Source of the DNA: a virus
Lineage: Duplodnaviria; Caudoviricetes
Virus record (IMG/VR): IMGVR_UViG_2882613001_000002
Span: 22,773-86,772 of that record
Length of the DNA: 64,000 nt
Strand: one strand, 5' to 3'
Shown: piece after piece, positions 1 through 64,000 of the stretch
Position numbering within the stretch: the stretch's first letter is position 1
Layout: each line of letters starts with the position of its first letter
Made by a program: the position numbers and the translations under genes
The notes under the pieces: generated by a model
Seen by the model: the letters and a program-made list of their open reading frames with translations, nothing else
Database searches by the model: none
Told to the model about the DNA's origin: nothing

Positions 1-1
1 C

Positions 2-172
2 ATGTTGCGCGCGCCAGACGGCGCGACCATCGCGGAGATCATGGCCGCGACTGGATGGCAGTCACACACCGTGCGCGGCGCGATGTCCGGCACGCTCAAG
101 AAGAAGCTCGGGCTCGAAGTGACCTCGGACAAGGTCGAGGATCGGGGCCGCGTTTACACTATCCGCGACTGA
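2..172 (+). CDS. DUF3489-family protein, C-terminal part (runs off the window edge)
   Basis: Manual translation MLRAPDGATIAEIMAATGWQSHTVRGAMSGTLKKKLGLEVTSDKVEDRGRVYTI* contains the GWQxHTVRG motif typical of DUF3489. Confidence 0.8.
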   Translation: MLRAPDGATIAEIMAATGWQSHTVRGAMSGTLKKKLGLEVTSDKVEDRGRVYTIRD

Positions 173-230
173 CGCACACGGCCCAACACACTGAGGACCG
201 CCGTCCTTGCTGGGGCGGCGGGCTACTGCG

Positions 231-620
231 TCATTTGAACAGCGAAATGAGTCCAAGCACGATCCCAATTGCTCCAAGGCCTACCGACCAAACCGCAAGC
301 CAAGCTGGAATGTAGATTCGGGGATCCGGCGTCCGAAGATACCAGCACACCTTGCCAAACGCCCCGAGCTCTTTGATTTCAAAATTCAGCGGCTCGTTCT
401 TCTTGACTCCAAGTGATTGCCTTGAATCGAAGGCCATGTAGATAGAGGTGTGATCGTCGTGGCCGAGCAAAACTGCATCGCATGACTTAGATCGGTCGGC
501 AGTGTTTATTATTCGAGCGACGCCGTATCGCCCAACCCCACTCCGATACGACTGATGCACGCGGACGATCGAACTGCCCCATTCGCTTCGATCGAGCCCT
601 TTGACTTCTAATTCTGGCAT
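231..620 (-). CDS. Hypothetical protein with a C-terminal transmembrane anchor (moron-like)
   Basis: 129-aa ORF with a hydrophobic C-terminus (WLAVWSVGLGAIGIVLGLISLFK). Lower GC than its flanks. Confidence 0.65.
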   Translation of the reverse strand: MPELEVKGLDRSEWGSSIVRVHQSYRSGVGRYGVARIINTADRSKSCDAVLLGHDDHTSIYMAFDSRQSLGVKKNEPLNFEIKELGAFGKVCWYLRTPDPRIYIPAWLAVWSVGLGAIGIVLGLISLFK

Positions 621-694
621 GTTCTGGTCCCGGCTGATTTGGGGACATCATACACCTTCAGCGTGACAAGTAGTAAGATCTATGCAAGTCGAAG

Positions 695-913
695 TTACGC
701 TTTCTCGCGCAATCGTTCGAAAATCCGCCGCAGCGCGAATGAACGCGCGATGCTCACCACCGTGAAGATTGCGCCCATCTTCAGGTTCTGCGCCAATGTC
801 GTATGCAGCCCAAAGATCGGAAAGATCAGGATCTGCGTGATGACCGCAACGCCGTAGCCGATGACCACGTTGGCGACGGACTCGATCAGCGACATGAGCC
901 GCGATTGCTTCAT
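695..913 (-). CDS. Small conserved phage membrane protein (DUF7220-like)
   Basis: MKQSRLMSLIESVANVVIGY...SIARSFALRRIFE pattern, usual next to phage MTases. ATGA overlap with 910..2094. Confidence 0.75.
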   Translation of the reverse strand: MKQSRLMSLIESVANVVIGYGVAVITQILIFPIFGLHTTLAQNLKMGAIFTVVSIARSFALRRIFERLREKA

Positions 914-2094
914 GTCGCCACCTCATTCATCGGCCAGCAATTGAGCCGCGAGAGTTCGGAGCGCATGCGCGGCAACCAGTGGGACCACGCCGTTGCCGCA
1001 GAGCCGAAGGCGGTCCACCCGGTGGGCCAGCCCATCAGCGCCTCGACGAATGCTGGGTTCAGCGTCCGGCGCGGCTCGGAGGTATCGCTCCCAGCCGTCG
1101 GCGTCACCAGGACCTGGCGGCCAAGCAGGCCGTTGACCGGCGTGTTCGCCAATGTCGTCGCCCCGTCCTTGTGATCCCGCGCCGTTGGCGTCATCCACAT
1201 CTGGCTGGCGCTGGTCAGGTCGGCCGATTTGCGATTGCCCGCGCTCGGCTTGTTGCCGTCCGTCGCCATCGGCGTTGGCCAGTCCCGCGCCATGCCATCG
1301 AGACCCTTCTCGTGTCTCCGGGCACCGCCCCGGCTGCGAAAGTTGTCGGTCTGCGGCGTTGGCCACATCGCGGCCGATGTCGCCAGGTTCATCCCGTGTT
1401 TGCCCGCCGATTGTGATGGCGTCGGTTTCGTCTGCCGGTTCTCGTTGGCGCTCGCCCGTGGCGTTGGCCAGAGCCGCAGCATCTCCGTCCGGTTCCCACC
1501 GCTCGAGCGGGTCCCGGAGCAAGCGCGCGGGGTTGGCAAGTTGATCGTGCTCGCGGTGCGCGACGATGAAGAGCCGCTCGCGCTTGTGGGGTGCACCGAC
1601 TTCCGCCGCCGTGAAGAGGCCTGCCGCAAGGCGGTAGCCCATGCCGACCAGTCCGCTGGCGACTTCGGGAAATCCGAGGCGGACATGATGGGCGACATTT
1701 TCGAGGAAGACGAAGGGTGGCTCGACCTCTCCGATGATGCGCGCGACATGCGGCCAGAGGTGCCGCGGGTCGTCCGCGCCCCGGCGCTTGCCCGCGACGG
1801 AGAACGGCTGGCACGGATATCCCGCAGTGACGATGTCCACCGCGCCGCGCCACGGGCGGCCGTCAAAGCTGGCAACATCGTCCCAGACAGGTGCCGGATC
1901 CAGGGCCGCCTCTTCCATCCGCGCCACGAGAATGGCCGCGGCGTAGGTTTCCCGTTCGACATGGCCCACAGTTCGATAGCCGGGCATGGCAATGGTGAGC
2001 CCGAGGTCGAGCCCGCCTGCGCCGGAGCAGAGCGAGAGGCCGAACAGGTCTCCGGCTCCGGAACCGTGTCCGGAGGAAGGTAAAGCCAGGTCAT
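910..2094 (-). CDS. Alternative-frame partner (beta-like polypeptide) of the C5 methyltransferase
   Basis: 394-codon open frame with WPTP/WMTP repeats and a C-terminal LNPAFVEALMGWPTGWT (motif IX-like). Its stop overlaps the next ATG. Confidence 0.6.
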   Translation of the reverse strand: MTWLYLPPDTVPEPETCSASRSAPAQAGSTSGSPLPCPAIELWAMSNGKPTPRPFSWRGWKRRPWIRHLSGTMLPALTAARGAARWTSSLRDIRASRSPSRASAGARTTRGTSGRMSRASSERSSHPSSSSKMSPIMSASDFPKSPADWSAWATALRQASSRRRKSVHPTSASGSSSSRTASTINLPTPRACSGTRSSGGNRTEMLRLWPTPRASANENRQTKPTPSQSAGKHGMNLATSAAMWPTPQTDNFRSRGGARRHEKGLDGMARDWPTPMATDGNKPSAGNRKSADLTSASQMWMTPTARDHKDGATTLANTPVNGLLGRQVLVTPTAGSDTSEPRRTLNPAFVEALMGWPTGWTAFGSAATAWSHWLPRMRSELSRLNCWPMNEVAT

Positions 2095-2098
2095 GCAT
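923..2098 (-). CDS. DNA cytosine-5 methyltransferase (alpha-like polypeptide)
   Basis: Motifs I (LCSGAGG), IV (GYPCQPFS), VI (ENV), VIII (HKRERLFIV) and X (GNGVVP). No motif IX in this frame. Confidence 0.9.
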   Translation of the reverse strand: MHDLALPSSGHGSGAGDLFGLSLCSGAGGLDLGLTIAMPGYRTVGHVERETYAAAILVARMEEAALDPAPVWDDVASFDGRPWRGAVDIVTAGYPCQPFSVAGKRRGADDPRHLWPHVARIIGEVEPPFVFLENVAHHVRLGFPEVASGLVGMGYRLAAGLFTAAEVGAPHKRERLFIVAHREHDQLANPARLLRDPLERWEPDGDAAALANATGERQREPADETDAITIGGQTRDEPGDIGRDVANAADRQLSQPGRCPETREGSRWHGAGLANADGDGRQQAERGQSQIGRPDQRQPDVDDANGAGSQGRGDDIGEHAGQRPAWPPGPGDADGWERYLRAAPDAEPSIRRGADGLAHRVDRLRLCGNGVVPLVAAHALRTLAAQLLADE

Positions 2099-2102
2099 CG
2101 CC

Positions 2103-3356
2103 TCAGCGTGGGTTGGCCGTCAGATCGGCGAAGCTCTCACCGGTTTCGTCCAGCACGGCGGTCTGGCCCGTGAACTGCTGCCAGCGTTGCACGGCGACAT
2201 CGACGTAGGCCGGGTTCAGTTCGACCCCGAGGCACACACGGCCCGTGGTTTCCGCCGCGATCAGCGTGGTGCCGGACCCCATAAAGGGCTCGTAGACCGC
2301 CTGACCGGGGCTTGAATTGTTGAGGATCGGCCGGCGCATGCATTCGACGGGTTTCTGGGTCCCGTGCACGGTTTCCGCATCCTGATCTTTGTTGGCGATC
2401 TGCCAGAGCGTCGTCTGCTTGCGGTCGCCCGCCCAATGGCCCTTGCCGGTTTTTTTCACGGCATAGAGGCAGGGTTCGTGCTGCCAGTGATAATCGCCGC
2501 GGCTCAGCACCAGGCGATCCTTGGCCCAGATGATTTGCGAGCGGATGTTGAAGCCGGAGGCCTCGAGGCTCTCGGCGACCGTCGTCGCATGCAGCGCGCC
2601 GTGCCAGACATAGGCCACATCGCCCGGGAACAGCGCCCAGGCCTCGCGCCAATCCGCGCGGTCGTCATTCAGCACCCTGCCGGTGCGCTTGGTGGCTGCG
2701 GCGCCAGCTTTGTTGCGCCAGCCGGGATCGTATTCGACTCCGTAGGGTGGATCGGTCACCATCAGCAGCGGTGTCACATCGCCGAGCAGACGTTCGACGT
2801 CCGTGGCCACCGTCGCGTCCCCGCAGAGCAACCGATGCTTTCCCAGCACCCAGAGATCGCCGGGACGGCTGATCGGGGTCTCGGGTGCCTCCGGAACATC
2901 GTCCTCTCTCTCACGGGATGCGGTCTCGGGATCGACCTCACCGGCCAACAGCGCTTCGAGCTCAGCATCGTCGAAGCCAATGAGCGACAGGTCAAAATCC
3001 TCGGCCAGCAGGTCGTTCAGCTCGGCCGAGAGCAGTGCTTCATCCCAGGTCCCGAGTTCCGTCAGCTTATTGTCCGCGATCCGGTAAGCCCGTCGTTGCG
3101 CCTCGGTCAAATGGCCCAGCACGATCACGGGGGCCTCGGTCAGCCCCAGCTGCGTCGCGGCCCATACCCGACCGTGGCCCGCGATCAGCTCTCCGTCGTC
3201 GGCGACGAGGCAAGGCACCGTCCAGCCGAACTCCGCCATGCTGGCGGCAATCTTCGCGACCTGATCCGCGCCATGCGCCTTTGCGTTCTTCGCATAGGGC
3301 TGGAGCCTGTGCAGCGGCCACATCTCGATTGCATCCGGGGCAAAGCTCAGGGTCAT
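2103..3356 (-). CDS. ParB/Srx-domain fused N6/N4 DNA methyltransferase
   Basis: N-terminal ParB-like segment (LIAGHGR, YRIADNKL), then DPPY, HGTQKP and YEPFMGSGTT motifs. Confidence 0.9.
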   Translation of the reverse strand: MTLSFAPDAIEMWPLHRLQPYAKNAKAHGADQVAKIAASMAEFGWTVPCLVADDGELIAGHGRVWAATQLGLTEAPVIVLGHLTEAQRRAYRIADNKLTELGTWDEALLSAELNDLLAEDFDLSLIGFDDAELEALLAGEVDPETASREREDDVPEAPETPISRPGDLWVLGKHRLLCGDATVATDVERLLGDVTPLLMVTDPPYGVEYDPGWRNKAGAAATKRTGRVLNDDRADWREAWALFPGDVAYVWHGALHATTVAESLEASGFNIRSQIIWAKDRLVLSRGDYHWQHEPCLYAVKKTGKGHWAGDRKQTTLWQIANKDQDAETVHGTQKPVECMRRPILNNSSPGQAVYEPFMGSGTTLIAAETTGRVCLGVELNPAYVDVAVQRWQQFTGQTAVLDETGESFADLTANPR

Positions 3357-3544
3357 GCGGGTCGGTTCGCCTCAATCGGGTGGACTCCGGATACCGGCAC
3401 CCAGCCTAGACCCCACGAGGGGTCCAGCGGCCATCGGGCGTATCCGGTGCCAAAGGTTTGTTTTATTGTGGTTTTCAGCAGATCGCAGGTGGATGCCTGC
3501 TAGGGGTGGCTTCCCAAAAAACCGGCCCTGTCGCTAGCGATATT

Positions 3545-3588
3545 GCGCGCTTCGCCCGCCCGTATACGTTTCGGGCCGGGAAGGACCC
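3545..3588 (-). other. Putative lambda-like cos site (cosQ plus cosN)
   Basis: Minus strand reads GGGTCCTTCCCGGCCCGAAACGTATACGGGCGGGCGAAGCGCGC; lambda reads GGGTCCTTTCCGG...TTACG/GGGCGGCGACCTCGCG. The site lies between the early and late regions. Confidence 0.5.
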
Positions 3589-3752
3589 GCGAAGTCAGCG
3601 GGTTAGCGGCTTGGGCCCCAGCTGGCCACCTTGGTGGACCCCGGAAGCCAGCTGCGCGGCCGCTGCCTGCGCGCGCCTCTCCCGAGTATATCCAATTTCT
3701 AGCCTCTCAGCCGGAAACTGTAACCCTTTGCGATGTCTCACTGAAAATTCTG

Positions 3753-4199
3753 TCACAGGACGATTTTCCTTGACAGGTTGTTCGCGTTCTCAACCACGAA
3801 ACGCCGTGACCGCTTCGAAGGCGGCACGCGCCCATTGAGCCGCCAGGTGATCAGCGCGAGGCCGTATTGCCAATGGCGGTTGGCCGCGGGGCGGCTGATC
3901 CCCATCTCCCAGCAGATCGGCTTCCACGGCGTGCGCTCGGCCCGCAACCAGACGATCCGGGCATCGTCCCGCTCCAGCCAGCGCAGCCAGAGCAATGCCT
4001 CCTCGGCCTCGGAGATCTGGCGCGGTCCCGGCCGGGGCCTGCGCATTTGCGGTTCCTGACCGACCTTGTCCGCGAAGCTGTGAAAATACTCGGGCCAGGC
4101 ATTGAAGAAGCCCTGCGGCATGACGCCGGGCAAGGTACGGAAGACATCGGCCGCGCTCTCCAGCCGGTCCTCCACGCGCGCTGTGGTCCACTCAGTCAT
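3753..4199 (-). CDS. DUF6362-like phage HTH protein (late regulator position)
   Basis: MTEWTTARVEDRLESAA...LLWLRWLE...RHWQYGLALI pattern, at the end of the early operon. Confidence 0.7.
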   Translation of the reverse strand: MTEWTTARVEDRLESAADVFRTLPGVMPQGFFNAWPEYFHSFADKVGQEPQMRRPRPGPRQISEAEEALLWLRWLERDDARIVWLRAERTPWKPICWEMGISRPAANRHWQYGLALITWRLNGRVPPSKRSRRFVVENANNLSRKIVL

Positions 4200-4395
4200 T
4201 GCCTACCTCCGGTTCCCGCTTGCCATAAAGGCGTTCGCCCAGCTGGCGGACCAACTCGCGCTCTGGCCAGGTGAGGCGATTGTCATCCACGGAGACTGCC
4301 AGAACGCCCTGTTCCTTCCAGCCGTCCTTTTTGACTTGATCGGGGCTGCGGCGAGTGCCCCCGAAGCCGCGAGGGGCGAAGCTCATGCGGTTCAT
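4192..4395 (-). CDS. Conserved phage hypothetical protein
   Basis: 67-aa ORF overlapping both neighbours. Confidence 0.65.
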   Translation of the reverse strand: MNRMSFAPRGFGGTRRSPDQVKKDGWKEQGVLAVSVDDNRLTWPERELVRQLGERLYGKREPEVGND

Positions 4396-4910
4396 GCCAT
4401 GCCTCCTTCGGTCTCGATCGCCCAGTGCAGGATCGCGATGGCGTCGGCCTCGTTGTCATCGGCCGGGCTGAAGCCACGCGCCTCAGCGGCTGCGATCATG
4501 GCCGCCTTGTTGGCGTTGCCCTTGCCAGTGGCGTGGCGCTTGATGGTTCCGACGGGCACGCCTTGGTAAGGCACGCCGCGCATCTCGGCCCATGCGGTCA
4601 GCGTGGCCATCAGCCCCCCATAGACATGCGCCGCATCGGTCCCGGCGTGGCGGCGAACTTCCTCGAACCAGATAGCGGCAATGGGACCAGACAACCGCTG
4701 CAACTCGCCCAACCAATTGGTGAAGCGCAGGTATCGCATCCCACCACCGTCATAGCGCCCGGGTTTGAACGAAGCCGTCCCGCTGGTGATAATGCCGTCC
4801 GCGGACCGTAGCGCCCAGCCCGTTGTGGTCCCAAGATCCAGGGCCAGGATGGTCGCCGACAAAGCTATCGTCTGGTGTTGACACACGGTTTCAATTTGCC
4901 TGTTCGACAT
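4392..4910 (-). CDS. Phage RuvC-like crossover junction endonuclease
   Basis: ILALDLGTTTGWA, FEEVRRH and DDNEADAIA motifs. Start reassigned to MSNRQ (GGAG upstream). Confidence 0.8.
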   Translation of the reverse strand: MSNRQIETVCQHQTIALSATILALDLGTTTGWALRSADGIITSGTASFKPGRYDGGGMRYLRFTNWLGELQRLSGPIAAIWFEEVRRHAGTDAAHVYGGLMATLTAWAEMRGVPYQGVPVGTIKRHATGKGNANKAAMIAAAEARGFSPADDNEADAIAILHWAIETEGGMA

Positions 4911-5011
4911 TGTCATCTCCATTGCTGCTCGAAAGGTGAAAGGTGCGGGGCAGATCGGCCCGTGCGCGGATACCCCACGACGTATGGGATGGGGCCAAAC
5001 CTGCTCGTTGC

Positions 5012-5210
5012 CCCCCATACGTAGTATGGGGGCTTTCCACACTAACTCCTCTTTTGCGGGTAACGTGCTGATAAAGAACGAGAAAATAGGAGTTCGGAGG
5101 AGTTGGGGAGGAGTTAGCCCACTAACTCCTCTTGTGGAGTAAGCCATTGATTTCATTGATACAGGAGTTAGGGAGGACATAGGAGTTAGGCCTCACTCCT
5201 AGGAGTTAGT
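5012..5210. repeat. Iteron-like repeat cluster (AGGAGTTAG/CTAACTCCT) with palindromes; candidate replication origin
   Basis: About 10 exact or degenerate GGAGTTAG copies in both orientations. CACTAACTCCTCTT occurs at 5040 and 5120, the palindrome ACTCCTAGGAGT at 5195-5206, and a hairpin at 5012-5032. Confidence 0.6.
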
Positions 5211-7579
5211 GAGCCCAAATCGTCGTCCGCAGCCGTCTCCGGATAGACCCAAACGGCCGGGTTTTCGACGTCCATGCAGACCCCGGAATTGGGGCATTTG
5301 TAGTGGCTGGGAAGGACGGGATCGGCGTCTTCGAAGACCTCTCCGGTCTCCGGATCGACACGCTCTTCGGGGCGAAACCGCATCCCATCGACGCAGAGGT
5401 AACCGAACCGGGATCGAACCTTCGGATAGCCAAAGGCGCTGCCATCTCGCAGGAATTTAACATGGCCCTTCGTGGCCAGAACACTCAACCGTTCGCGGAT
5501 GGTGTATTTGCTGCCAAGCCCACTCTGGTTCTCGAAGGCCTCGGCGAACTGCATGGTCGTGTAGAGTTGCCCGCTGGTGGCCTCCTCGAAAAGCAGGTCG
5601 AGGATCACATCGCGCTTGCGGTTGCGCTCGGCGTCATGTTTGGCCCCGACCTCCTTGCGAACCAGTCGCTCGTTCATGGGGTTCAACTCGACCCATTGCC
5701 CGTCGACTTTGTCGATCAGCTTGGCGGGAAGCGCAGGTCCGTTCCTGAGCTCGATCTCCAGCTTGCGTTCCGGGGCCTGTTCGTCGGGCCGGTGGAGGAT
5801 CAGGCCGGAGGTATAGAACCCGCGCAGCGCGCTGGCGCCTGAGAGCGCGAGGAAGGGATCGTCTTTGACCTGCTGCTTGCTGAGCTTCTTGGTGTGGTGG
5901 ACCAGGATCACCCCGCAATCGGGGTCGACATGGTCTCGCAGCACCTCGACGCGTTCCTTGAGGAAGAACATCATGGCGGTGTTGTCGTTCTCGCCGCCAC
6001 CATCGGGCCCGCCGTCGAACAGGTTGCGGATAGGGTCCACGCAGAGAATGTCAGGCGGTGCCTCCGGGAACGCTGTCTGCACGGCGCGCGCGACCCGCAC
6101 GCTGCCCTCGTTGTCGAGCAGCATCTTGAGCTTTGGCGTCGCAACGAAGGTGTCGCGCGCGGCGGCCAGCACCTCTGGCGGCAGGGCAATCTGCTTCAGG
6201 CGTTCGCGCAGATAGTGATACTGGATCTCCGCTTGAAGGTAGAAAATGCGTAGCGCCCGCGGCGGAGTGAACCCGAGGAATGACACGCCAGCCGCCATGT
6301 AGACGAGCCAGGAAATCAGAAGGTCGCTCTTGCCCACCTTGGGCGCGCCGCCCAGCACCAGAAGCCCGCCTGGCGTCAGCACACGCGGAGCAATGATGTC
6401 CTCCGGCATGGGGCTCTGGTCGTCGAGCAGCGCGCCGAGCGTGAAGGCAGGCATCTCCTGTGGCCCCGGTGGGCCGGAGTCCAGCCGGATCAGCGGCGGG
6501 CCGTATTTCTCGACATGCCGGTCCCAAAGCCGCTCGGACTCGCGTTTGAGCCGCTCTACTGGCCACTGGGGCCGCAGCATCGCGGCGTTGTAGCCACAGA
6601 TGCCTTCCCAACCCTCGTCTTTTGTCATCCGGCCCTCATGGACCATACGGATGAAATGGCCGATCGCGGCGGATGCTCCCTCGAAGCGGGACCAGTCGTC
6701 CTGCGCCCCCTCTCGCACGGGGGTCACCAGCACATCGTCCATGGCGGGCTTGTCCGGATGGGTGAACTCAGGCTGCAGGGACACGCCCGGCGCGGGCAGC
6801 ATGTCGGCGACCGCCTCGATGAACTCGTCCAGATCACGCTCGTGGGCGGCGTTCAGCTCGACAATACGCACCTGCGTTTTCAGGCTGTTCTTGTAATAGA
6901 CAGAGCCCGCCACGCGGATGGGCTGGTGGGCCGAGCGGAAATGCATGTCACCGCCGACCTTGGCGGCAATGTCACCGCGCAGACGGCAGACACGGGCGAT
7001 GTCTTCACCTTCCGCAGGCTCGGTCAGCATCCACCAGACGTGAGCTTTCCGCTGGCCCTCGGGCGTTACGCCGCCGCTTTCCACCACCATGGTCGGCGCG
7101 CCGAGGTGGCGTTCGAGGTGCGCACGCTTGGCAGCGATGTCGCCGGTGTCGAGATCGACCACGACGTTTTGCATCTGCAGGATTTCCGCTGCCTTGGCCT
7201 GGCCGGACGCGGCCACGGTGCCGGGTATCACGTAGACCGCTGCTCCCTGGCGCGAGGCCCATGTTGCGAAGGTCGCCATCTTCTCGGGGGCGGCCCGGTC
7301 CGCCTTGAGCCAGATGTTATGCGGACGGCCATCGATGCCCTGACCCTTGTCGATGAAACTGCGGACCGGGATCAGCCCGTCGCAATAGCCGAAGACGACT
7401 TGCATGAACTGGGCGATTTGCTCCGGATCAGGCTCGTCGCCGAACACGTCGACCTGCGGCGCGGCGTCATTGAAATCGCGCCACGGATTGAAATGAACGA
7501 TGTTCTCTTCGGGCCCATCGGGCACTGTGTCATCGCGCATTTGCGTGTCCTCGTCGGGATCGGCTGGCTCGTCAGTCAT
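5186..7579 (-). CDS. Primase-helicase (RepB-like primase domain plus AAA_25 ATPase)
   Basis: VDLD primase motif, Walker A GGAPKVGKS, Walker B ILCVDP, LVHHTKK. ATGA-coupled start at 7579. Confidence 0.8.
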   Translation of the reverse strand: MTDEPADPDEDTQMRDDTVPDGPEENIVHFNPWRDFNDAAPQVDVFGDEPDPEQIAQFMQVVFGYCDGLIPVRSFIDKGQGIDGRPHNIWLKADRAAPEKMATFATWASRQGAAVYVIPGTVAASGQAKAAEILQMQNVVVDLDTGDIAAKRAHLERHLGAPTMVVESGGVTPEGQRKAHVWWMLTEPAEGEDIARVCRLRGDIAAKVGGDMHFRSAHQPIRVAGSVYYKNSLKTQVRIVELNAAHERDLDEFIEAVADMLPAPGVSLQPEFTHPDKPAMDDVLVTPVREGAQDDWSRFEGASAAIGHFIRMVHEGRMTKDEGWEGICGYNAAMLRPQWPVERLKRESERLWDRHVEKYGPPLIRLDSGPPGPQEMPAFTLGALLDDQSPMPEDIIAPRVLTPGGLLVLGGAPKVGKSDLLISWLVYMAAGVSFLGFTPPRALRIFYLQAEIQYHYLRERLKQIALPPEVLAAARDTFVATPKLKMLLDNEGSVRVARAVQTAFPEAPPDILCVDPIRNLFDGGPDGGGENDNTAMMFFLKERVEVLRDHVDPDCGVILVHHTKKLSKQQVKDDPFLALSGASALRGFYTSGLILHRPDEQAPERKLEIELRNGPALPAKLIDKVDGQWVELNPMNERLVRKEVGAKHDAERNRKRDVILDLLFEEATSGQLYTTMQFAEAFENQSGLGSKYTIRERLSVLATKGHVKFLRDGSAFGYPKVRSRFGYLCVDGMRFRPEERVDPETGEVFEDADPVLPSHYKCPNSGVCMDVENPAVWVYPETAADDDLGSLTPRSEA

Positions 7580-8337
7580 TTGGCGAGGCCCCAGCACCGC
7601 TCGGCATGGGCACAGAACCGGCATTCAAAGAAGTCGCGCTTAGAGGCGATGCGCGGCAGCAGTTCACCGGCGTCGGTGGCCTGCAGGATCCGCACCGCGC
7701 GGTCGGACATGCGCTGCGCCAGATCGGCATCGAACGGCACGAGCTCATGATGCAGTTCGGCCGTGTCCTTGTTGATGGCAGTGAAGAGCGCCGGTGCGGC
7801 CGAGATCCCAGGCACCGCAGGCTCCATGTAGGCCTGGTAGATCGCGATCTGGGCGGCATAGACGGGCTTGGAAACCGTGACCCCGTCCTTGACGCAGGCG
7901 CGCCAGTTCTTCGCGTTCATGGTCTTACATTCCCAGAGCGCCGGGATGCGAAACCCAAGCGCTGCCGGGGCATCAGCGATGATCCCATCGACATGCCCAC
8001 GGATCCGGCCGCCCGCGACGGAGAATCCGAACTGGCCGCCATCGCGCTTTTGGGTCACCAGATCGATCCCGGCGGCGCGCAGCCAGCGGATCGCCAGGTC
8101 TTCGAGCTGATGACCGATGGCGAAGATCCGCAACGTCTGCCCGCCGAAGTCGGCACCGTCATCCTTCGGCGCGCCCGCAAACTCGAATTGCAGTGCGCGT
8201 TCGCAGGCGTGGCCGAGGCGGGACGCGCCGAGATAGGTCCGGGGTGGCGTGGCCTCGCGCTCGGCGATGAGGGCCGCGTCGACCAGCGCGTTGATCCGGT
8301 CGGCGGTGGACGGGCGGTGATTGAAGTCCAATGTCAA
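7576..8337 (-). CDS. PD-(D/E)XK Cas4-like exonuclease
   Basis: YLGASRLGHAC, GHVDG, WECKT, AQIAIY and terminal CRFC...C motifs. Confidence 0.8.
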   Translation of the reverse strand: MTLDFNHRPSTADRINALVDAALIAEREATPPRTYLGASRLGHACERALQFEFAGAPKDDGADFGGQTLRIFAIGHQLEDLAIRWLRAAGIDLVTQKRDGGQFGFSVAGGRIRGHVDGIIADAPAALGFRIPALWECKTMNAKNWRACVKDGVTVSKPVYAAQIAIYQAYMEPAVPGISAAPALFTAINKDTAELHHELVPFDADLAQRMSDRAVRILQATDAGELLPRIASKRDFFECRFCAHAERCWGLAK

Positions 8338-8744
8338 AACGGGATCTCCGGCGCGTTTGATTTGGCAATGTCGGCCATGGCCTCGCGGAAACCCTCGACT
8401 GCCTCCTCGATCAGTGCCCGCACCTGCGCCTCCGTCAGATCGGCAAGTGCGGTCTGCCAGCCGATCTCTTCCAACAGCAGCGCGACGCGTTTCAGGGTGG
8501 CAGTGATGGCAGCGCGTTCCTCTTCGGTCAGATCAACCATGGCAAAACGCTCCCGCGCCAAACGCGTCCAGAAGCCCTGGCAGGGCATCGAGCAGAACCA
8601 GACCGATGGCCGGGGCCGCTTCGAACGAACCGGATCGCGCCAGCCAAAACCACGCGTGGGTTGCCGGCAGACAGCACAGAGCGTGCCACGCGGATGCCAG
8701 AGACGCCGCCGCTCCTCGGCTGTGATTTTGAGTGAAGATGCCAT
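8334..8744 (-). CDS. DUF6511-like protein
   Basis: CxxC N-terminus, FCSMPC, and an MVDLTEEE...EIPF C-terminus. Confidence 0.65.
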   Translation of the reverse strand: MASSLKITAEERRRLWHPRGTLCAVCRQPTRGFGWRDPVRSKRPRPSVWFCSMPCQGFWTRLARERFAMVDLTEEERAAITATLKRVALLLEEIGWQTALADLTEAQVRALIEEAVEGFREAMADIAKSNAPEIPF

Positions 8745-8747
8745 GGG

Positions 8748-10430
8748 TCATGCCGCCCTCCGTTCGAATCCGGCCACCGCGTTCACGGCGGCCTGGATGG
8801 CGCGTTTGTTGAAGCCGAAGGTCATCAGCACCGAAGCGCGGTAGCGCGTGAGGCCGAAGTCGTGCCGGCATTTCGGTGGCAGATATTTCAGCTGCTTGTC
8901 GGTCGGTGGCTGGCGCAGCCACGCCTTTGTCTTGAAGGCGCTTTCATCGCTTTCGTGGGTGTTCAGCCAGTCATCGGCCTGCGCGAGGCAGACGGTGCGT
9001 TCGCCGACGCCCAGCAGACGTGGCCGCGCGCCCTTGGCCCCGCCGACGGCGTACCAGACGCCGTCCATCCAGAAGATGCCGCCCCAGGCTGTGAAGCCGG
9101 TAGCCATTAGCGCGTCATCTGCGCCGAAGAGATCGACCCATGCGAAGCTGGAGCGCTTCAGCAGGTCGATCTCGGTCATGACAAAGCCTGAGAGTGGCGC
9201 TGCGTTCGTCCCGGTCTCGCCTTCGTCCTGCAGCAAGACCTCGCCGCAGAGCGGGCATTCAGTGGCGGCGAGCGGTATCTCCGCCGCGCAGGCGGAGCAG
9301 GATTTGGTCGGGGCGTCACCGGTGGCGATCTTGCCGTCCAGATCGACATCCTGTTCCAGCGTGCCGTGGATCAAGCTCGATGTCCCGAAATCCAGCACCA
9401 CGCAGTCGGTCTTGACGATGCCGGGGTGTTCTTCGGGATCGACCGTGCGCAACCCGCGACCGACCATCTGGATCATGGTGGATTTGTAGGAACTAGGCCG
9501 CAGCAGCACGACGCAGGAGGTGGGCGGGTGATCCCAGCCTTCCGTGAGCACGGCGACATTGACGATCACGCAGATCTCGCCTGCCGCATAGTCGGTCAGG
9601 ATGGACTTGCGGGTGTCGGCCGCCAGATCGCCGTGGATCAGCGCGGCCGTGATCCCCGCGGCGCGAAATGCCTCAGTGACGTGTTCGGCATGGGCGACGG
9701 TGGAACAGAAGACGACGGTCTGCCGGTCACCAGCCTTCTCGCGCCAGTGGCGGATCACCTCGTCGGTGACCGGCGCGCGGTCCATGATGTCCGCCACCTC
9801 GGTCATGTCGAAATCGGCACTGGTCTTGCGGACCGACTTCAATTCCTCCTGCACGCCCACATCGATGACAAAGGTGCGCGGCGGCACGAGATGCCCCGAG
9901 GCAATCAACTCAACCAGACGCACCTGGTCGGCGACATTGTCGAAGACCTCGCGCAGTCCTTTCTTGTCTCCCCGGGTCGGTGTTGCCGTCACCCCGAAAA
10001 CGCGGGCGTCGGGATTGGCGTCACGCACCCGGTTGATGATGCGGCGATAGCTGTCCGCCACCGCGTGATGTGCCTCGTCGATCACAAGCAGGTCGAGGCG
10101 CGGCATGTCGGCCAGGTTCGAGGCCCGTGCCAGGGTCGGCACCATCGCAAAGGTGACGTCGCCGCCCCAGGATTTTTCGGTGGCATCGATCACCGAGGTG
10201 GACACCTCCGGCACCATGCGCTGGAACTTGGCGCGGTTCTGCGCCGTCAGCTCGTCTCGATGCGCCAACACGCAAGCTTTGGCTCCATCACCGAGCATCG
10301 CGCCGGTGACTGCCGAGAGCATGATCGTTTTGCCCGCGCCGGTGGGCGCCACACCGAGCGTATTGCCGTGTTGGCCGAGCGCAGCAACACTGCGCTCGAC
10401 AAAGGTTTTCTGGCGGGGACGCAGGCGCAT
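8748..10430 (-). CDS. DEAD/DEAH SF2 helicase
   Basis: APTGAGKT, DEAHH, TATP, VLTEGWD and QMVGRGLR motifs. Confidence 0.95.
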   Translation of the reverse strand: MRLRPRQKTFVERSVAALGQHGNTLGVAPTGAGKTIMLSAVTGAMLGDGAKACVLAHRDELTAQNRAKFQRMVPEVSTSVIDATEKSWGGDVTFAMVPTLARASNLADMPRLDLLVIDEAHHAVADSYRRIINRVRDANPDARVFGVTATPTRGDKKGLREVFDNVADQVRLVELIASGHLVPPRTFVIDVGVQEELKSVRKTSADFDMTEVADIMDRAPVTDEVIRHWREKAGDRQTVVFCSTVAHAEHVTEAFRAAGITAALIHGDLAADTRKSILTDYAAGEICVIVNVAVLTEGWDHPPTSCVVLLRPSSYKSTMIQMVGRGLRTVDPEEHPGIVKTDCVVLDFGTSSLIHGTLEQDVDLDGKIATGDAPTKSCSACAAEIPLAATECPLCGEVLLQDEGETGTNAAPLSGFVMTEIDLLKRSSFAWVDLFGADDALMATGFTAWGGIFWMDGVWYAVGGAKGARPRLLGVGERTVCLAQADDWLNTHESDESAFKTKAWLRQPPTDKQLKYLPPKCRHDFGLTRYRASVLMTFGFNKRAIQAAVNAVAGFERRAA

Positions 10431-10442
10431 GACCGATCCCCC

Positions 10443-11069
10443 TTACTGGGCCCAGCTCGGCCGCCCGGGAGCACCGGGGTTGGCTGCTGGCGGATTGGAC
10501 GAGGACGTTGGGGCGGCAGCATTCTGCTGCGAAGTGGCCCCCGGCCCGGCGTTACCACTGAACTGCAGGGGTGCAGTTCCCATGACCTGCGCATAATCGC
10601 GATGGTCAGGCGTGACCGCGCTGCGGATCTCGTTCTTGTCGTCGCCACTGGCATCGGTGCCGATGTCGATGCGGGCGACGAACTCAATGCCGTCGAGATC
10701 GGCGAAACCGCTGATGCGCCGTGCTGCCTGCGCTTCCGGCGACATGTCCTTGTCGGAAATCCCGCGCGCCGAGTTCAGCATACCGCGCACCAGGCTGCGG
10801 CCCATATTGGCCCAGTCTGGCCCCTTCGGGCTATACAGCCCGATCAGCGTGAAGATCTTGCGCCGGGCATATTGCCCCTCGGTCACGGTGAACTCGCCGT
10901 TGAGGTACACCGCGCCGGTGGAGCCGCGCGTGGCATAGCCGCCAGTCCAGCCCTGCGAGGCGTCGTCGAAGCCGCCGGGGCGGATGGTCAGGCGCACCTT
11001 GGCCAGTGTGCCCTTGGGGATGAGGTTGGTATTGCTCTGCGCGTCGTTGAAATCGTTCCAGGAACCCAT
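10443..11069 (-). CDS. Phage ssDNA-binding-like protein (DUF669-like)
   Basis: LIPKGTLAKV...KNEI pattern with a flexible tail; follows an AAA_24 gene. Confidence 0.55.
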   Translation of the reverse strand: MGSWNDFNDAQSNTNLIPKGTLAKVRLTIRPGGFDDASQGWTGGYATRGSTGAVYLNGEFTVTEGQYARRKIFTLIGLYSPKGPDWANMGRSLVRGMLNSARGISDKDMSPEAQAARRISGFADLDGIEFVARIDIGTDASGDDKNEIRSAVTPDHRDYAQVMGTAPLQFSGNAGPGATSQQNAAAPTSSSNPPAANPGAPGRPSWAQ

Positions 11070-11088
11070 GGGGAACCTCCTTTTCTGA

Positions 11089-11964
11089 TCAGGATTGTGG
11101 TTGGGATTGGTCGTCAGCCGCCGGATCGGCGGACGGTGGGGCGTAGGTCAGCCGGTCGGATGCCGGTGTTGCAGCCGTCCGAATCTTGGCCATCAGGCGG
11201 CCGAGATGGGGTTCTTCGACTTGGTCCAGACGGCCCGAACGATCCTTGGCCGGGAAACTCCAGGGGTTGATCGTGTGGCAGACAAAGGCGCGATACGGAT
11301 CGCCGCCATCGGCCTTCAGTTCCGCCATGGTGATCACCTCGTCGACGATGCCTGGCAGCTCGAGCCCGGTCTTTGAGCCATCGATCTGCGGCTGGAACAT
11401 CTTGCGATTGAAGTCGTCGAGCTTCTCGTCGAGGATCCCGACCAACCAGACATTCTTGGCCCGCGTGTGCTGCAAATGGGTGAGCCAGCCGATCATCTCG
11501 CGGCCATGCAAGCCGTACGCCCCGCGCACATCCGGCTTGCCGGTTTTCTCCGACAGCGCCTCGGGTTGGCCTTTGCACCAGCCAAAGCACAGCCGCCCGG
11601 CAACCGTGATCGAATCCACGAAGATGGTGTCGTAGCGGTCCAGCGCTGCCGGATCGCCGAAGCGCTCGCAGACGGCGGCATAATGCGCGGGGCTGTATGG
11701 CTGCTCATCGCGCAGCGCCGGGTTCGGCCCACCGATGAACACCGCGAAATCCCGGCATTCCGTCCAGGTGCGCGGCCGGATGCTGTCACCCGCCCAGCCT
11801 TCGATGGCGAGGTCACCCGCTTCGAGATCCATGAACAAGGTGCGGTCGGCATCGAGGGTCCAGAGCAGCGAGGTCTTCCCAATGCCGGATTTCCCGAAGA
11901 TGCAGCCCTTGATGCCGCGTGGCTCGGCCAGCCGCTCGTCGGCGCTGATGATAGGGAGGCTCAC
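11089..11964 (-). CDS. AAA_24 ATPase (Sak4-like)
   Basis: GKSGIGKT, DLEAG, IFVDSIT and AKDRSG motifs. Confidence 0.85.
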   Translation of the reverse strand: MSLPIISADERLAEPRGIKGCIFGKSGIGKTSLLWTLDADRTLFMDLEAGDLAIEGWAGDSIRPRTWTECRDFAVFIGGPNPALRDEQPYSPAHYAAVCERFGDPAALDRYDTIFVDSITVAGRLCFGWCKGQPEALSEKTGKPDVRGAYGLHGREMIGWLTHLQHTRAKNVWLVGILDEKLDDFNRKMFQPQIDGSKTGLELPGIVDEVITMAELKADGGDPYRAFVCHTINPWSFPAKDRSGRLDQVEEPHLGRLMAKIRTAATPASDRLTYAPPSADPAADDQSQPQS

Positions 11965-12449
11965 TGGTCAGCCCCCTGCGCGAGGATCTCGACCTTCAGC
12001 GTGCCAGGCCGCACAGTGCGCGCGGGCTCGAAACTGGCGCGAATGCCGTCAGGCCACGCGCTGTATTTCCGCTCCGGCACTTTGATCGTAATGTCGACAT
12101 ACTGCGCGGGATCGTCACCTGAGGCGCGGATGCGCTCGACCACGTCACCAAGCTGTGCCTTATCCCAGTCCACCCGCTTCGGCAGATCGGCGACCACGGT
12201 GAAATCGCCGTCATCGAAGCGGACAGTGCCGGTGTCCTTGCCGGCGGCCTGGCGTTCTTCGGTGGCCCGGGTGGCGTAGCGGACCGCCAGTCCGGCATCG
12301 AAGCGAGCCTTGGCCGCCTTGTCGCGCTTCAGACGCTCGTCGATTTCGCGTTGCAGGATCGCCAGCAACTCGACCGGCAGCGCCGCGATCTCGGCCGCGC
12401 TGAGCGAAGGCAGATCGTCCGGCGTTGGGGTGTTCTCGGGGAATGGCAT
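11961..12449 (-). CDS. Conserved phage hypothetical protein
   Basis: ORF coupled to the AAA_24 gene; start set at MPFPEN. Confidence 0.7.
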   Translation of the reverse strand: MPFPENTPTPDDLPSLSAAEIAALPVELLAILQREIDERLKRDKAAKARFDAGLAVRYATRATEERQAAGKDTGTVRFDDGDFTVVADLPKRVDWDKAQLGDVVERIRASGDDPAQYVDITIKVPERKYSAWPDGIRASFEPARTVRPGTLKVEILAQGADQ

Positions 12450-12493
12450 GAAATGGTCTCCGTGATCGGTGAATAAGGATTGGAAGGCCGGCA

Positions 12494-12847
12494 TCACGCG
12501 GCCTCAGGCTCGGCGAGCAGCAGCTCGGACAGCGAGACGGCAGCAGCTTTGGGTTTGGGGCGGGCAACGGCGATGTAGGCGAACTGGTCGGGCCCCACGC
12601 GCTCCTGCACGAGATGTACGAGACCCTGCTCAGCGGCCCAGAAGGCCCGCGATCCAAGCCTGCTCAACTCGGCGCGTGCCGCATCCGACAGCCCTGAAAA
12701 CACAGGGAAGATGTCGAGCACCAGAAAGCCGCGATGGTATTCCAGCCGGTCGCCGGGAACGGCCTGCGCCACCCAGGCGCAGAATTCGATCTCGGACAGC
12801 GGTCGGCTGGCGCGAACCGTGATGAAGGGTGTGGTTTCCATGAACAT
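12494..12847 (-). CDS. Conserved phage hypothetical protein
   Basis: FCAWVAQA..GD.LEYHRGFL..D pattern; in operon. Confidence 0.7.
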   Translation of the reverse strand: MFMETTPFITVRASRPLSEIEFCAWVAQAVPGDRLEYHRGFLVLDIFPVFSGLSDAARAELSRLGSRAFWAAEQGLVHLVQERVGPDQFAYIAVARPKPKAAAVSLSELLLAEPEAA

Positions 12848-12865
12848 GATCTCCTCCTTTCGCCT

Positions 12866-13189
12866 CTACTCAGGCCGCTGCCGCGTCGTCCCAGTCGGGA
12901 CCGAGGCCGCTTCAATGTCCTTTGTTGCGGCGTTGTGCTGATCGTCCGGCTGGCCCGCGTCGGCGTCGGCATAGACCGCCACGAGAGGCGTCCCATCCTG
13001 GTGGGCCCCGGCATTCTCGATGCGGTATGCACGCTGGTTCTTCAGGATTTCCGGCAGCTCCCAGCGGCGGTAGAGGCCGGGGATGCGCTTGAGGTCTGCG
13101 GACAAGAGGTCGGCTTTGCGGATCATGCGGGTCGACTTTCGGTTTGAGTGGGGCGCGCGGTGGCGTCTGAATGGGAAAAGCCACCGCAC
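12866..13189 (-). CDS. Hypothetical protein (start may be 13126)
   Basis: In-operon ORF containing GLYRRWELPEILK. Confidence 0.55.
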   Translation of the reverse strand: MRWLFPFRRHRAPHSNRKSTRMIRKADLLSADLKRIPGLYRRWELPEILKNQRAYRIENAGAHQDGTPLVAVYADADAGQPDDQHNAATKDIEAASVPTGTTRQRPE

Positions 13190-13210
13190 CGCTGAGATCG
13201 GGACATCCGA

Positions 13211-13930
13211 TCAGCGAAATTCTCGCAGGACGTCGCGCAGACGCCGGGTCGCCCGCTGATAGCGTTTGCGCGTTGCCGCCTCAGACAGCCCCAACTCCGA
13301 TGCGACCTCAGCCTGCGAGAACCCGTCGACGGCCACGCGGATCACCAGATCAGAATCCTTGCCGACGATGCGGACGAGATCGCGGTGGAGCAGTGCAGAG
13401 CTGGCGTTGGCTGACGCCTGATCGTCAGTTGGGATTTCGTCGGGATCGGCCTCGCTGCGCAGGCTCTGGTGCCTGTCCTCGCGTTGACGCGTTCTGATCA
13501 GGTCGCGCTCGATGTTTCGGAGGATGGTGGAAGCGATCCAGTTGACGCGCTGCAGATCCAGACAGCGAATGGCCTCGGAGGCCCGTGCCAGGATTTCAGA
13601 TGCAACCTCGTCACCGGTGCCGATCCTGCGCCAGGTCGATCTGCGCCGAACGGCATCCAGCCCCGGCCAGAGCGCCAGCAGCATGAGCGTCAGGGCACAA
13701 TCGGCGGCCTCGTCGCCAGACTGTGCAGCCCGGACCAGAGCAACCAATATTCGGTTCTTCTCATCTGGCCCGCGGCTGCCGACTTGCAGCGTGTCCAGCA
13801 ATGCAGCCGGATCAGCGAAATGCGCGAGCGGTTCGCTGCTGCGCCGGAGCTCATCGAAGGTGTGTTGAAAACCAAGAGTTGAAGAAGAAAACATGAGGTG
13901 ATCACGGATCTCGTGCCACGCGATGGACAT
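13211..13930 (-). CDS. Sigma70/ECF-like RNA polymerase sigma factor
   Basis: Region 2-like (EILARASEAIR...WIASTILRN) and region 4 HTH (GFSQAEVASELGLSEAATRKRYQRA). Confidence 0.75.
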   Translation of the reverse strand: MSIAWHEIRDHLMFSSSTLGFQHTFDELRRSSEPLAHFADPAALLDTLQVGSRGPDEKNRILVALVRAAQSGDEAADCALTLMLLALWPGLDAVRRRSTWRRIGTGDEVASEILARASEAIRCLDLQRVNWIASTILRNIERDLIRTRQREDRHQSLRSEADPDEIPTDDQASANASSALLHRDLVRIVGKDSDLVIRVAVDGFSQAEVASELGLSEAATRKRYQRATRRLRDVLREFR

Positions 13931-14029
13931 TGGACGCCTGCCTTGCGGCCAGGCGTCCAGCGCCTTTTCGTGGCCACGTCAGGACGTCGTGCGTCTCTGC
14001 GACTTCAGGGAAATGGTGAGACGTGCGCC

Positions 14030-14275
14030 TTAGCGCGCGGGTGATGTCGCCTGGTTCAGCGTTCCGCAGCCGCGGCACGTGGCCACGACCGGAAAGCCCA
14101 CGAAATACTCGTGCCCTCGCGCAAAGCGCAGGTGCATGCGGCCGTCCCGGCAAACGCCGAGCAGCTTGTCACAGCGCGTACAGCGCCATTCCGAGGTCAA
14201 AGGGTTGGGGGTTGATTTTGCGCCACCGGCCCAGCTGATCTGGGCTGGCTGGCGTGAAGTATCGGGAGTCGGCAT
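14030..14275 (-). CDS. Zinc-finger protein (Mu Com-like)
   Basis: EWRCTRCDKLL ... CRGCGTLN, two CxxC pairs. Confidence 0.65.
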   Translation of the reverse strand: MPTPDTSRQPAQISWAGGAKSTPNPLTSEWRCTRCDKLLGVCRDGRMHLRFARGHEYFVGFPVVATCRGCGTLNQATSPAR

Positions 14276-14384
14276 GGAAGTGCTCCTCTGACTGAGTGAG
14301 CCTTTCCAATAGACAGCGGTTTTTTAGACCGTCGCCCGCAATATTTTTGACCGTCGACAGACCGGCCCGCCGAGATCGGCCAGA

Positions 14385-16577
14385 TTATACGACAAGTCGC
14401 CAATATCCACGGGTCGAACCCTTGGCGATATAGACGTCAAGAATGCTCTCCCACATCGGTTTCTTGAACGCCTGCTGTGGGCTCTTGACGCCAGTATCCT
14501 CGATGAGGTCAGCGGTTTTGACATCAGGACTGCCGGCAAGATGCGCCGTTACCAGCTTTTCGAAGATCCGGATCTGATTTGCACCAAGAATGGCAAGCGG
14601 TGCTTTTCCTGGGATGCACAATGAAGCGGATTGGTTGCCTGACTTGAGCACTGCGACTGAACTGCCCCCCGCGGCAACATTCCGTCCAGAACTGAAGGTC
14701 TGCGCCAACGCATCACGCGACAGCACCAAGTCTTCGCCCTCATCGGACAGATGCGTGAGCACCGGAACGACGACATTCGGCCCGAGGCAGGTGAGTGTAT
14801 CGACGCTGGATGTCAGGACGATCCCGATCCCAGACGCATTCCGCGCACGCAGGAGTTGATCCAGCTTGTTGATGACCTGGGGATTACCCAAACGCCGCGC
14901 GAAATAGACCGGTTTGCGATGGCCATCCGTCCCCATGTCACCCATCAGGACCAAATCCTGATCAAGGACCTGCGCTCCCTTGCTTGTCAGCAATGGACGG
15001 ATGAGTTTCAGCACGGTTTCCTGAAGCCATTCGCGATTGAGTTGATAGCGTTCCAGATCGGCCGCTGGATGTTCGCCCGCATCCTCTCCAAACGGACCTG
15101 TCGCCGAGACCATTCCTGGCGTCGATGAGGGCTTGATCTCGACCTCACCGTCAATGTCGTCCTTGTCAATCAGCACGACATCCTGCCGGTCACGCCGCTC
15201 GAGCAGCCCACCCTCAATCAGACGATCAGGATCAAGCCCGATCTCACGCAAGTATCCACCCGTGACCTCGTCTTCCTCGAGATCGTAGAGGTCCACCAGT
15301 TGCGCGAACATGGCACGCAAATCGCCGTTGTCGATCTGACGGAAGGCGCTCAGGATCCCCCATTCGTGCAGCAACGCAAATCCGAGGCTGCGTTCGTCGG
15401 GGTCCTTGTTGCTCTGCAGATTGCAGCTCTTGACGCCTGACACAGTGATGTTGAGGGAGCGTTCCTTGGCGTCGCCTGCACGGTTGTACTTTACTGCAAT
15501 GCCAATGCGGCTGAAACTGGCAGCCCTCCGGAAGATGTTGCCCCGGCCGAGATACCTTGTCGCGATTTCCTGGATGTCATCATCGATGGCGACCTTGAGA
15601 GCCAGTTTTCGGCTCCAGTGGCCCAGACGGATTTCCACTTCCAGCACCCGCGCCACCTGGATTTCCACACCTTCGATCTTCGGGATTGAAAGTGCCAGAG
15701 ATGTGCGGAAACGGCTGAGGTTGTAGCGCTTCCAGGTCAGCGGTTTTTGAGAAATGTCGTGTTCCAGCGTAACCTCGGCGAAGGCATCGCCCACCTTCTG
15801 CCGAACAACCGGACTGTCGGCGCAAATTTCGATCTGCCTTTTTGATGGGGTGTAGATCAAGGTCGCTTCGTTTGGCGGTCGGAAATAGATCGTTCCCCGC
15901 CGCCCGTCGTCGCGATGGTCGTGCACGCTCGACAATGGGCCGCCGTGACGGACAATCAGCATGATTGATGTCGGATGCGCTTCAGTAGAAGGCAGGTCGA
16001 GCGCCTTAACCGTACAGATTGTCTTGAGTTCGAGGACCTCCGTGATCTTCGACGCCAGCGCGGTTTCATCGATTGCGTTTGCGTCAAGGTTGATCGCCTT
16101 TTCCAACTCGACCTCGAACGCATCGTACATCTTACCGTGGTCGCGGAATTGGCGTGCGAAATGAAAACTCTCCGCATCCTCGAAAGTCTGACGTGTGTTG
16201 AGAAACGCCCAGATGCTCCTGCAGAGCGGATCAGGCTGCGCCTCGATTTCCTGCGCCTGCTCTTCCGTGAACTGCTTGTCGACAATTGTAGCGAGGGATG
16301 AAATGCCCTTGCTGTCGGAAAGTGCACGGATCCTGCGACAGCGCTGTTCGGCTGGCCGCAATTCGTCCAGATCAAAATCTGACAAAATTCCAATGATTTT
16401 CTGCCGAAATTCGCTGACCGATTCTTCATCTGAAGGATTTGGAGTCTCCTCGGGCAAATTGAACTCTGGCTCGTTCTCGCCTTCCCGAATAGCAAGCACC
16501 GCGCGTGCAAGGTCGATCCGCGCGTCCTCGATCAACGCGAGGATATTCGGGCCAATCGGATTTGCTTTTTGCGCCAT
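14385..16577 (-). CDS. Large hypothetical protein (730 aa), possible C-terminal winged HTH
   Basis: Long ORF with natural composition; no catalytic motif recognised. Confidence 0.8.
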   Translation of the reverse strand: MAQKANPIGPNILALIEDARIDLARAVLAIREGENEPEFNLPEETPNPSDEESVSEFRQKIIGILSDFDLDELRPAEQRCRRIRALSDSKGISSLATIVDKQFTEEQAQEIEAQPDPLCRSIWAFLNTRQTFEDAESFHFARQFRDHGKMYDAFEVELEKAINLDANAIDETALASKITEVLELKTICTVKALDLPSTEAHPTSIMLIVRHGGPLSSVHDHRDDGRRGTIYFRPPNEATLIYTPSKRQIEICADSPVVRQKVGDAFAEVTLEHDISQKPLTWKRYNLSRFRTSLALSIPKIEGVEIQVARVLEVEIRLGHWSRKLALKVAIDDDIQEIATRYLGRGNIFRRAASFSRIGIAVKYNRAGDAKERSLNITVSGVKSCNLQSNKDPDERSLGFALLHEWGILSAFRQIDNGDLRAMFAQLVDLYDLEEDEVTGGYLREIGLDPDRLIEGGLLERRDRQDVVLIDKDDIDGEVEIKPSSTPGMVSATGPFGEDAGEHPAADLERYQLNREWLQETVLKLIRPLLTSKGAQVLDQDLVLMGDMGTDGHRKPVYFARRLGNPQVINKLDQLLRARNASGIGIVLTSSVDTLTCLGPNVVVPVLTHLSDEGEDLVLSRDALAQTFSSGRNVAAGGSSVAVLKSGNQSASLCIPGKAPLAILGANQIRIFEKLVTAHLAGSPDVKTADLIEDTGVKSPQQAFKKPMWESILDVYIAKGSTRGYWRLVV

Positions 16578-16660
16578 TAACTCACCTCAATGCATGTTAT
16601 CTCTTAACTTGTTTCAACCTCCGATAATCGTTGACGAAAGTAAGGTTCACAAGAGCAGAT

Positions 16661-16675
16661 GTTCGCCACCTGTTC
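16661..16675. promoter_or_regulatory. Alphaproteobacterial LexA (SOS) box
   Basis: GTTC-GCCACCT-GTTC matches GTTC-N7-GTTC, in the divergent intergenic region. A TTGACG -35-like hexamer lies at 16631. Confidence 0.7.
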
Positions 16676-16773
16676 GCTTTCTCATCAGCGCTTGGCGAGG
16701 GCGGATGTCCCGCCCAGGCCTTCTCGGTGGCTTTTGGTTGGTAACGACACCAGCAAGCACGGCCACCCAAGAC

Positions 16774-16977
16774 ATGAAACGACCCACCCCCCTGCCACCC
16801 GACCAGATGACGCCCGCAGAACGCCGCGCCGAGCTATGCGGCCTGCTGGCGCTCGGGCTGGTTCGGTTGCGGATGCGTGATCGGGCGGAAGTATCTGACG
16901 ATACTGGAGAAAGTGGACTACACTATCCGGCCGACGAATGGCGTCATGCAACTCCAACTCACCGGAGAAATGTATGA
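16774..16977 (+). CDS. Small hypothetical protein, first gene of the recombinase operon
   Basis: MKRPTPLPPDQMTPAERRAELCGLLALGLVRL; ATGA overlap with the DUF2924 gene. Confidence 0.7.
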   Translation: MKRPTPLPPDQMTPAERRAELCGLLALGLVRLRMRDRAEVSDDTGESGLHYPADEWRHATPTHRRNV

Positions 16978-17426
16978 CGACCCACGATCCGATCCCCGCG
17001 CGCCTGGCCGCGCTCAAGACCACATCGACGCCTGACCTAAAGGCGCAATGGCGGGAGTTGTTCGACAGCGAACCGCCGCCGTTCAATCGCCGTTACCTCG
17101 AAAGTCGCCTCGCGTACCGCATCCAGGAGCTGGCTTATGGCGGCCTGAAGCCGGAAACGGTAAAGCGGCTAGAAGCCCTTGGCGAGCAACTTGATGGCGG
17201 TGATCGCAAAAAGAGCCGCATCCGCGCTGACCTGACGCCCATCGTCGGGACGCGGTTGATCCGTGAATGGCAAGGCGTTGAACACCTCGTCACCGTCACC
17301 GCCGACGGTTTCGACTGGCAGGGTCGCCCTTATAAATCGCTGTCAGCCATTGCCTGCGCCATCACCGGTACGCGCTGGAACGGCTGGGTGTTCTTTGGCC
17401 TGAAAAACCACCGGAGGCGCGCATGA
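16974..17426 (+). CDS. DUF2924 protein
   Basis: LAYRIQELAYGGL, GTRLIREWQG and YKSLSAIA..ITGTRWNG motifs. Confidence 0.9.
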   Translation: MTTHDPIPARLAALKTTSTPDLKAQWRELFDSEPPPFNRRYLESRLAYRIQELAYGGLKPETVKRLEALGEQLDGGDRKKSRIRADLTPIVGTRLIREWQGVEHLVTVTADGFDWQGRPYKSLSAIACAITGTRWNGWVFFGLKNHRRRA

Positions 17427-18733
17427 CCAAGCCAATTGTCCGGAAACTGCGCTGCGCGATCTACACGCGCAAGTCCTCCGAGGAAGGGCTCGAGCAGGAA
17501 TTTAACAGTCTGCACGCGCAACGGGAGGCCTGCGAGGCCTATATCGCTAGCCAGCGCTCCGAGGGCTGGGTGCTCGTCCACGATCAGTATGACGATGGTG
17601 GCATTTCTGGCGGCACGCTAGACCGCCCGGGCTTGCAGCAATTGATGGCGGATATTGAGGACGGGCTTGTCGATGTGGTCGTTGTCTACAAGATCGACCG
17701 CCTCAGCCGCTCTCTGGCCGATTTCGCCAAGCTGGTCGAGGTGTTCGACCGCAATGACGTGACCTTCGTTTCGGTCACGCAGTCGTTCAATACCACCACA
17801 TCAATGGGGCGGCTGACGCTAAACATCCTGCTTTCCTTCGCCCAGTTCGAGCGCGAGGTCACGGCCGAGCGCATTCGCGACAAGGTCGCGGCGAGCCGCA
17901 AAAAGGGGATGTGGATGGGCGGGGTTCCGCCCTACGGTTATCGCGTTGAAAGTCGCAAACTGATCATCGACGAGGAGCGCGCAGCGCATGTCCGTTGGGC
18001 ATTCGAGCGGTTTATCAAAATCGGATCTGGCACCGAACTGGCCCGCGAAACCGCTGCCAAGGGCATACTGACCCCCAAGGGCAACCCGATGGACAAGAAG
18101 TTTATCTACCGCATGCTCAACAACCGCGCGTATATTGGCGAGGCGGTCCACAAGGGCGAAAGCTATCCCGGCGAGCACGACGCCATCATCGATCGCGAGA
18201 CGTGGGACCGCGTCCATGCCATCCTGCAGGAAAGCCCACGCAAACGCGCGGCCCGGACCAGAGCCAAAACACCAGCCATGCTCAAAGGCTTGCTCTATGG
18301 ACCGGACGGCGCGGCGTTTTCGCCGACGCACACCCGCAAACGCGACCGGCTGTATCGCTACTATGTCAGCCAGACCGTGCTGAAGCACGGCGCCGGATCG
18401 TGTCGCGTGGGCCGTGTCTCGGCTGGTGAGATCGAAACCGCCGTCATTGATCAGCTTCGCACAGTGTTCCGCCAACCCGAGATCGTGGCCGGGACATGGA
18501 AGGCGGCACGCGCCAATGCCGACGACATCACCGAGGCCGATGCCCGCGCGGCTCTGCAGCAGCTCGATCCGCTTTGGGATGAACTCTTCCCCGCCGAGCA
18601 GGCACGCATCGTGGCGCTTCTGATCGAGCGCGTGGACATCGGCACGGACGGGCTCAATGTCCGGCTGCGCGTCGACGGCCTCCGTGGCCTTGCGCGCGAG
18701 ATGTTTGCAGGCGGTATTGAGGCGGCGGCATGA
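17423..18733 (+). CDS. Large serine recombinase
   Basis: CAIYTRKSS (catalytic Ser), VVYKIDRLSRS and FAQFERE motifs plus a recombinase domain. Confidence 0.95.
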   Translation: MTKPIVRKLRCAIYTRKSSEEGLEQEFNSLHAQREACEAYIASQRSEGWVLVHDQYDDGGISGGTLDRPGLQQLMADIEDGLVDVVVVYKIDRLSRSLADFAKLVEVFDRNDVTFVSVTQSFNTTTSMGRLTLNILLSFAQFEREVTAERIRDKVAASRKKGMWMGGVPPYGYRVESRKLIIDEERAAHVRWAFERFIKIGSGTELARETAAKGILTPKGNPMDKKFIYRMLNNRAYIGEAVHKGESYPGEHDAIIDRETWDRVHAILQESPRKRAARTRAKTPAMLKGLLYGPDGAAFSPTHTRKRDRLYRYYVSQTVLKHGAGSCRVGRVSAGEIETAVIDQLRTVFRQPEIVAGTWKAARANADDITEADARAALQQLDPLWDELFPAEQARIVALLIERVDIGTDGLNVRLRVDGLRGLAREMFAGGIEAAA

Positions 18734-19131
18734 CCAGCAGGACGCCGATCCCGGACACCGTGACGCTGCACGTGCCTTTCCGTGTCGTGAAGCGCGGTGG
18801 GCGAAAGGAGATGCAGCTGCCCGAGGGCGTCAAGCAACCGCGTCGAACGGACAACACGCTGGTGAAGGCTCTGGCCCGCGGTTTTAGGTGGAAGTGGATG
18901 TTGGAGTCCGGGGACTTCACGACGATCAACGAACTGTCCAAACGCGAAGGGATCGCGCCATCATACATGACTCGCGTTTTGCGGTTGACGCTGCTCGCCC
19001 CGGATATCGTCGAAGCGATCTTGGATGGGCAACAGGGGCCGGAGATAACGCTGGCGCGGGTTCTGGAACCATTTCCGACCGAGTGGGAGGATCAATTGAT
19101 GAACTTCAAACTTGAGTTCCACGGGTCATAG
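18730..19131 (+). CDS. Recombinase-associated hypothetical protein
   Basis: LVKALAR...YMTRVLRLTLLAPDIVEAILDG pattern; ATGA overlap. Confidence 0.75.
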   Translation: MTSRTPIPDTVTLHVPFRVVKRGGRKEMQLPEGVKQPRRTDNTLVKALARGFRWKWMLESGDFTTINELSKREGIAPSYMTRVLRLTLLAPDIVEAILDGQQGPEITLARVLEPFPTEWEDQLMNFKLEFHGS

Positions 19132-19316
19132 GGCCACCGCCAGTCCGTCAAGCAGAAACACCATGACATTCCAAGAATGCGTAAAAAAGCCCTATACGCG
19201 CTTTAGCGAGCGCTTTCAGCCAACTCAAGTCTGACAAAAAATTCTGCCCGCGCTGGAGTGCGCGGATCTTTCCCACGTGCTAAGCATCTGAGAGGGCATG
19301 GGAATCGGAGTGACGA

Positions 19317-20087
19317 GTGGCAGACGGATTCATCGCATTCGAGTTGGACCTGATGGGTGCAGTCATGAACCAGCTCATCCCCACGCTCGATGCCATGGGT
19401 AGCGCGCCGCTCACCCTAGACAACGCCCAGGCGCTTCCCGACGCCCAAGGCGTGTACCTGCTGATCCACGACGGAGAGGTCCGCTATGTCGGGAAAACCG
19501 ATGCGGAGGCTGGGCTTCGAACCCGCCTGGCTAGGCACGCGCGGAAGTTCGAGCAACGGCGAAACGTGCGGCCCGAAGATGTCCAGTTCAAGGCCGCGCG
19601 GATCCTCGTTCTGACCGCGATGGATATCGAATCCAGATTGATTGCCCACTACGGTTCGGAGTGGAACGGATCGGGCTTCGGGTCCAATGATCCAGGGCGC
19701 GAGCGCGAGACGACGAACAAGCCTGAGCAGGGCTTCGACGCGCGCTTTCCGATCGACATTGATACTCCGCATAGTTTGCTTGCGACGGGACAGACGACGG
19801 TTCACGTTGCCCTAATGGCACTGAAGGATGTGCTTCCCTACACCCTGCGCTACGAGGTTTCTTTACCACCGCCACGAACGAAGGTCGGAGGACATGACTA
19901 TCGGCTAAATCCTCACCCGGACATGCCAGCGTCGCAATTGGAGATTCCACCCGGTCCCATCTCAGTGCGAAGAGCAATGCAGCTGATCGTAGCTGCTTTG
20001 CCCGCTGGCTGGCAGGCGACCTATTTCGTGAGCCACGTGATCCTGTACAAGGAAGATCGCCAGTACGCTCACGGGGTTCAGATCTAA
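19317..20087 (+). CDS. GIY-YIG restriction endonuclease, Eco29kI-like
   Basis: GVY...YVGK, RLARH, ESRLI and WNGSGFGSNDPG motifs. Convergent with a C5 MTase. Confidence 0.75.
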   Translation: MADGFIAFELDLMGAVMNQLIPTLDAMGSAPLTLDNAQALPDAQGVYLLIHDGEVRYVGKTDAEAGLRTRLARHARKFEQRRNVRPEDVQFKAARILVLTAMDIESRLIAHYGSEWNGSGFGSNDPGRERETTNKPEQGFDARFPIDIDTPHSLLATGQTTVHVALMALKDVLPYTLRYEVSLPPPRTKVGGHDYRLNPHPDMPASQLEIPPGPISVRRAMQLIVAALPAGWQATYFVSHVILYKEDRQYAHGVQI

Positions 20088-21247
20088 GCCGCGCTGAGCT
20101 TGTCTCGAACGCCTGTGGCGACGATCCGAGCCAATTGGCACGGGACGGCGTTTCCGAGCTGCCGCATCGTCTCCGTCCACGAGCCGTGGAACACCATGTC
20201 GTCGGGGAAGGTCTGCAGGCGAGCGCTCTCTCGGATCGTGAAATAGCGCACCGAGCCATCAGGCCTGCGCAGCATGTTCTCGCCTCCAGGAACACCATGC
20301 ACGCCCGCCTTCAGTGTCTTGCCGGGCTCGTCAAGTGGGCTTCCCGTGTGCCCCGGATAGGAGCGTGCACCGGGTTGAAACCGGTGGTCATGAAAGTCCA
20401 GCGCCGTGCCGGACGCATGTTCCGGATCCGGAAGGTCGGAGATCGCGTCGCGCACGGTCAGCCACGGTTCGTCCAGAGGCCGCTCAGCTATCTTCAAGGC
20501 CCGCGCCTGCGCCGCACCACCATCCGGCCGGTTCTTGCGAGAGACGCGGTGCAGGTCCCAATAGACCTCCTCGCGCCATTGCGACCAGAGCAGCGCGTCC
20601 CGCGAGTGGGTCGGCTTCGGAAAGTGCCACTCGATCTCGGTGTCGGCACGGAACCCGACGAGGAAGATGCGCTCACGTCGCTGGGGGACACCGTAGTTCG
20701 CCGAATTCAGAACCCGCATCACCACTCGATAGTGCAGGCCCTTCTCGGTTCCCTTCGTGTGATGGTTCTCCAGGCGCGCGAGGTGTGCCAGCCATTCTTC
20801 TTCCCTCTTGGCAACAAGATCGGGATAGGTCAGCTGCAGTCGAATGTACTCGAGGTAATTCGCGAAACTGCTGCGCGTAAGCCCCTTTACGTTCTCGAAG
20901 ATGAAAGCCCTAGGTCGAAGCTCGCGCACGGCACGGATGGCCTGCGGGAACATGTCCCGGCTGTCGAGAAATGCGCGGTGGCGTCCGCCCATCGAAAAAG
21001 GTTGGCAGGGCGGTCCGCCCGTAACGAGGTCGACGGAGCCGCCTACGGTCCCAAAATCGAACTGCCGCACATCACCCTCATGAATCGGCCAGTGCGTAAT
21101 TGGATCAAGACCGCGATCTTTGTTCTCGCGGAGAGTGTCGCACGCCCATCGGTCCCAGTCCATGACGGCAGCCGGGCGGAATCCTGCTTGGCTGACGCCG
21201 ATCCCAAGCCCGCCTGCGCCCACGAACAGCTCGACCGATCTCATCAT
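20084..21247 (-). CDS. DNA cytosine-5 methyltransferase, M.Eco29kI-like (CCGCGG predicted)
   Basis: ELFVGAGG, GGPPCQPFS, ENVKG and GNAVP motifs. The TRD GARSYPGHTGS...KAGVHGVPGGENM recalls M.Eco29kI. Confidence 0.9.
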   Translation of the reverse strand: MMRSVELFVGAGGLGIGVSQAGFRPAAVMDWDRWACDTLRENKDRGLDPITHWPIHEGDVRQFDFGTVGGSVDLVTGGPPCQPFSMGGRHRAFLDSRDMFPQAIRAVRELRPRAFIFENVKGLTRSSFANYLEYIRLQLTYPDLVAKREEEWLAHLARLENHHTKGTEKGLHYRVVMRVLNSANYGVPQRRERIFLVGFRADTEIEWHFPKPTHSRDALLWSQWREEVYWDLHRVSRKNRPDGGAAQARALKIAERPLDEPWLTVRDAISDLPDPEHASGTALDFHDHRFQPGARSYPGHTGSPLDEPGKTLKAGVHGVPGGENMLRRPDGSVRYFTIRESARLQTFPDDMVFHGSWTETMRQLGNAVPCQLARIVATGVRDKLSAA

Positions 21248-21660
21248 CCCAGGAACTCCCCGATCCTTGCCTGCAATTCCTCTCGGTTTTTTGTTTGGCA
21301 TTCCCATATCACGAGGACGTCCCAACCGAGTTCTGCGAGCAGGACGATATTACGCTCGTCCCGTTTCCTATTTGTTTCCAGCTTCGGGCCCCAAAAGTCC
21401 AGCCTGGATTTCGGGAGTCTCGCCAGCGGGCACGCCGGATCTGGGTGTCGGTGCCAAAAACAGCCGTGCACGAAGATTACCTTTCTTCGAGCCGGAAAGA
21501 CTAGGTCAGGCTTCCCGGGCAGGTCATGACGATGAAGCCTGTAGCGATAGCCCATACCGTGGACCAGGCGGCGCACCAGCAGCTCCGGCTTGGTGTCACG
21601 GCCGCGGACCCGGCTCATGCGCTCGCTTCGCTGTTCTGGCGTCAGTGTATCCACGCGCAT
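21244..21660 (-). CDS. vsr: Very short patch repair endonuclease
   Basis: RSERMSRVRGRDTKPE, PGKPDLVF, FVHGCFWHRH and VIWEC motifs. Confidence 0.95.
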   Translation of the reverse strand: MRVDTLTPEQRSERMSRVRGRDTKPELLVRRLVHGMGYRYRLHRHDLPGKPDLVFPARRKVIFVHGCFWHRHPDPACPLARLPKSRLDFWGPKLETNRKRDERNIVLLAELGWDVLVIWECQTKNREELQARIGEFLG

Positions 21661-21715
21661 CCTTATAATGGCACGCAGAGTGGACCGACAAGAAGAACTT
21701 CCGAACTCATACTAG

Positions 21716-22237
21716 TTAGTCCAACCAAATCAGGCGCTTGATGCCAATTTTGTCCGCCGCGCTTTCGACGACTGCGCGCTGGGTTGCCATCCCGAACTTT
21801 GCTGAAGATTCGGTCAGCACAGCTGCAAAAGGCTCGCTATTCTCGAAAGCACGCTCATGCAGGGCCATCAACGTTGCCTTCCAGTCAGCTGCCTTGCTCC
21901 AAGCGATCTGGCGCCCATCGGGGAGAAGGCAGCCGTGCGGTTTAATGAAAGTCGCGCTGACCTCTGCACCCTCGTCAATCCCGAGCACCCGGAATACGCG
22001 CGCGGGGTTGGCTGAGGCCTCCCTAGTGTATGACTTGAGGAGCGTATCCTTGATATAAACGCGAACTTTTCGCGGGTCCATGTACTGACCCAGCCTTCCG
22101 CCAATACTCTCCGTCTCGGTCCACACCGAGTAGTAACGCGACTTATCGGTAGCCGAAAGCGCCGACCAATTGAGCCGATCAGCTTCTGCCCACAGGTGCT
22201 CCTTGATCTCGCTTCGAACGCTCACGGGCACCCTCAT
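21716..22237 (-). CDS. Hypothetical protein in the MORC/helicase operon
   Basis: 173-aa ORF whose start overlaps the helicase stop. Confidence 0.75.
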   Translation of the reverse strand: MRVPVSVRSEIKEHLWAEADRLNWSALSATDKSRYYSVWTETESIGGRLGQYMDPRKVRVYIKDTLLKSYTREASANPARVFRVLGIDEGAEVSATFIKPHGCLLPDGRQIAWSKAADWKATLMALHERAFENSEPFAAVLTESSAKFGMATQRAVVESAADKIGIKRLIWLD

Positions 22238-23907
22238 TGCACGCCTCCCGGCTGGGGTGCGGCTGGAAACTCAAACTGCGGAACTTCTAACTGCGCGTCA
22301 CCCTCGCGCAAAATCAAATCCGCCTGATCCTTCATCCATTCGAGCATGAAATTTCCTGCCGATGCGTCGCGGAAATTGATGAGATTGTGTCCGAGAGGCA
22401 GCCGCTCGACAGGACCCGCAGCGGCCTTTTCAAGTTCGATCACTTCCGCCACTCGACGCAGATCGGTCACGAAATCCATCACGATTACCTTGTCTTTACC
22501 GTGGCTCAGGCGAAGCCCCCGGCCAAGCTGCTGGACAAAGATCCGACGGCTATGCGTCGCGCGCATGAAGACAATTAGATCAACATCAGGCACGTCAACG
22601 CCTTCGTTAAACAAATCAACACTGGACAATACATCGATGTCCCCTCGTCGGAACATTGCCATAAGTCGATCGCGCTCGCGGGCTTCCTGCCTCGACGAAA
22701 TAGATTCAGCGCGCAATCCGTAACCACGAAGTGTTCCCGCGAAACTCTCAGCGTGATCAACCGTTGGAGAGAACACAATCCCACCCCGCCGCTTCTCGCT
22801 GCGGAAAGCCTCGACAATGTGCCTGGCCGCCTCATCGTCGCGAGTTGGCATCAAAAGCTTCCTGTTCAGTTGGTTTAGAGAATAGTTGTGCGAAGAGATT
22901 TCCTGTACAAACTCCCAGTCGACGTTGTCTGCCAACAGCCGATAATCGACCTCGCAAAGGTATTTCTGCCTCAGGCCGTCTGAGATACCGAGCCGAACAA
23001 GCGGCTTGCCCAATAGCTCATCGATGTCGAAACCATCGCCGCGCCACGGCGTTGCCGTTGCTCCACCGACCATAGGTGGCTCAAGAGCAGCGAGCGCACG
23101 CCGAAAACTAGCGGATCCGATATGATGCGCCTCATCGACAAGCACCAAGCCAAAATTTGGCAAATCATCGACACGTCCAATGATGCTTTGGACCGTCGCG
23201 AAAGTGATTCCATCGTAGAAAGATGGGGTCTCATCGCCCGAAAGCATATGCGTTGGAACCCACTTGGGCAGCTGATGCCAAAATCCGAATTGTAGCTGTC
23301 GAATGAGCTCACGTTTGTCGGCGAGAACGAGCACCCGGTTTTCGCGAATGAGGCCATCACGATAAAGATCCGCAACAACTTCCGCCATTACCACGGTCTT
23401 GCCTAAACCCGTTGCAAGCACGACTTGAGCGCGACCCGTGTCCGTGAGGCCTTCGCGAAATCTATCGACTGCCTCTTGCTGATATGGCCTTAGATCCCTT
23501 CTCGACTTAGGGTACTCGGGGACTTCTTGAGCAAGGTGCGCAAGACGAGCTGGATCGAGTAATTCGACATTGATCCCTATCCGGCGGAAACGTTCGATTT
23601 CGGCTAGGACTCCACCACCGACCGCGCGTGAAGTCGCCAGAAGCATACGGTTGGCACCATAGTATGTTCCGGCATCGACAACTTCTTGGACGGCATGTTT
23701 CGTGGGCGGGGCGGTCGTGGTGTGTTTGCACTGCACAACCCAAATCTCACCGTTTTTCACGCCAACGACATCTGCGCCTTTGTCGCCCGAACCACCAACA
23801 ACGCGCACATCATCGAAGCCTGCATGCATCAAAATTCTTGCAACATCGCGCTCAAACGCTTGCCATGGGCCACGTAGGAGTCGCCTGTCGTCAAGAAAGT
23901 GCGTCAT
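22234..23907 (-). CDS. Mrr-like restriction endonuclease fused to an SF2 helicase
   Basis: N-terminal FERDVA...GDKGADVV...VQCK, then LATGLGKT, DEAHH, TATP, NEGVDVP and QQLGRGLR motifs. Confidence 0.85.
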   Translation of the reverse strand: MTHFLDDRRLLRGPWQAFERDVARILMHAGFDDVRVVGGSGDKGADVVGVKNGEIWVVQCKHTTTAPPTKHAVQEVVDAGTYYGANRMLLATSRAVGGGVLAEIERFRRIGINVELLDPARLAHLAQEVPEYPKSRRDLRPYQQEAVDRFREGLTDTGRAQVVLATGLGKTVVMAEVVADLYRDGLIRENRVLVLADKRELIRQLQFGFWHQLPKWVPTHMLSGDETPSFYDGITFATVQSIIGRVDDLPNFGLVLVDEAHHIGSASFRRALAALEPPMVGGATATPWRGDGFDIDELLGKPLVRLGISDGLRQKYLCEVDYRLLADNVDWEFVQEISSHNYSLNQLNRKLLMPTRDDEAARHIVEAFRSEKRRGGIVFSPTVDHAESFAGTLRGYGLRAESISSRQEARERDRLMAMFRRGDIDVLSSVDLFNEGVDVPDVDLIVFMRATHSRRIFVQQLGRGLRLSHGKDKVIVMDFVTDLRRVAEVIELEKAAAGPVERLPLGHNLINFRDASAGNFMLEWMKDQADLILREGDAQLEVPQFEFPAAPQPGGVQ

Positions 23908-26297
23908 GCAGAGATCTCAACATCTGGTTTCAATAGCTCCAGAGACATTACAGCCCGAATGACCTCACTCCGTGAACTGCTGGCAAGATCTCCGCTGTCT
24001 TGCTTGGAGAGCCAAACAGCGTCGTCAATTAGAGCAAGATAACGCGACAAGACACCAGCGCGTGCTTCTGCGGTGATTTGCGGGTCGCCGTAATCGAGGT
24101 CAGCGTAAGGGGAATCCCAAAGCTTGCCATCGAAGCATAGGTCCGGCCGTTTCTCAACGGCAATTCGAACAATTTCGAGTGGCCCAGAAAGAAGGAAACT
24201 ACCATTCACCGTGGCCTCGGAAGGCTTGATTTTTTTTGCTGCCAACGCGCGCATAACCGCAGTCTGCTCATCCACGCCTAAGTCATTGAACAGAGAAGCG
24301 CGTTCCTCCTCAGGACAAACCGAAACAAGACAACGAGCCACATCAACTAGAACCGACGTGGCAGTATTGGGCAATGCCTTTAGGTCAAGAGCCGTCTCTT
24401 CCCCATAGGCGTCCCGAAAATCCGCGAATAATTGAGCAAAGTCGGGCTGTTGGCTAGAGTTGCGAGTCTGATCCGCAGTCATGTAAGCGAGATGCGCTAG
24501 GAGCGCGTCCCTTGGTGTCATTGTGATTGATTCAAAGGTTTTGTGTGCAGGATTGAAAAGAAAATGATGGGTCTTCGTCGTCACGTCACCCATAATCATG
24601 GCCCACGGAGCATCTCCCGCTAAATCGGGGTCCTTGGAGTCGACCTCATATGCGACGACATTCCATTTCATGCCAGTACCGTCATGTTGATACCGGCGAC
24701 TAAGGAGTGGCGCTTCTCGACGCTCCGGTGCTGCGGCCTTCTCTGGCTCGGGAGGCGTTGCCGGATCTGGATCAGGCGTATCGCCGCCGGATGTTGCGCC
24801 GCCGAGGAGGCCTGGCGGAAGTTGTGCATCGCCACCAGATGTCGGTTCCTTGCCCCCAGTTGCTCGTCCGCCGGCGCCGTAGAGCAACTCACGGTCAGCG
24901 GCCTCAACGAGCTCCCACCATTTACTGTCGTCCTGATAGTCAGGATTGCCATCGTGGAAGGCATTGACCATTTCGACGGCGCGAGCGTTGTCCTTGACGA
25001 TCAAAATTCGTCCGTAGGCGCCTGCAGTCTTGGAGTGAGGACTCGTCCGTCGGAAAGCTTTAAAAAGTCGAAAGAGCGGTGATTCATTTGGGCCATAGCC
25101 AAGATCTTTAGCTTTTTCAGGACGAAGCGGCCCCTCTCCTCGGATGACTCTATACATTTCATCCCATGTCGGATCTGCACGATCAAAACGATCTTTAGCA
25201 TAGCTGACCCGGCAATGATCAATGTGGATCTCACCAACTATGCGGCCTCGGTTTCGCTGATCGTCAATCGGGTACTCCCGCTCTTCATTTTCCCCATCGC
25301 TCCAGGAAAAAAGGTCCTTGTTCCCAATCTCAATTTTTCGCCCATTGCGAACAAAATCGATACCGAACTCGGACTGGTCGAGATATCTCTGAATTCCCAG
25401 CCACCCCGTAACCTTGCGTTTACGTTCGACTACAGACTTAGCGGTTTCGCAATTCGGACATGTTCCGCCCACTTCCGCATCTACGAGCCAACTCATGCAA
25501 TTGATGCAGTACAATCTGGCTGCGAGTTCATGATTGATACTGATAACTGCCGGAATATTTGTTCCACCGGGCCCGGGAACAACCCGATCTTCATTCCACA
25601 GGCAATGACGTCGCGCCTCGACGCGCTTGTGGTTCACATAGAGCTCGAAACTGATTGGAATTCCGTTCGGCCGAAGCATCGAAGAGTAAGCTTGCGAGAG
25701 CCGTTTGCGTATTGCCGTTTGATTCGCGTTTTTTGCGAGCCATTTTCTTTGCTCTGGCTTGAGTTGCTTGATCGTAATCTCGGTACCATGTTGATCGGGA
25801 TCGGCCTTTGCGCGCGACAAACGCGGCGTCCGAAAGTGACGCTGCAGACGCAACTTGTCGAAATCGATCAGGAGTCCGTGCCACTCACGCTCACCCTTAC
25901 GCGTAGTCCAAACTTCGGTGACCGAACCAAGACGAGCCGTGGCGATGTTGAAGCCCATGCCAAACAGCCCAAGGCTATCGATTGGATTATTGCCTGACCA
26001 ACCGGCGCGTACGGCGCGTTCCAGCATATCTGGTGTCATGCCGGGACCATTATCGATAATCCGAAGTGTCGCTCCAGGTGAGTCCGCTTGCGGCAAGTGG
26101 ACATCGACCTTTGCACCAGCGACCGAGTTTCCAGCACGTCCTTCTTTCAAAAAGCCGTCAACTGCGTTGTCGACGAGTTCTGCAACGCAGCGCCACTGAT
26201 CGATGTTGATCTCGCCGAGCATCGGCAATACGCGCGGATCAGGCTCGAGATTGAATTCGCTCGCCGGCCGCAGATCGTTCACATTGATGCTCGCCAT
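23904..26297 (-). CDS. GHKL ATPase, prokaryotic MORC-like
   Basis: ELVDNAVD, DNGPGM, GLFGMGF and HGT boxes. CxxC...CxxC insert, GIDFVRNGRKI / IVGEIHID S5-like region, Pro/Gly linker and an unknown C-terminal domain. Confidence 0.85.
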   Translation of the reverse strand: MASINVNDLRPASEFNLEPDPRVLPMLGEINIDQWRCVAELVDNAVDGFLKEGRAGNSVAGAKVDVHLPQADSPGATLRIIDNGPGMTPDMLERAVRAGWSGNNPIDSLGLFGMGFNIATARLGSVTEVWTTRKGEREWHGLLIDFDKLRLQRHFRTPRLSRAKADPDQHGTEITIKQLKPEQRKWLAKNANQTAIRKRLSQAYSSMLRPNGIPISFELYVNHKRVEARRHCLWNEDRVVPGPGGTNIPAVISINHELAARLYCINCMSWLVDAEVGGTCPNCETAKSVVERKRKVTGWLGIQRYLDQSEFGIDFVRNGRKIEIGNKDLFSWSDGENEEREYPIDDQRNRGRIVGEIHIDHCRVSYAKDRFDRADPTWDEMYRVIRGEGPLRPEKAKDLGYGPNESPLFRLFKAFRRTSPHSKTAGAYGRILIVKDNARAVEMVNAFHDGNPDYQDDSKWWELVEAADRELLYGAGGRATGGKEPTSGGDAQLPPGLLGGATSGGDTPDPDPATPPEPEKAAAPERREAPLLSRRYQHDGTGMKWNVVAYEVDSKDPDLAGDAPWAMIMGDVTTKTHHFLFNPAHKTFESITMTPRDALLAHLAYMTADQTRNSSQQPDFAQLFADFRDAYGEETALDLKALPNTATSVLVDVARCLVSVCPEEERASLFNDLGVDEQTAVMRALAAKKIKPSEATVNGSFLLSGPLEIVRIAVEKRPDLCFDGKLWDSPYADLDYGDPQITAEARAGVLSRYLALIDDAVWLSKQDSGDLASSSRSEVIRAVMSLELLKPDVEISA

Positions 26298-26388
26298 TAC
26301 ACTGATTCCCCATTAACCTCAGGATATTCATTCAATATCTCCGTACGATATGGAGGCCTCAGGTTGAACACAAGCGAAGGAAGAAGAT

Positions 26389-27090
26389 TTGACTGTAGGT
26401 ACTCCAGTTCCCACGACTTCGGAACTCGAAGACTACCTCGAGCGCCTGCGGCCGACAGTAGACGAGACGATCGACAGGCTAGGTGCAACCCGCTTCCGGG
26501 AAGATCCCATCGCGGGTAGAAAGTACTCCCGTGCGACCTCGATTATCAGCTCAGCCTACAAAAGACATGGCGCCATCCTTCAAAGGGCCCTACTTGAGCG
26601 GCTTAAGGACTGCGCAAGGTTGCGCGTTTGGACAGAGGACGACTTCAAGCTTTCACATGACACACTCCGGGAGGTCCGGATCGCGGAGCGGCTAGACTCC
26701 TTGTTGCAAGCGCACCTTCCGTATGGAGATCGTGAACGCTCCGTGCGCGTCGACATCTTGGTATTCGACGAGGTAAGTCGCTCCCTAAACGCCTACAATG
26801 TCAAACGCGGCAACGGCTCATACGATGGAGGAAAGCGGCGCCTTATTCACGAAGAGCTCGTCCGCACCCAGATGCTTCTCAGCGATTACGGCCGCGGGCT
26901 TGGGCTCTGGTCGGAGACGAGCAATGCTCACGTCATCTTCTACTACGGCCTTCTATCGCTACCACCGCCACTTGCGATCTCTGGTTACGATCTCGACGAG
27001 CATTTCCAATTTCCTGTCCATGAGGCAATCGAACTCGTTAACGCCTATTTCGTTGCGCGGTTATCAGCGCTCATCGAGCAGGAAGACTAG
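26389..27090 (+). CDS. Hypothetical protein, possible restriction-endonuclease fold
   Basis: 233-aa ORF with a TTG start and VDILVFD...AYNVKRG, divergent from the MORC gene. Confidence 0.6.
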   Translation: MTVGTPVPTTSELEDYLERLRPTVDETIDRLGATRFREDPIAGRKYSRATSIISSAYKRHGAILQRALLERLKDCARLRVWTEDDFKLSHDTLREVRIAERLDSLLQAHLPYGDRERSVRVDILVFDEVSRSLNAYNVKRGNGSYDGGKRRLIHEELVRTQMLLSDYGRGLGLWSETSNAHVIFYYGLLSLPPPLAISGYDLDEHFQFPVHEAIELVNAYFVARLSALIEQED

Positions 27091-27282
27091 CCCCACCAAT
27101 GTTATAGGTAGCTCCGTGCGCACGTTGCTCGGTCCCCGATTGCGGTTCGATCCCAGTCCTATTTGAATAGGTGGGACCAAGATCGGAAACATTTCTTGCC
27201 GCACTCTTTTCCCGTTTTCTTTCAATGTCTTGGAAGAAATTCACCAAACCAATGCAGTTAACAGGTCCGGAGAATTTCGGGC

Positions 27283-27395
27283 CGAGAGAACGCTTTCGGG
27301 TCTCCTGACACCTGTGGCGGTGCCTAGCCTGCCCCGCAAACCCCTTTGAAAACACGAAAAAATCCAGCCGCAGCCGAATCGAGAGAACGCTTTCG
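27283..27395. repeat. 16-bp direct repeat at the right end of Element 1
   Basis: CGAGAGAACGCTTTCG at 27283-27298 and 27380-27395. Confidence 0.7.
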
Positions 27396-27405
27396 CGGGG
27401 GCAAG

Positions 27406-27424
27406 TGGCGGAGGAGGTGGGATT
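27406..27424 (-). other. tRNA 3'-end remnant (tRNA-Ser-like); att core of Element 2
   Basis: TGGCGGAGGAGGTGGGATT is the reverse complement of AATCCCACCTCCTCCGCCA (T-arm/acceptor stem plus CCA). The similarity stops after 19 nt. Confidence 0.8.
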
Positions 27425-27476
27425 TCGCGCCCTCGATAGACCCTTTATTTGCAAGACATGAAATAGAGGTGTGCGC

Positions 27477-27513
27477 CATTTTGTGACCCAATTTGTGATC
27501 CAATTCTGATACC
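27477..27513. repeat. Putative integrase arm-type repeats
   Basis: TTTGTGACCCA and TTTGTGATCCA in tandem, about 55 bp inside the att core. Confidence 0.45.
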
Positions 27514-27804
27514 TTTATGTTACGGCACCTCACATAATCTGCAGGACATTCATCTCTATCCGTCAGCACCTCGCGCGCGTTCAGGTTCTCACGCCCTACA
27601 GGCGTCGATGGGCTGCTTGAGCGAAATTCGACATTCGATCATTTGCCTCTTTACTGCGCAGCGCCAGCAGACCGGGCGGAGAGCAGAAGTTCGCTGCAAT
27701 GCAGCCGAAAGACTGGATGTTTCACCAAAGCGGACATTTAGGCTTCCTCTTGAAAGCGTATCGTAGAAAGCAGATACTCAATCGACAGATGAGGTTGAGC
27801 GATA

Positions 27805-28881
27805 GTGTTTCATGCGAGTGAGGATAGTCTAGACGACCTATTGAGGGCCGTTTTCAAGCAGCTGCTCACAGGGCGCGGGAATTTTGAAGTCGAATCCAGC
27901 AAAGGTAGAAGCACTGAGGTCTTCGGTGCGCTCTTAGAGCTCAAGAACCCGCGCGCGCGACTAAGCAGATCGTTTTCGAAAGCTAAAGCCTTTAGTCCAC
28001 TTGGCGAGTTGTTTTGGTACTTGGCGGGCAGCGATAGCGTCGATTTCATCAAACACTACATCCCCAACTATCCAAAACTGATAAAAGACGAAGTTACTGC
28101 AAATGGGGCCTACGGACCGCGAATATTCGGAAAAGGGGCACTAGAAAAGCGTGACGAAGTTAGCGAGTGGGATCGGGTGATCCGTACTTTGCGTGAGCGA
28201 GAGGGCTCGCGCAACGCAATAATACAGATTTACGCTAACTCCGATGCTAGGCCCGAGAACGGCGACAAGCCTTGTACCTGCACCATTCAATTTGCGGTTA
28301 GGAATGGGCAGTTGTTGATGCACACGCATATGCGGTCCAATGACGCATTCTTCGGCCTCCCGCACGACATTTTCACTTTTACTATGCTTCAGGAGGTTGC
28401 GGCTCGTGAACTTGGGTTTGGGCTGGGTAAGTATACCCATTCTGTGACAAGCCTACACTTGTACCATGACTATGCGGCAACTGAGGGTCGCCCAGCGAAC
28501 ACTTCAACATCTGGCGCCAAAGCGTACTACAGGGAGGGTTTCCATGATTTCTCGCCAATGCCTGAAATGCCATCAGGAGACCCATGGCCGAGCATAGAAA
28601 AGGTAAAAATGGCAGAGCAAGAAATCCGATCTGGCAACATCGAGTACATCGCTCCAACAGACCTTGATCCGTACTGGCGCGACTTCATTGAGCTTTTCAG
28701 AATCCACAAAATATTTGAGGAAATGAAGAAGCGCGGAGATGGCCTTAGAACCGAGAGGCCCGAGCTGCGCAGAGTTGTGAAGGTCATGAAAGAAACTTCA
28801 CCGACCTATCGGATCTACATCCTCGGTAGGCTCGAAAGAAAACAATCCCCCGTTAGGGATCTATTTGAGAATGTAAGTTGA
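27805..28881 (+). CDS. Thymidylate-synthase-fold enzyme, predicted cytosine-nucleotide (hydroxy)methylase
   Basis: ELFWY, YGPRI, catalytic PC (C157), RSND and SLHLY motifs. GLPHD places Asp188 where ThyA has Asn. Confidence 0.85.
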   Translation: MFHASEDSLDDLLRAVFKQLLTGRGNFEVESSKGRSTEVFGALLELKNPRARLSRSFSKAKAFSPLGELFWYLAGSDSVDFIKHYIPNYPKLIKDEVTANGAYGPRIFGKGALEKRDEVSEWDRVIRTLREREGSRNAIIQIYANSDARPENGDKPCTCTIQFAVRNGQLLMHTHMRSNDAFFGLPHDIFTFTMLQEVAARELGFGLGKYTHSVTSLHLYHDYAATEGRPANTSTSGAKAYYREGFHDFSPMPEMPSGDPWPSIEKVKMAEQEIRSGNIEYIAPTDLDPYWRDFIELFRIHKIFEEMKKRGDGLRTERPELRRVVKVMKETSPTYRIYILGRLERKQSPVRDLFENVS

Positions 28882-28891
28882 GAGGTGGGTC

Positions 28892-29830
28892 ATGAACGGT
28901 GTCCACAAAGACAGAATAGACGAGTTCCTCGGAAAGATTGGCCAGATTGACGCGCAATTTGGCCCACTCCCCAGTATTGCAACAGCCCAGCGGAGACGTT
29001 GCTGGGCGCAACAAATCGTGTCCAGCCTACGTCGAATTTCATATACAGACACGTTGTTGATGCGTAGAGTGAATGCGGCGAGGTGTGATCCGCATTCCGG
29101 TATTTTCGACCCGGTACGAGGGGCGCTTCACTTTCAGAGAAGCGGACAACTCGATGAAGCGGTCTGGTTAACTTTCGTCCTCACCCATTTTGGAAAACAC
29201 GCGGTAGATGAATGGAAGCTGGCTGCAAATGTCTATGGTTCGTTTAGCGTGGGACCAGTTTGGACGTTCGCACAGTATACTGCAGACCGTGCAGGGTTCG
29301 AGAACATGTTGGCCGCAAACTCTGGCCGGTTGGCGGACGCCAACATTTCGGGTAGTTTTTCTAACCACCGCAAATTTCAGAGCAAGAAACATCAAGCCAT
29401 AGCGAAGACGTTTCGCACGTACTATGAGTGGCAGACTGAGTTCGGCGGATTTCGTGATCGAATGATCGCGACACATGCAAGTTTCGGTCAGGAACCCGAA
29501 GCGGCTTTCGATGCTCTCTACAAGTCCATGAAGGGGGTTTTTGGCTTCGGTGGAGGACGCCTCGGAAGGTTCGATTTCCTTACGATGCTCGGCAAACTTC
29601 AGCTTGCTCCGATTACACCAGGCAGCGTCTACTTGGATAAGGCAACAGGACCTCTTGCAGGGGCACGGCTTCTGTTTTTCGGTGATCGCGACCATCACAT
29701 TACCGGTAGAGCCTTGGAGCCTCACGTTGATGCCTTGGACGGGGTTCTTGGCGTGGGAAAACAGGTGATCGAAGACAGCCTTTGCAATTGGCAAAAAAGC
29801 CCTGATGTTTACGAGTATTTCCGAGGTTGA
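28892..29830 (+). CDS. aGPT-PPlase clade 3-like protein (HhH glycosylase superfamily)
   Basis: FDPVRGA, EAVWL..THFG, NHRKFQS, GRFDFLTMLGKL, TGPLAGARLLF and EDSLCNWQKSP motifs, recalled as that family's pattern. Lies 10 nt after the TS-like gene. Confidence 0.65.
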   Translation: MNGVHKDRIDEFLGKIGQIDAQFGPLPSIATAQRRRCWAQQIVSSLRRISYTDTLLMRRVNAARCDPHSGIFDPVRGALHFQRSGQLDEAVWLTFVLTHFGKHAVDEWKLAANVYGSFSVGPVWTFAQYTADRAGFENMLAANSGRLADANISGSFSNHRKFQSKKHQAIAKTFRTYYEWQTEFGGFRDRMIATHASFGQEPEAAFDALYKSMKGVFGFGGGRLGRFDFLTMLGKLQLAPITPGSVYLDKATGPLAGARLLFFGDRDHHITGRALEPHVDALDGVLGVGKQVIEDSLCNWQKSPDVYEYFRG

Positions 29831-30936
29831 GAAGGGACCGGCAGTTTAGTGCTCCCTTCCCATTTGTAACGGCGCTTTAGATCATTAAATTGGTGGGGCT
29901 GGAGCGCCCCAGCTTTTTGAAGCTGTCCGACAATAATTCCCGGTGTGACCCCGGCTTTTCGAGCGATTCTCCGTACATGAGGACGGGTCGGCATTGCGTT
30001 TAACATCTCATCTCGCAAGTCAGCCGAAACAAGCGTATCTTGAGCGAAAATGTCAGCTTCGCCTTCGAATACAGACGCTCCTAGCGGTGACGGATCAGCG
30101 CCATCCACCGAAATGTGGTCAGTGCCATGCAGAACCACGTGTGCGGCCTCGTGGAAAAAAGTGAACCAAAAATGGTCTTCACTTAAATAGCGAAAGCTTA
30201 GCAAGATAATCGGGTTGCCGTTTGGGGATGTCCAAGTGGCACCGCTTGCTCTACAACCTTTCGGGGCCTTCGAGCTTACCAGGCCAACACCTTCCTCAGC
30301 GCAAGCTTGCTGCAGTTTTGGAAAGAATAACTCCGGGCGCTTGAGCGCACATAGCTTCTTCAACTCAGTCAGACGTTTCTTGAAATTGCTCGCGGAAAAC
30401 TTCGCCAAGGTCAGGTTTTCAGCTTGCATCTCTCCGATACGCAGCCAGGCCAAAGTCGCCATCTCGTCGGCCTCAAAGGCAAAAGATGTTCGAAATGCAA
30501 CTTGGCCTATCCCAGCGGAGTACCGCTGGTTCCAACCGCTGATGCTATCGCATCCAAAAAAGTTCAGGATGTCCTCGGATAGACGCTCACCGCGAGAGCC
30601 TTTCGGCAGCCAACCGAGTTCTCGGAGGGCTCGAACTGGAAACGACTGCCCCCACCTAGACAACTCTTCGGTTGGCGCAGAACCTGCAAGCCGCGCTCTA
30701 TCTCCCAGAAACTGGTTATAGCGTTCAATCCAGAACTGGCGTGATGCACCAAGCTCCGAAGATAGGGCGTCTGCGATTTCTTCGGAAATCACAACGCGCC
30801 CTTCCATTATTCCAGAAAACAAGTCTTCTTCGAACCCGATGCGTTCGGCCAAATCGTGAATTGATTTTTTTCCAGCCGCAGCCAGCCTTGCGATTGTGTC
30901 GCCCGGTGGGGAAGCCCAGTTTGGTTCAAACATCAA
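29809..30936 (-). CDS. HTH plus ImmA/IrrE metallopeptidase (HigA-like antidote fusion)
   Basis: SPPGDTI..., SRQFWI HigA-type HTH and WFTFFHEAAH (HExxH). Confidence 0.85.
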   Translation of the reverse strand: MMFEPNWASPPGDTIARLAAAGKKSIHDLAERIGFEEDLFSGIMEGRVVISEEIADALSSELGASRQFWIERYNQFLGDRARLAGSAPTEELSRWGQSFPVRALRELGWLPKGSRGERLSEDILNFFGCDSISGWNQRYSAGIGQVAFRTSFAFEADEMATLAWLRIGEMQAENLTLAKFSASNFKKRLTELKKLCALKRPELFFPKLQQACAEEGVGLVSSKAPKGCRASGATWTSPNGNPIILLSFRYLSEDHFWFTFFHEAAHVVLHGTDHISVDGADPSPLGASVFEGEADIFAQDTLVSADLRDEMLNAMPTRPHVRRIARKAGVTPGIIVGQLQKAGALQPHQFNDLKRRYKWEGSTKLPVPSQPRKYS

Positions 30937-31283
30937 GCAAACACCTCCCCTTCAATTACGATAGCTTTCAGGTGGATTCGATGAGCATCTTTCCACGCTT
31001 CGTCTCCAACGCCGGATGCAGCTATCACCGTCTTCAGTGTGCAGCCAGTGGATACGAACCAGTCCAGCTCAAAGGTGCCTTCTACTTTCGTCGCCGAAAG
31101 CGGTCCCATAGGTACGTCACCGGCAAAGAACGCCGCCCTGAAATCCGCCACCAAACCAATGAACGCCTGACCGTCCTCACTTCCGAGGTGACGGTAGGCT
31201 TTCTTGCGTTCTGTTGCCAAGTCCCTCATGAGCTTGCTCGAAAAAGTCGGTTCCAAGGATCCAGCATCCCAAAAGTTGCACAA
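30933..31283 (-). CDS. HigB/RelE-like small protein (start may be TTG 31256)
   Basis: A..LG.....ADFRAA...D...G and W...RI.L..I pattern. Overlaps the start of the HTH-ImmA gene. Confidence 0.55.
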   Translation of the reverse strand: MCNFWDAGSLEPTFSSKLMRDLATERKKAYRHLGSEDGQAFIGLVADFRAAFFAGDVPMGPLSATKVEGTFELDWFVSTGCTLKTVIAASGVGDEAWKDAHRIHLKAIVIEGEVFA

Positions 31284-31820
31284 AATGGAGCCTTGGAAGG
31301 CACGTCGCTTACAATATCTTCCCAGCAGTCATACATGCAGCGGGTGTAGCGGGCGTGGTCGCGAAAGTCACTAGCGAACTGTCGTGCGGATAGGACCCGC
31401 TGGCAACATCTGCCACACTGATCTGTTTGGGAACGATGCGCAGAGTGGCTCAATGCCGATGCTGACCAAGGAAAGGGGCTCGATGCGCGAGCGCCTCCGG
31501 ATGTACCTGATGGACTATCAGCTCTATGCGGGCCTCTTCAGTTGCAGGGCGTGCCGCGCTTCCTTCTCGGCGGCTGTATCCTTCACCCTGTACAAGGCGC
31601 GCGAGGTTTCTGCGCCGTCGCCAATTCTGGGTAATGCTGCGCAGTGTCTATACGACTGCTATAGAGGAGCTGGAGCGCAGCATTATGATCCTCCGCGAAG
31701 GTCAGCTCTGGGCCGGTCGTGTCGTTCAGCCACGATAAGGCTCTGCCGATCAGCGCACCCGCTCCCTGTGTATTCGGAGCGTGTCGTCAAGTTAGGCGGG
31801 GCGTTTCCGCCCCGCTCAAG

Positions 31821-32009
31821 CTACCGGCAAGCGCCGGTCATGGCTGCATCGGTGACAGCAACCCAAGCGCCGAGGGACGTGTCGGGCAGCGGGCGGGGCA
31901 TATGGCTGCGCTCGGCGCCATAGGTCTGGCATCCGGCCCCGCTCGGGATCTCCGGCGCACAGGCGGCAAGCGCCAGAACGATCAGCACCGCACCGCACCT
32001 CATTTCCAA
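31821..32009 (-). CDS. Lipoprotein, probable o-spanin
   Basis: Lipobox LAAC; last gene of the lysis cassette. Confidence 0.6.
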   Translation of the reverse strand: MEMRCGAVLIVLALAACAPEIPSGAGCQTYGAERSHMPRPLPDTSLGAWVAVTDAAMTGACR

Positions 32010-32227
32010 GCCTCATCATTCTGGCGTGCGATCTGTTCGGGCGACTGATCGGAGCGCAGAGCGTCGGCTGCTGCCGCCCTGCCCCGATCCGCCCGGTGAT
32101 CTGCCTCGCGCGCCTGGTCGAGCCGCGCCGAGCGGCGGCCGCCCCGGCGCGCGGCGACCACGGCCGCCATCACCAGGGCCACGCCCGCCACCAGCTTCAG
32201 CCAGATCCGCGACAGCAGCGCGCTCAT
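32000..32227 (-). CDS. Probable i-spanin
   Basis: MSALLSRIWLKLVAGVALVMAAVVAA TM segment plus an Ala/Arg-rich helix; ATGA overlap with the holin. Confidence 0.55.
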   Translation of the reverse strand: MSALLSRIWLKLVAGVALVMAAVVAARRGGRRSARLDQAREADHRADRGRAAAADALRSDQSPEQIARQNDEAWK

Positions 32228-32433
32228 GTCGTGCCGCCCTTCTTCTTCACGATGCGACTGGCGGCAAAGGTGCCACCAAAGACCGACAGCCCCGCCAGCA
32301 CCTCGACCAGCGGTTCGATCTGAATGGTCAGCGTCCCGGCCTCGGGATTGAACGTCGCCCATCCCTGCCCGGCCACGAAGGCCCCGCCGAGGTAAAGCGC
32401 CATGCGAATGAACAGGCCAATGCTTCCAGCCAT
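32224..32433 (-). CDS. Putative holin
   Basis: 69 aa, two TM segments and a basic tail, next to the endolysin. Confidence 0.6.
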   Translation of the reverse strand: MAGSIGLFIRMALYLGGAFVAGQGWATFNPEAGTLTIQIEPLVEVLAGLSVFGGTFAASRIVKKKGGTT

Positions 32434-32463
32434 GTGAGTGTCTCCTTTCTGAAGGTGTTGAGA

Positions 32464-33141
32464 TCAGGCGACGGCGCGCACGCCGAACAGCTGCGCCAGG
32501 AACGCGGCAAGGGGCGAGCGATCCGCCGGGCGGGCTTTGGCCGGGGCGCTTTGCATCGGCGCCGGGATGATCACGGCCGCGCGCGCCAGACGGGTCGCAC
32601 GATCAAGTACGCCGCAGTCATCGGCTTGCGCGCCCGCGTTCTTGCCGATGACCCGCACCGACCAGCCCGCGCCGAAGGTGCGCCAGGTCCGCAGCCCACG
32701 CAGGAAGCGCATGCGCCGGGCACAGAGCGCGGCAATCACCGCCTCGACGTCGGCGCCATTGGCGGCCGCCAGCGTCTGCGCGCCGACAATCCCGTCGACC
32801 GAGACCCCCAGCACCCGCTGCAGCTCCCTGGCCGCGTGCCCCACGCCGGAGTTCACCGCGTAGTCGCCAACGCAGTAATCAAGCCCAGTAGGCAGCAGAT
32901 CCGCCCCCACCTTGTCGAGGTATTGGTGCGCGATGATCGCCTCGGCCTCGGCCTTCGGGATCCCGCGCACCGGGCGCAGACGCTGGCCGTGCATCCGGTT
33001 CCAGGCATCAAAGGTGCCTTGGGTGATGCCGCGATCCGTCGCGCCGCCAGGATCGTCGGGATGATGCACATAGCCCCCCTCCGACAGGCCGATCCAGGAT
33101 TGGATAAGCTGATAGTTCTTCCGCATTTCTGTCTCCTTCAA
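32464..33141 (-). CDS. Glycoside hydrolase family 108 endolysin
   Basis: SEGGYVHHPDDPGGATDRGITQ, DYAVNSG and FGAGW motifs. Confidence 0.9.
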   Translation of the reverse strand: MKETEMRKNYQLIQSWIGLSEGGYVHHPDDPGGATDRGITQGTFDAWNRMHGQRLRPVRGIPKAEAEAIIAHQYLDKVGADLLPTGLDYCVGDYAVNSGVGHAARELQRVLGVSVDGIVGAQTLAAANGADVEAVIAALCARRMRFLRGLRTWRTFGAGWSVRVIGKNAGAQADDCGVLDRATRLARAAVIIPAPMQSAPAKARPADRSPLAAFLAQLFGVRAVA

Positions 33142-33144
33142 AGC

Positions 33145-33171
33145 AAAAGGCCCCGGAGTTTCCGGGGCCTT
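33145..33171 (-). terminator. Intrinsic terminator-like hairpin upstream of the endolysin
   Basis: AAGGCCCCGGA-GTT-TCCGGGGCCTT with a T-run on the minus strand. Confidence 0.65.
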
Positions 33172-33200
33172 GGGTCAGGGTGTTGCGCGGGCGGGGTGTA

Positions 33201-33518
33201 TCAGGGCGGTCGGTCCAGGAGCGTCGCTGCCGCCGCGACCAGACAGCCCGCGATCAGCCAGATCGCCTTGTCGAGCGCGCGAAAGAAGATCCCGCGTCCG
33301 ATGCTGAGACGTTCCAGCAGCACCACTTTCTCCGTGAGGATCGCCTGATCGTGCTCATGCTTGCGGGCCAGCAGGCCCTGGTCCCGGTCATAGCGCTCCA
33401 TCCGCTTGAACAGCGTCACCAGCTGTTCCTGCATCCGGGCCTGCTGGACCACCACGTCAGACAGCTTGTCGAGCGTCTGTTCGATCCGTTCCAGCCTCTG
33501 CTGATCTGACATGCACAT
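33201..33518 (-). CDS. Coiled-coil protein with a C-terminal TM segment
   Basis: MSDQQRLERIEQTLDKL...AIWLIAGCLVAAAATLL. Confidence 0.65.
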   Translation of the reverse strand: MCMSDQQRLERIEQTLDKLSDVVVQQARMQEQLVTLFKRMERYDRDQGLLARKHEHDQAILTEKVVLLERLSIGRGIFFRALDKAIWLIAGCLVAAAATLLDRPP

Positions 33519-33565
33519 GCCCCCAAGTGTCTGCTGAGTGTCTGCCCCCCTGCCCCGAACGGCTG

Positions 33566-33991
33566 TCAGGCAATGCCGGGGCGCATGAGTGTGGCCTGCA
33601 CGGTGAGGCTTGAACCATCCTCCCCGCTGGATTGATACGCGGGCCGCGCGGCGACCTCGGTATAGGCCTGCCAATCGTCAGGTCGGGACTGCACGTCGGC
33701 ATAGACCGCATCTACCGTATCGAGACCCGTGTAGGGCGCGCGGCCGAGGACCCGAACACCTTCAAGTGTTTCCCATGCGGGCACCTCATCTTCCCGCAAG
33801 TGAACGTAGCAGATGAAGGCCTCGCCGCCTGGCTGGTAGACAGCGGGCGTTCGCGCAAGACCGACGACCCGCGGTGTTTCGAACCCGTTTTCGTCGCTGG
33901 GAAGGGCCACGTATTGGGGCATGGAAGAGAGGAGACCCGCGAGGAAGGTGGCTTCGTTTTCGCCGCGCACGAGAGCTGCTGTGAGGGTCAT
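33566..33991 (-). CDS. Hypothetical protein coupled to the fibre gene
   Basis: 141-aa ORF overlapping the stop of 33988..35232. Confidence 0.65.
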   Translation of the reverse strand: MTLTAALVRGENEATFLAGLLSSMPQYVALPSDENGFETPRVVGLARTPAVYQPGGEAFICYVHLREDEVPAWETLEGVRVLGRAPYTGLDTVDAVYADVQSRPDDWQAYTEVAARPAYQSSGEDGSSLTVQATLMRPGIA

Positions 33992-35232
33992 TGGGCAGTC
34001 CTCGCCTTCATGGCTTCAACTGGCACGGAGGCAGGATAAAGACCAAGCCCCAAGACGCTCGTGTTCCGGACAGATAACTGACCGGGGAACGCATCTGCAA
34101 TCCGCAGCGTGGTGGGAGCTGCGTATCCTGACGGGACGTTGGCGTCCCATAGGGTGCCGTTGAGGACGAGCGACAGGTTGCCCGGAGAGAAGCGGCACGC
34201 TATCGAATACTCTGCGGGTAGGCTATAAGGGCTGACAGCAGAAGCGTAGCCCCCACTATAGAACTGACGTGCTTGAGTGCTGGAGCCAGATAGCACCGTA
34301 ATGAGACGGTTGACCTCTTCGGACCCTCCGTCGAGCTCGAACAACCTGTCACCCGAGAGTAATTCACCCCACAAGAGCCCGTCCAGAACGAGCCAAAGCC
34401 CATCGTCCAGGTCAAACTCGGATATGTCTGAGAGCGGGTGGTCACCGGCGCGAGTAACTGCCCCACTGGTCGTGTCGATGTAAGAGGACGCCGCGTTGTT
34501 TTCTTCCAGCTGGGCACCCCACACCGCCACCGAACCGTAGGAAGCTGGAACTCCGATGAACGATCTGTGTGGGTAAACACGCACGTTCTCGCATCCCTCG
34601 GGTACTACAAAGGTGCACGCCACGCGTGCCCACCCGTTAGCCAACGTCTGCGTTACGTATGCGTCAGATACAACGGGATGGACAATGAAGGACGCGTCGG
34701 TGTTGTTGTACACAGCCAGATAGTTGATCGAAGTCCCTTTCTTGACGTAGTAGCTGAACGTAAGGGTCGTCCCAGCTACCACAGACAGGGATTGTTGATA
34801 CAGGATGCCGGTGGAAGACCCGGTTACATTCAGGCTATCCGCCAGTGTAACGCCATCAGGGGAGACAACCGAATTAGGGGTCACGGTCATGCCGTTAGCC
34901 TTTTCCCATATATCGTTGGTGTAGTCCTTAGAGTACAGCACAGTGTTGGTAGCGGTATTCTCGACCAAAAGGCGGCGCTTTCCAGTCCGCCAGTCGAACC
35001 TGGGCTCGTTGATAGGAGCTGTACCTACAGTCAAATCCTCGGCCACGTACCGAGCAGCCCCGGCTCGCGTGAACGAGAGGTTCTTGAACTGCGTGACCGG
35101 CTGTCCGTTACGAGCATATCGTCCATTCTCGAAGTCGGCGTACCACAAGGGGGCCACGCCGTTGATGGCGCCAAACCCGTTTCGCAGCGCGGTCATCCCG
35201 AAGTTATTCGCGGCGAAGAGCATCAGACCCAT
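33988..35232 (-). CDS. Head-spike fibre-like protein (RcGTA Rcc01080-like) with a carbohydrate-binding-type domain
   Basis: FTRAGAA...PRFD...LLVENTATN, GWARV and WGAQLEE motifs; follows a spike-base gene. Confidence 0.65.
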   Translation of the reverse strand: MGLMLFAANNFGMTALRNGFGAINGVAPLWYADFENGRYARNGQPVTQFKNLSFTRAGAARYVAEDLTVGTAPINEPRFDWRTGKRRLLVENTATNTVLYSKDYTNDIWEKANGMTVTPNSVVSPDGVTLADSLNVTGSSTGILYQQSLSVVAGTTLTFSYYVKKGTSINYLAVYNNTDASFIVHPVVSDAYVTQTLANGWARVACTFVVPEGCENVRVYPHRSFIGVPASYGSVAVWGAQLEENNAASSYIDTTSGAVTRAGDHPLSDISEFDLDDGLWLVLDGLLWGELLSGDRLFELDGGSEEVNRLITVLSGSSTQARQFYSGGYASAVSPYSLPAEYSIACRFSPGNLSLVLNGTLWDANVPSGYAAPTTLRIADAFPGQLSVRNTSVLGLGLYPASVPVEAMKARTAQ

Positions 35233-35480
35233 CCCACGACAGTGGCAGTCGTGCCCGTGGCCTCGATGCCGACCGGCGAGAAGTAGATCGTTTCACAGGC
35301 GAGCACGGTCAGTGTGACCACAACGCCATTAATGTCGCGCATCGAGAGATCGCCCCCCGTCAGCACGCGGAGCATGCGAGGCCGGTCCGGGAGATCAACG
35401 CCGTCTGCAGGCACGATCAGGAAGTGCTGTTGCGCCGGGCTTTCGAGACCGCGCGCATAGGTGCGATACTGGTCAGTCAT
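35223..35480 (-). CDS. Head-spike base protein (RcGTA Rcc01079-like)
   Basis: LESPA....PADGVDL...R.L....GD......G..VT......ATGTTA pattern. Confidence 0.7.
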   Translation of the reverse strand: MTDQYRTYARGLESPAQQHFLIVPADGVDLPDRPRMLRVLTGGDLSMRDINGVVVTLTVLACETIYFSPVGIEATGTTATVVGWV

Positions 35481-35580
35481 GGGGGCACCCGCGAGGGGTC
35501 GAGGCCCGCATGCAGAGGGCAAAGGTGTCGGACATGGAGATCTCCTGGTTTGGTCAGTGACGTGGGGGGCGGATCGCGCG

Positions 35581-36198
35581 TCAGGCGGCTTCCAGTGCGG
35601 CGATCCGATCTGTCAGGGCGATGATCGCGGCATTGAGATCGGCCATCGTGGGCCGATCTGTGCGGTACCAGAGGCCGGCACTGCCCTGCCCGCCCCAGCC
35701 GGGGATCCAGATGTGGACCCCGGAGCGCGGGACCAGCACCCCGTTATAACCGGTCGGGGTTGCCTGGTTCTTGGTACCGACCGCAGCGGGTCCGACCTCG
35801 AAGGCCTGGTAGATGAAGGCGCCGACCTCATAGACCAGTCCGCTCGCACCATCGTCCCATTGCTCGACATACCCGGCGACCCGCTGCGCATTTTCGCTGG
35901 CGGCGACGGAGATGTCTCGCGCCGCTTCCGCCGCCACCCGCGCGGCAACGGCGATCCCCTTTGAGGAATCTGCACCCTGCCGGGCAAACTGGGCGGCACC
36001 GCTGGCCTCATTTGTCTGCGTCAGCGTCGCGGACATCTCCCCCAGGGCAGCAGCAATCTCGGTGGCCATCGCTGCCAGCTGCGGCGCGCCGGTGGCGGTG
36101 AACCACTCGAACAGCGCCTGGGCGCGCGGTGAGAAGGTCGCCGGGTCACCCTCGGAGGGTAGCAGTCCCTCAAAGGGGGTAAACTCGGGAACGGGCAT
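35581..36198 (-). CDS. Putative tail protein
   Basis: Follows the tail genes; P...DPATFSPRA N-terminus. Confidence 0.55.
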   Translation of the reverse strand: MPVPEFTPFEGLLPSEGDPATFSPRAQALFEWFTATGAPQLAAMATEIAAALGEMSATLTQTNEASGAAQFARQGADSSKGIAVAARVAAEAARDISVAASENAQRVAGYVEQWDDGASGLVYEVGAFIYQAFEVGPAAVGTKNQATPTGYNGVLVPRSGVHIWIPGWGGQGSAGLWYRTDRPTMADLNAAIIALTDRIAALEAA

Positions 36199-37151
36199 CA
36201 GGCCACTCCTGTGATGGTGAAGGAATATTCGTACTCATCCGGCAGATCCTCGCCCCACTTGACGGGCCCGAGGATGCCGAACTGCACGCTGGAGGCGCGC
36301 GTGGGGGAGCCGATGGCGGCCACCAGAGACCCGGAGTTGCGGTCCAGCTCGGGCTTGATCTGATCCCAGAGGGCTTTCGAGGCGACGACGCGATAATCCA
36401 TCTCGACCCGCGTCGGCCCCTTGGCCAGCGTCAGACTGCCATAGTCGTTGAAGCTGTAGCGGCTACCGCTGATCGAGCGTCCTTCGGTGCTGCCCACCTG
36501 CGCCGCGCCAATCGAGAGGCTGGCGCCCAGGAACAGCTCGCCCAAACTCACCCGACTGCCCCGCAGCGCCACGATCACGCGGCGTGTCGTACCCGGAATA
36601 TCCAGCACCACCAGCTTGTCGGAATAGGCCCCGAAGGGGGTGGAGAACCAGGCCCACCAGTCCCGCACCTGCCGACCGGACAAGTTGGTGTCCCGGTCCA
36701 GCAGCACCTTGTCGTTGATGTCGAGACAGATCAGCCGGGCGCTGCTGGCCCGCACCCCGAACAGGATCAGCGTATCGACCCCCGACAGCCCCGGCATGTC
36801 GAGGATGATCGGTGCACTCGCCGGATCAATCCCGAAGCTGGGATCGAGCCAGGGCACCTCGGCGTCGGGTTCCTCGAAGGCCACCGTGGCATTGCTCAGC
36901 ACCCCGTCGAAGCAGGCAAAGGCGTTGGTGTAGCGATCAAACACCCAGCGTGCCGCCACCACCGACTGATCCTCGACCAGCGGATCGAGGCCGAGGTTGT
37001 CCGGGATCGCCGACTGATAGATCCGGTGATCGCGCACCACCCGCGCGTTGAGCGGATAGGTCACGCCCGCAGCCCACGCCGGGGCATCCTCCTCGGGGAT
37101 CGAACAGCGCACCTGCCCCAGGTCCGGAGCAAACTTGCGTGAGATGAACAT
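36198..37151 (-). CDS. Putative tail-tip protein
   Basis: Directly after the tape measure gene; beta-rich. Confidence 0.6.
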   Translation of the reverse strand: MFISRKFAPDLGQVRCSIPEEDAPAWAAGVTYPLNARVVRDHRIYQSAIPDNLGLDPLVEDQSVVAARWVFDRYTNAFACFDGVLSNATVAFEEPDAEVPWLDPSFGIDPASAPIILDMPGLSGVDTLILFGVRASSARLICLDINDKVLLDRDTNLSGRQVRDWWAWFSTPFGAYSDKLVVLDIPGTTRRVIVALRGSRVSLGELFLGASLSIGAAQVGSTEGRSISGSRYSFNDYGSLTLAKGPTRVEMDYRVVASKALWDQIKPELDRNSGSLVAAIGSPTRASSVQFGILGPVKWGEDLPDEYEYSFTITGVA

Positions 37152-37154
37152 GGC

Positions 37155-40100
37155 TCAGAACTCCCTTTCAACAGGCATGCCGATTGTTTCCCAGCCCTCG
37201 ATCAGATCGACCAGGCGGCGCAGGGCGTTGGTTTGCGCGGTGTCGCCCTCACTCAGCCGTCCGAGGCTGGCGGCCAGCGTCACACCGGCGTCGCCTGCCG
37301 CATGCACATCCGCCGCATAGCCGCGCGCCTCGGCAATCGAGGCGATCCGGGCGTCGAACTCCGAGGCGTAGTAGCTGCCGAGGTCATATCCGCCGGAGAG
37401 ATCCGGCAGCCCCACCTCGGCCAGATCGGACACGCCGCCCTTCACCTTGACGAAGAGGTCCGAGAGCGACAGCAGCGCGGCATAGGTCTTGCGCCCCGCC
37501 TCGGTCATCAGATCCTGCCCGGTCACCAGGTCGCGGAACTGACGCGCCGTCTGCGGTACCGCCAGCCCGAGGGCGCCAAGACGCCGCCCCAGCTCCTCGC
37601 TGGCCATGCCGAGCTGCTCGCTTTCCGAGTAGAAGGTGTTGGTGAAGCTGGCGATCTGGCCCGACAGGCTGGAGAGGCCGCCCGCCGCGTTGATCAGCTC
37701 ATCGGACGCCCAGACCATGGCCTGCGCCGTGCCTGCAAAGCCCTGTCCCAGCGGCGTCAGCATCGCGCTCACATCCGCGAAGGCCGACCACAGGCCCCTG
37801 GTCCCGGCATCGAACTCCAGGAACTGATCAGAGAGCGCCAGCAGGGTGGCATAGGTCTTCTGGCCCGCCGTGGTCATCAGGTCCTGCCCGGTGACCAGGT
37901 TGCGGAACTCTTCCGTGGTCTTCGGCACCGCCAGCCCAAGCTCGGCGAACTGGCCATGCACCGAGGCGCTGACCATGCGGAAGCGCTCGGCGTCGGTGTA
38001 AAAGCCCTGCGTGAAGCTGGAGATCCGGCTTGCCAGCGTGTCGATGCCGCCCGCGATATCGGCCAGGGCATCCGCTGACAGGGCCATGTTCTGCAGCGTG
38101 CCGACAAAGCTGTGCCCGATGGGATCCAGCAGGGTCTTCAGCGTGGCAAAGTTCTGCAGGGCATCATAGCCAACCCCGGCAAAGGCCTGCGTGACCGTGT
38201 CGGCATAGCCCGCGAACCACGCCTCGACCTTGGCCTGCACCTCGGCCTCCGACATCCCCTTCGTGTCGATCTGGTCCAGGGCGACATCGACCCCGGCCAC
38301 CATGGATGTGGTGACGCCCGTGCCCGCCAACTTGAAGGCCTGGGCGACCGAGGCCTGCACCTCGCCCAGCTGATCGTCAAGCATGGCCTGCGTCGCCGCG
38401 TCAAAGCCCGCGAGGCTGGTCGAGGTGCGTTTCTTCAGACCCCACCAGCTGCTCTTGCGGGTGGTCTCGAAGGTGCCGCCCGCCAGACCGCCGCCCTGCA
38501 CGCCAAGCTGCAGGCCGGAGCCGATCAGCTTCCTGGAGGAAAAGCTCTTGATCAGCCCGATCCCGGCGGTCACCGCGCCGATGATCGGCATGGCGGCCGA
38601 GAGCGCGCTGCCGATCCCCGCCATCGACAGGCCACCGGCGAGTTCCGAGGTAACCGCGCCGAAGGCCGACGACAGGCCGCCGGTGATCGCGCCGATGCCC
38701 GCACCATCCTTGCCAAGCGAGGCCTGAAGCAGATCACCGAAGCCTTGCGAAGCGGCATTGCCCACGCCGGACTTGAGATCCCCGAGCGCCCCGGCAATGT
38801 CACCGGAGGCGAAGGAGGCCATGGTGCCCTGCACCGCCCGACCGAGATCGGTAACCTCCTCCTTCAAGTCCTTGATCGGGCTTTTGCCATTGCGGCCCAA
38901 GGTGCTGAGGTTCCTGTCGAGGTCGGAGACCGCATCGCCGCTCTCTTCCAGTGCCTTCGTCACGCCGACCGTGGCCGCCTCGACCTCCCCGGCCCCCGCC
39001 TCGCCGGTCTTGGAGGTTTCGGCCAGTGCCGCCTTCAGGGCGGCCACCGACTTGAGCGGTGCCTTGATACCCTCCGCCAGCTTGGCGTTCTCGGCCTGCA
39101 TGTTGCCGATGCTGCCCTGCAGCTCGTCAATCGCTGCCTGCGTGGCATAGACCTTTGCGCCTGCCGAGATCGCGGCATTGCCGACCGCGAGGTAGGCGTC
39201 ATCCATGAACGGCACATCGCGCAGCTGGTCTTTGATCCCATGCAGGAAATCAGCCCATTTTGTCTGCACCGCCACCAGCATCTTCAGCGCGCCGATCTCG
39301 ATGGTCTGCCAGATCTCCGCCATGCGGTTCTGCAGGATCTGTCCCGCGTCAGCGATGCGCGCGAAGGCTTCCGAGGCGACATCCTTGGCCAGGGCCAGCG
39401 CCGTGCCAAAGCCGCCAACGCGCTCCATCGCGCCCTTCAGCTTTACCCCGACATAGACGGCACCGGCGGCCAGTGCCGCAAAGCCTCCGACCATCAGACC
39501 GATAGGCGAGGCAATGGCGACCACCACGGGCAAGAGTGCCGAGGCCGCCGCCGCCATGCCGCCGAGCGCCAGCAGCGCCGGGCCGAGGCTGGCCGCCACC
39601 GCGCCGCCGATCACCACGAAGCGTTTCGTCTCCGGCGACAACCCCTGGAACGCGACGGCCATGTCGGAAACGCGCCCGGCGATGTCCGCCGCCACCGGCA
39701 GGACAATCGCCCCGACCTGTTCCATGGCATCGCCGATATCCATCATCGCGGCCTGGATCTGTCCCGAGGGCAGATCACGCAGCGCCTGCGCCTGACCGGC
39801 GTATTGCTGGCGCAGCGCCTCCAGGATCTTTTCCTGCGCGCCCGAGACATCCCCCAGCTCGACCATCGTCTTGATGGTGGCCTTCTGCTGCTCCGAGAAG
39901 GACACGCCGACCCGACTCAGCGCCGACAGGCCTTTCACCGGATCGTTCAACGCCTTGCCCAGCATGATCGCCGAGCTTTGCAGGTCCTGCCCAAGCGCCG
40001 CCGACATGTCGAGCGCCGCCTGCTGCGCCCCGACGAAGACCTCGCCGGTGACATTGCCGAAGGTCAGCATGGTGGAGGTCACGCGGCCGAGGATATCCTC

Positions 40101-40442
40101 ATCGCCGAACAGCGACGTGCCCTGCAGCCCGCTCGCCATGCTCTGCAACTGCTCGGAGGTGAAGCCCGCCGTCTGGCCCATCGAGGCCAGCGCCGCATCG
40201 ACCTGTGCCACCGCATTGGCCTGCACCCCCTGCAGGTTCATCGACTGCTTGGCAATCGCCACCAGCGGCGCCGTCAGCCCGAGCGACATCCGCCCGCCAA
40301 TCTTGCCGAAGTCCTTCGCCAGCCCGGAGAAGTCCTTTTGCATGCGGCGCATGCTCAGCGTCGCCTCGGATGCCCCCTTGTGGAACTGCGCCGAGTTCAT
40401 GCCGAGATCGACGCGCAGCGCGCCGATGATGCCCTTGAACAT
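37155..40442 (-). CDS. Tape measure protein
   Basis: 1095 aa, Ala/Gly-rich, LRVDLGMNSAQF start, LGKALNDPVKG motif and internal repeats. Confidence 0.9.
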   Translation of the reverse strand: MFKGIIGALRVDLGMNSAQFHKGASEATLSMRRMQKDFSGLAKDFGKIGGRMSLGLTAPLVAIAKQSMNLQGVQANAVAQVDAALASMGQTAGFTSEQLQSMASGLQGTSLFGDEDILGRVTSTMLTFGNVTGEVFVGAQQAALDMSAALGQDLQSSAIMLGKALNDPVKGLSALSRVGVSFSEQQKATIKTMVELGDVSGAQEKILEALRQQYAGQAQALRDLPSGQIQAAMMDIGDAMEQVGAIVLPVAADIAGRVSDMAVAFQGLSPETKRFVVIGGAVAASLGPALLALGGMAAAASALLPVVVAIASPIGLMVGGFAALAAGAVYVGVKLKGAMERVGGFGTALALAKDVASEAFARIADAGQILQNRMAEIWQTIEIGALKMLVAVQTKWADFLHGIKDQLRDVPFMDDAYLAVGNAAISAGAKVYATQAAIDELQGSIGNMQAENAKLAEGIKAPLKSVAALKAALAETSKTGEAGAGEVEAATVGVTKALEESGDAVSDLDRNLSTLGRNGKSPIKDLKEEVTDLGRAVQGTMASFASGDIAGALGDLKSGVGNAASQGFGDLLQASLGKDGAGIGAITGGLSSAFGAVTSELAGGLSMAGIGSALSAAMPIIGAVTAGIGLIKSFSSRKLIGSGLQLGVQGGGLAGGTFETTRKSSWWGLKKRTSTSLAGFDAATQAMLDDQLGEVQASVAQAFKLAGTGVTTSMVAGVDVALDQIDTKGMSEAEVQAKVEAWFAGYADTVTQAFAGVGYDALQNFATLKTLLDPIGHSFVGTLQNMALSADALADIAGGIDTLASRISSFTQGFYTDAERFRMVSASVHGQFAELGLAVPKTTEEFRNLVTGQDLMTTAGQKTYATLLALSDQFLEFDAGTRGLWSAFADVSAMLTPLGQGFAGTAQAMVWASDELINAAGGLSSLSGQIASFTNTFYSESEQLGMASEELGRRLGALGLAVPQTARQFRDLVTGQDLMTEAGRKTYAALLSLSDLFVKVKGGVSDLAEVGLPDLSGGYDLGSYYASEFDARIASIAEARGYAADVHAAGDAGVTLAASLGRLSEGDTAQTNALRRLVDLIEGWETIGMPVEREF

Positions 40443-40445
40443 GGA

Positions 40446-40823
40446 TCAGGCTCCTTTCTGCTTGGCGGCCTGCCGTTGCGCGACCCGGCCCGCGAAGTAG
40501 GCGCTCAGCTCGGCGTCGCTCGATCCACGATGGCGACGGCCATCGAGGAACGCGGTGGGTTTGGGGAACTGTTTCGGGGCATGGGTGGCGATCATCATCA
40601 GCTGGCCGAGGCTGTAGATCTCGCCCCGGCGCTGCCGCATCGCACGCTCCTGCCCGAGCAAGACCCCGGACAGGATCAGATCGACTTCCCGCAACGTCAG
40701 CCGCCCGAACAGCGCATAGGACTGTCCGGCGGCGATCCATTGGCGGATCAGCTCTTGCCAGTCGATACCGGTTCGGCTTTGGCCCTGGCGGGGGGATCGG
40801 CCTTCTCGGCCTGCGGCTTTCCC
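40446..40823 (-). CDS. Tail assembly chaperone C-terminal extension (GT-like, reached by -1 frameshift)
   Basis: The -1 frame opens at G GGA AAG (40817-40823) and runs through ...LTLREVDLIL... up to the TMP gene. Confidence 0.7.
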   Translation of the reverse strand, partial: GKAAGREGRSPRQGQSRTGIDWQELIRQWIAAGQSYALFGRLTLREVDLILSGVLLGQERAMRQRRGEIYSLGQLMMIATHAPKQFPKPTAFLDGRRHRGSSDAELSAYFAGRVAQRQAAKQKGA

Positions 40824-41167
40824 GCCGATCCGTCCTCCGGCCCGGCAAACGCCAGGCTGACGGCACTGCCCACGGCGGCGACGGAGGCGTTGATGCCGCA
40901 GGCATCGATGACCGCCCCGGCTTCGCGCTCGGTGATGCCGTCGTGATGGGTCATCAACCCGCACCATACAAGGCGGCGCAGCACCGACGGGTTGAGCTTG
41001 CCGCCCTGCACCTCTTCAAAATAATCCTGCACGGATTGGAATTCCTTCCCCGTCAGGGTCTCGTATTCGATCATCGCGTTGATCGAATAGGCCAGTTTCC
41101 AGCCAGTGCCAGTGCCTGGGCCGCTGCCGGTTTTCGGTTTCAGGGGCACGTGGTTTTGCATCGTCAT
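40748..41167 (-). CDS. Tail assembly chaperone (G-like)
   Basis: Between the tail tube and TMP genes; L.YSINAM..YE and AF....GK motifs. Confidence 0.75.
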   Translation of the reverse strand: MTMQNHVPLKPKTGSGPGTGTGWKLAYSINAMIEYETLTGKEFQSVQDYFEEVQGGKLNPSVLRRLVWCGLMTHHDGITEREAGAVIDACGINASVAAVGSAVSLAFAGPEDGSAGKPQAEKADPPARAKAEPVSTGKS

Positions 41168-41232
41168 GTCGGGATCCTTTCAGGGCGCGTGGGGCGTCAT
41201 GCCGCCACGGCAACAAAGAGATCGCCGCCGCA

Positions 41233-41652
41233 TCACGCGGCGGCAGTGAACTCGGTTTCGCCGGAGGTCTTGCCGGAGATGGTGAAGGTTGCATCGGCGT
41301 CGAGCTGATCGAGACCCGCCACCTCGACCACCGGGGTGATCATCCGGCAATCAAAGGCATCGCCATTGGCCAGCGTGATCCGGTAATAGGTGCCGCCCGG
41401 ATTGGCCTCATCCGCCTTGGCCGCCGTGAAGCCTTCGGAGGTGTAGAGGCAGGAGATCGACAGATCGCCGGGTTCGGCAAAGCCGGTCCCGTATTCATGG
41501 ATCTTGGCCGGGCTATCCAGCGTCGTTCGCTGGCGGGTGTTTTTGGTCAGCGTCGGCACGCTGACCCCCGTGACCTTGGCGACAGGGGTATAGGTCAGGC
41601 CATCGGGCGAGCGTTCGACTTTGCCGCCCCAAAGCTCGGTTTCACCGGACAT
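41233..41652 (-). CDS. Major tail tube protein
   Basis: RTTLDSP...Y..G..EPG pattern and position. Confidence 0.8.
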   Translation of the reverse strand: MSGETELWGGKVERSPDGLTYTPVAKVTGVSVPTLTKNTRQRTTLDSPAKIHEYGTGFAEPGDLSISCLYTSEGFTAAKADEANPGGTYYRITLANGDAFDCRMITPVVEVAGLDQLDADATFTISGKTSGETEFTAAA

Positions 41653-41687
41653 GGAGTTTCCTTTCTGTGATGTGGTGTGGTGTTGGA

Positions 41688-42140
41688 TCAGGGTTTGCGC
41701 GCAGCGCGGGCGGCCTTGCGCTCGGCCCGCGCCACGGATTTGGCGACTTCCGTCGTCATGTCGTTCCGGATCTGCTCGAAGATCGGCTGCTGCGTCTCGT
41801 CCCAGGCGGGACGTGCATGCGGCTGTGCGCCGTGCCGCGCGTTGCCGAACTCCTGCTGCAGCCCCGCCGGATCATTGGTGCCCGCGTACATGAACACGTC
41901 ATCGCGCCCTTCGCGGCGGGCCTGTCTGGCTTGGCTTTTATTGAGCTTCGTGCCCGCGCCATAGCTTTGCTCCAGCGCGCCCTGCGCCCCCTCCGGGGCC
42001 AGGGCATTGGCACGATCCGCAAAGAGCTGCGCGGCGCGCTTCAGCACCCGCCGAGCGACGCTCTTGCGCGCGGTGTGTTTGGGCAGCGCCTTCAGCGCCT
42101 CTTCCAGATCGCGCCCGCCCTTGAACGCCATCTTGATCAT
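41688..42140 (-). CDS. HK97 gp10-like tail completion protein
   Basis: QEFG...HGAQPHARPAWD motif. Confidence 0.8.
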   Translation of the reverse strand: MIKMAFKGGRDLEEALKALPKHTARKSVARRVLKRAAQLFADRANALAPEGAQGALEQSYGAGTKLNKSQARQARREGRDDVFMYAGTNDPAGLQQEFGNARHGAQPHARPAWDETQQPIFEQIRNDMTTEVAKSVARAERKAARAARKP

Positions 42141-42538
42141 GGCACTCTCCAGCGGATGGTGACGTCCATCGAGGCCCCGAACAGCGCCGAGAGGTCGCCG
42201 AGGTCACGCCCCGAGAGATCGCGCGATCCGGACACGAAGATCCGGGCAAAGGTGACACCGGCCCGCGTGCCGCGATAGCCCGAGAGACAGGCGCGCACAT
42301 CCCATCGCAGCTGCTCGGCCTCCAGCGCCGTGCTCGCCCAGGCATCGATCTGCACAGTGCTGGTCGAGGTCGCCGCCTCCCCGTCGAGCGTGTAGTCCAC
42401 CGGCGCGCTGACCAGCGTCAGGTTGAGGTAGGGCAGTGCCGCCGCATGCGCCGGCAGCACGCCCCAATGGATCCGCGACCCTACCCGCGCGCCCAGATCG
42501 GGATCGGCCAGCAGCAGCGCCGTCAAAGCCGCCTTCAT
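42137..42538 (-). CDS. Tail terminator (DUF3168-like)
   Basis: LPY..L..VS, VQIDAWA and L.GYRG motifs. Confidence 0.8.
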   Translation of the reverse strand: MKAALTALLLADPDLGARVGSRIHWGVLPAHAAALPYLNLTLVSAPVDYTLDGEAATSTSTVQIDAWASTALEAEQLRWDVRACLSGYRGTRAGVTFARIFVSGSRDLSGRDLGDLSALFGASMDVTIRWRVP

Positions 42539-42921
42539 GGCGCACCGTCTGAGGCGTCATAGCGCGCGCCGACAAAGGCATAGATGCCGCGCCGGGTGCT
42601 GTGCGGCCCCCGCCCCACCAGATCCCAGGTCTGCCCGAGGATCCGCAGCCGGTCAGCCAGCGTGATGCTGCGCGCCTGCGGCGTGTCCAGCACCAGCACC
42701 CGGATCGCGGCAACCGCGCCCTCGACCCCCTTGGCCGCAACCTCGCCCTCGCCCACCTCTTCCACCGCCGCCCAGGAGGTGCCAATCGGCTGCCACTGGT
42801 AGATCGGTTCGTTCAGCGGATTGCGCCCGGTCTCGGCGCGGCGTTCGAACACCGCCTTGCGGTCGCGGATGATGATGACTTCCTTGCCGCGCGACAGCGG
42901 CGCGCCCTGTGTCTGCGCCAT
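42535..42921 (-). CDS. Head closure / head-tail adaptor
   Basis: WAAVE and DRL...G..WD pattern; position. Confidence 0.75.
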   Translation of the reverse strand: MAQTQGAPLSRGKEVIIIRDRKAVFERRAETGRNPLNEPIYQWQPIGTSWAAVEEVGEGEVAAKGVEGAVAAIRVLVLDTPQARSITLADRLRILGQTWDLVGRGPHSTRRGIYAFVGARYDASDGAP

Positions 42922-42922
42922 C

Positions 42923-43492
42923 TCAGCCTTCCTCCGTCACCAGGGGCCGCGTGTAGCGCGCCTGTTTCATCAGGGCCCGGCAGCCGAAGCTGGCGCGGGT
43001 GTATTCTGTCTGATCGATGGCGATATTGGCTTCGCGCCAATCCTTCACGATCAGGATGATGGCCTGCGCCAGGCGCGGATCGGGCACGGCGCTGCCGACC
43101 CTGGCCTCGACCTCCAGCACACCGCTGCCGCCCGCCGGGATCACACCCGCCGGGAACAGGAGCTGCGGTTCGTCATGCAGCATGCGTGGCGCGACATCAG
43201 CGGGCGCAATCGCGATCGCCGCCGCACCACGCAGAAACCGCAGCGCCGTGATCTCGGCCACCGGGGCGCAAGGAAACCACCAGCGCCGCAGGCGCGGGCT
43301 GACCTCGGCCGAGAACCGAACATCGCGAAGCCCCAGAGGCCGGTTTGTCCCGGCCTCGACGACATCCTGCGCGGCGCGCAGATAGCTCTCGACCAGCAGA
43401 TCCGCCTCTGCATCCGGCTCGATGAAGCCGGTGGCGCGGCGATACTCTGCCACGCTCACCGCCAGCGCCGGGGCCTCTCCGATCCCCTGCAT
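42923..43492 (-). CDS. Head-tail connector protein
   Basis: YLRAA...VE..T.R.L and AI.L.V..W.E.R motifs. Confidence 0.75.
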   Translation of the reverse strand: MQGIGEAPALAVSVAEYRRATGFIEPDAEADLLVESYLRAAQDVVEAGTNRPLGLRDVRFSAEVSPRLRRWWFPCAPVAEITALRFLRGAAAIAIAPADVAPRMLHDEPQLLFPAGVIPAGGSGVLEVEARVGSAVPDPRLAQAIILIVKDWREANIAIDQTEYTRASFGCRALMKQARYTRPLVTEEG

Positions 43493-43501
43493 GGCGCGCC
43501 C

Positions 43502-43876
43502 TTACGCCTTTGGCTCGGGCTTGGCAGCGGTCTTGCCGCCCTGCGCGGGTGGGCTTCCAGCCTCGCTGCCGGTCACCGGTTTGGTGGCGGCGTCGGTCTT
43601 GCCAGTGTCGGCAGGCTTGGCCAGCGCGGACTCGCGTGCGGCCAGCGCCGCCTCACGGGCATCGAGGTCAGCCGCCCGGCGCGCCACATCCTGCGCCGCC
43701 TGTGCCAACGCCATCGCCTCGGGATCGGCGCTGGCCGCTACGGCCTTGGTCGGGGCGCGATAGGCCACGGCCACGCCGCTGGCGATCAGCTGCGCGGCGC
43801 GCTGCGGCAGGAAGCCCGCCACCTCGCCACGGTTATATTTGCCGGAGTGCTGGCGGAATTGAACGGGGGTCATCAT
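43502..43876 (-). CDS. Small protein after the capsid gene
   Basis: YNRGEVAGF...A..LIASGVA pattern. Confidence 0.65.
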   Translation of the reverse strand: MMTPVQFRQHSGKYNRGEVAGFLPQRAAQLIASGVAVAYRAPTKAVAASADPEAMALAQAAQDVARRAADLDAREAALAARESALAKPADTGKTDAATKPVTGSEAGSPPAQGGKTAAKPEPKA

Positions 43877-43940
43877 CTCGGGATCTCCTGAGAAAGGGGA
43901 AAGGAAAGCCCGCGCCGGGTGTACCGGCGAGGGCGTAGGG

Positions 43941-43995
43941 TCACGCCGCTTGCAGCGGATCAGGCCGCTTGCAGCGGTCAGGCCGCTTGGAGCGA
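43941..43995 (-). repeat. Three tandem 18-19 bp copies of the capsid-gene 3' end
   Basis: TCGCTCCAAGCGGCCTGA / CCGCTGCAAGCGGCCTGA / TCCGCTGCAAGCGGCGTGA. Confidence 0.8.
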
Positions 43996-45321
43996 CCAGT
44001 CGGCGGCATTGAAGCCCGCAATCGCCTCGTCATGCTCGGGCGCGAAGTCGTGTTCCGTGATCGCGCGGAACAGCGTCAGGTCGTTCTGGAAGGCCGACTG
44101 CGTGTCGCCGCTGGCATCGACAAAGGCCGCCTCGGTCGACTGCGCGATCCGCATCTCGCCGCCTTCGCCGATCATCATCTCCGAGAAGTCGGCAAAGGTG
44201 ATCTCGGTCTCATTGCCACCCACCCCAAGGTTGTTCGGGATCTGCGACGTGGTGTAGATCGGAAAGCCCTTCAGCGTGCCCTTGGCGTCGATCTCCGGAT
44301 ACAGCAGGTTGCCGTTGGCATCGCGCAGGCTGGCCAGCCAGGACTTGGCCCCGGCGCGCATCGTCCAGCCGGGCGTGATCATCGAGACATTGGCATCCTC
44401 GACCAGCGAGACCGCGCGCCGGATCGCCAGATCGGCGGCATTGGCGGTCGCCGCCACCGGCCCGGCGTCCCAATGTGCGGGCAGCGCCCAGTAGCGCAGA
44501 CCTTTCGGCAGATCGCCCGAGCCGTCATTGCGCAGAAACGCCAGATCCTCGCGCAGCGCCATGACCTTCAGCATGTCGTCGCGCACCACCGTCGCCGTGC
44601 CGATGGTGGCCCGGTTCAGCAGCGTATTGGACACCGGCACCAGGGCGCGCAGCTTCTTCAGCGTGCGGTCGATCTTGTCGAAGCTCGGCTCACTGGGTTC
44701 AATCGGATCCATCTCGCCGCCGTAGCTCGCCGTCGCGCCGCCGGTCTGCTTGGCATGGCGCAGCTCGCCCGCCGACATCGGCACCGTGCGCGCCCCCGCC
44801 TTGCGCACCACGACGCGCGGGCGCAGCAGCTCGATCATCTGCGCCGCCATCGGGCGCGGCACCAGCACGCCGCCCGCGCTCTCCGAGGTGCTGTTCAGCG
44901 CGGCACCGATCCCCGAGTGGCCATCGCGCTCCAGCTGCGCCACCGCGCGCGTCACGTCGCCCCGGTTCGCCGCCAGGGCCAGCGCCATGAAGCCGACCTC
45001 CAGCCCCTGGTGCGCCGGGTTCTGCGCCTGCGCCGGGGCCGTCTGGCCACCCTGACCGCCCGCGCCCTGCCCCGCGGTGCCCTGACCGGCGTCGCCGGTC
45101 GCCGCTGCGGCCTGCGCCGCTTCAACAGCCTCCATGCGCTTCACGGCACGGTCAGCGGCCTGGAAGTCGGTCTCGGCGGTGTCGAACTCGGTCTGCGCGG
45201 TGGCAAGCGCCGCGTCGTCAGTATCGGTTGCGCCTTCCAGCTCGCCGAGCGTCACTGCCATTTGCTGCATTTTCTGGGCCGCTGCTTGGCGAGCGCGGCG
45301 CAGGTCATCGAGGTTCTTCAT
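43978..45321 (-). CDS. HK97-family major capsid protein
   Basis: Coiled-coil delta domain, GGVLVP and EDLAFL..DG...PKG motifs. Confidence 0.95.
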   Translation of the reverse strand: MKNLDDLRRARQAAAQKMQQMAVTLGELEGATDTDDAALATAQTEFDTAETDFQAADRAVKRMEAVEAAQAAAATGDAGQGTAGQGAGGQGGQTAPAQAQNPAHQGLEVGFMALALAANRGDVTRAVAQLERDGHSGIGAALNSTSESAGGVLVPRPMAAQMIELLRPRVVVRKAGARTVPMSAGELRHAKQTGGATASYGGEMDPIEPSEPSFDKIDRTLKKLRALVPVSNTLLNRATIGTATVVRDDMLKVMALREDLAFLRNDGSGDLPKGLRYWALPAHWDAGPVAATANAADLAIRRAVSLVEDANVSMITPGWTMRAGAKSWLASLRDANGNLLYPEIDAKGTLKGFPIYTTSQIPNNLGVGGNETEITFADFSEMMIGEGGEMRIAQSTEAAFVDASGDTQSAFQNDLTLFRAITEHDFAPEHDEAIAGFNAADWSLQAA

Positions 45322-45595
45322 GGGGGTTTCCTTTCAAAGAGCTGCGCGCACGCAGCAGTGCAGCCCCGGCCGCAAGCTGCGGCCGGGGTGTGGGGTGAAG
45401 AAAATTTTGGAGTCGATCAGAACGCTGTACGTGCGCGGCTGGCATGCGCCAGTTCACTGAGAGATGGATGGGGACCGAAACGTACCTTCAAGCAGCGAGA
45501 CGCAAATGGCTGACTCGAACCGTTCTGCCAGAGGCTGCGCCCCTACTGTCCCCCGCCTCCGACAACTTCTCGTCGCATGCCAATGGACGGAAGAT

Positions 45596-46114
45596 CTATA
45601 AACTATCTCGCGCAGCCCGCGAAATCCTCCAACCATTCGGAAGCCGTTTGTCGAGAGTCGTTTTTTCTAATTCAAAACACAACCATTCAAATTGCTCATA
45701 CACTCGGTCGGATTTCGCTATCTCGCGGCGAACCTGAATATATGGCACCAATTCTATATAGTTGTTTCGAAGTGACTTCGAAACTGCTCGATTAACAACA
45801 TCAAAATTGTAGACGCATTGGCGAACTCCGACGGAAAGCCGCTCGCAAACCGTAAGATATCTCGTGATGATGATGAGGTCTTCTGGTTCAAGGTTCTCAG
45901 GAGTTGCCAAGCGTACCCTATTGTCTCCGTGCCTCAACCACTCCATGAATTTCCTGACGTCCTCATGGTATGTCGCCAGAGCATTCAAGGTTTCGAGTTT
46001 CGACGATTGCACCCGTTGAATCTTTGTTTCGCGTGCCACCCGATAAACTTCATAGGCTACAATGATCGTCGCTACGATTTGAACCGCGTCGCTTAACTCA
46101 ATATTCAGTTCCAA
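45596..46114 (-). CDS. DUF4760-like moron protein with an N-terminal TM segment
   Basis: Low GC; L..CE..S.GV....Y.F and YI..RR......YEQFEWL pattern. Confidence 0.6.
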   Translation of the reverse strand: MELNIELSDAVQIVATIIVAYEVYRVARETKIQRVQSSKLETLNALATYHEDVRKFMEWLRHGDNRVRLATPENLEPEDLIIITRYLTVCERLSVGVRQCVYNFDVVNRAVSKSLRNNYIELVPYIQVRREIAKSDRVYEQFEWLCFELEKTTLDKRLPNGWRISRAARDSL

Positions 46115-46322
46115 TAGGGTTTCTCCAAGGAGCAGATGTCTTTGTCAACTAATGCCAAAGATCTAGACTGTGGATCACTGAATGTCTATCGGAGAGGATT
46201 GTGGGCAAGAGCTTGCAAGCTCTCGGCACAATTCATCTCAATCACCTTTGGCGTAGCAGCAAGGAACCTTCTCTCCGCCTACGCCTTCAGAAGATCGGAA
46301 TGCGTCCGTCTCTCGCGCAAGA

Positions 46323-47243
46323 TCACATTGCCGCCCGCGCCACCGCAACCCGCGCCCGCGCCATGGCACTCCGCGACATACCGCGCGTGCCGCTGCGCGG
46401 TGCGGGCGCATAGGCCCCGAGTATCCGCCCATAAAACGCCATGCGGCTTTCCTCGCGATCTGCCAGCCCGCGCTTCACAGCCTCCGCGCCGTCGAACAGC
46501 GCCCCGCCGTCGCGCACATCCTCCGTCACGCTGGCGCGGCTGCGCAGATCCTCCAGCGTCATGCCACGGCCTGCCGCAGCGGCAGCGTGGAAACGCGCTT
46601 CGGCCTCGCCCAGACTGCGCAGGATCTCGGTGCGCCCCTCTTCTGTCGAAGGGTCGGGCCATTTGGCGCGGGCATGGGGCGAGGTGAACTCAAAGAGCTG
46701 CAACCCCGATCCCTGCCCCGGCTGCACATAGGCGCCGGTCATGACACCCGCGCCGATGCTGCCGAGCGAGGCCCCCGGCGCGACCGTGATCTCGCGCGCC
46801 TGGCTAGCCAGCCAGTAGCCAGCACTCGCGGCCAGCGGATGCACCAGGGCATGCACCGGCTTGATCTGGCCCAGCTCGGCAATCGCCGCCGCCGCACCCG
46901 CGCAGCCCAGCACCATGCCGCCCGGCGTGTCGAACTCCAGAACGATGGCCGCGACGGCTTCATCCGTGGCCAGCGCGGCGCAGGTTTCTGTCAGGCCCTG
47001 GTATGTGGCCCAGCCCATGTAGCGCTCCAGCATCATCGAATTGGCGGTCAGCACGCCGCGCACCGGCACCACCGCCACGCCGCGTTCGATCACGAACCGC
47101 TCGGGCGTTTGTGGCCCCGCCATCTGGACGGGATCACCCGCCACCGGCTGTGGCATCGGCTGCGCCAGCAAGGGCTGCGCCGCGGCCTCATTCAGGGCCA
47201 TGATGCCACCGCCAAGCATGGCGCGCAGAGTTGGGATTGTCAT
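46323..47243 (-). CDS. S49 (SppA/ClpP-like) prohead protease
   Basis: DTPGG, AASAGYWLAS and GSIG motifs. Confidence 0.9.
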   Translation of the reverse strand: MTIPTLRAMLGGGIMALNEAAAQPLLAQPMPQPVAGDPVQMAGPQTPERFVIERGVAVVPVRGVLTANSMMLERYMGWATYQGLTETCAALATDEAVAAIVLEFDTPGGMVLGCAGAAAAIAELGQIKPVHALVHPLAASAGYWLASQAREITVAPGASLGSIGAGVMTGAYVQPGQGSGLQLFEFTSPHARAKWPDPSTEEGRTEILRSLGEAEARFHAAAAAGRGMTLEDLRSRASVTEDVRDGGALFDGAEAVKRGLADREESRMAFYGRILGAYAPAPRSGTRGMSRSAMARARVAVARAAM

Positions 47244-48523
47244 TCCTCGGTCTCCTTCGGATCGGGTGCGGTGTCGTCGCGGGTCATGTTCGAGGGCGGA
47301 TAAACGCGGTCACCGCCCGTGACATCGTCCAGACCCTCTTCGCGGCGGGCTTCGTTCATCGCCATCCATGGCCCGCCGACCGCCTTGTTCAGCGCCTCGT
47401 AGCGTTCCTTCGTCGTCGCCCGCAGCAGCGCATCGAAGTTGTGACGCAGGAACAGACCGGCGCGGCGCTCGGCCTCGGTCAGCAGGCCAAGCCCCAGCTG
47501 GGTTTCGATGAAGCCGCCCCAATGGCTCAGACAATCGGCCTTGTAGTCGATGGCCTGCTGCTGCCCGTTCGCCTTCACGCCGTATTCCAGCATCTGCAGC
47601 TTGCTCGGCGGCACCCGGTAGATCGCCGCGATCTGTTCCCGGTCAAACTTGCGGTTCTCCAGCAACTGCTGATCCGCAGCCGACAGGTCCAGGCTCTTGA
47701 TGTCATCATCCGGCCCGATCAGGGTCACGCCGCCAAGGCTGTTCTCATTGCGCAGCGCCTCGCGCAGCCGCACCTTCGAGCGCTGATAGGTCTCGTCATC
47801 CGCATCAAAGGCGCTGACCTTGGCCACTGCCTTCATGAAGGTACCCGAGGCCGCCCGCGCCGCCGCCTCCTGACCGGCCAGCGCAATGCCAAAGCTCTCC
47901 GCCGCGACCGAGATCGGGCTGCGCCCTGTCCAGCCATCCTCGGCCATGTAGCGCATGTGCACCATGGCCCGGCCCGGCACCCGGCGCTGGATCCGGTCGC
48001 CGTCCTCGAAGTCATAGAACCGCGCCCGCCCGTTGCGCAACACCGTGCAGAGATCGGGATGAATGCCGTCGATCATCGTCAGCTCACCCGCGCCGTCACG
48101 CGGCGCATAGGCGTAGCCGGTACCGCGCAACGCGAAGGCATAGGCGAGGTTGAACCGGGTCAGCATCGCGGTCACGCCCGGTGCGGCCTCGACATTCAGC
48201 AGGTAGTTCGCCGCGTGATCGCGCACCCGCACCTCGCGCCCCGAGGCGTCGCGCTGCCAGACCTGCACCGGCAGCTTGGAGAGATCCCCGGCGATGATGG
48301 TGCAGCAGGCGGTCACCGTGGCATGGCGCTGCGCCAGCACCGGCGAGACAGGCGGCAAGGTGGCAACCCGGCTACGACTGCCCGAGAAGCCGATCTCCTG
48401 CATCCAGCCTTGCGGCGACGCCGTGCCGCTGGGGATCCCGGCGCTGATCACCGGCTCGGCGCGTGCCGGGGCCGGTGCCTCCGCAGAGCGAAAGGGTCTG
48501 GTGATCACATCGATCAGGCTCAT
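47240..48523 (-). CDS. HK97-family portal protein
   Basis: IAGDLSKLP, G.SPI, IAAIYRVPPSKL and NEARREEGL motifs. Confidence 0.95.
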   Translation of the reverse strand: MSLIDVITRPFRSAEAPAPARAEPVISAGIPSGTASPQGWMQEIGFSGSRSRVATLPPVSPVLAQRHATVTACCTIIAGDLSKLPVQVWQRDASGREVRVRDHAANYLLNVEAAPGVTAMLTRFNLAYAFALRGTGYAYAPRDGAGELTMIDGIHPDLCTVLRNGRARFYDFEDGDRIQRRVPGRAMVHMRYMAEDGWTGRSPISVAAESFGIALAGQEAAARAASGTFMKAVAKVSAFDADDETYQRSKVRLREALRNENSLGGVTLIGPDDDIKSLDLSAADQQLLENRKFDREQIAAIYRVPPSKLQMLEYGVKANGQQQAIDYKADCLSHWGGFIETQLGLGLLTEAERRAGLFLRHNFDALLRATTKERYEALNKAVGGPWMAMNEARREEGLDDVTGGDRVYPPSNMTRDDTAPDPKETEE

Positions 48524-50187
48524 AGCGTTTCGATCTCCCGCTGTTTCTTCTTGCCCTGCCCGGCCACTGCCCGGCCCACGGCCATGATCATCGCCACCGC
48601 GCCGTCGATCCGGCCCGTGCTCTTCTTCTTGTTCGGCTTGACGTTCTCCGAGGCATCCTCGTCGCGGTGCACATTGCCGACCTGCCAGGCCAGCACCGGA
48701 TTGCCGCCGTGCCGGATCCGCTTTTGCGCCACCAGCTCCTCGACCCGCTTCATCGGGTTCGACATGCTGGCAAAGCCCTGCCGATGCTCGACCATGGGAA
48801 AGCCCTCCTTTTCCAGCCGCTCGGCCAGGTACTTCATGCCCCAGGGGTCATAGGCGACCTCCTGGACATCGAAGAACCCCTTCAGCCAGTGCAGGCGCGC
48901 CCGGATCTCTTCCTCATCGACCGAGCCGCCCCGGCAGATCTCCAGCCAGCCCGCCTGTTGCCAGCCGACATATTCCCGCTTCTCCGTCTGGGCGCGGTGG
49001 ATGAAGCCCTTCGGCCCCTCCGGCAGGAAGATGTAGGAGATCACCACGACCGCCTCTCCGTCCGGGATCGCCACGACAATGGCCGTGGTGTCAACCTTGT
49101 TGGACAGATCGAGGCCGATCCACGCCCGCTTGCCGCGCAGGCGCGCCAGGTCAATCGGCTGTTTCGCGTCGCCCTGGTCCCAGACATCGCGGGCAATCCA
49201 TGCCTCGGCGCCCTCGGTCCAGAGATTGAGGTGAAAGCGGCGAAAGTTCGGCATCTTGGCCGCGATGATCGTCGCCAGCGTCGCCGCCGCCTTGATGTCG
49301 GCCTGCGGCTTGGAGACATCGAGGTTCGGGTTGCCCATTGCCCAGGCCACCGGGTCCAGCGGGTCGCAATCCACCGGCGGCTCGGCGACATAGGCAAAGA
49401 ACCGGTCATCCTCGACATCGCCGCGCAGCACGCTCTCGGCATAGTCGCGCAGCTCGCCGCAGAGCGAGGCGCGGTCATGCCCCGCCGTGGTGATCACCCA
49501 GTCAATCGGCTGCGTGCGCGCGATCATGGATTCCGTGATCGTCTCGGCCAGTTCGCGATCCGTCCAGCGGTGCATCTCGTCGCGCGCCAGAAAGTGCGGG
49601 TTGATCCCATCCGAGCTGTTCCCGTCGCGCGACAGGCACGCGATCATGCCATCGGTGTCCGGGGTTTCGATCTGGGTGCGATACACATCCATGCCCCGCG
49701 TCAGCACCGGCGAATGCTTGATCATCCGCTTGACGCCCTTGAACAGCAGCCCCGCCTGGTCCCGCGTCGTCGCCGCGCAATAGGCCTGCGGCGCGGCCTC
49801 GCCGTCCATCAGCTGCGAGTACAGCATCGGCACCGCCGTGTCGGTCGTCTTGCCGTTCTTCTTGCCGACCTGGTGATAGGTATTGCGGAACCGGCGCAGG
49901 CCCGTGGCCTCGCGCTTCCAGCCAAACACCGACCCCATGCGGAACACCTGCCAGGGCTGCAGCTGGAAACTCTGCCCGGCCAGCGCGCCCTCGGTATGGC
50001 GCAGGATCCTGGCGAAGTTCAGGATGCGATCCGCGCCCTCGGGATCGAAGTAGAGGCCCCGGTCGCGCCCGGTTTCCAGATCGCTCAGGTGACGCTGGCA
50101 TGCCCGCTGCACCAGATCGCCCGCGATAACCCGTCCCTCGGTGACATCGCGGGCATATGCGCTCACCGGGTGATCAACTGGATCCAT
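48520..50187 (-). CDS. Terminase large subunit
   Basis: KKNGKT, DEMH, ITTAG, IGLDLS and RIDGAVA motifs. Confidence 0.95.
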   Translation of the reverse strand: MDPVDHPVSAYARDVTEGRVIAGDLVQRACQRHLSDLETGRDRGLYFDPEGADRILNFARILRHTEGALAGQSFQLQPWQVFRMGSVFGWKREATGLRRFRNTYHQVGKKNGKTTDTAVPMLYSQLMDGEAAPQAYCAATTRDQAGLLFKGVKRMIKHSPVLTRGMDVYRTQIETPDTDGMIACLSRDGNSSDGINPHFLARDEMHRWTDRELAETITESMIARTQPIDWVITTAGHDRASLCGELRDYAESVLRGDVEDDRFFAYVAEPPVDCDPLDPVAWAMGNPNLDVSKPQADIKAAATLATIIAAKMPNFRRFHLNLWTEGAEAWIARDVWDQGDAKQPIDLARLRGKRAWIGLDLSNKVDTTAIVVAIPDGEAVVVISYIFLPEGPKGFIHRAQTEKREYVGWQQAGWLEICRGGSVDEEEIRARLHWLKGFFDVQEVAYDPWGMKYLAERLEKEGFPMVEHRQGFASMSNPMKRVEELVAQKRIRHGGNPVLAWQVGNVHRDEDASENVKPNKKKSTGRIDGAVAMIMAVGRAVAGQGKKKQREIETL

Positions 50188-50620
50188 TGCCCTTCATCGC
50201 CTTCTCCAGTTCATCCAGGAAGCTGCCCTGACCCGCCGCGCCGAGGCGACCTTCATCCACCGGCGTCAGGCCGAACAGCGCGCCGATCCGCTGCATGCTG
50301 GCCAGCGCGTCCTGCCGCTGGCCCCATGCCGCCCGTTTCTTTTCCTGCGTCCCGTTGCGGGTCTCGGTCAGGTAGTAGTTCCCCATGATCGCGAGGTCCC
50401 CGGTGCAGCGCACGAAGTCGCCGACCGAGACGCAATAGGCCGCAAACAGATCCTCGAAGTGCGGCTCCAGCCGCCCCTTGGCAATCATCACCGGTGCCAG
50501 CCGATCCCAGGCCTCGACCGCCTCTTCGCTCGGCATGAAGTCGGGCGCGGGCGGCGTCGGCCTGACGCCGTCGCCCTTCATCCGCACCACGTTGTCGAGC
50601 TTTGGCTTGCTGCCCTTCAT
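50174..50620 (-). CDS. Terminase small subunit (P27 family)
   Basis: A.EAWDR...FAAYC...FGLTP..R pattern. Confidence 0.85.
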   Translation of the reverse strand: MKGSKPKLDNVVRMKGDGVRPTPPAPDFMPSEEAVEAWDRLAPVMIAKGRLEPHFEDLFAAYCVSVGDFVRCTGDLAIMGNYYLTETRNGTQEKKRAAWGQRQDALASMQRIGALFGLTPVDEGRLGAAGQGSFLDELEKAMKGNGSS

Positions 50621-50640
50621 CTCGTAACCCTCTCTCAAAT

Positions 50641-50730
50641 GGGCTTTTTTTCTCAAATCCGGCCGCACGAAAACAACTGTTTACATACCGGTCAACGTCG
50701 CGTGCCCCGGATTTTTGAGGTACCCCCCCG
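50641..50730 (-). other. Probable cos region of Element 2
   Basis: G-run (GGGGGGGTA) between the HNH gene and terS, the usual location in HK97-like phages. Exact site not identifiable. Confidence 0.35.
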
Positions 50731-51108
50731 TCAGCGGTGGAACACCTCGCGCGCCGTCTTGCGCGAATGGCAGGACTTGCAGAGCGGTTGCCAATTGGCC
50801 CGGCTCCAGAACTTCGCCCGGTCACCCTTGTGCGGATCGATGTGGTCGACCTCGCTGGCGGGCACGACCAGGTCGAGACCGGCGCAATCGGCACAGAGTG
50901 GATGCTTGGCAAGGAACCCCTTCGCCGCCTTCTTCCAGGCGGCAGAGGCATAGAGGCGGCGGTGCGCCTGCGCATCCTCGCCCCGCTGCGCCTGCGCCTT
51001 GCGTTCGGCAATCCGCGCCTGCCGCTGCTCCCAATGGTCAGGGCAGTGCGACCGCCCCGCGATTGCGAGGTCGTCACAGCCGCCGGTCACGCAAATCTTG
51101 CGGGGCAT
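50731..51108 (-). CDS. HNH endonuclease (terminase-associated)
   Basis: PLCADC, VDHIDPH and NWQPLCKSCH motifs. Confidence 0.9.
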   Translation of the reverse strand: MPRKICVTGGCDDLAIAGRSHCPDHWEQRQARIAERKAQAQRGEDAQAHRRLYASAAWKKAAKGFLAKHPLCADCAGLDLVVPASEVDHIDPHKGDRAKFWSRANWQPLCKSCHSRKTAREVFHR

Positions 51109-51131
51109 GGCAGAACCTCGATGTCGGGAAT

Positions 51132-51167
51132 GAAAACGCCCGGCAGCTGATAGCTCAGCTCCGGGCG
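51132..51167 (-). terminator. Intrinsic terminator-like hairpin before the late operon
   Basis: CGCCCGG(C)AGCTGA-TAGC-TCAGCT-CCGGGCG with TTTT following on the minus strand. Confidence 0.6.
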
Positions 51168-51213
51168 CAATTTGTGATGATGACAGAGTTGATGCCACCG
51201 GAAGAGATAGGCG

Positions 51214-52098
51214 TCAATCCCCTTTCGTCGGGGTCACCAGATCATGGCCCTGCATACGGTCCAGCGCCGCGCACAGCGCCAACCGCAGTCCTTCGCGTGT
51301 CTTTGCGTCATTGCACCAGCCGCAGGCGCTCAGCACACCCGCCAGAGACATCCCACCGAGACACACCTGATCGACCAGATAGCGCGCGCGGATCGCGGAT
51401 CGTTTTGCCCCACCCGGACGGATCCGGCGCACCTCTTTCGCCAGGCCGTCGCCGATCCGGCGGTGATAGACCCGCAGCCGCTCAAAGTCGCGAAACACCG
51501 CAGCCTCGCGATCCCCCGCCCTACCGCCCGATGCCCGCTGCGCTTCCAGCGAGGAACACTTCACCCCCGCGCAGGCGCAGCGTTCGGTCAGCGCCGCATA
51601 GTCGCGCCCGACCGCGACCTGTCCAATCGAGAACGGCGGCGCGAAGGCGGGCGGCACGAAGTCGGGCACCGGGCCGGTCGCGGCGGCGCTGCGCGTGTCA
51701 TGCGCCTCCTTCGCCGCAGCAACCCGCTTGGGATGTGCCCGCCGCGCCTGATCCGTCATCAGGTCAAACGCATCGGCACGGCGCGCGGCATCCCGTCCGA
51801 GGTAGCCAGCATGGTACTGTTCGAAGGTCCCTTCCCTGGTCTTGCGCCCTTCGACCGGCGTAAAGGCCACCATCGGGCCGCGCGCCGGGGCGACCGGGAT
51901 CTCCGGCCCGCAGGACACAGGCGGCGTCGCGCGGGCCAGCACCTCGGCGCAGGCCACGTCCGAGGCCCGCAGCACCGCCGTGGCAAAACCCACCGGCCAG
52001 CGATCCACGTGCACGACGCCACCCGGCGCGATGTAGGCGACGCAGTCGCGGCCAATGCCCGGACGGCAGAGAGGTTTCCGGATCGGGGCCATCATCAT
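51214..52098 (-). CDS. Hypothetical protein, probable late transcription regulator
   Basis: Last early gene; C-terminal LVDQVC..G.SL..VL...GW...ALCAALDRM. Confidence 0.55.
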   Translation of the reverse strand: MMMAPIRKPLCRPGIGRDCVAYIAPGGVVHVDRWPVGFATAVLRASDVACAEVLARATPPVSCGPEIPVAPARGPMVAFTPVEGRKTREGTFEQYHAGYLGRDAARRADAFDLMTDQARRAHPKRVAAAKEAHDTRSAAATGPVPDFVPPAFAPPFSIGQVAVGRDYAALTERCACAGVKCSSLEAQRASGGRAGDREAAVFRDFERLRVYHRRIGDGLAKEVRRIRPGGAKRSAIRARYLVDQVCLGGMSLAGVLSACGWCNDAKTREGLRLALCAALDRMQGHDLVTPTKGD

Positions 52099-52685
52099 GC
52101 TACGGCACCCCGCCGCGCATCGACCAGCGCCATCGCCCGCGCCTCGCAGGCGTTGAACTCCACCAGCCAGCCGCGATCAATGGCGTCCACCGCCAGGTTA
52201 TGGCCCAGGCGTTCGCGGATCCGCATGGCGCGGCTTTCATCCTCGAGGCCCTGCGCCGCCACCCGCCGTTTCTCGGCCTCGCCCTGCGGCGGGCGGTTCT
52301 TCTCCTGCCAGAACCGGAACTCGGCCACCAGGCGTCCCCCGTCCAGCGCCTGCTGCCCGGCGACGCTGCCGAACCAGCTGGCAATGCCGGGCATCTCGCT
52401 CAGCGGGCGCGGCTGGGCGATCTGTGCGTAGGCGATGAAGGTCGCGTGGTCCGGCCAGAAATTGCGCGCGCTGCCCTGCCCCTTGGTGCGCAATGTCGGC
52501 AACATCCGCTCGCGCAGCCGATCCTCCGCCATATAGGCCAGATCGTCGGCGATCCGGTCCAGCTTGCGCTGGCCCTCCTCGGCGCTGATCCCCTTGGGAA
52601 ACCGAAAGCCCAACTGGGCCATCGGGGTCAGCAACAGGCGACGTACCCGGTCGCGCTTCGTTTCGGCTTGTTCGGTACCGTCCAT
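52095..52685 (-). CDS. Hypothetical replication-region protein
   Basis: ORF following the iteron cluster. Confidence 0.65.
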   Translation of the reverse strand: MDGTEQAETKRDRVRRLLLTPMAQLGFRFPKGISAEEGQRKLDRIADDLAYMAEDRLRERMLPTLRTKGQGSARNFWPDHATFIAYAQIAQPRPLSEMPGIASWFGSVAGQQALDGGRLVAEFRFWQEKNRPPQGEAEKRRVAAQGLEDESRAMRIRERLGHNLAVDAIDRGWLVEFNACEARAMALVDARRGAVA

Positions 52686-52799
52686 CGGTCTTCCCTCTTT
52701 TCTAGGCCAGTCCTGACCTGCCAACCTTTTGCCCGCCGGATCCCCTCGCGCTGTGCAACAAGGGTGTTCTATTTGGTTTTTTCTTGTGTTGTCCTGTAG

Positions 52800-52885
52800 G
52801 GCAATTTCAGTAATCGAGATGAAATCGACTGAAATGTTTCAGTAAGATTTCAGTTCATTTCAGTAAGATTTCACTTAGATTTCAC
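52800..52885. repeat. AT-rich iteron-like repeats; candidate replication origin
   Basis: About 7 TTTCAGT/TTTCAC units, with TTTCAGTAAGATTTCA present twice, just after the initiator-like ORF. Confidence 0.6.
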
Positions 52886-53534
52886 CGCCCGCCATTTGCC
52901 CCGAGCGTCCGGGGAAATGGGCGACTTCGCCGGTGTAGCCGAGCACCTCGATCATCGCGGCCCGCAGGTTTTCATGCGTCGCGTAGAGGTCCGAGTGCTC
53001 GAAATATTCCGCCAGGGCAAAGATGGCGCGATCATCGGAGATGATGTGCTTCTGCACCCGCATCTCTTCCAGCTTCTTGCGGATGCGCGACTTGCGCACG
53101 GCCAGGCGCTGCGCCTCGCGCGCGCCGTCACGCCCCCGCTTACGCTTGTACATCTCGCTGACGATGCCTTGCAGGAAGCCTGGGTGCCCGAGGCGCAGAA
53201 ACGGCTCGGCGGCCGTGTCATCCTCGACCAGCACCGGCACCCAGCCATGCAGCACACCGTCACGCACGGCGCGCCATTCCTCGACCGTGGAAAACCGGGC
53301 GAGGCTGGCAAGCTCCATATCGCAATCCGGCAGCGTGCCGCCGGGGTCCTGGATCATCGCCTGTGACCACAGGATCAGGGCCGTGCCGATGTCTTCGCGG
53401 CGCTGCTTCATCAGGCAGCTGCTGAGGAACTTGGACCCAAGAAACCGGTGCCCGTAGAACGGAAACCAGTCGTGGTTTGACAGCGTCTCGCCGCGCTTGA
53501 GCGGCCAGGGGTCAGGCTGGCTGGCGAACGCCAT
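52875..53534 (-). CDS. Putative replication initiator-like protein
   Basis: HDWFPF...L.S...LW......P.GTLPD..ELA pattern; adjacent to iterons. Confidence 0.5.
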   Translation of the reverse strand: MAFASQPDPWPLKRGETLSNHDWFPFYGHRFLGSKFLSSCLMKQRREDIGTALILWSQAMIQDPGGTLPDCDMELASLARFSTVEEWRAVRDGVLHGWVPVLVEDDTAAEPFLRLGHPGFLQGIVSEMYKRKRGRDGAREAQRLAVRKSRIRKKLEEMRVQKHIISDDRAIFALAEYFEHSDLYATHENLRAAMIEVLGYTGEVAHFPGRSGQMAGGEI

Positions 53535-54160
53535 CACTTGACCCTCGACAACAGGCGCGGACCGACCGCGCCCTCGATCCCGGCGAGGCGCTTGCGAAGC
53601 TGTTCGACCCGCGCGATCTCGGTCGCCAGCGCCTGCGCCTTCTGCTCGCACTCCGATTGCGCCGCCTTGGCCGAGGTCAGGAAGCTCTCGAGGTCACCGG
53701 CCAGCGCCGTCATTTCCTCATTGCCGCCCCCGTCGCCAAAGAACTCCTTGCGCAGCGCCGTGACCCAGCCGGGCATGACCTCAAGGACACTGGCGACCGT
53801 CTCATCCGTATCATTGCGCCGATAGCATTCCTTCCCGGCGTCGTAGACGTCGTGCAGCAGCTCGATGATTTCGCGCTTCTGCGCCTTGGTCGGCGCGCGC
53901 GGCGGCTGTGCCGGCACAACGGCCTTCCTCTTTCCAGTATTCACTTTGACCACCTTTCTCCTTGCTTCGCAGGCAGGGCACCGAAGCCGCTTGCCAATGA
54001 ATGACCATCCCAAACGCTGGACCTTTGCCGCCGCCTGGTCGTCGCTGTCCGACCCGCGCCTGCCATGGGGGGCCGCAACGATTTCCGAGCGCAGGCATTC
54101 GTCACAGATGCAGCTCACGCGCGGCGCACCCTGGCGCGCACGGATCGCTTCAAAAGCCAC
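53534..54160 (-). CDS. Hypothetical protein with CxxC pairs and a coiled coil
   Basis: GTG start overlapping the upstream stop; CICDEC and CPAC. Confidence 0.6.
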   Translation of the reverse strand: MAFEAIRARQGAPRVSCICDECLRSEIVAAPHGRRGSDSDDQAAAKVQRLGWSFIGKRLRCPACEARRKVVKVNTGKRKAVVPAQPPRAPTKAQKREIIELLHDVYDAGKECYRRNDTDETVASVLEVMPGWVTALRKEFFGDGGGNEEMTALAGDLESFLTSAKAAQSECEQKAQALATEIARVEQLRKRLAGIEGAVGPRLLSRVK

Positions 54161-54410
54161 GACGCACCGCCCGTTCCATCCGCTGGATTTCCGCATGCAA
54201 CGCCGCCTCGACGCTGCCGTGCCGCGCCAACAATTCGCGAAGACCCGCGCAGCGATCCCGCCCCCTGACGCTGCAGGCACAGCGACCGTTCGAGGACAGG
54301 CGCGCGCAAAGGACATAGATGTCGGAGACGGGAAGCCTCGCTGCACTGCTCATGTGCTGGATCGTCTGCTGGTCCCTGTCTGCGGGATTTGCGGACCTGT
54401 CGCGCATCAT
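54150..54410 (-). CDS. Hypothetical protein
   Basis: MMRDRS... ORF overlapping both neighbours. Confidence 0.45.
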   Translation of the reverse strand: MMRDRSANPADRDQQTIQHMSSAARLPVSDIYVLCARLSSNGRCACSVRGRDRCAGLRELLARHGSVEAALHAEIQRMERAVRRGF

Positions 54411-54877
54411 GCCCGCCCCCGCGCTTTGAGTGGAACGGCACCTTGCGGGACCCTGCCGGAACACTGATCGGACAGGGTCGCGACGAAGTGGTTCACCAAG
54501 TCAGCCACGTCTTGCGTCTCTTTCAGCGCCCGCGCGAGAACCTGCGGATCATCGCTGCGTTCGGCGCCCGCCAGGGCCAGCACCATCTCGGAGCTTTCCC
54601 GCAGCGCATCGAGATGGCTGATCACGGCAGAGGATGCCTTTTGCTGCCCGAGCTGGCGCGCCCGCATCTTGCTGAAGGGCGCCTGCCCCGCGGCATCCTC
54701 AAGTGCCACCACCCAGGCCCAGACCGGCTCGGCATTGGCGTTCTGCATCCGAGAGATCGAGGCAATCGAGATGTCATGCCCGACGCTCGCCTCAATGACG
54801 GCCCGGGCCGCTTCGACACCGCCGACGGCATCCACCAGAGATTTGAACATGGCAGCGCGCGCACGGATCAGCATGGA
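54407..54877 (-). CDS. CII-like phage regulatory protein
   Basis: FKSLVDAVGGVEAA...SR and LRESSE pattern; follows the cro-like gene. Confidence 0.5.
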   Translation of the reverse strand, partial: SMLIRARAAMFKSLVDAVGGVEAARAVIEASVGHDISIASISRMQNANAEPVWAWVVALEDAAGQAPFSKMRARQLGQQKASSAVISHLDALRESSEMVLALAGAERSDDPQVLARALKETQDVADLVNHFVATLSDQCSGRVPQGAVPLKARGRA

Positions 54878-54935
54878 AGGAGTTTTCCTTTCAAGCGAGA
54901 CAGTGGCGCGGCATCTTGAGAGTACAGGCCAGCCA

Positions 54936-55172
54936 TCAGCCGACACGCAAGTGCTGCGGCATGTGGTTGCCTGCGGACTTAAAATTGAAAATCATACGAG
55001 GGCAGTCGATGCCAGCCGATGCGCACATCGCCTCAATTTCATGAAACCAAGACGCCGGAAATCTCCGCGCGACCCTAGCATGGCGTATGGAATGTTCTGA
55101 GACGCCAAAGGCCGCTTGGATGGCCTCTGACCCTAGTGTGTCGATAATAACTTGGACTGGATGCTTGCTCAT
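54936..55172 (-). CDS. Cro-like protein
   Basis: II..LG..A....FGVS..SI....FPASW pattern; divergent from the repressor. Confidence 0.65.
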   Translation of the reverse strand: MSKHPVQVIIDTLGSEAIQAAFGVSEHSIRHARVARRFPASWFHEIEAMCASAGIDCPRMIFNFKSAGNHMPQHLRVG

Positions 55173-55186
55173 GATGGCACATCAGG

Positions 55187-55247
55187 TGACAAATAATCTG
55201 TCAATGGTCAAGACAAACGTTCCTGACTATCGGCAAAAAACTTGTCG
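55187..55247. promoter_or_regulatory. Operator sites between cro and the repressor
   Basis: TGACA-N7-TGTCA at 55187-55203 and a degenerate CGGCA-N7-TGTCG at 55231-55247. Confidence 0.65.
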
Positions 55248-55254
55248 TGCGAAA

Positions 55255-55551
55255 ATGCTCAGCATGACAACAGACGCCAGACCATTTAGCGATATAGCAG
55301 AGCGGATACGCTGGCACAGATCCCTAGAGGGACTGACCCAAGATGAGTACGCCCAGAAGGCAGGCCTCAAGCGTGCTCAGCTCAATAACTGGGAAACAGG
55401 GAAGTTACGACTATCGCTTGATGGTGCCTTGGCATTGCGCCGCACATACGGGCTTTCACTAGACTTCATGTATGAGGGCATAGCCGATGCATTGCCTATG
55501 ACCCTCAGAGTCGCCTGGAGAGACAGGCCAGCAGTAAGCGCCTCCAAATAA
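55255..55551 (+). CDS. CI-like repressor (XRE HTH only)
   Basis: RI...R...GLTQ.EYA...GL....LNNWETG...S pattern; no S24 peptidase domain. Confidence 0.85.
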   Translation: MLSMTTDARPFSDIAERIRWHRSLEGLTQDEYAQKAGLKRAQLNNWETGKLRLSLDGALALRRTYGLSLDFMYEGIADALPMTLRVAWRDRPAVSASK

Positions 55552-55616
55552 TCGATAGTGAACCCGGTCTTTCTGGCCGCTTCGATAAGCAGCTGCACCC
55601 GATCAAATCCCAGCAT
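55377..55616 (-). CDS. Small ORF antisense to the repressor 3' half
   Basis: AGGAGG 7 nt before the ATG, with an AT-rich upstream region. Confidence 0.4.
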   Translation of the reverse strand: MLGFDRVQLLIEAARKTGFTIDYLEALTAGLSLQATLRVIGNASAMPSYMKSSESPYVRRNAKAPSSDSRNFPVSQLLS

Positions 55617-55739
55617 GCGAAACCCTCCTAGTATATAAATTATGACCGGAACTCCCCCTAAACGGCGCTACCGATCCACGTCCACGACGTCGTAACGCGG
55701 CCCCATCGCCATCTCTCGACAACTTTCTGCCGCATCATA

Positions 55740-55790
55740 TGACAAATTTCTTGTCTTATAAAACTCAATATGACAATTAAATTGTCATAT
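55740..55790. promoter_or_regulatory. Operator pair upstream of the second early operon
   Basis: TGACA-N7-TGTCT at 55740-55756 and the palindrome ATATGACAAT-TAA-ATTGTCATAT at 55768-55790. Confidence 0.7.
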
Positions 55791-55820
55791 CCTGATTGCA
55801 CTGATCAGAAGGAGTTCAGA

Positions 55821-56141
55821 ATGCCAAGACAAGATCCTCCCACCTGCCACACCCATATCGCCGCACCCGAAACCTTCGTGCGCATCCCGGCCGCTCTGCA
55901 ATTCAACTGGGCACAGGCAAAGCAAATCCAGGGCCATCCGATCTCTGCTGATCGCATGGCGTTGCTGCTGCCCGGCCACCTCATGAGCGGCCCCGGACAT
56001 GAGCGTTCTCCAGCCCTTGGGATGGCGGCACAGGGGACGGTTGCGCAGCAGATCGAACCCTATCACCAGCGCACCCAGGCCAAATTGGCAGCCCTCGTCG
56101 CCCGCTACAAAGCACGCCAGGGCGCGGACAGCGCCCCATGA
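55821..56141 (+). CDS. Hypothetical protein
   Basis: AAGGAG RBS before ATG 55821; ATGA overlap downstream. Confidence 0.6.
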   Translation: MPRQDPPTCHTHIAAPETFVRIPAALQFNWAQAKQIQGHPISADRMALLLPGHLMSGPGHERSPALGMAAQGTVAQQIEPYHQRTQAKLAALVARYKARQGADSAP

Positions 56142-56893
56142 TCAACGCGTCCAGTGAAACCCTCTCATCAGCTCATGGAGCCGAGACAACGCGGCGGCGG
56201 GCGCACCCACCGCGAAGGCAGCTGCGCGTCCTGATCGGCTGTGCCACGTCCTGCGTCACGCTGGAGGCGTTTCTCGCCCGAGGCCACGACGCCTGGCAAT
56301 GTGACCTGCTGCCGGCCGACGAACCGACCAACCGCCACATCCAGGACGATATCCGCAACGTGCTGTCGTGGGGCTGGGATCTGCTGATCGTGTCGAACCC
56401 GCCCTGCACCCGCCTGTGCCGGTCCGGCCAGCGATGGCTCTACGGCCCGGGCAAATCCCATCCCAGGAAACTGCCCAACGGGCGGACCCATGCCAGCATG
56501 ATCGAGGAGTTCGACCTCGGCGTCGAGATCTTTGGCGCCTGCTACAACGCCCCCGTCCCGCATATCGCCGTCGAGAACCCCGAGATGAACATCCACGCCC
56601 GGCAGGCCATGCCCGACCTGCCGCGACCGCAGATCGTTCAACCGTGGTGGTTCGGTGATCCGGCCCTCAAGGCAACCGGCCTCTACCTGCGCAACCTGCC
56701 CGAGCTGACGGCCACCAACCGCCTCGAGCCACCGGCAAAGGGCACGGCCGAGCGCAAGGAATGGGAAATGATCTGGCGCGCCCCACCCGGCCCGGATCGC
56801 TGGAAGATCCGTAGCAAGACATTCCCCGGAATGGCAGAGGCCTGGGCCGATCAATGGGGCGAGCACGCATCCACCACGGCGCTAACAGCATGA
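56138..56893 (+). CDS. Phage-type DNA cytosine methyltransferase-like protein
   Basis: GHDAW.CDL, PPCT, VENP, QPWWFG and RSKTF.G.A.A.A.QWG motifs. Confidence 0.75.
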   Translation: MINASSETLSSAHGAETTRRRAHPPRRQLRVLIGCATSCVTLEAFLARGHDAWQCDLLPADEPTNRHIQDDIRNVLSWGWDLLIVSNPPCTRLCRSGQRWLYGPGKSHPRKLPNGRTHASMIEEFDLGVEIFGACYNAPVPHIAVENPEMNIHARQAMPDLPRPQIVQPWWFGDPALKATGLYLRNLPELTATNRLEPPAKGTAERKEWEMIWRAPPGPDRWKIRSKTFPGMAEAWADQWGEHASTTALTA

Positions 56894-57051
56894 CCGCCAA
56901 GCCTCGCCACCCGTCGACTATGTCCACGGATGAACGCATCGCAGCGGCGATCGAAAAGCTTGAGAAACTATGCCAGCCGATTCCGGGGGACCCACACCAT
57001 GACCCCCTGCAGTATCATGTGATCCTTCAGCGCCTGCGCTCCCTCGCCTGA
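56890..57051 (+). CDS. Small hypothetical protein
   Basis: ATGA overlap with the upstream gene. Confidence 0.45.
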   Translation: MTAKPRHPSTMSTDERIAAAIEKLEKLCQPIPGDPHHDPLQYHVILQRLRSLA

Positions 57052-57105
57052 TCCTTTCTCCTGATCTTCAGCCACTCGGATCAGGCGCAGCGGTCGCGGC
57101 CTTCC

Positions 57106-57447
57106 TCACTTCCGACCGTTCCCGTCAGCGACACCCAGCTTGGCGTCATACCACGTCTGGATGACACGGCCCGGTCTGCGGATCGTCAAGTAGCCATACT
57201 CTTCCAGCTGCGGTATGCGGAGACGGGTCGTTACCCACTCGCCGGTTTTGCACCACGTGCAATTGAACACAGGCTCATGCGCGTTGTGATACGCCCCGAT
57301 GATCGGCACCAAGTCTATCGCCAGGAAATTGACCGTTCTCCGGCAGCGGTTGCACCGCAGCACGACGATCTGACCGTCGCGCGCGGCATCTCCTAGCGTG
57401 CGATATCTGCCTGGCGGGGCACCAATAGGTGGCGGTCTGGTGGGCAT
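57106..57447 (-). CDS. Zinc-ribbon protein (two CxxC), SOS-boxed
   Basis: CNRC and CTWC; divergent from the SRAP gene. Confidence 0.7.
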   Translation of the reverse strand: MPTRPPPIGAPPGRYRTLGDAARDGQIVVLRCNRCRRTVNFLAIDLVPIIGAYHNAHEPVFNCTWCKTGEWVTTRLRIPQLEEYGYLTIRRPGRVIQTWYDAKLGVADGNGRK

Positions 57448-57479
57448 GGCGACTCCGTTCTTGCCCGCAAGATAAACTA

Positions 57480-57494
57480 GAACGGATAGAGAAC
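57480..57494. promoter_or_regulatory. Alphaproteobacterial LexA (SOS) box
   Basis: GAAC-GGATAGA-GAAC matches GAAC-N7-GAAC. Confidence 0.8.
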
Positions 57495-57540
57495 AAGTGT
57501 AACCTTGCCGGAAGGAGGAACCGAGGCTAGCGTTCGCTCC

Positions 57541-58179
57541 ATGTGCAACCTCTACAGCAACACCTCAGCCGCCCAGGCGATGATCTACATCACGCGCGCC
57601 ATGACCACCGATCCGACAATCGGGAACATGGCGCCGATGCCCGAGATTTACCCCGACTACGCCGCCCCCATCGTCAAAAATGGTCCTGACGGCCGCATAT
57701 TGTCACGCGCCCGCTGGGGCATGCCGAAACCAGCGGTCGCCCTGGAGGGCAAGCGGGTTGATTCCGGTGTCACCAATATCCGCAACACCAACTCACCCCA
57801 CTGGCGCAGATGGCTGGCGCCAGAGCACCGCTGCCTGGTGCCCTTCAACGCTTTCTCGGAGCCAGGGAAAGGCAGCGATGGAAAATACAAGCCGGTGTGG
57901 TTTGCTCTGTCAGAGGATCGCCCCCTGGCCTGTTTCGCCGGGATCTGGGTGAACTGGACGTCCGTCCGAAAGCTGAAAGAGGGCGAGGTGAATGCCGACC
58001 TCTACGGATTTCTCACGACCACCCCCAACGCCGAGGTCGCCGCGGTGCATCCAAAAGCCATGCCGGTTATCCTGATCACGTCAGAGGAGATGGACGTCTG
58101 GATGCGGGCACCATGGGGAGAGGCTAAGGAACTGCAGAGGCCGTTGCAAGATGGTGACCTTGCAAACCTATCGAAGTAG
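57541..58179 (+). CDS. SOS response-associated peptidase (SRAP, YedK/HMCES family)
   Basis: N-terminal MCNLY (Cys2), RWG, RCLVP...F.E and HPKAMPVIL motifs. Confidence 0.9.
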   Translation: MCNLYSNTSAAQAMIYITRAMTTDPTIGNMAPMPEIYPDYAAPIVKNGPDGRILSRARWGMPKPAVALEGKRVDSGVTNIRNTNSPHWRRWLAPEHRCLVPFNAFSEPGKGSDGKYKPVWFALSEDRPLACFAGIWVNWTSVRKLKEGEVNADLYGFLTTTPNAEVAAVHPKAMPVILITSEEMDVWMRAPWGEAKELQRPLQDGDLANLSK

Positions 58180-58479
58180 ATAGCAGACATTCGGCGCCAG
58201 TCGTGCAGGATTTTGCATCGCCTTGAGGCTCGACCGTTGGGGGCGGAGAGCTGCCGTTCGCTGCACTCCGCACCGATGACCGCTGTGCGCAGGAACCGGA
58301 CGGTGCGAATTTGGCCTGTGTACCGGACAAGCTCATATTTCGCGCTGCGCCAACTTTAAGAAGAGCGGACGCTGGACGCGGGTGCAGTATTTTTGCCGGA
58401 CCAACCGTTGGCATAACCGATGGAGCCGGCACTCACAGTGCCAGCGTCCCTTCAAGCTGACTCGATATGCTACCGGCAA

Positions 58480-59178
58480 CTACGCCGGAGCGAGTAGAAG
58501 TGCCAAGTCGACCATTCTTTGGATGACAGATTGAGTGGGGTCTTTCTTTCTTGATCGATGAGAGGCCCAGATTTGGGCAGCCTCAAGAAATTGCGGCCCC
58601 TTTTCCCCGAGTTCGTCGTCCCTATTCAACGACGCAACAAGATCCGCATACTTTCTGCGGTCGATACGGGAGTATTTTGCTGCCGTCCGGCCGTCAATCT
58701 GAGAGTCTGATGCGATTTCTTCGAGGCGATCTCGTATCCTAAGCCAGTTGGATGCCAAGTCCTCGAAGCTCAGCTCAGGTATCTCATCTTGCCCTTCAGG
58801 TTCGCTAGCCAATTCTTCATCAAGTGCTTGCCTGTCAGATACATCCGCTCTGATTTGCGCCGTGCTCGCGGTCAGGCTACTAAGCTTCTCCTCGATGTCT
58901 GCAAGTGACAGCTGAACGCGAGATTGATGGTCGGTTAACAGTCGATCGGTTGTGTCGAGCGCAGACTTAATGTCCCGCACTTTTCCGCTGAACAGCCACC
59001 AACCTAGTAGGACTGCAGCTATCGCACCAAAAAAAGTCATAATGCCAGCCCCAAGCGTGGCTTGAGGCTGACTTAAATCCAACAGCCATTGCGGCACTAA
59101 CTTGCTCCCCCGTATTACAATATTTCGAAGCGAAAGGATTAACGAACTTGAGTGTGCGATCAAGTTTATAACGCGCAT
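58480..59178 (-). CDS. Membrane-anchored coiled-coil hypothetical protein (cargo)
   Basis: TM segment GAIAAVLLGWWLFS plus a coiled coil; low GC; start uncertain. Confidence 0.65.
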   Translation of the reverse strand: MRVINLIAHSSSLILSLRNIVIRGSKLVPQWLLDLSQPQATLGAGIMTFFGAIAAVLLGWWLFSGKVRDIKSALDTTDRLLTDHQSRVQLSLADIEEKLSSLTASTAQIRADVSDRQALDEELASEPEGQDEIPELSFEDLASNWLRIRDRLEEIASDSQIDGRTAAKYSRIDRRKYADLVASLNRDDELGEKGPQFLEAAQIWASHRSRKKDPTQSVIQRMVDLALLLAPA

Positions 59179-59496
59179 TAGCTGTGATGATATCCCTGCG
59201 AGGCTTGCACAACCGATTTGGACTCAGATGGAGTCGTCGGTGGCGCAGTATTAGGTCGTCGGCTTCAAACCACTTAATGCATCGGCCGAGTGGGTAGCAG
59301 CCAGCGCGAGTCTGTCGGTCGTGCTCGCCGCGGCATACGAAATGGCGCACCAAGAGGGAGAAGGACAGTTAGGCCGTTCGCTGAGCTTGGCTCTAAAGAC
59401 CTGAAAGCAAAGACCAAGTCGTCAATCGACAGATCGACTCCCGGTTAGGAGGACAGTAGGCTTGACCAGATCGGATTCGTTTAGGGTTAAAGATCG

Positions 59497-60648
59497 ATGG
59501 CAAAGGTTCGGGCAATCTTTCAACCGCTTGCAGGCAAGCAGCAACACGCACCACTAATAATATCGCTGGCAGGAGAAGCTTGGTCGACTCGACTTATCGT
59601 CTCGTCCGCGTTTTCGAATTCTGCTGGCGTTGCGGCGGTATCGCAAGCTATCGCTCCCATCTCTGGAGCTTGCCGCGCCTTCATCGGAGTTAGGAATGGT
59701 TCAACGACCGCACAAGCTATCGCCGCTTTATTCAAGCTGGGTGTGGAACTCTATGTGATTGACACCGCCACCAGGAGTCGGATTTTCCATCCGAAGGTTT
59801 ATCTTGCCGTAGGTGTGGGTCAGGCGCGTGCGATTGTCGGAAGTGCTAACCTGACCCATGCAGGCTTGTTCAACAACATCGAAGTAGGGTCTGATATCGA
59901 CTTGGACCTAGCGGACGCTACCGACAAGGCGTTCGTTGACACATTGATAGATTGCTTCGACGATCTCATCAAAAATCATCCGCAGCACTGCTTCAAAATA
60001 AATAGTATTCGCCAAATCGTTGATTTGATGAAACAAGGCATTCTCGAAGACGAGCGTAGCCCAAAGACGCAAACTGCCTTTGGTTCGGGCCATCAAGGCA
60101 GTGTTACGACCAAGCCACGCATCAACCTTCCGTTCAAGTATTCACAAACTAAATCTAAAACCAAAAAACCAAAGATCAGTCCAACCATACCCGTTAGCGG
60201 TCAGCTTAGTGCCCCTCAAATTTATGGACAAATGGTATGGTTCAAACCAAGCCTTCCACGCTCGGACCTCCAGCTTAATCCCGGTCATGCTCCGGGCGTG
60301 CTGCGACTCACGCAAGCGAAATACAGGGTCGGCGGCAATGTAATTGATCAAACAACATATTTCCGAAATCAGGTGTTTGGTCCGCTGAGTTGGAAATACA
60401 ATCCCACGGCACAAAAGGACGAGGCGGAGGCGCAGGTATCACTCGTTATTGCGGGTGTCTATGTCGGTGACTTCGATATGCGGTTGAGCCACAAGCTTGC
60501 TTGGGCGGCTGGACAGGGCAACTACACTACTGGATTGCATTGGGACGAAGCAACTAGTCACATCAAGCAACCTGGCTTGGTTGGTCGCACCCTCAAACTG
60601 TATCTGCCTGCATCAGCAGGGGCGCGCTACGTCATTGAGATTGACTAA
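59497..60648 (+). CDS. PLD-family restriction endonuclease (NgoFVII/BfiI-like)
   Basis: FHPKVY and IVGSANLT motifs; separate C-terminal beta-rich domain (SDLQ...RLTQA...DQTTYFRN). Confidence 0.8.
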   Translation: MAKVRAIFQPLAGKQQHAPLIISLAGEAWSTRLIVSSAFSNSAGVAAVSQAIAPISGACRAFIGVRNGSTTAQAIAALFKLGVELYVIDTATRSRIFHPKVYLAVGVGQARAIVGSANLTHAGLFNNIEVGSDIDLDLADATDKAFVDTLIDCFDDLIKNHPQHCFKINSIRQIVDLMKQGILEDERSPKTQTAFGSGHQGSVTTKPRINLPFKYSQTKSKTKKPKISPTIPVSGQLSAPQIYGQMVWFKPSLPRSDLQLNPGHAPGVLRLTQAKYRVGGNVIDQTTYFRNQVFGPLSWKYNPTAQKDEAEAQVSLVIAGVYVGDFDMRLSHKLAWAAGQGNYTTGLHWDEATSHIKQPGLVGRTLKLYLPASAGARYVIEID

Positions 60649-62234
60649 ATCGGTAGCCGATGTCGCCGATCTCTTAGTGTTGCCCAAGCGGCAAGTAAGT
60701 CCATCTGTTCCGATTTAGTAAGCGCGCCCAAAACCGCCTCAGATTGCACTTCGAGCGTATCGGCTACCGAATTTTCACGCACCATTCGGTCCAGCCTCTC
60801 AACGTCGGGCACAATCGCTTCTGGGGCAGGCAATAGCAATTTCTCAATTTCGCTCGGTACTAGCTCCAAAACACCCCCGCCATAGTGCCGCCCTTCCAGT
60901 TCAGCGCTAAGGGCGGTTAGACTGTTGTAGAAGCCATAGACCAAAGCATCCGCCGTGCCGCGTAGAGCACGGATGCGATAAGCCGTGTCGGTAGTGTAAG
61001 CACCTGCACGATTGAGGATCAAACGGGGAGTGTCGTGGCTACGCTTGAGCATACCAACCTCGGTCGCGTGAACCGAAGGGACCGTGTACCAAGGGCTGCG
61101 GATTCGGCATTTGTATCGATTGTGCAAGCTTTCGCGCTCTCCCGAAGCGATGTAGGCGCGACCCTCGGCACTGTTCTCGACTGAACGATCCAACCAAAGG
61201 AAGTTGGTCGGCTTGCCGGTGGCCGCGTTACGGGAGTGCTGTGCATCGTCGTAGATAACTCCCGGGCAGTGATCACTGCGCCCGAACATGGGGTGTGCCC
61301 ACTTTTCCAAACCGTTTTGTTTCACTACTTCGTCAGTCACTAGGAAGAACTTGTTGGCGCCTGTGACGATGCCCACATCGACCTTCGCTGCCTCAGAAAA
61401 GACGCAGAATCGAGTGTCAGCTTCTACCGCGTCGAGTATGGCTAATGTCGCGGCGGGAACCAGCGCGCGCGTCCATTTGCCTTGAACTGTCTTGCCGTTG
61501 ATCGCTTGAGGCTTATTGAAAACCGCTTCCGGGTCTTCTTGGAGGAAGTCACGGCCCGAAACGCGTTGAATGCCTAGACCTTCGCCATGGGCATTCAGTG
61601 TCGCCTTCTTCTCGGCCATAAGCAGGACGGCGCCTTGTAACGTTCCTTCAAACCAAATTTCCTGCGGGTCCACGATCACGACACGGCGGCACACTTGCCC
61701 AAGATAGGTCCTTAACGACTGTGCATGCATTACGTGGACAATCTCCGAAGGGACAACCATCGCAAGCCGCCCACCGGGCCGAAGCAATTCCATCGAAGCA
61801 AGGATAAACGGCACCCAAGCGTTCGTGTGTTTGGTAAATTTGCATCCGAGGCGATCAAACACTCGCTCTGCGTTAGCTTGGAAGTCGGAAGGAAGATACT
61901 GGTATCGAATGAAAGGCGGGTTGCCGATCACCGCATCGAACTGTCCTGGCTTTGCCTCCAACGCCCAACTCAGAAAGTCTTGGTTGTTAACGATGCAGTT
62001 GGACAGCCCGCGCGCAGCCGCCTTGGCCGCCTCCTCGGGCGCCAGCTCGAACGCAGTTACTGCTGCTTCTTTGCCGAACAGGCTTGGGAAAAACGCACCG
62101 TCACCACAGCTAGGTTCTAGTATGCGCATGCCGGTCACAGGCGCCACCCAGCGTGTCAGGAAACGGGCGAGGTCCCCAGGCGTGTAGTAACCACCGCGAA
62201 GCTTCTGCTCTGTTTCTAACGCGATGAAATTCAT
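60645..62234 (-). CDS. N6-adenine DNA methyltransferase, gamma class
   Basis: GGYYTP, ILEPSCGDGAF (motif I) before GNPPF (motif IV), and a C-terminal TRD. Confidence 0.9.
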   Translation of the reverse strand: MNFIALETEQKLRGGYYTPGDLARFLTRWVAPVTGMRILEPSCGDGAFFPSLFGKEAAVTAFELAPEEAAKAAARGLSNCIVNNQDFLSWALEAKPGQFDAVIGNPPFIRYQYLPSDFQANAERVFDRLGCKFTKHTNAWVPFILASMELLRPGGRLAMVVPSEIVHVMHAQSLRTYLGQVCRRVVIVDPQEIWFEGTLQGAVLLMAEKKATLNAHGEGLGIQRVSGRDFLQEDPEAVFNKPQAINGKTVQGKWTRALVPAATLAILDAVEADTRFCVFSEAAKVDVGIVTGANKFFLVTDEVVKQNGLEKWAHPMFGRSDHCPGVIYDDAQHSRNAATGKPTNFLWLDRSVENSAEGRAYIASGERESLHNRYKCRIRSPWYTVPSVHATEVGMLKRSHDTPRLILNRAGAYTTDTAYRIRALRGTADALVYGFYNSLTALSAELEGRHYGGGVLELVPSEIEKLLLPAPEAIVPDVERLDRMVRENSVADTLEVQSEAVLGALTKSEQMDLLAAWATLRDRRHRLPI

Positions 62235-62746
62235 GGTGTCTGCCCTTGCCGTTATGTTCTTACTGCGTTCCCAAAGTTGGTGAATGGTAAACCGCTAATT
62301 TTCCTACCGCAAACCACTGCCTATCGCCATCCATATTTAGTAGCCTATTTTCGCTTCAATGCCGTATGTCGGGCCCGTGATGTGCGATTTCACAGAAAAC
62401 ACGTACGTTTCTTGAGGCGCAAATATCCGCCGCTTGTTGCGACTAGCACGATCTTAGGCCGCAAGGTTCGGCTATCTTGATGAGAGAGGTACCTCATCAG
62501 GCGTTTCCTCGTCCTGCGCATCGCTACCAGTTGAACAGCCTACAGCATCATCGAGAGCTGCGGGGCTCCGAGTGTCCGCTTTCGGGAAGTTGGCCTCGTG
62601 CTCTCGCACCAGCAGCATTCACTTCGCTGCGCTAGGCACGAAGGTCGCGTCAGGGCTTCAACCGGTCATGCGCTGCGTCTTGCACGAATGGCGGCTTTGG
62701 GCCGTCATTGAGCCAGGTTGTTGGGTTCGGACAGCAGCGAGGCAAC

Positions 62747-64000
62747 CTACAGCGCGACCAGCTGGACCGCCGCAAGCTTAGCGGGCAGGCCGCCACCCTC
62801 GCCGTAGCGCTGACGCCCCAAAGCGTGCCCCATCAAATCACGGCGCACCCTCTCATCGACACCTGCCGTCAGCAAGCGATCCTCAAACGAATGGCGCAGC
62901 CCATAGATCGTATGATCGGGCGTCTCCTGCAGGCCGTTCTGGGACAGGAATTTGTTGATCGTCGCCGACAGGCCCGGCTTGTCGTGATACCGCGACAGGC
63001 CGCCCTCGCGCAGCGCCTCCAGAGACACGCCCGCCAGCGGGATTTCGCGCTCGCTCGTGTGGCTTTTCAACTGTCGACCCTCGCCTCTGATCAGCACATG
63101 CGGCACGTTAGCTGTCAGATCAATGTGGTGTGGATGCAGCGCCGCGGCCTCGCTCAGACGCATCCCGGTATTGACCATGGATAGAACAATCCGTCGGGCG
63201 TCTGCATTCAGCCCCGCGAGGCCCGGCAGAAGGCGCGTGCGGATCCACTCGGTTGAATACGGTGGGCGCGTTCCAGGCTTGCCTTCCTTGAACGCAAGGC
63301 CTGCCACCGGTGGCACAAACCCCAGCCGCTTGCGCGACGCAACCGTGCGCAGGACCGTTGCAATATAGGTGAAATCCTTGTTCGCCGAATGCGGCTTGAT
63401 GCCGTCATCGGCAATCCTGTCCAGCCACCATTCGCGAAAGTCCTGCATGTCATCATGACTGATCTGATCGATCGGCACATCACCGATCACCCCGATCAGA
63501 TTGTTGATCGCCTTGATATGCGGATTGCGCCAGCGCCGGATCTGATCCGGTGATTTCTCCAGCGTCTTTTCGCGCGCCAGAGACCAGTACAGTTCCAAGG
63601 CGCTGCTGATCGTCATCTGCGGCGGCTGGGCACCGCCAAGCACAGCCCGCGCTTCCAGCGGATCCGGCACGCCGTCGCGCACCGGCACGGCCTCTACCCG
63701 CGACAACAACTGATCAACCGGCAGCTTGGCCACATCCTCTGCCTGCCGGAATCGGAACCCCCGCGCGGCGGCCAGATCGCGCGCCGCTGACCATGCCGCA
63801 TCGGCATCGCCGTCCGCGCCAGCCCTGCGCGCTTCCCAGCTGTCGATCAGCTCAGCCCAGACGCGCGCCGCCTTTTCACGTGCGATCATTTCGCTGTCGG
63901 TATGCAGCGACAGCTTGACGAACGTGCGCGCCTCGATCGCCGCATAGCGCGACGGCACACGCCGACGGAGGAGGAAAGTTTTACCGCGCTTGATGATCAT
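62747..64000 (-). CDS. int: Tyrosine integrase with a DUF6538-like N-terminus
   Basis: TGMRLSE, LKS...REIPL, YGLRHSF, LMGH and RYG catalytic motifs. Confidence 0.9.
   Translation of the reverse strand: MIIKRGKTFLLRRRVPSRYAAIEARTFVKLSLHTDSEMIAREKAARVWAELIDSWEARRAGADGDADAAWSAARDLAAARGFRFRQAEDVAKLPVDQLLSRVEAVPVRDGVPDPLEARAVLGGAQPPQMTISSALELYWSLAREKTLEKSPDQIRRWRNPHIKAINNLIGVIGDVPIDQISHDDMQDFREWWLDRIADDGIKPHSANKDFTYIATVLRTVASRKRLGFVPPVAGLAFKEGKPGTRPPYSTEWIRTRLLPGLAGLNADARRIVLSMVNTGMRLSEAAALHPHHIDLTANVPHVLIRGEGRQLKSHTSEREIPLAGVSLEALREGGLSRYHDKPGLSATINKFLSQNGLQETPDHTIYGLRHSFEDRLLTAGVDERVRRDLMGHALGRQRYGEGGGLPAKLAAVQLVAL

Follow-up and report, generated by a model that had tools for sequence, protein, structure and literature searches.

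A MORC ATPase and Mrr-helicase module with an M.Eco29kI-like methyltransferase as cargo of an integrated phage-like element: a candidate ATP-dependent restriction system

Introduction

Prokaryotic operons built around a MORC ATPase, a Rad25-like helicase-nuclease, DCM and VSR were predicted computationally by Iyer, Abhiman and Aravind in 2008 (PMC2292703). The type-1 restriction-modification (R-M) operon of that paper carries a MORC ATPase with GHKL and S5 domains next to a Rad25-like SF2 helicase with an RE-fold nuclease, a cytosine methylase and Vsr; the same text describes lateral, sporadic transfer of MORC operons and names Roseovarius sp. among the species in a figure legend.

Other described systems share parts of this make-up. 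The type II R-M system Eco29kI (pECO29, NC_001537) consists of R and M only, and its nuclease belongs to PF09517 and carries a GIY-YIG motif. In CglI, NgoAVII and BceSIV (PMC4267653), a C5 methyltransferase (MTase) is combined with a restriction activity dependent on NTP hydrolysis and on a separate SF2 helicase-like ATPase, the nuclease being of the PLD family with a B3-like domain and the helicase carrying a Z1 domain; BceSIV, considered here as a possible GHKL system, turned out to be a PLD and helicase system. VcSduA of Vibrio cholerae, a Shedu system of type I-D (paraMORC3; PMC12137116), couples a GHKL ATPase of the MORC/paraMORC radiation to a PD-(D/E)xK nuclease of the DUF4263 kind within a single protein, and its anti-phage activity needs both the ATPase and the nuclease residues. 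SauUSI (7clg) has a PLD nuclease fused N-terminally to its helicase and a C-terminal 5mC reader, and attacks methylated DNA.

Here we analyse a window of 64,000 nucleotides from a virus record (IMG/VR IMGVR_UViG_2882613001_000002, positions 22,773 to 86,772), in which an initial annotation had recognised a MORC and Mrr-helicase operon and had described it as built onto an Eco29kI-like R-M system.

Results

The seven genes of the locus, with their families and orientations, proved real by ORF check, Pfam, PADLOC and NCBIfam (Table 1). Three of the four junctions within the operon overlap, as had been claimed: the MORC and helicase genes by 4 nt, the helicase and 173-aa genes by 4 nt, and Vsr and the MTase through an ATGA, provided that translation of the MTase begins with the Met at 21247, which is the probable start and the place where the Pfam match begins. 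The fourth junction, between the 173-aa gene and Vsr, is a gap of 55 nt. The genes of the module are translationally coupled. The MTase and GIY-YIG genes are convergent, and their stop codons overlap by 4 nt. A promoter and terminator scan gave counts no higher than shuffled expectation, and the evidence for RNA is weak, consisting of contigs from RNA libraries that may include DNA.

Table 1. Coordinates of the locus and its context in the window
Feature	Position	Strand	Basis
MORC-family GHKL ATPase, 797 aa	23904..26297	-	HATPase_c_3 E 2e-10, HATPase_c (Pfam)
Mrr-nuclease/SF2 helicase, 557 aa	22234..23907	-	Mrr_cat + ResIII + Helicase_C (Pfam)
173-aa protein	21716..22237	-	no family in Pfam, NCBIfam, PADLOC or PHROGs; position after helicase
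Vsr very-short-patch-repair endonuclease	21244..21660	-	TIGR00632, PF03852
C5 MTase, M.Eco29kI family	20084..21247 (longest ORF to 21325)	-	PF00145 E 1e-54
Eco29kI-family GIY-YIG nuclease 'type A'	19317..20087	+	PF09517, GIY-YIG motif
233-aa protein, divergent from MORC	26389..27090	+	outside known families
tRNA-Ser 3' end remnant (...CCA), end of the integrated element	27406..27430	-	sequence read + homology stop
Large serine recombinase of the element (context)	17423..18733	+	Pfam Resolvase, Recombinase, Zn_ribbon_recom

The low GC content noted at the outset was borne out (0.51-0.63 over 19-27 kb, against ~0.65 in most of the window), as was the placement between a recombinase and the end of the element, given the serine recombinase on one side and the tRNA-Ser remnant on the other. 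Homology to five related loci breaks off at 27424-27438, where a tRNA-Ser gene lies in each, and a serine recombinase adjoins the locus also in L003, L010 and L075. The locus is thus cargo of a phage-like element integrated in a marine bacterium, with the serine recombinase on one side of it and the end of the element at tRNA-Ser on the other.

The neighbourhood of the module was compared across the window and 80 related loci, 81 in all, from many phyla. The MORC, helicase and 173-aa genes stand in this order, together with a C5 MTase and Vsr, in ~74 of the 81, distributed over Pseudomonadota, Planctomycetota, Nitrospirota, Acidobacteriota, Actinomycetota, Chloroflexota and others. With the order recurring in so many loci and phyla, the MORC-helicase-173-aa arrangement lies far beyond chance. 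At least 419 of ~185,000 species genomes scanned carry the module family, and Roseovarius sp. 217 (L003) has a module 86% identical to that of the window. Among the sequenced phages of the phage collection the MORC module did not occur, only the MTase/Vsr part being matched. Six genes (block 20064-27100) travel together: the block shifts between a prophage end and a conjugative setting, is found on plasmids as well, and leaves the GIY-YIG gene outside. The stable mobile unit comprises MORC, helicase, the 173-aa gene, Vsr and the MTase, joined in the window's clade by the 233-aa gene.

The comparison of neighbourhoods thus returned the five-gene core of the initial annotation and, at the same time, a GIY-YIG gene that is exchangeable or absent. 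Eco29kI-family GIY-YIG nucleases lie next to the MORC module in 42 of the 81 loci, and among modules with 97% identical MORC the neighbour may be type A, type B or no GIY-YIG nuclease; a distant type B homologue takes the place of type A in L075 and L005, and the gene is missing from L001 and L002. Accessories alternate among loci between the Eco29kI family, PIN_8 and the 233-aa protein, and 24 loci have none of the profiled accessory families, so that the Mrr domain is the only recognised double-strand nuclease there. Type A homologues with 41-48% identity also occur in stand-alone plasmid cassettes of Vsr, MTase and GIY-YIG nuclease. The nuclease of the window keeps the GVY...YVG motif, passes the gathering score of PF09517 (RE_Eco29kI; 30.8 bits) only marginally, with 32.4 bits, and aligns with Eco29kI itself only locally, at 28%. 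Eco29kI-family nucleases are frequent but interchangeable accessories of the module, and the description of the locus as built onto an Eco29kI-like R-M system holds for the MTase and not for the nuclease, which is no platform of the module.

The MTase displays the motifs FxGxG, PCQ, ENV, QRRER and GNAVP, and aligns with M.Eco29kI of pECO29 over its full length (389 columns, 46% identity, 63% positives) with the recognition region unbroken. That region is 40-60% conserved in ~78 loci, and the MTase is of one M.Eco29kI-like family throughout the loci that carry the MORC module. On the basis of the 46% identity to M.Eco29kI, the target of the MTase is predicted to be CCGCGG or close to it. The hexamer CCGCGG occurs 20 times in the window against 50 expected (z -4.3), a depletion not exceeding that of several other GC-rich palindromes. 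Vsr scores 144.7 bits with TIGR00632 (cut-off 97.9) and is present in nearly all related loci; in some it is detached from the MTase and follows the 173-aa gene, which ties all five genes into one operon. Between L002 and the window the MTase is 79% identical and MORC 96%, and hence recombination has affected MTase and Vsr separately from the MORC genes.

In the MORC protein, the GHKL domain is followed by a zinc ribbon (CxxC-x12-CxxC), a region resembling S5, a linker rich in proline and a conserved domain at the C-terminus (residues 525-797). All four GHKL motifs (E40/N44, D82/G84/G86, G110-G115 with G110/G113/G115, and T172) do not vary among 10 homologues, nor do C264/C267/C280/C283 of the zinc ribbon. 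In the S5-like region, the stretch G312-I-D-F-V-R-N-G-R320-K-I322 fits the motif GhXhhpXXRhl, given as MORC-specific by Iyer et al. 2008 (PMC2292703), at 10 of 11 positions with the key residues invariant. A profile search of PDB sequences returned MORC3 and MORC4 as sole matches, weak ones (E 5e-5 to 6e-4) and limited to the GHKL domain. Judged by its sequence, the protein thus combines the GHKL motifs, the S5-region motif and the affinity to eukaryotic MORCs that mark prokaryotic MORC ATPases in the sense of Iyer et al. 2008. As a restriction enzyme of the BbrUII/HgiDII family (NCBIfam NF050001) it was rejected at 21.9 bits against a cut-off of 550 bits, with only the GHKL region aligned, and Pfam found no DUF4263 in it.

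The C-terminal domain of MORC was modelled at pLDDT 94 as a small sheet with a helical bundle, for which Foldseek found nothing. An identity as HEPN was discarded, the Z scores of 5-6.9 lying below a meaningful level for helical bundles and the Rx4-6H motif not being conserved. The C-terminus is moderately conserved (majority-residue fraction 0.45-0.7); the MTase family itself is constant, so that there is no contrast on which the idea of a hypervariable recognition domain could be judged.

Of the genes in the module, that of the helicase is conserved best (58-99% identity across related loci). In the 557-aa protein, Mrr_cat occupies residues 14-125 and is followed by ResIII and Helicase_C, with the motifs GDKGAD...QCK, GLGKT, DEAH and QQLGRGLR intact; by these signatures it is an Mrr-type PD-(D/E)xK nuclease domain fused to an SF2 helicase like XPB, RadD and SauUSI. 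The best PDB matches were SauUSI (7clg, E 2e-26), RadD and XPB, and XPB, RadD and Rad25 stood among the best PDB and NCBIfam matches together. In PADLOC the best match was mREase_IV, and Pfam detected no methyl-reader domain (SRA, DUF3427) in the protein, which ends in a C-terminal tail of ~70 residues.

The 173-aa gene directly follows the helicase in 74 of the 81 loci, and its product matched nothing in Pfam, NCBIfam, PADLOC or PHROGs. Its model (pLDDT 87) gave middling matches to restriction-enzyme folds with VIA-align (Z 5-6.7) and nothing with Foldseek at E <= 0.001, and Atlas led to NucS/XisH at 0.8. D107 is nearly invariant and is followed by a mostly conserved (D/E)-W-K120. The 233-aa gene is present in all 20 loci of the window's clade, and homology with L001 and L002 stops at its stop codon. 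No named relative of its product emerged from relaxed Pfam scans or from profile searches of the PDB and of 5.8 billion proteins; the language-model tool Atlas gave a lead to TdeIII-family nucleases (0.93, 185 shared features). The 233-aa protein is possibly a TdeIII/HinfI-like type II nuclease that moves with the module in this clade.

With Mrr_cat, ResIII and Helicase_C in the helicase protein and MTase and Vsr in one operon, the locus matches the type-1 MORC operon, a composition already predicted in 2008. The belief that this composition lacked detailed characterisation therefore stands with regard to experiment, our literature search having found no experimental characterisation of the MORC-helicase operon family, and falls with regard to prediction; a preprint dated October 2026 still refers to nothing beyond the 2008 prediction for prokaryotic MORC systems. 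Relative to the accessible text of Iyer et al. 2008 (PMC2292703), which is computational and general, four points are added here: a conserved third gene, that of the 173-aa protein, the confinement to a single M.Eco29kI-like MTase family, the alternation of Eco29kI-family, PIN_8 and 233-aa accessories, and the location at a prophage end. PADLOC, which had been proposed as a check, has no named system for the locus: the MORC, 173-aa and 233-aa proteins fall outside all its models, while helicase, MTase and Vsr match generic R-M models only.

Compared with Eco29kI, the locus adds Vsr and the MORC module, and its recognition sequence is a predicted one. CglI, NgoAVII and BceSIV lack a GHKL ATPase and Mrr, and no PLD or Z1 domain was found by Pfam or PADLOC in any gene of the locus. 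VcSduA has no helicase, MTase or Vsr and its GHKL family is a different one; assignment to Shedu type I-D was rejected, a single-protein fusion of GHKL and DUF4263 being absent. SauUSI is the closest solved helicase core and resembles the window protein in the N-terminal position of its nuclease, whereas the latter is of the Mrr type and always linked to an MTase; a SauUSI-like type IV class was dismissed, as Pfam found Mrr_cat, ResIII and Helicase_C only and no reader domain. Type III R-M (Res/Mod) was set aside as well, the sole MTase here being a C5 enzyme of the monomeric type II kind and not an N6-adenine or N4 Mod.

Discussion

The locus, cargo of an integrative phage-like element at its tRNA-Ser end, is in our view rather likely to be an ATP-dependent restriction system guarded by methylation. 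Core synteny, the 24 accessory-free loci, the coupling of the genes, their intact motifs, the conserved recognition region of the MTase and the mobility of the block all speak for it, as do the match to the type 1 of Iyer et al. 2008 and the existence of VcSduA as a validated anti-phage GHKL-nuclease relative. The M.Eco29kI-family MTase would mark the DNA of host and element at the predicted site. The Vsr family repairs T:G mismatches that arise from deamination of 5-methylcytosine, and the Vsr of the locus would do so at the 5-methylcytosines made by the MTase. The same mark could then be read by two nuclease layers, the type II GIY-YIG enzyme as an exchangeable accessory and the conserved MORC module. 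In the order of events that we infer, a MORC dimer would close as an ATP-driven clamp on DNA sensed as unmodified, and the clamped MORC would form a complex that recruits or licenses the Mrr-nuclease/SF2 helicase for translocation and cutting. The 173-aa protein, with a helical domain and a restriction-enzyme-like fold, may serve as a small DNA-binding or nuclease-partner subunit, and the 233-aa protein is probably a further, clade-specific nuclease.

More specifically, MORC, helicase and the 173-aa protein could be envisaged as a second, mechanistically distinct restriction machine that responds to the C5-methyl mark read also by the type II enzyme, the MORC clamp sensing unmethylated sites and licensing a translocating nuclease, and the 173-aa protein acting as a new small recognition or nuclease subunit; this proposal is a tentative one, which we hold to be possible though somewhat doubtful. 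Against the restriction system as a whole it counts that a component recognising the target sequence was looked for and not found, the fold matches of the MORC C-terminal domain and of the 173-aa protein being weak (Z < 7), that the depletion of CCGCGG is not specific, and that the evidence for RNA is weak.

It could be argued that two unrelated systems simply lie side by side, an Eco29kI-type R-M system of GIY-YIG nuclease, MTase and Vsr doing all the methylation-linked restriction and a MORC module that ignores the mark, for example by acting in a type IV-like or plasmid-sensing manner. MORC-free stand-alone cassettes of Vsr, MTase and GIY-YIG nuclease do exist, defence genes are known to cluster in islands, and the helicase has its best PADLOC and PDB matches in the type IV entries mREase_IV and SauUSI. 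However, the 24 loci without profiled accessories keep MTase, Vsr and MORC module together, MTase and Vsr lie within the overlapping operon where MORC genes can even separate them, the moving unit leaves out the GIY-YIG gene, and Pfam finds neither SRA nor DUF3427 in the helicase; an arrangement of two independent systems is therefore unlikely. About as improbable in our estimate is that the MTase acts as the recognition subunit in the manner of a type III Mod, with MORC and the helicase-nuclease active only when assembled on the MTase at an unmodified site. This would account for the tie of the module to one MTase family in all loci and for the lack of any recognised separate sequence-reading domain in MORC, helicase and 173-aa protein, and the Rad25/Res-like helicase is linked to type III by Iyer et al. 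(PMC2292703). Yet the MTase has no domain beyond those of M.Eco29kI or of the stand-alone cassette enzymes, and the independent recombination of MTase and Vsr seen in L002 speaks against such an assembly.

Very unlikely, and the least probable of the readings weighed here, is that the MORC module is a repair accessory, a MutL-like ATPase with a UvrD-like helicase-nuclease that finishes the Vsr repair of T:G mismatches caused by the MTase. Vsr is almost always there, sometimes right after the 173-aa gene, and E. coli MutL is known to stimulate Vsr. An analogy to MutL, Vsr and UvrD is stressed by Iyer et al. (PMC2292703). Against this, a double-strand nuclease domain of the Mrr type, intact in its motifs, is part of the helicase protein, GIY-YIG, PIN_8 and further nuclease genes repeatedly accompany the module, plasmids and prophage ends are among its locations, stand-alone Vsr-MTase cassettes do without it, and some 1,500 residues are a large cost for a rare lesion. 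We thus retain the methylation-guarded restriction system as the favoured explanation.

The window itself is one more instance of a widespread family. Together with its relatives it offers a compact experimental target, with a five-gene core, one MTase family whose target is likely known, and natural variants in which each accessory nuclease is either present or missing. The prediction of 2008 placed the bacterial roots of the eukaryotic MORC chromatin silencers in the prokaryotic MORC systems. If MORC, helicase and 173-aa protein do act as a second machine, the locus would provide the first tractable bacterial model in which ancestors of the MORC silencers couple the status of cytosine methylation to ATP-driven action on DNA. 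Knowledge of what is sensed by the MORC clamp would bear on phage defence as well as on how methylation-linked gene silencing originated.

Gene content of the locus

The gene list that the initial annotation had drawn up for 19317-27090 was recovered exactly, with all five operon genes on the minus strand, three 4-nt stop/start overlaps at the junctions, the number that had been claimed, and, as also claimed, a GC content below that of most of the window. Catalytic motifs were intact in the GHKL, Mrr, helicase, methyltransferase (MTase) and GIY-YIG proteins. The ATPase carries the MORC signature, and its only sequence relatives in the PDB were MORC3 and MORC4.

Genes of the locus and the associated recombinase
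Feature	Position	Strand	Remarks
Large serine recombinase	17423-18733		
GIY-YIG protein	19317-20087	plus	convergent with MTase; just above RE_Eco29kI gathering score
C5 methyltransferase	20084-21325	minus	probable start 21247
Vsr	21244-21660	minus	
173-aa protein	21716-22237	minus	no family match
Mrr_cat nuclease domain, then ResIII and Helicase_C	22234-23907	minus	557 aa
MORC-type GHKL ATPase	23904-26297	minus	797 aa
233-aa protein	26389-27090	plus	no family match; divergent from MORC

Iyer, Abhiman and Aravind (2008; PMC2292703) describe MORC operons with a Rad25-like helicase fused to a RE-fold nuclease, often accompanied by cytosine methylases and Vsr, and the window locus fits that description. 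Literature searches found no experimental work on such MORC systems, in keeping with the earlier remark that no detailed characterisation was known; their role is still "proposed" in a preprint of October 2026. None of the PADLOC models covers the MORC, 173-aa or 233-aa proteins; PHROGs gave no match for the 173-aa, 233-aa and GIY-YIG proteins and, for MORC, a weak match to the GHKL domain only. The closest systems that have been tested work in other ways: paraMORC3 (VcSduA; PMC12137116) is a single-protein Shedu, and CglI, NgoAVII and BceSIV (PMC4267653) combine a PLD nuclease with a helicase. The locus is an instance of a predicted kind, known so far from prediction, and is not surprising in itself.

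A conserved core and variable accessory genes

Among the candidates scored, the ATPase family comprised 3422 proteins at E <= 0.001. At least 419 loci were confirmed in one-genome-per-species contigs, and the best 80 of these, from many phyla, were analysed. The gene order MORC, helicase, 173-aa was kept in ~74 of the 81 loci of the analysed set. Nearly all loci also have a C5 MTase and Vsr, whose position and orientation vary; one group is ordered MTase-MORC-helicase-173aa-Vsr, so that Vsr lies apart from the MTase. The MORC tree comprised actinobacterial, core-only, 233-aa and PIN_8 clades, with the window in the 233-aa clade.

DNA homology of the window with two related loci, L001 and L002, has the stop codons of the MTase and 233-aa genes as its exact limits (20064-27100). 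This six-gene block is the mobile unit, with the GIY-YIG gene as a variable flank. Contigs from isolate RNA-seq libraries ('organism A', runs X15 and X16) cover exactly 20097-27100 at ~93% identity between unrelated flanks, and so give the module boundaries independently of the genome comparison, with the same outcome. Marine metatranscriptome fragments matched at 99-100% identity. These RNA-library contigs are a hint, not proof, of transcription.

HMM scans of the 81 loci, in which several proteins scored with both the A and B models, detected an Eco29kI-family GIY-YIG nuclease of either subfamily in 42, the A subfamily (window type) in 14, the B subfamily in 35, a PIN_8 protein after the 173-aa gene in 32 and the 233-aa protein in 20; 24 loci showed none of the accessory families profiled. 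For the accessory clusters, the PIN_8 and Eco29kI calls held up in Pfam. The two subfamilies have the GIY-YIG core alone in common (~25% identity), and of the four modules with ~97% identical MORC, that of the window carries type A and that of L075 type B, whereas those of L001 and L002 lack a GIY-YIG gene. Relatives of the window GIY-YIG protein occur in stand-alone Vsr-MTase-GIY cassettes on plasmids.

In one large clade (L025:14547-15647, 31 further loci and plasmid NZ_CP102414, L083:10473-11552) the module takes a form of seven co-directional genes, which encode MTase, Eco29kI-type nuclease, Vsr, MORC, helicase, 173-aa protein and, last, a PIN_8 protein of ~366 aa (in RefSeq, a PIN-like domain protein). 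At Pararhodobacter marinus L057:9995-12706, where the helicase and 173-aa genes are absent, a 903-aa ORF combines most of MORC (window residues 13-771) with a PIN_8-like C-terminus and seems to be derived from the 7-gene form by deletion.

Methyltransferase and proteins of unassigned family

Target choice by a C5 MTase is set by the stretch that separates motifs VIII and IX. In ~78 loci this stretch was conserved like the catalytic core (40-60% identity, few gaps), and the window MTase shares 46% identity over its full length with M.Eco29kI (plasmid pECO29) and 65% with a MTase from a stand-alone cassette; the MORC subfamily of the window is thus tied to one MTase family. Eco29kI specificity is CCGCGG, and the predicted target is probably this sequence or one near it. 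The proposed Eco29kI-like R-M character is borne out in part, but of the two enzymes the nuclease is the dispensable one.

The 173-aa protein was modelled confidently (pLDDT 87), with a helical domain at the N-terminus and, at the C-terminus, an alpha/beta domain whose best structural matches were restriction-endonuclease-fold proteins (Z 5-6.7), in agreement with weak NucS/XisH leads from a protein atlas. Its D107 hardly varies, and most of the conservation extends to a (D/E)-W-K120 triplet; the match scores are too low to call the protein a nuclease. The MORC C-terminal domain (residues 525-797; window 24725-23907) is conserved and was modelled with very high confidence (pLDDT 94) as a four-stranded sheet with a helical bundle, which gave repeated but weak, sub-threshold HEPN-like matches, one of them to the HEPN domain of sacsin, which the Tiamat preprint groups with the GHL ATPase Tiamat. 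HEPN fusions to paraMORCs have been reported previously; no Rx4-6H motif is conserved in the window-type domain. For the 233-aa protein the sole lead was a language-model match to TdeIII/HinfI-type nucleases.

Element context

Homology of the window to five related loci ends at 27424-27438, where those loci carry a tRNA-Ser gene and the window only a tRNA 3' remnant ending ...CCA (27406-27430); further to the left, beyond the recombinase, are replication genes of phage type (an AAA_24 protein and a helicase). Thus the element is integrative and phage-like, and it carries the locus as cargo between its attachment end and the serine recombinase. Window DNA was found in marine metagenomes.

Near relatives (L075, L003, L010, L005 and L004; locus position ~8800-8913) lie at tRNA-Ser genes with anticodons gct, gga and tga, which suggests that the recombinase targets a 3' sequence common to these tRNA-Ser genes. 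A 133-aa ORF (18730-19131) overlaps the recombinase stop codon, has a match in PHROG 14161 ('recombinase', E 1e-35) and is kept in L003 and L010; its product is possibly an accessory or directionality factor of the recombinase. A tape-measure-like protein (TMP_2) in the right-hand element (37155-40442), and an AAA_24 protein with a second ResIII helicase in the left-hand one (8748-11964), support the phage nature of both. Just past the element end, thymidylate-synthase-like, aGPT-Pplase3/amino-acid:DNA-transferase (E 6e-85) and HTH plus Peptidase_M78 genes (27805-30936) look like a DNA base-modification cassette of the neighbouring element. Over window 1-64000, several GC-rich palindromes were strongly under-represented (observed vs expected: CGATCG 13 vs 58, GCCGGC 13 vs 57, GGCGCC 30 vs 67, CCGCGG 20 vs 50), which suggests pressure from several host restriction systems.

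Proposed function

The most likely reading, held with some confidence, is that the locus is a restriction module that depends on ATP and is guarded by methylation. The MTase would mark self DNA, and Vsr would limit the mutational cost of methylation; a MORC dimer would clamp unmodified DNA and license the Mrr-helicase for translocation and cutting, and the 173-aa protein would be a small partner. In loci that have it, the GIY-YIG enzyme would add a type II layer that acts independently under this methyl mark. That two unrelated systems merely sit side by side is improbable, as is, to a like degree, a role for the MTase itself as the recognition subunit, and we consider it more doubtful still that the MORC module is a Vsr-linked repair accessory. 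The initial annotation was sound as observation, and its interpretation was borne out in part only. The MORC family is now defined well enough for testing.

Follow-up and report, generated by a model that had tools for sequence, protein, structure and literature searches.

What do two adjacent genes for nucleotide- or DNA-modifying enzymes do at the end of a prophage? The question is raised by a 64,000-nucleotide stretch of the IMG/VR virus record IMGVR_UViG_2882613001_000002, called the window below, in which a gene for a thymidylate synthase (TS)-fold enzyme (gene 1, 27805..28881, plus strand) is followed by a gene of aGPT-Pplase clade 3 (gene 2, 28892..29830, plus strand). The original prediction took the pair for an undescribed, stand-alone system that either defends against phages or modifies the prophage's own DNA and so shields it from restriction. 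The comparisons described here gave a different picture of its extent: the TS and PPlase3 genes are one half of an invariant four-gene mobile cassette, the other half of which encodes a HigB-fold protein and an HTH-M78 protein.

Results and Discussion

Gene 1 starts with a GTG codon at 27805, placed directly after an in-frame TGA and with GAGG about 10 nt 5' of it, and stops at 28879-28881. A 10-nt gap containing GAGAGGTGG separates it from the ATG of gene 2 at 28892. Both reading frames are intact, have their own ribosome binding site and lie in low-GC DNA, as had been read from the sequence. The 358-amino acid product of gene 1 matches the Pfam model Thymidylat_synt (PF00303, 8e-21) and, over residues 36-321, the PDB entries of MilA (5b6d/5jnh, E 1e-43; 1.2e-43 for 5b6d), the CMP 5-hydroxymethylase of the mildiomycin pathway. 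The match takes in an extra C-terminal helical domain of the MilA type that the two proteins have in common. The TS fold, the Cys nucleophile and the cytosine-specifying Asp are shared with MilA and with T4 gp42, a dCMP hydroxymethylase. Residues C157, E68, H218, Y220, D188, R136 and S178 are kept in 75-77 of the 77 homologues, counting only those that have a residue at the column concerned.

The roles of these residues (nucleophile, cytosine Asp, sugar-type residues) were taken from the work on MilA (PMC5175136). C157 aligns with the MilA nucleophile Cys155, and the complete Cys/Glu/His/Tyr active-site set corresponds to MilA C155, E68, H216 and Y218. D188, found in 76/77 homologues, aligns with MilA D186 and stands in place of ThyA Asn177, which marks cytosine rather than uracil as the base and agrees with the earlier view that the enzyme is of the cytosine type. 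The residues related to the sugar differ from those of MilA. Where MilA has Lys133 and Ala176, gene 1 has Arg136 and Ser178, like T4 dCMP hydroxymethylase and ThyA; this deoxy-type pair occurs in every homologue that has a residue at these positions, and the Lys and Ala of MilA and BcmA are absent. Because of this replacement, gene 1 is predicted from its sequence to be a dCMP C5-hydroxymethylase, specific for dCMP rather than CMP. A hydroxymethyl rather than a methyl product would be expected by analogy with MilA, its closest characterised relative. MilA belongs to an antibiotic cluster and T4 gp42 to a phage replication module, whereas gene 1 is found in a defence-type cassette. Among the best 120 homologues retrieved at the protein level, all those with a name carry the label 'thymidylate synthase'.

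Homology places the 312-amino acid product of gene 2 with the clade 3 aGPT-Pplases and the amino-acid:DNA-transferases (AADTs). The aGPT-Pplase clades were reportedly defined in 2013, by Iyer et al. in NAR 41:7635, and the Pfam family is said to date from that definition. The protein matches the Pfam models aGPT-Pplase3 (PF18746, 6e-85, 285 bits with a cut-off of 25) and ADDT (PF18724, 9e-80, 268 bits with a cut-off of 26.2), both over their full length, and its sequence gave no match in the PDB. Plain Foldseek searches with the AlphaFold model (pLDDT 93.7) gave no match below E 0.4, and the structural matches reported here needed VIA re-alignment. The best of them was the phage glycinyltransferase PaMx11 gp46 PUGT (8z2n; Z 9.9, rmsd 4.7, 221 residues), followed exclusively by HhH DNA glycosylases or Qng1 (Z 8.4); for this all-helical protein, Z values of 8-10 are only moderate. 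The profile and structure-model checks agree with the original assignment of gene 1 to the TS fold and of gene 2 to the aGPT-Pplase3/HhH proteins.

Residues E294, D295 and C298 of gene 2 are invariant among 45 sequences and align with PUGT E243, T244 and C247; E294 and C298 also align with the Glu-x3-Cys motif of M6 gp51. A Glu and a Cys four residues on are essential in clade 2 aGPT-Pplases (PMC8989533). PUGT and gene 2 have in common a helical HhH-glycosylase-like fold and a Glu-x3-Cys motif followed by Trp, and the ADDT model covers PUGT and M6 gp51 (1.4e-46 for the latter) as well as gene 2. The gene 2 profile aligns weakly with that of clade 2 (hhalign E 5e-4, probability 31%); the alignment places R160 opposite the DNA-binding PUGT R94 and the invariant D228 opposite the glycine-binding PUGT K150. 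Since Thr244 of PUGT gives way to the invariant Asp295 and Lys150 to the aligned Asp228, a different base and co-substrate would be expected. An insertion with His/Gly/Lys/His at 99-103 is specific to clade 3. A search for fusions or extended versions of gene 2 found none, which is weak evidence. Plain DNA glycosylase activity was considered for gene 2 and is rated unlikely, because the invariant columns include no catalytic Asp of the glycosylase type following the HhH hairpin.

PUGT-type transferases are genes of lytic phages, whereas gene 2 is bacterial and prophage cargo. The phage AADTs have a 5-hmdU DNA kinase as partner; gene 2 lacks one, and its partner hydroxymethylase is of the cytosine type. 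The phage thymidine hypermodification pathway comprises that kinase and a dUMP (uracil-type) hydroxymethylase, neither of which is present in the cassette, and no kinase family is conserved across 80 loci. The cassette resembles this pathway and is not a member of it. As originally noted, it contains no kinase or radical-SAM gene, and this holds for the window and for the 80 related loci.

In 16/80 loci another gene is inserted between the two enzyme genes. Its 267-amino acid product is UDG-superfamily-like according to an Atlas lead and motif inspection only, and a profile search against PDB sequences gave nothing meaningful. The insertion, a lead only, points to DNA as the target of the cassette. 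This bears on the possibility, unlikely in our estimate, that the enzymes act on the nucleotide pool and leave DNA untouched. Gene 1 would then drain dCMP into 5-hm-dCMP, and gene 2 would free the base, as MilB and Qng1 do, or form an adduct, so that the cell suffers dCTP starvation or a toxic analogue. TS-fold enzymes do work on mononucleotides, the cassette has no kinase, the two genes are tightly coupled by their 10-nt gap and the HhH-fold relative Qng1 acts on queuosine 5'-monophosphate. MilA and MilB provide a precedent for a hydroxymethylase followed by an N-glycosidase, and dNTP depletion is an established principle of defence. However, the invariant Glu-x3-Cys fits the active site of a transferase and not that of a glycosylase, Arg160 aligns with the DNA-binding PUGT Arg94 (at the hhalign probability of 31%), and the UDG-like gene present in some loci hints at DNA as the substrate.

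The whole cassette, with its four genes and two promoter regions, is a horizontally mobile block at 27740..31632. All four genes were found wherever the contig extends far enough, in 80 genomes from Proteobacteria, Bacteroidota, Actinomycetota, Acidobacteriota, Planctomycetota, Chloroflexota and Saccharibacteria. The neighbourhood survey bore out the expected obligate pairing of the two enzymes, with the TS gene upstream of gene 2 in 77/80 loci; the HTH-M78 gene was found in 79/80 and the HigB-fold gene in 75/80. The 3 exceptions for the TS gene and the 5 for the HigB-fold gene are truncated contigs. The order TS-PPlase3-M78 recurs in 23 IMG/VR contigs, and among 400 sampled Alphaproteobacteria close homologues of both enzymes occur in the same two genomes, as adjacent genes. 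The identities of the TS, PPlase3 and HTH-M78 proteins to the window copies co-vary (r ~0.97). In blastn comparisons, four loci from different Rhodobacterales genera (L001-L004) are 88.8-90.2% identical to the cassette over about 3.9 kb and eight others (L005-L012) are 67-82% identical, and the flanks of the compared loci are unrelated. Core GC is lower than flank GC in 52/57 cassette loci; in the window it is 0.50-0.52 across 28-31 kb versus about 0.65 over most of the stretch. No terminal inverted repeats or target duplications bounding the cassette were found. Since nothing beyond the four genes is conserved around the pair in the 80 related loci, the unit is a horizontally moving module of 3.6-3.9 kb. 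Its strict co-inheritance across phyla argues for one function.

A conserved promoter-like or operator-like region is located 5' of the TS gene (27749..27790, plus strand). Alignment of 11 related loci showed an invariant CTTGAA and a downstream TTCAACC-like box. A sigma-70-like match was found at 27750-27778, in a region where the count of such matches is not above chance.

The other two genes are encoded on the minus strand, convergent with the enzymes. The first (29809..30936), which overlaps gene 2 by 22 bp, encodes a 375-amino acid fusion of an XRE-type HTH and an M78 (ImmA/IrrE) metallopeptidase, with matches to Pfam Peptidase_M78 (9e-8) and HTH_31 and to the PADLOC model PD-Lambda-2_B (PDLC03982, 2.9e-27). 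Its HExxH motif (H262, E263, H266) is kept in at least 90% of 72 sequences. The second (30933..31256, minus strand) overlaps the start of the M78 gene by 4 nt and encodes a small protein of 107 amino acids with a predicted HigB/RelE fold; its TTG start at 31256 was set from the family alignment. Neither Pfam nor PADLOC gave a match for this protein. Its AlphaFold model (pLDDT 96) retrieved Proteus vulgaris HigB (prob 0.92), RelE, YoeB and ParE on top in Foldseek, with TM values of 0.5-0.6 and weak E values of at least 0.06. A 13-nt inverted repeat (31251..31298, minus strand), a candidate operator or mRNA hairpin, brackets the ribosome binding site and start of the small gene. It is conserved in related loci, one of which (L005) has one compensatory change.

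This pair resembles components A and B of PD-lambda-2, an experimentally validated anti-phage system that works by abortive infection and in which A is HigB-like and B is an HTH-peptidase (Vassallo et al. 2022, PMC9519451). In both, a small protein, HigB-like in the cassette by its predicted fold, precedes an XRE-HTH-M78 fusion; in the cassette the genes overlap and the HExxH is intact. PD-lambda-2 C, which is related to a P4 antitoxin and required for defence, is absent, and no third co-oriented gene is conserved; instead, the cassette has the two nucleotide/DNA-modifying enzymes, encoded convergently. A HigB-like and HTH-peptidase pair could merely stabilise a mobile element, and the closest solved relative of gene 1, MilA, comes from an antibiotic pathway. 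On this view the cassette might be no more than a toxin-antitoxin (addiction) module whose metabolic cargo is unrelated to it, or it might make a small molecule, as the mildiomycin and bacimethrin pathways do. We regard this as very improbable, given that gene 1 has the deoxy-type Arg136 and Ser178 where the CMP enzymes MilA and BcmA have Lys and Ala, that no further biosynthetic genes are conserved nearby and that the four genes are co-inherited as described above. The secondary-metabolite version was rejected, since gene 1 has deoxy-type residues and does not belong to a gene cluster.

In the window the cassette is located at the far end of a prophage, whose tail, head, terminase and tyrosine integrase genes are found at 34-64 kb. 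A remnant resembling the 3'-end of a tRNA lies about 310 bp to the left of the cassette (27432-27406, minus strand). The proposed location just inside a prophage att site is plausible in view of this remnant and of the phage genes, but no complete tRNA and no att-type direct-repeat partner were found within the window, and there were no Rfam or tRNA matches near the cassette. Its neighbours in the window are a restriction-modification system, a GHKL ATPase and an Mrr-helicase. Elsewhere they include Shedu SduA (6/144), type I and III restriction enzymes, Mrr and PDC candidates, and at one locus a Bil system stands beside the cassette within an integrase-bounded island. The anticipated defence-island context is frequent, with Shedu, restriction(-modification) and Bil as neighbours. 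Most cassette loci are chromosomal islands without phage genes.

The main rival to a role in defence is self-modification, the second option of the original prediction. The enzymes would install a hypermodified base derived from 5-hydroxymethyl-cytosine in prophage DNA during lytic growth, or in host DNA, and shield it from restriction in the manner of thymidine hypermodification in lytic phages. The only known role of gene 2 homologues is phage DNA hypermodification, gene 1 is, like the T4 enzyme, of the dCMP type, and the cassette is found at a prophage end here and in the 23 IMG/VR contigs. Nevertheless, a tblastn search with gene 2 found no match in 50,697 phage genome records, and the majority of loci are the chromosomal islands mentioned above. 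Phages that carry hmC or hypermodified bases have a dNMP kinase, dCTPase or DNA kinase, as in the T4 pathway, and the cassette has none of these. The constant tie to a toxin-antitoxin-like pair also counts against self-modification, and adjoining Mrr-type or type IV-like nucleases would threaten modified self DNA. We consider self-modification unlikely. The sequence does not settle the choice between the two options; the context, namely the absence of homologues from the phage records, the toxin-antitoxin-like partner and the Shedu, restriction-modification and Bil neighbours, favours defence.

The best explanation, to which we give about an even chance, is that the four genes form one mobile, inducible anti-phage (conflict) cassette that acts on 5-hydroxymethyl-cytosine and is cargo of the prophage in this window. 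The identities of the genes, their catalytic residues, the unvarying linkage of all four, the horizontal mobility and the setting in defence islands come from the comparisons above; the substrates, product, trigger and phenotype are what we infer as follows. The HigB-fold and HTH-M78 proteins would act together as a toxin-antitoxin-like switch similar to PD-lambda-2 A/B, and the products of genes 1 and 2 the working enzymes. Gene 1, through Cys157 and methylene-tetrahydrofolate, would convert dCMP to 5-hydroxymethyl-dCMP. Cys298 of gene 2, aided by Glu294, would attack C6 of 5-hydroxymethyl-cytosine, and the hydroxymethyl group would be replaced or derivatised; DNA with the incorporated base is slightly favoured over the free nucleotide as the substrate. 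The net outcome may be that phage DNA replication is poisoned or starved.

Invariant linkage, co-varying identities, mobility, the PD-Lambda-2_B match (2.9e-27) and the MilA-like and Glu-x3-Cys chemistry were counted in favour of defence, together with the joint occurrence of the enzymes in the sampled Alphaproteobacteria, the defence neighbours, the UDG-like lead and the parallels in NTTI and the predicted aGPT-Pplase system described below. Counted against it were the lack of a PADLOC model for either enzyme, the weak clade 2 profile alignment (31%) with structural Z values of a moderate 8-10, and the convergent orientation, which is unusual for a repressor-operator arrangement. The cassette also has no kinase that would convert 5-hm-dCMP to the triphosphate or provide the phosphate on which the characterised AADTs depend as a leaving group, so that both incorporation into DNA and transferase chemistry are putative.

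There are parallels among recent defence systems. According to the DefensePredictor report (Science 2026, PMC13092281), TS-type enzymes are validated in the defence system NTTI, which like the cassette uses TS-type and base-hypermodification-type enzymes as building blocks; NTTI has kinases and a TIR effector, whereas the cassette lacks a kinase. The same report lists an aGPT-Pplase-containing system with one known-defence homologue, predicted by machine learning and unvalidated, which is likened to the cassette by its domain content. The claim that the system is undescribed stands as far as the cassette is without experimental characterisation, but an aGPT-Pplase-domain defence system was already predicted (PMC13092281) and the family is in Pfam.

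A more specific proposal is that the cassette embodies a new immune principle, which we consider possible but tentative. The cell, or its prophage, would place 5-hydroxymethyl-cytosine in the dCMP pool, from where the modified base would enter the DNA of a fast-replicating invader. There a kinase-independent, cytosine-directed relative of the phage DNA transferases would turn it into a lesion or bulky adduct, with UDG-like base excision added in some variants. The switch formed by HigB and HTH-M78 would gate all of these steps.

Conclusions

The cassette brings chemistry with which phages disguise their DNA into the defence islands of bacteria and puts it under the control of a toxin-antitoxin-like switch. 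Were it an immune system, it would add base hydroxymethylation and derivatisation to the depletion and chain termination of nucleotide-based defence, the clade 3 aGPT-Pplases would gain a function, and the 'thymidylate synthase' label of the gene 1 homologues would be corrected as a mis-annotation. Should the proposed immune principle be true, clade 3 aGPT-Pplases would have their first assigned activity, and AADT-type chemistry would be known for the first time on cytosine. The enzymes could also serve as tools for site-selective derivatisation of 5-hmC. If the cassette instead serves self-modification, bacterial or prophage DNA would contain an undescribed hypermodified cytosine.

Two intact genes within a conserved four-gene unit

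Both genes of the original prediction are intact open reading frames on the plus strand. Gene 1 (27805-28881, 358 amino acids) starts with a GTG located immediately 3′ of an in-frame stop codon, with a GAGG about 10 nt upstream, and is followed by gene 2 (28892-29830, 312 amino acids) after a 10-nt spacer that contains GAGAGGTGG. The GC content at the gene pair is 0.50-0.52, compared to ~0.65 across most of the window. Gene 1 matches the Pfam model Thymidylat_synt (8e-21) at residues 65-223 only, while gene 2 matches aGPT-Pplase3 (6e-85) and ADDT (9e-80), both spanning the full length of the model. Therefore, the initial description of the two genes was accurate.

The real unit, however, consists of four genes rather than of this pair alone. 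A pattern scan over the genomes of 185,579 species produced 118 confirmed loci, 80 of which were kept for analysis. In 77 of the 80 loci, the gene 2 homologue is directly preceded, on its own strand, by a gene related to milA; in the other three, the contig breaks off upstream, in one case within an accessory gene. The gene 2 homologue is immediately followed in 79/80 loci by a homologue of the convergent gene at 29809-30936 (minus strand, 375 amino acids), and the small gene upstream of the latter (30933-31256, minus strand, 107 amino acids) has a homologue in 75/80, all five misses being contigs that end too early. The identities of gene 1, gene 2 and the 375-amino acid protein to the window copies co-vary (r ~0.97 for the three proteins), and independent gene calls with Pfam labels identified the same four genes in Devosia. 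Among 400 sampled Alphaproteobacteria, gene 2 was present in only two, the reference genome and one other, and close gene 1 homologues were found in the same two, adjacent to gene 2.

Clustering of the flanking open reading frames of the 80 loci revealed no further conserved gene except for two optional ones. One, coding for a 267-amino acid protein, is present in 16 loci (L036, L041, L046, L049, L054, L055, L069, L071 and others; e.g., L046:7090-7929), where it sits between the gene 1 and gene 2 homologues or, in L039 and L040, after the gene 2 homologue. This protein has no Pfam match; it is nearest to UDG-superfamily clusters in Atlas (TM 0.59/0.77 to a UDG cluster) and includes GLNPS and HNxQSS motifs. 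Its resemblance to the UDG superfamily is taken as a lead only. The other, a DUF4031-like gene of ~101 amino acids (Atlas feature score 0.93), is directly upstream of gene 1 in 10 loci, mostly of Burkholderiales type (L044, L046, L047, L052, L067, L072, L078-L080; e.g., L046:5786-6103).

The two enzymes

The solved structure closest to gene 1 in a PDB sequence search was MilA (5b6d/5jnh, E 1e-43), the CMP 5-hydroxymethylase of mildiomycin biosynthesis (PMC5175136). The alignment covers residues 36-321 and includes the extra C-terminal helical domain of MilA. Residue roles were taken from the MilA publication (PMC5175136) and followed through 77 aligned cassette homologues, in which the nucleophile Cys157 as well as Glu68, His218 and Tyr220 are conserved. 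The position that specifies cytosine is Asp188. The ribose preference of MilA and BcmA is set by Lys133 and Ala176 (PMC5175136), whereas gene 1 has Arg136 and Ser178, the same residues found in T4 dCMP hydroxymethylase and ThyA. On the basis of Asp188 and the Arg136/Ser178 pair, dCMP is the predicted substrate. The product is probably hydroxymethylated rather than methylated, as judged solely from MilA, the closest relative. In the protein search, all named homologues within the top 120 carry the label thymidylate synthase.

Gene 2 had no match among PDB sequences. Its AlphaFold model (pLDDT 93.7, built from 45 sequences) was compared with known structures and, after re-alignment of the Foldseek candidates, the top match was PaMx11 gp46 (PUGT; 8z2n, Z 9.9, 221 residues), a 5-phosphomethyl-dU glycinyltransferase (PMC11472151), followed by 3-methyladenine glycosylases, AGOG, OGG1, EndoIII and the queuosine-5′-monophosphate hydrolase Qng1. 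In addition, M6 gp51, a glycine:DNA transferase proven biochemically (PMC8989533), matches the same ADDT model (1.4e-46). A profile-profile comparison of gene 2 with six clade 2 phage enzymes was weak (E 5e-4, probability 31%, 196 columns). In this weak alignment, the invariant E294-D295-S-L-C298-N-W of gene 2 pairs with E243-T244-x-x-C247-K-W of PUGT, R160 with the DNA-binding R94, D73 with D24, and the invariant D228 with the glycine-binding K150. Cys247 is the proposed nucleophile of PUGT and Glu243 a proposed metal or acid ligand (PMC11472151); both M6 gp51 and ViI gp247 require the corresponding Cys and Glu (PMC8989533). Given the pairing of E294 and C298 with these residues, gene 2 retains the transferase catalytic core. 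On the other hand, in the same alignment the base-reading residue is Thr in PUGT and Asp in gene 2, and the co-substrate residue is Lys in PUGT and Asp in gene 2, changes from which we infer that the substrate could be cytosine and that another nucleophile could be used.

A putative switch related to PD-lambda-2

The 375-amino acid protein has an XRE-type HTH at the N-terminus and, at the C-terminus, an M78 (ImmA/IrrE) domain in which the HExxH motif is conserved, and matches PADLOC PD-Lambda-2_B (2.9e-27). The 107-amino acid protein had no HMM match; its model (pLDDT 96) is structurally closest to HigB, RelE, YoeB and ParE, all weakly. PD-lambda-2 is a validated abortive-infection system in which A is HigB-like, B, an HTH-peptidase, is toxic by itself and neutralized by A, and C is required for defense (PMC9519451). 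The C component is absent from the cassette, which, unlike PD-lambda-2, encodes two enzymes convergently to the switch genes. An addiction module, or else a metabolite pathway, is a very improbable reading of the whole.

The 3′ ends of gene 2 and the 375-amino acid gene overlap by 22 bp. A 13-nt inverted repeat (31251-31298) brackets the ribosome binding site and TTG start of the HigB-like gene. Related loci retain it, and the L005 copy shows one compensatory change. This repeat and a conserved CTTGAA...TTCAACC region upstream of gene 1 are candidate operators; the repeat might serve the gene as an operator for autoregulation or form a hairpin in the mRNA.

Genomic context and mobility

Phage replication genes occupy 1-14 kb of the window; a serine recombinase is found at 17-26 kb, together with a restriction-modification system and an operon for a GHKL ATPase and an Mrr helicase; and tail, tape-measure, head, portal, terminase and tyrosine integrase genes extend through 34-64 kb. 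About 310 bp to the left of the cassette there is a tRNA-3′-end-like remnant (..GAAATCC-N12-GCCA; 27432-27406, minus strand), next to a 16-nt direct repeat, CGAAAGCGTTCTCTCG, at 27395-27380 and 27298-27283 (minus strand). ARAGORN and Rfam detected no complete tRNA near 27283-27432, where the distal att region of the right-hand prophage probably lies. No partner att copy was found within the window, and it would be located outside it. Therefore, considering the phage and integrase genes at 34-64 kb and the remnant beside the cassette, the most plausible reading of the latter is as cargo, placed at the end of that prophage away from the integrase. That such cargo serves for self-modification of prophage or host DNA is improbable.

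Integration enzymes of two different kinds occur in the window: a large serine recombinase with DUF2924 at 16938-18733, and, at the right edge (62747-64000), a tyrosine integrase. Two mobile elements, or prophages, lying next to each other in tandem would fit this arrangement. The neighboring element carries a second defense-type block (19317-26297) with an Eco29kI-like nuclease, a C5 DNA methyltransferase, a 173-amino acid unknown protein, an Mrr-SF2 helicase (PADLOC mREase_IV, 4e-36) and a 797-amino acid GHKL ATPase. A 730-amino acid open reading frame in a low-GC island (14385-16577, minus strand) had a weak PHROG match only (phrog_37634, unknown function) and no Pfam match.

The block 27740-31632 is common to loci of several Rhodobacterales genera with 88.8-90.2% DNA identity, and with 67-82% to others; the flanks were unrelated in every DNA-level comparison. 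The core GC is lower than that of the flanks in 52/57 loci, and no terminal repeats were found around the cassette. Shedu SduA accounts for 6 of the 144 immediate neighbors of the cassette loci, which also include restriction subunits of types I and III, Mrr nucleases, a number of PADLOC candidate systems, and integrases or transposases. In Devosia (L113-L116), a CapH/CapP-like HTH and M78 pair and a Bil (ubiquitin-like conjugation) operon (1874-5810) lie directly upstream of the cassette, inside an integrase-bounded island that starts with a tyrosine integrase. INPHARED had no gene 2 homologue in its lytic or temperate phage records. The layout of the cassette does recur, however, in 23 IMG/VR contigs; most of these are predicted prophages, and the cassette often lies at the edge of the contig.

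Proposed mechanism and relation to known systems

Beyond the parts list, catalytic residues, linkage and context, which are shown, we give about an even chance to an inducible anti-phage module in which gene 1 would make 5-hm-dCMP and gene 2 would act on hydroxymethyl-cytosine. Cys298 would activate C6 of the base, and the hydroxymethyl group would then be displaced or derivatized. When C5-methyltransferases activate C6 covalently, exogenous nucleophiles can take the place of the 5-hmC hydroxyl with no phosphorylation step, so a kinase-free route for gene 2 would be chemically plausible. Since phosphorylation of hm-dCMP in E. coli requires T4 gp1, a dNMP kinase encoded by the phage may be needed for its incorporation.

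DNA has a slightly better than even chance of being the gene 2 substrate, considering the homology to base-flipping DNA transferases, the Arg aligned with the DNA-binding Arg of PUGT and, as a lead only, the UDG-superfamily-like gene between the two enzymes in 16 loci. A free nucleotide, somewhat short of even, is favored by the lack of any kinase in the cassette, the habitual use of mononucleotides by thymidylate-synthase-fold enzymes, and the precedents of Qng1 and MilA/MilB. A cassette that acts on the nucleotide pool alone is unlikely, if a little less so than self-modification.

The DefensePredictor study (Science 2026, PMC13092281) includes, among predicted, unvalidated systems, one containing aGPT-Pplase with one gene homologous to a known defense gene, which may share the layout of the cassette; the same study validates NTTI, a different system with a thymidylate-synthase-type enzyme. 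The experimentally uncharacterized cassette is classified as a bacterial version of the toolkit with which phages hypermodify bases, one that is directed at cytosine, lacks a kinase and is coupled to a switch resembling that of PD-lambda-2.

Follow-up and report, generated by a model that had tools for sequence, protein, structure and literature searches.

A thymidylate synthase homologue with a cytosine-type active site, predicted to be a dCMP 5-hydroxymethylase, is the first gene of a mobile four-gene cassette

The open reading frame at positions 27805-28881 (plus strand) of the window, by which we mean the whole stretch of 64,000 nucleotides of viral DNA analysed here, encodes a thymidylate synthase (TS)-fold enzyme of 358 amino acids whose residues point to a dCMP 5-hydroxymethylase, and it opens a four-gene cassette that is self-contained and moves horizontally. 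The other three genes encode an enzyme resembling the amino acid:DNA transferases (AADT) of phages, an XRE-type helix-turn-helix (HTH) protein fused to an M78 metallopeptidase and a small protein of 107 amino acids. Membership in this unit changes the biological meaning of the TS-like gene. As the best explanation we propose, with fair though far from full confidence, that the mobile cassette combines a dCMP hydroxymethylase, an AADT-like derivatisation of its product and an XRE-M78 switch. Below we describe the gene structure, residue signatures, fold, conservation and mobility of the cassette and weigh what its enzymes might do.

Results and discussion

The TS-like protein and thymidylate synthase

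The frame is open throughout, and its start codon is backed by all 12 related loci, which have GTG, TTG or ATG at this place followed by TTT. MAFFT alignment with E. coli ThyA, a host-type ThyA and T4 gp42 set RSNDAFFGLPHD of the TS-like protein against its ThyA counterpart RSCDVFLGLPFN; Asp188 (codon 28366-28368, plus strand), the cytosine-specificity residue, stands at the position of ThyA Asn177, T4 gp42 Asp179 and MilA Asp186. Retained are Cys157 (ThyA Cys146), Glu68 in GELFWY (ThyA Glu58), His218 and Tyr220 (ThyA His207 and Tyr209), the key residues of the protein being Glu68, Arg136, Asn137, Asp154, Cys157, Thr158, Arg177, Ser178, Asp180, Asp188, His218 and Tyr220. All 117 full-length homologues, the most distant at 49% identity, share Asp188 and every other catalytic residue, an invariance which argues that the Asp188 assignment is not due to chance, and these residues are also present in the cassette copies of other phyla at 33-39% identity. 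The first-pass annotation had placed Asp188 at the Asn177 position and had read the catalytic Cys157, the ELFWY glutamate and the HxY motif as kept, and the alignment bears it out on each of these residues. The C-terminal extension that it had noticed likewise exists, with a length of ~130 residues (~225-358) instead of the roughly 100 given, and because the phmmer alignment to MilA reaches residue 321 it is taken as homologous to the MilA helical C-terminal domain.

Public records name the protein thymidylate synthase, and PGAP adds the GO term “dTMP biosynthetic process”. That it is indeed a genuine though divergent thymidylate synthase is very improbable, even if all public annotations say so and the Pfam TS domain (PF00303, 8e-21) exceeds its gathering threshold. 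Only this general fold model passes: the best NCBIfam ThyA model, NF002497, reaches 68.7 bits where its equivalog cut-off demands 327, and all seven NCBIfam TS models score the protein far under their cut-offs. The best solved relative is MilA (5b6d/5jnh), found by phmmer at E 1e-43 over residues 36-321, whereas the best match among true thymidylate synthases reaches only 1.6e-14. Asp188, Asp154 and Thr158 replace Asn177, Leu143 and His147 of the E. coli and host-type ThyA, where Asn177 serves uracil recognition and Leu143 water exclusion (PMC13326640). The short C-terminal tail with which ThyA closes over the folate is absent, and the ~130-residue domain found instead is homologous to helices alpha9-alpha13 of MilA. 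In our tree, which does not include MilA, ThyA forms its own clade with 100/100 support and the cassette group has only 61/71, the tree having long-branch problems that make the position of the long gp42 branch unreliable. Furthermore, the TS-like gene is rare, patchy and mobile, and a full-length ThyA (388-423 bits) or a ThyX (194 bits) is encoded separately in each of the four related carrier genomes checked. The sequence data thus support the view that the TS-like protein is not the carriers' source of dTMP. The equivalog score, the match to MilA, the active-site residues and the carriers' own ThyA or ThyX also favour the earlier proposal of an enzyme acting on cytosine nucleotides that automated pipelines mis-annotate.

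Substrate and product of the TS-like enzyme

At 12 diagnostic positions the TS-like protein reads E-R-N-D-C-T-R-S-D-D-H-Y and equals T4 gp42 (E-R-R-D-C-T-R-S-D-D-H-Y) at 11 of them; ThyA reads E-R-R-L-C-H-R-S-D-N-H-Y and the dUMP hydroxymethylases M6 gp58 and Montesquieu read ..D-C-N-..-N. Replacement of Asn177 by Asp, in ThyA numbering, confers dCMP preference, and Asp or Glu at the position of ThyA Leu143 is found in hydroxymethylases and MilA (PMC13326640). Asp154, at the Leu143 position, and Asp180, the equivalent of ThyA Asp169, are invariant in all 117 homologues, and distant cassette copies carry Glu at the Leu143 position. Since an Asp there would give water access, a hydroxymethyl rather than a methyl product is predicted. 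Exchange of Asp169 for Asn marks the 5-hydroxy-dCMP (5hodCMP) synthases, with Asn in all tested ones, according to the 2026 study (PMC13326640), and retention of Asp180 therefore argues that the TS-like enzyme is not a 5hodCMP synthase. For the sugar, Ala176 and Lys133 of MilA mark ribose preference, Ser and Arg mark deoxyribose preference, and the A176S/K133R exchange reverses the preference of MilA (PMC5175136); the TS-like protein has the deoxyribose-type Ser178 and Arg136 (equivalents of Ser167 and Arg126), both likewise invariant in the 117 homologues, and not the MilA pair. By residue analogy, substrate and product point to a dCMP 5-hydroxymethylase. The first-pass annotation had left the choice between dCMP and CMP and between methylation and hydroxymethylation, and the residue markers point to dCMP and hydroxymethylation. 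ThyA Arg127, a phosphate ligand contributed by the partner subunit, corresponds to Asn137 here; other cassette copies have Gln, Lys or Arg at this place, and phosphate binding of the TS-like enzyme may therefore differ.

The closeness to MilA could also mean a MilA/BcmA-type CMP hydroxymethylase feeding a nucleoside antibiotic or antimetabolite (small-molecule) pathway, since MilA is by far the nearest solved relative, the C-terminal helical domain is common to both and the MilA Lys133 position is occupied by Lys in one distant copy of the cassette (L029). We regard this as unlikely, because Ser178 and Arg136 are of the deoxyribose type, Ser178 is invariant and the corresponding MilA A176S/K133R variant loses CMP activity (PMC5175136), and because the conserved unit contains neither a MilB/BcmB-type N-glycosidase nor another biosynthetic gene and its conserved partner belongs to a family of DNA-acting enzymes. 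A dCMP methylase (5-methyl-dCMP synthase) or a 5hodCMP synthase appears quite improbable: like T4 gp42 and MilA, the protein has Asp (Asp154) at the water-excluding Leu143 position, it keeps Asp180 where the tested 5hodCMP synthases all have Asn, the folate-closing tail of ThyA is missing, and for the chemistry of the partner enzyme the C5 methyl carbon must bear a leaving group (PMC8989533, PMC11472151). In their favour, the N177D and N229D mutants of ThyA are dCMP methylases according to references cited in PMC13326640, and 5hodCMP is made by MilA-like TS homologues of the alphaproteobacterial phage RL38J1 (PMC13326640). The dCMP 5-hydroxymethylase remains the preferred assignment.

The AADT-like partner enzyme

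The second gene (28892-29830, plus strand) starts 10 nt downstream of the TS-like gene and encodes a clade-3 aGPT-Pplase/AADT-like enzyme of 312 amino acids. It matches PF18746 (aGPT-Pplase3) at 6e-85 and PF18724 (ADDT) at 9e-80 over the full model, the latter with 268 bits; M6 gp51, whose function has been validated biochemically, scores 160 bits. Its invariant motif E294-D-S-L-C298-N-W-Q-K has the spacing of Glu243 and Cys247 of gp46, and both residues align to E243 and C247 of M6 gp51. Glu243 and Cys247 of gp46 are essential in this phage amino acid:DNA transferase, and the Glu/Cys pair of phage AADTs attacks C6 of a 5-(hydroxy/phospho)methylpyrimidine and replaces the leaving group (PMC11472151, PMC8989533).

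The AF2 model of the protein (pLDDT 91.7) gave as its top structural match in VIA-align the 5-PmdU glycinyltransferase gp46 of PaMx11 (8z2m; 222 residues, rmsd 4.7), in keeping with a two-helix-bundle fold like that of gp46. The Z of 8.7 is moderate and lies within what chance alone can produce among helical proteins; HhH DNA glycosylases come next with Z 6-8.5. A Foldseek search of the PDB with the model returned nothing at E <= 0.001, single-sequence and profile searches of PDB chains gave no match, and neither tblastn against 50,697 cultured phage genomes (E 1e-3) nor a search of PHROGs recovered a relative. Alignment of the family profile to M6 gp51 with hhalign covered the 16-residue catalytic motif only. 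Thr244 of gp46, which contacts the metal and O4, is replaced by an invariant Asp295, and the glycine-binding Trp146 and Lys150 of gp46 appear to correspond to Leu224 and Asp228 in a weak alignment from a home-built HMM (94 residues, E 0.02). With the apparent loss of the glycine-holding Trp and Lys and the change of Thr244 to Asp295, the chemistry of the AADT-like enzyme may differ from that of gp46. In all characterised AADT pathways the leaving group is created by the 5-HMUDK kinase (PMC8989533); the conserved cassette unit contains neither 5-HMUDK nor another kinase. A sample of 400 genomes from the phylum contained PF18746 in just 3. One aGPT3 homologue (L030) was seen standing alone among housekeeping-type genes.

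The XRE-M78 gene, the small gene and the upstream control region

Convergent with the AADT-like gene, and overlapping its 3' end by 22 nt, lies the gene of an XRE-type HTH protein fused to an M78 (ImmA/IrrE) metallopeptidase with a HEAAH motif (29809-30936, minus strand; 375 amino acids). The protein matches Peptidase_M78 (9e-8) and HTH_31 (1.6e-4) in Pfam and PD-Lambda-2_B (2.9e-27) in PADLOC, and its gene is kept in 12 of 13 loci. The stop codon of the small gene (30933-31256, minus strand; TTG start, protein beginning with MEPTFSSK) overlaps the XRE-M78 start by 4 nt. The small protein is conserved in 11 of the 12 close loci at 52-97% identity, and a gene of equal position and size is found in loci L028 and L029 and in Rathayibacter and Leptospira plasmids. 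It may be a RelE/HigB-like partner of the XRE-M78 protein. It had no Pfam or PADLOC match, and its AF2 model (pLDDT 67; helices followed by a beta-sheet) reached only Z 3.8 with RelE and Z 3.2 with YafQ, so we keep the HigB/RelE assignment, together with an Atlas score of 0.89 for a HigB-like cluster, as a lead. A fifth gene, “orf75” (31226-31453, minus strand), was considered on account of tblastn matches and rejected; as most loci do not have this frame open, its conservation is read as that of promoter DNA.

Upstream of the TS-like gene a consensus scan found a promoter-like site, TTGAAA-17-GATACT (27750-27778, plus strand), which is not significant alone; a CTTGAA element is conserved at the equal place in related loci. 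Alignment of the 12 loci revealed a conserved inverted repeat with the consensus TTCAACC-N9-GGTTGAA (27776-27800, plus strand), which overlaps the GAGG ribosome-binding site. Sliding the partner lowers the share of paired cells in these loci from 86% to 18-47%, and the 6-bp core hardly varies; the covariation is modest, being reached by 12 of 500 shuffles. The repeat is a candidate operator or translational hairpin. An operator common to both promoter regions of the cassette was not found, the TTCAACC palindrome being located solely upstream of the TS-like gene.

Extent, distribution and setting of the cassette

The limits of blastn homology to the 12 related loci define a mobile cassette at 27740-31632 of the window, with an onset at 27739-27801, an end at 31269-31632 and unrelated flanks. 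The unit measures 3.6-3.9 kb, and in it the TS-like and AADT-like genes converge with the XRE-M78 and 107-amino-acid protein genes. The full set of four genes is present in 11 of 13 genome loci, the exceptions being L007, which has a truncated pair only, and L013, in which the small gene was not detectable. The same architecture is repeated in two independent distant genomes and on plasmids of Actinomycetota and Spirochaetota, and altogether the cassette is found in at least four phyla, on chromosomes, prophages and plasmids. Flanking gene families vary by locus. In the window the cassette lies in a low-GC island beside an R-M/MORC/Mrr cluster and adjoins the tail-gene end of a prophage structural module at ~33.5-50 kb (terminase, portal, major head, tape measure and tail genes), while elsewhere it is flanked by integrases, resolvases, R-M genes and housekeeping genes. 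No tRNA gene was found in the 64-kb window that would mark a tRNA-linked attachment site beside the cassette.

Comparison with known systems

The TS-like enzyme shares with T4 gp42 (EC 2.1.2.8) the TS fold, the Asp/Asp/Thr set at the positions of ThyA Asn177, Leu143 and His147 and the deoxyribose-type Ser and Arg, but the identity is 24%, gp42 (246 aa) is without the C-terminal helical domain, and the ThyA Arg127 position is Asn in the TS-like protein. Furthermore, gp42 belongs to a lytic phage that also has a dNMP kinase, dCTPase and glucosyltransferases, whereas the setting of the cassette is bacterial and that of a mobile element. With MilA, the CMP 5-hydroxymethylase of the mildiomycin pathway (5b6d, 5jnh), it has in common the C-terminal helical domain and Asp at the Asn177 and Leu143 positions; it differs in having Ser178 and Arg136 in place of the ribose markers Ala176 and Lys133, and in a cassette that has neither a MilB-type N-glycosidase nor an antibiotic gene cluster.

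[quoted passage not shown] The cassette resembles this pathway in pairing the two enzyme families and in an AADT-like partner that keeps the Glu/Cys motif and the gp46 fold. It departs from it in the cytosine-type Asp188, where the phage hydroxymethylases have Asn, in having no 5-HMUDK kinase, where M6 has gp54 and gp55, and in a clade-3 partner that has Asp295 for Thr244, is without a detectable phage homologue and stands in a bacterial unit with an XRE-M78 switch.

The defence system PD-lambda-2 consists of a HigB-like toxin (A), an Xre-peptidase (B) and a P4-antitoxin-like protein (C) (Vassallo et al. 2022, PMC9519451). The XRE-M78 protein corresponds to component B (2.9e-27), and the small gene upstream overlaps it by 4 nt in toxin-antitoxin fashion; in contrast, the effectors of the cassette are two nucleotide- or DNA-modifying enzymes and the small protein is not demonstrably HigB-like. 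PADLOC matched no cassette protein to component A or C, and there is no third such gene. Since only component B matches, membership of the whole cassette in PD-lambda-2 was rejected. In the DefensePredictor study, Fig. 6F and S12A list an “aGPT-Pplase + HTH” system among the predicted, unvalidated defence systems (PMC13092281), which is probably the cassette or a close relative. The study places the domain families of the cassette in a defence context, and it describes as validated a different system of TS, dNMP kinase and 5-hmdU kinase (PMC13092281), whose kinases the cassette is without.

Proposed function

According to our proposal the TS-like enzyme would convert dCMP, methylene-tetrahydrofolate and water into 5-hydroxymethyl-dCMP (5hm-dCMP). 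The AADT-like enzyme, with its HhH glycosylase-like fold, would most likely derivatise that 5-hydroxymethylcytosine, in DNA or at the nucleotide level; a dNMP kinase is missing from the cassette, which leaves 5hm-dCMP without an evident path into DNA. The 107-amino-acid protein and the XRE-HTH/M78 protein would most likely form the sensor and switch, and the whole may serve in anti-phage defence or another conflict. A more specific version, which we consider possible but doubtful, sees the cassette as a kinase-independent cytosine-hypermodification machine used as an inducible bacterial weapon: Cys298 would form an exocyclic methylene on 5-hydroxymethylcytosine and couple a non-carboxylate nucleophile, and the poisoned nucleotide or DNA lesion would block phage replication once XRE-M78 has tripped. 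That the nucleophile would not be an amino-acid carboxylate is suggested, in this version, by Asp228 and Asp295 in place of the phage Lys and Thr.

Alternatively, the cassette could be prophage cargo that, in the lytic cycle, furnishes the DNA of the phage itself with 5hmC and a hypermodified cytosine and so evades host restriction as a counter-defence. It lies immediately beyond the tail-gene end of the prophage structural module, and both enzyme families are best known from phage DNA hypermodification (PMC8989533, PMC13326640). We nevertheless find this rather unlikely, given that the 50,697 cultured phage genomes and PHROGs yielded no AADT-like relative, that the cassette is also located on plasmids and on chromosomal islands with non-phage flanks, that no dNMP kinase, dCTPase or phage polymerase accompanies it, and that it comes with a toxin-antitoxin-like XRE-M78 module of its own, which has a relative among defence components. 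We favour a dCMP hydroxymethylase and an AADT-like enzyme under the XRE-M78 switch of a mobile cassette.

Significance

Hundreds of database entries, including RefSeq records with the dTMP biosynthesis GO term, name the TS-like protein a thymidylate synthase, which distorts metabolic reconstructions. Phages are known to escape restriction through thymine hypermodification by TS-like hydroxymethylases and AADT enzymes (PMC8989533); in the cassette both phage enzyme families appear to be retuned to cytosine, without the kinase step, and packaged with a toxin-antitoxin-like switch. If the cytosine-hypermodification weapon proved true, its partner enzyme would be the first cytosine-directed AADT. 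If the cassette is a defence system, it would represent a new effector logic, the on-demand modification of cytosine nucleotides or DNA, and clade-3 aGPT-Pplases would for the first time be given a biochemical role. If instead the carrier's own DNA is modified, bacteria would gain a new epigenetic or hypermodified base.

Residues of a predicted cytosine-type hydroxymethylase

The thymidylate synthase (TS)-like gene (27805-28881, + strand), the first of a four-gene cassette, is an open reading frame of 358 aa. Its start is supported by 12 related loci, in which GTG, TTG or ATG occupies the equivalent site and the second codon is conserved. Pfam assigns its product to the thymidylate synthase fold (PF00303, 8e-21) and its public name is 'thymidylate synthase', with a PGAP GO term for dTMP biosynthesis, a mis-annotation that the first-pass annotation had predicted. 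Against the NCBI ThyA equivalog models the protein scored 68.7 bits vs 327 required. Its nearest solved protein is the mildiomycin-pathway CMP 5-hydroxymethylase MilA (5b6d, 5jnh; E 1e-43); among genuine thymidylate synthases the best match reached 1.6e-14. Residues were mapped on an alignment with E. coli ThyA, a host-type ThyA of one carrier genome and T4 gp42, in which RSNDAFFGLPHD aligns over ThyA RSCDVFLGLPFN and Asp188 (codon 28366-28368) falls, as had been proposed, at the position of ThyA Asn177 and T4 gp42 Asp179. The catalytic ThyA residues Glu58, Cys146, His207 and Tyr209, likewise said to be retained, correspond to Glu68, Cys157, His218 and Tyr220. The C-terminal extension noted earlier comprises ~130 residues and is a homologue of MilA's helical C-terminal domain, since the alignment between the two proteins spans residues 36-321.

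Cytosine substrates go with MilA Asp186 at the ThyA Asn177 position and uracil with Asn, while the ribose preference of MilA resides in Ala176 and Lys133, which are Ser and Arg in deoxyribose enzymes; in the MilA double mutant A176S/K133R, activity on CMP is lost and that on dCMP remains (PMC5175136). ThyA Leu143 keeps water out, 5hm-dCMP synthases and MilA having Asp or Glu instead, and Asp169 to Asn is diagnostic of 5-hydroxy-dCMP makers (PMC13326640, 2026). The TS-like protein carries Asp188, Ser178, Arg136, Asp154 (Leu143 position) and Asp180 (Asp169 position). Its 12-position signature reads E-R-N-D-C-T-R-S-D-D-H-Y, that of the dCMP hydroxymethylase T4 gp42 E-R-R-D-C-T-R-S-D-D-H-Y and that of ThyA E-R-R-L-C-H-R-S-D-N-H-Y; the dUMP hydroxymethylases of M6 and Montesquieu have Asp at 143, Asn at 147 and Asn at 177. 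The signature residues are invariant in 117/117 full-length homologues, at identities down to 49%, and are also kept in cassette copies of other phyla. The single departure concerns the ThyA Arg127 position, which holds Asn137 in all of the alphaproteobacterial clade and Arg, Lys or Gln in other copies. From these residues we infer a cytosine-specific, deoxyribose-type C5-hydroxymethylase; ThyA, methylase and 5-hydroxylase activities were set aside on the same markers. A copy of only 259 aa on a Rathayibacter plasmid (L031, 3689-4468) has the complete active-site signature, with most of the MilA-like C-terminal domain absent.

In a maximum-likelihood tree with ThyA and T4 gp42 but without MilA, ThyA formed its own clade (100/100) and a branch with 61/71 support had the cassette enzymes on one side; T4 gp42 sat on a branch too long for placement. 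Four genomes with close cassette copies were searched for a separate thymidylate synthase; three encode an additional full-length ThyA (388-423 bits, the cassette protein itself scoring 70-78 bits) and the remaining one encodes ThyX. Judged by these four carriers, the TS-like gene is not the cell's thymidylate synthase, and the earlier view that it is not a ThyA agrees with the equivalog score, the residue markers and these separate enzymes.

The AADT-like partner

Ten bases downstream lies a gene for a protein resembling amino-acid:DNA transferases (AADT; 28892-29830, + strand, 312 aa; Pfam aGPT-Pplase3 6e-85, ADDT 9e-80). It scored 268 bits with the ADDT model vs 160 bits for M6 gp51, a biochemically validated glycine:DNA transferase. 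No relatives were detectable in 50,697 phage genomes, PHROGs or PDB sequences, and its Pfam family occurs in only 3/400 evenly sampled genomes of the phylum. An AlphaFold model built with 28 homologues was confident (pLDDT 91.7). Compared with 48,161 representative chains, it matched best the solved 5-phosphomethyl-dU glycinyltransferase PaMx11 gp46 (8z2m; Z 8.7, 222 residues, rmsd 4.7), followed by helix-hairpin-helix DNA glycosylases (Z 6-8.5), all Z values being moderate for a helical protein; Foldseek with this model returned nothing significant. The motif E294-D-S-L-C298-N-W-Q-K is invariant and aligns with E243-T-V-L-C247-K-W of M6 gp51. Both Glu and Cys are essential in gp46 and gp51, where the Cys attacks pyrimidine C6 (PMC8989533; PMC11472151).

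The enzyme differs from gp46 in an invariant Asp295 in place of Thr244, which helps to hold a metal on thymine O4. It also appears, from a weak profile alignment (E 0.02), to have Leu224 and an invariant Asp228 where phage AADTs bind glycine with Trp and Lys. Moreover, the characterised AADT pathways all need a 5-hmdU DNA kinase, whereas this gene comes without one. These features suggest related C6-thiol chemistry on a 5-hydroxymethylpyrimidine with a different co-substrate, and given the TS-like partner, 5-hydroxymethylcytosine (5hmC) is plausibly the substrate. Thiol coupling to 5hmC by C5-cytosine methyltransferases does not require that the base be phosphorylated first, and by analogy a kinase-free route would be chemically conceivable.

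A mobile cassette with a convergent, putative control pair

An XRE-HTH/M78 metallopeptidase gene (29809-30936, - strand, 375 aa, HEAAH motif; PADLOC PD-Lambda-2_B 2.9e-27) converges on the AADT-like gene with a 22 nt 3' overlap (29809-29830), and its start overlaps by 4 nt a small 107-aa reading frame (30933-31256, - strand). The stop-proximal overlap on opposite strands is kept in related loci (e.g. L001, 8006-8027), and therefore convergent transcription could couple both cassette halves. Of the three PD-lambda-2 components (HigB-like toxin, Xre-peptidase and P4-antitoxin-like protein; PMC9519451), the cassette shares only the Xre-peptidase. The 107-aa protein, conserved in 11/12 close loci at 52-97% identity, matched no family in Pfam or PADLOC; its model, of moderate confidence, places helices ahead of a sheet of four to five strands, with RelE and YafQ matching at only Z 3.2-3.8, and a RelE/HigB-like nature may be taken as a lead. 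The inverted repeat TTCAACC-N9-GGTTGAA (27776-27800) is conserved immediately before the start codon of the TS-like gene and overlaps the GAGG ribosome-binding site; pairing was found in 86% of cells vs 18-47% in slid controls, with modest covariation, and the repeat could serve the XRE protein as an operator or, in RNA, form a hairpin masking the ribosome-binding site.

Of 13 loci drawn from one-genome-per-species contigs, 12 were found to contain the TS-like, AADT-like and XRE-M78 genes, one of them in a Bacteroidota MAG (39% identity). In Meridianimarinicoccus aquatilis (L007, 5947-7892) the cassette is decayed, the AADT-like gene being truncated to 267 aa and the XRE-M78 and small genes missing. 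Starting from the partner family in a random phylum sample, the four-gene architecture was recovered in two of three independent hits (33-38% identity). The third (L030, 1651-2559), a divergent homologue of aGPT-Pplase3 (28% identity), stands alone among genes that include a dicarboxylate symporter and a member of the beta-lactamase family, with neither TS-like nor XRE-M78 gene adjacent; cassette membership does not extend to every clade-3 member. The cassette also occurs on ten plasmids, five of them conjugative, of Pseudomonadota, Actinomycetota and Spirochaetota, and order and orientation are unchanged on the Rathayibacter and Leptospira plasmids, both of which were inspected. A five-gene variant with an extra ~268-aa gene between the TS-like and AADT-like genes, of no recognised family and without a Pfam match, is found in the Bacteroidota MAG, of Chitinophagaceae (L013, 6966-7775), the cassette genes of which look frameshifted, and on the Leptospira interrogans plasmid (L032, 3663-4466). 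DNA homology to related loci runs from about 27740 to about 31632, beyond which the neighbours (integrases, resolvases, R-M genes, housekeeping genes) differ at every locus; the unit is thus a mobile cassette of 3.6-3.9 kb. One of the 59 flanking ORFs of L001-L012 matches Pfam TAGT (TET-associated glycosyltransferase, 1.4e-28), a family linked to 5hmC glycosylation in phages.

Surroundings and possible role

GC content is low where the cassette lies (51-56% vs about 65%). On one flank are a serine recombinase (17423-18733) and an Eco29kI-like nuclease (19317-20087), the latter convergent to co-oriented genes within 19317-26297 for a C5 cytosine methyltransferase (20084-21325), an unknown protein of 173 aa, an Mrr_cat+SF2 helicase (22234-23907; PADLOC type IV mREase 4e-36) and a MORC-like GHKL ATPase (23904-26297). 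The position of the Mrr/MORC cluster thus places a candidate modification-dependent nuclease 4 kb from the predicted 5hmC-making enzyme. The other flank is formed by the tail-gene end of a prophage structural module (33500-50200) with tail protein (33988-35232), tape measure (37155-40442), major head (43978-45321), portal (47240-48523) and terminase large subunit (48520-50187), all on the - strand; phage replication genes (primase/helicase, helicase, ParB-methyltransferase) are found at 2-10.4 kb.

This location fits a DNA-modification module of the prophage itself, a reading that accords poorly with the plasmid and chromosomal copies, with a partner that has no phage homologues and with the lack of a dNMP kinase. 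We favour a putative inducible conflict system because the cassette is mobile and patchily distributed, has defence-island neighbours, includes a homologue of a defence component and is organised in a toxin-antitoxin-like way. DefensePredictor places an aGPT-Pplase + HTH system among its predicted, unvalidated defence systems; the system validated there is another, composed of TS, dNMP kinase and 5-hmdU kinase (PMC13092281), from which the cassette differs in having no dNMP kinase. While the named enzyme families and the textbook cytosine-type signature are already known, we found no characterisation of the whole cassette in the literature. What appears to be new, as far as predicted functions go, is the combination of a cytosine-type hydroxymethylase with a kinase-less clade-3 AADT-like enzyme and an XRE-M78 switch.
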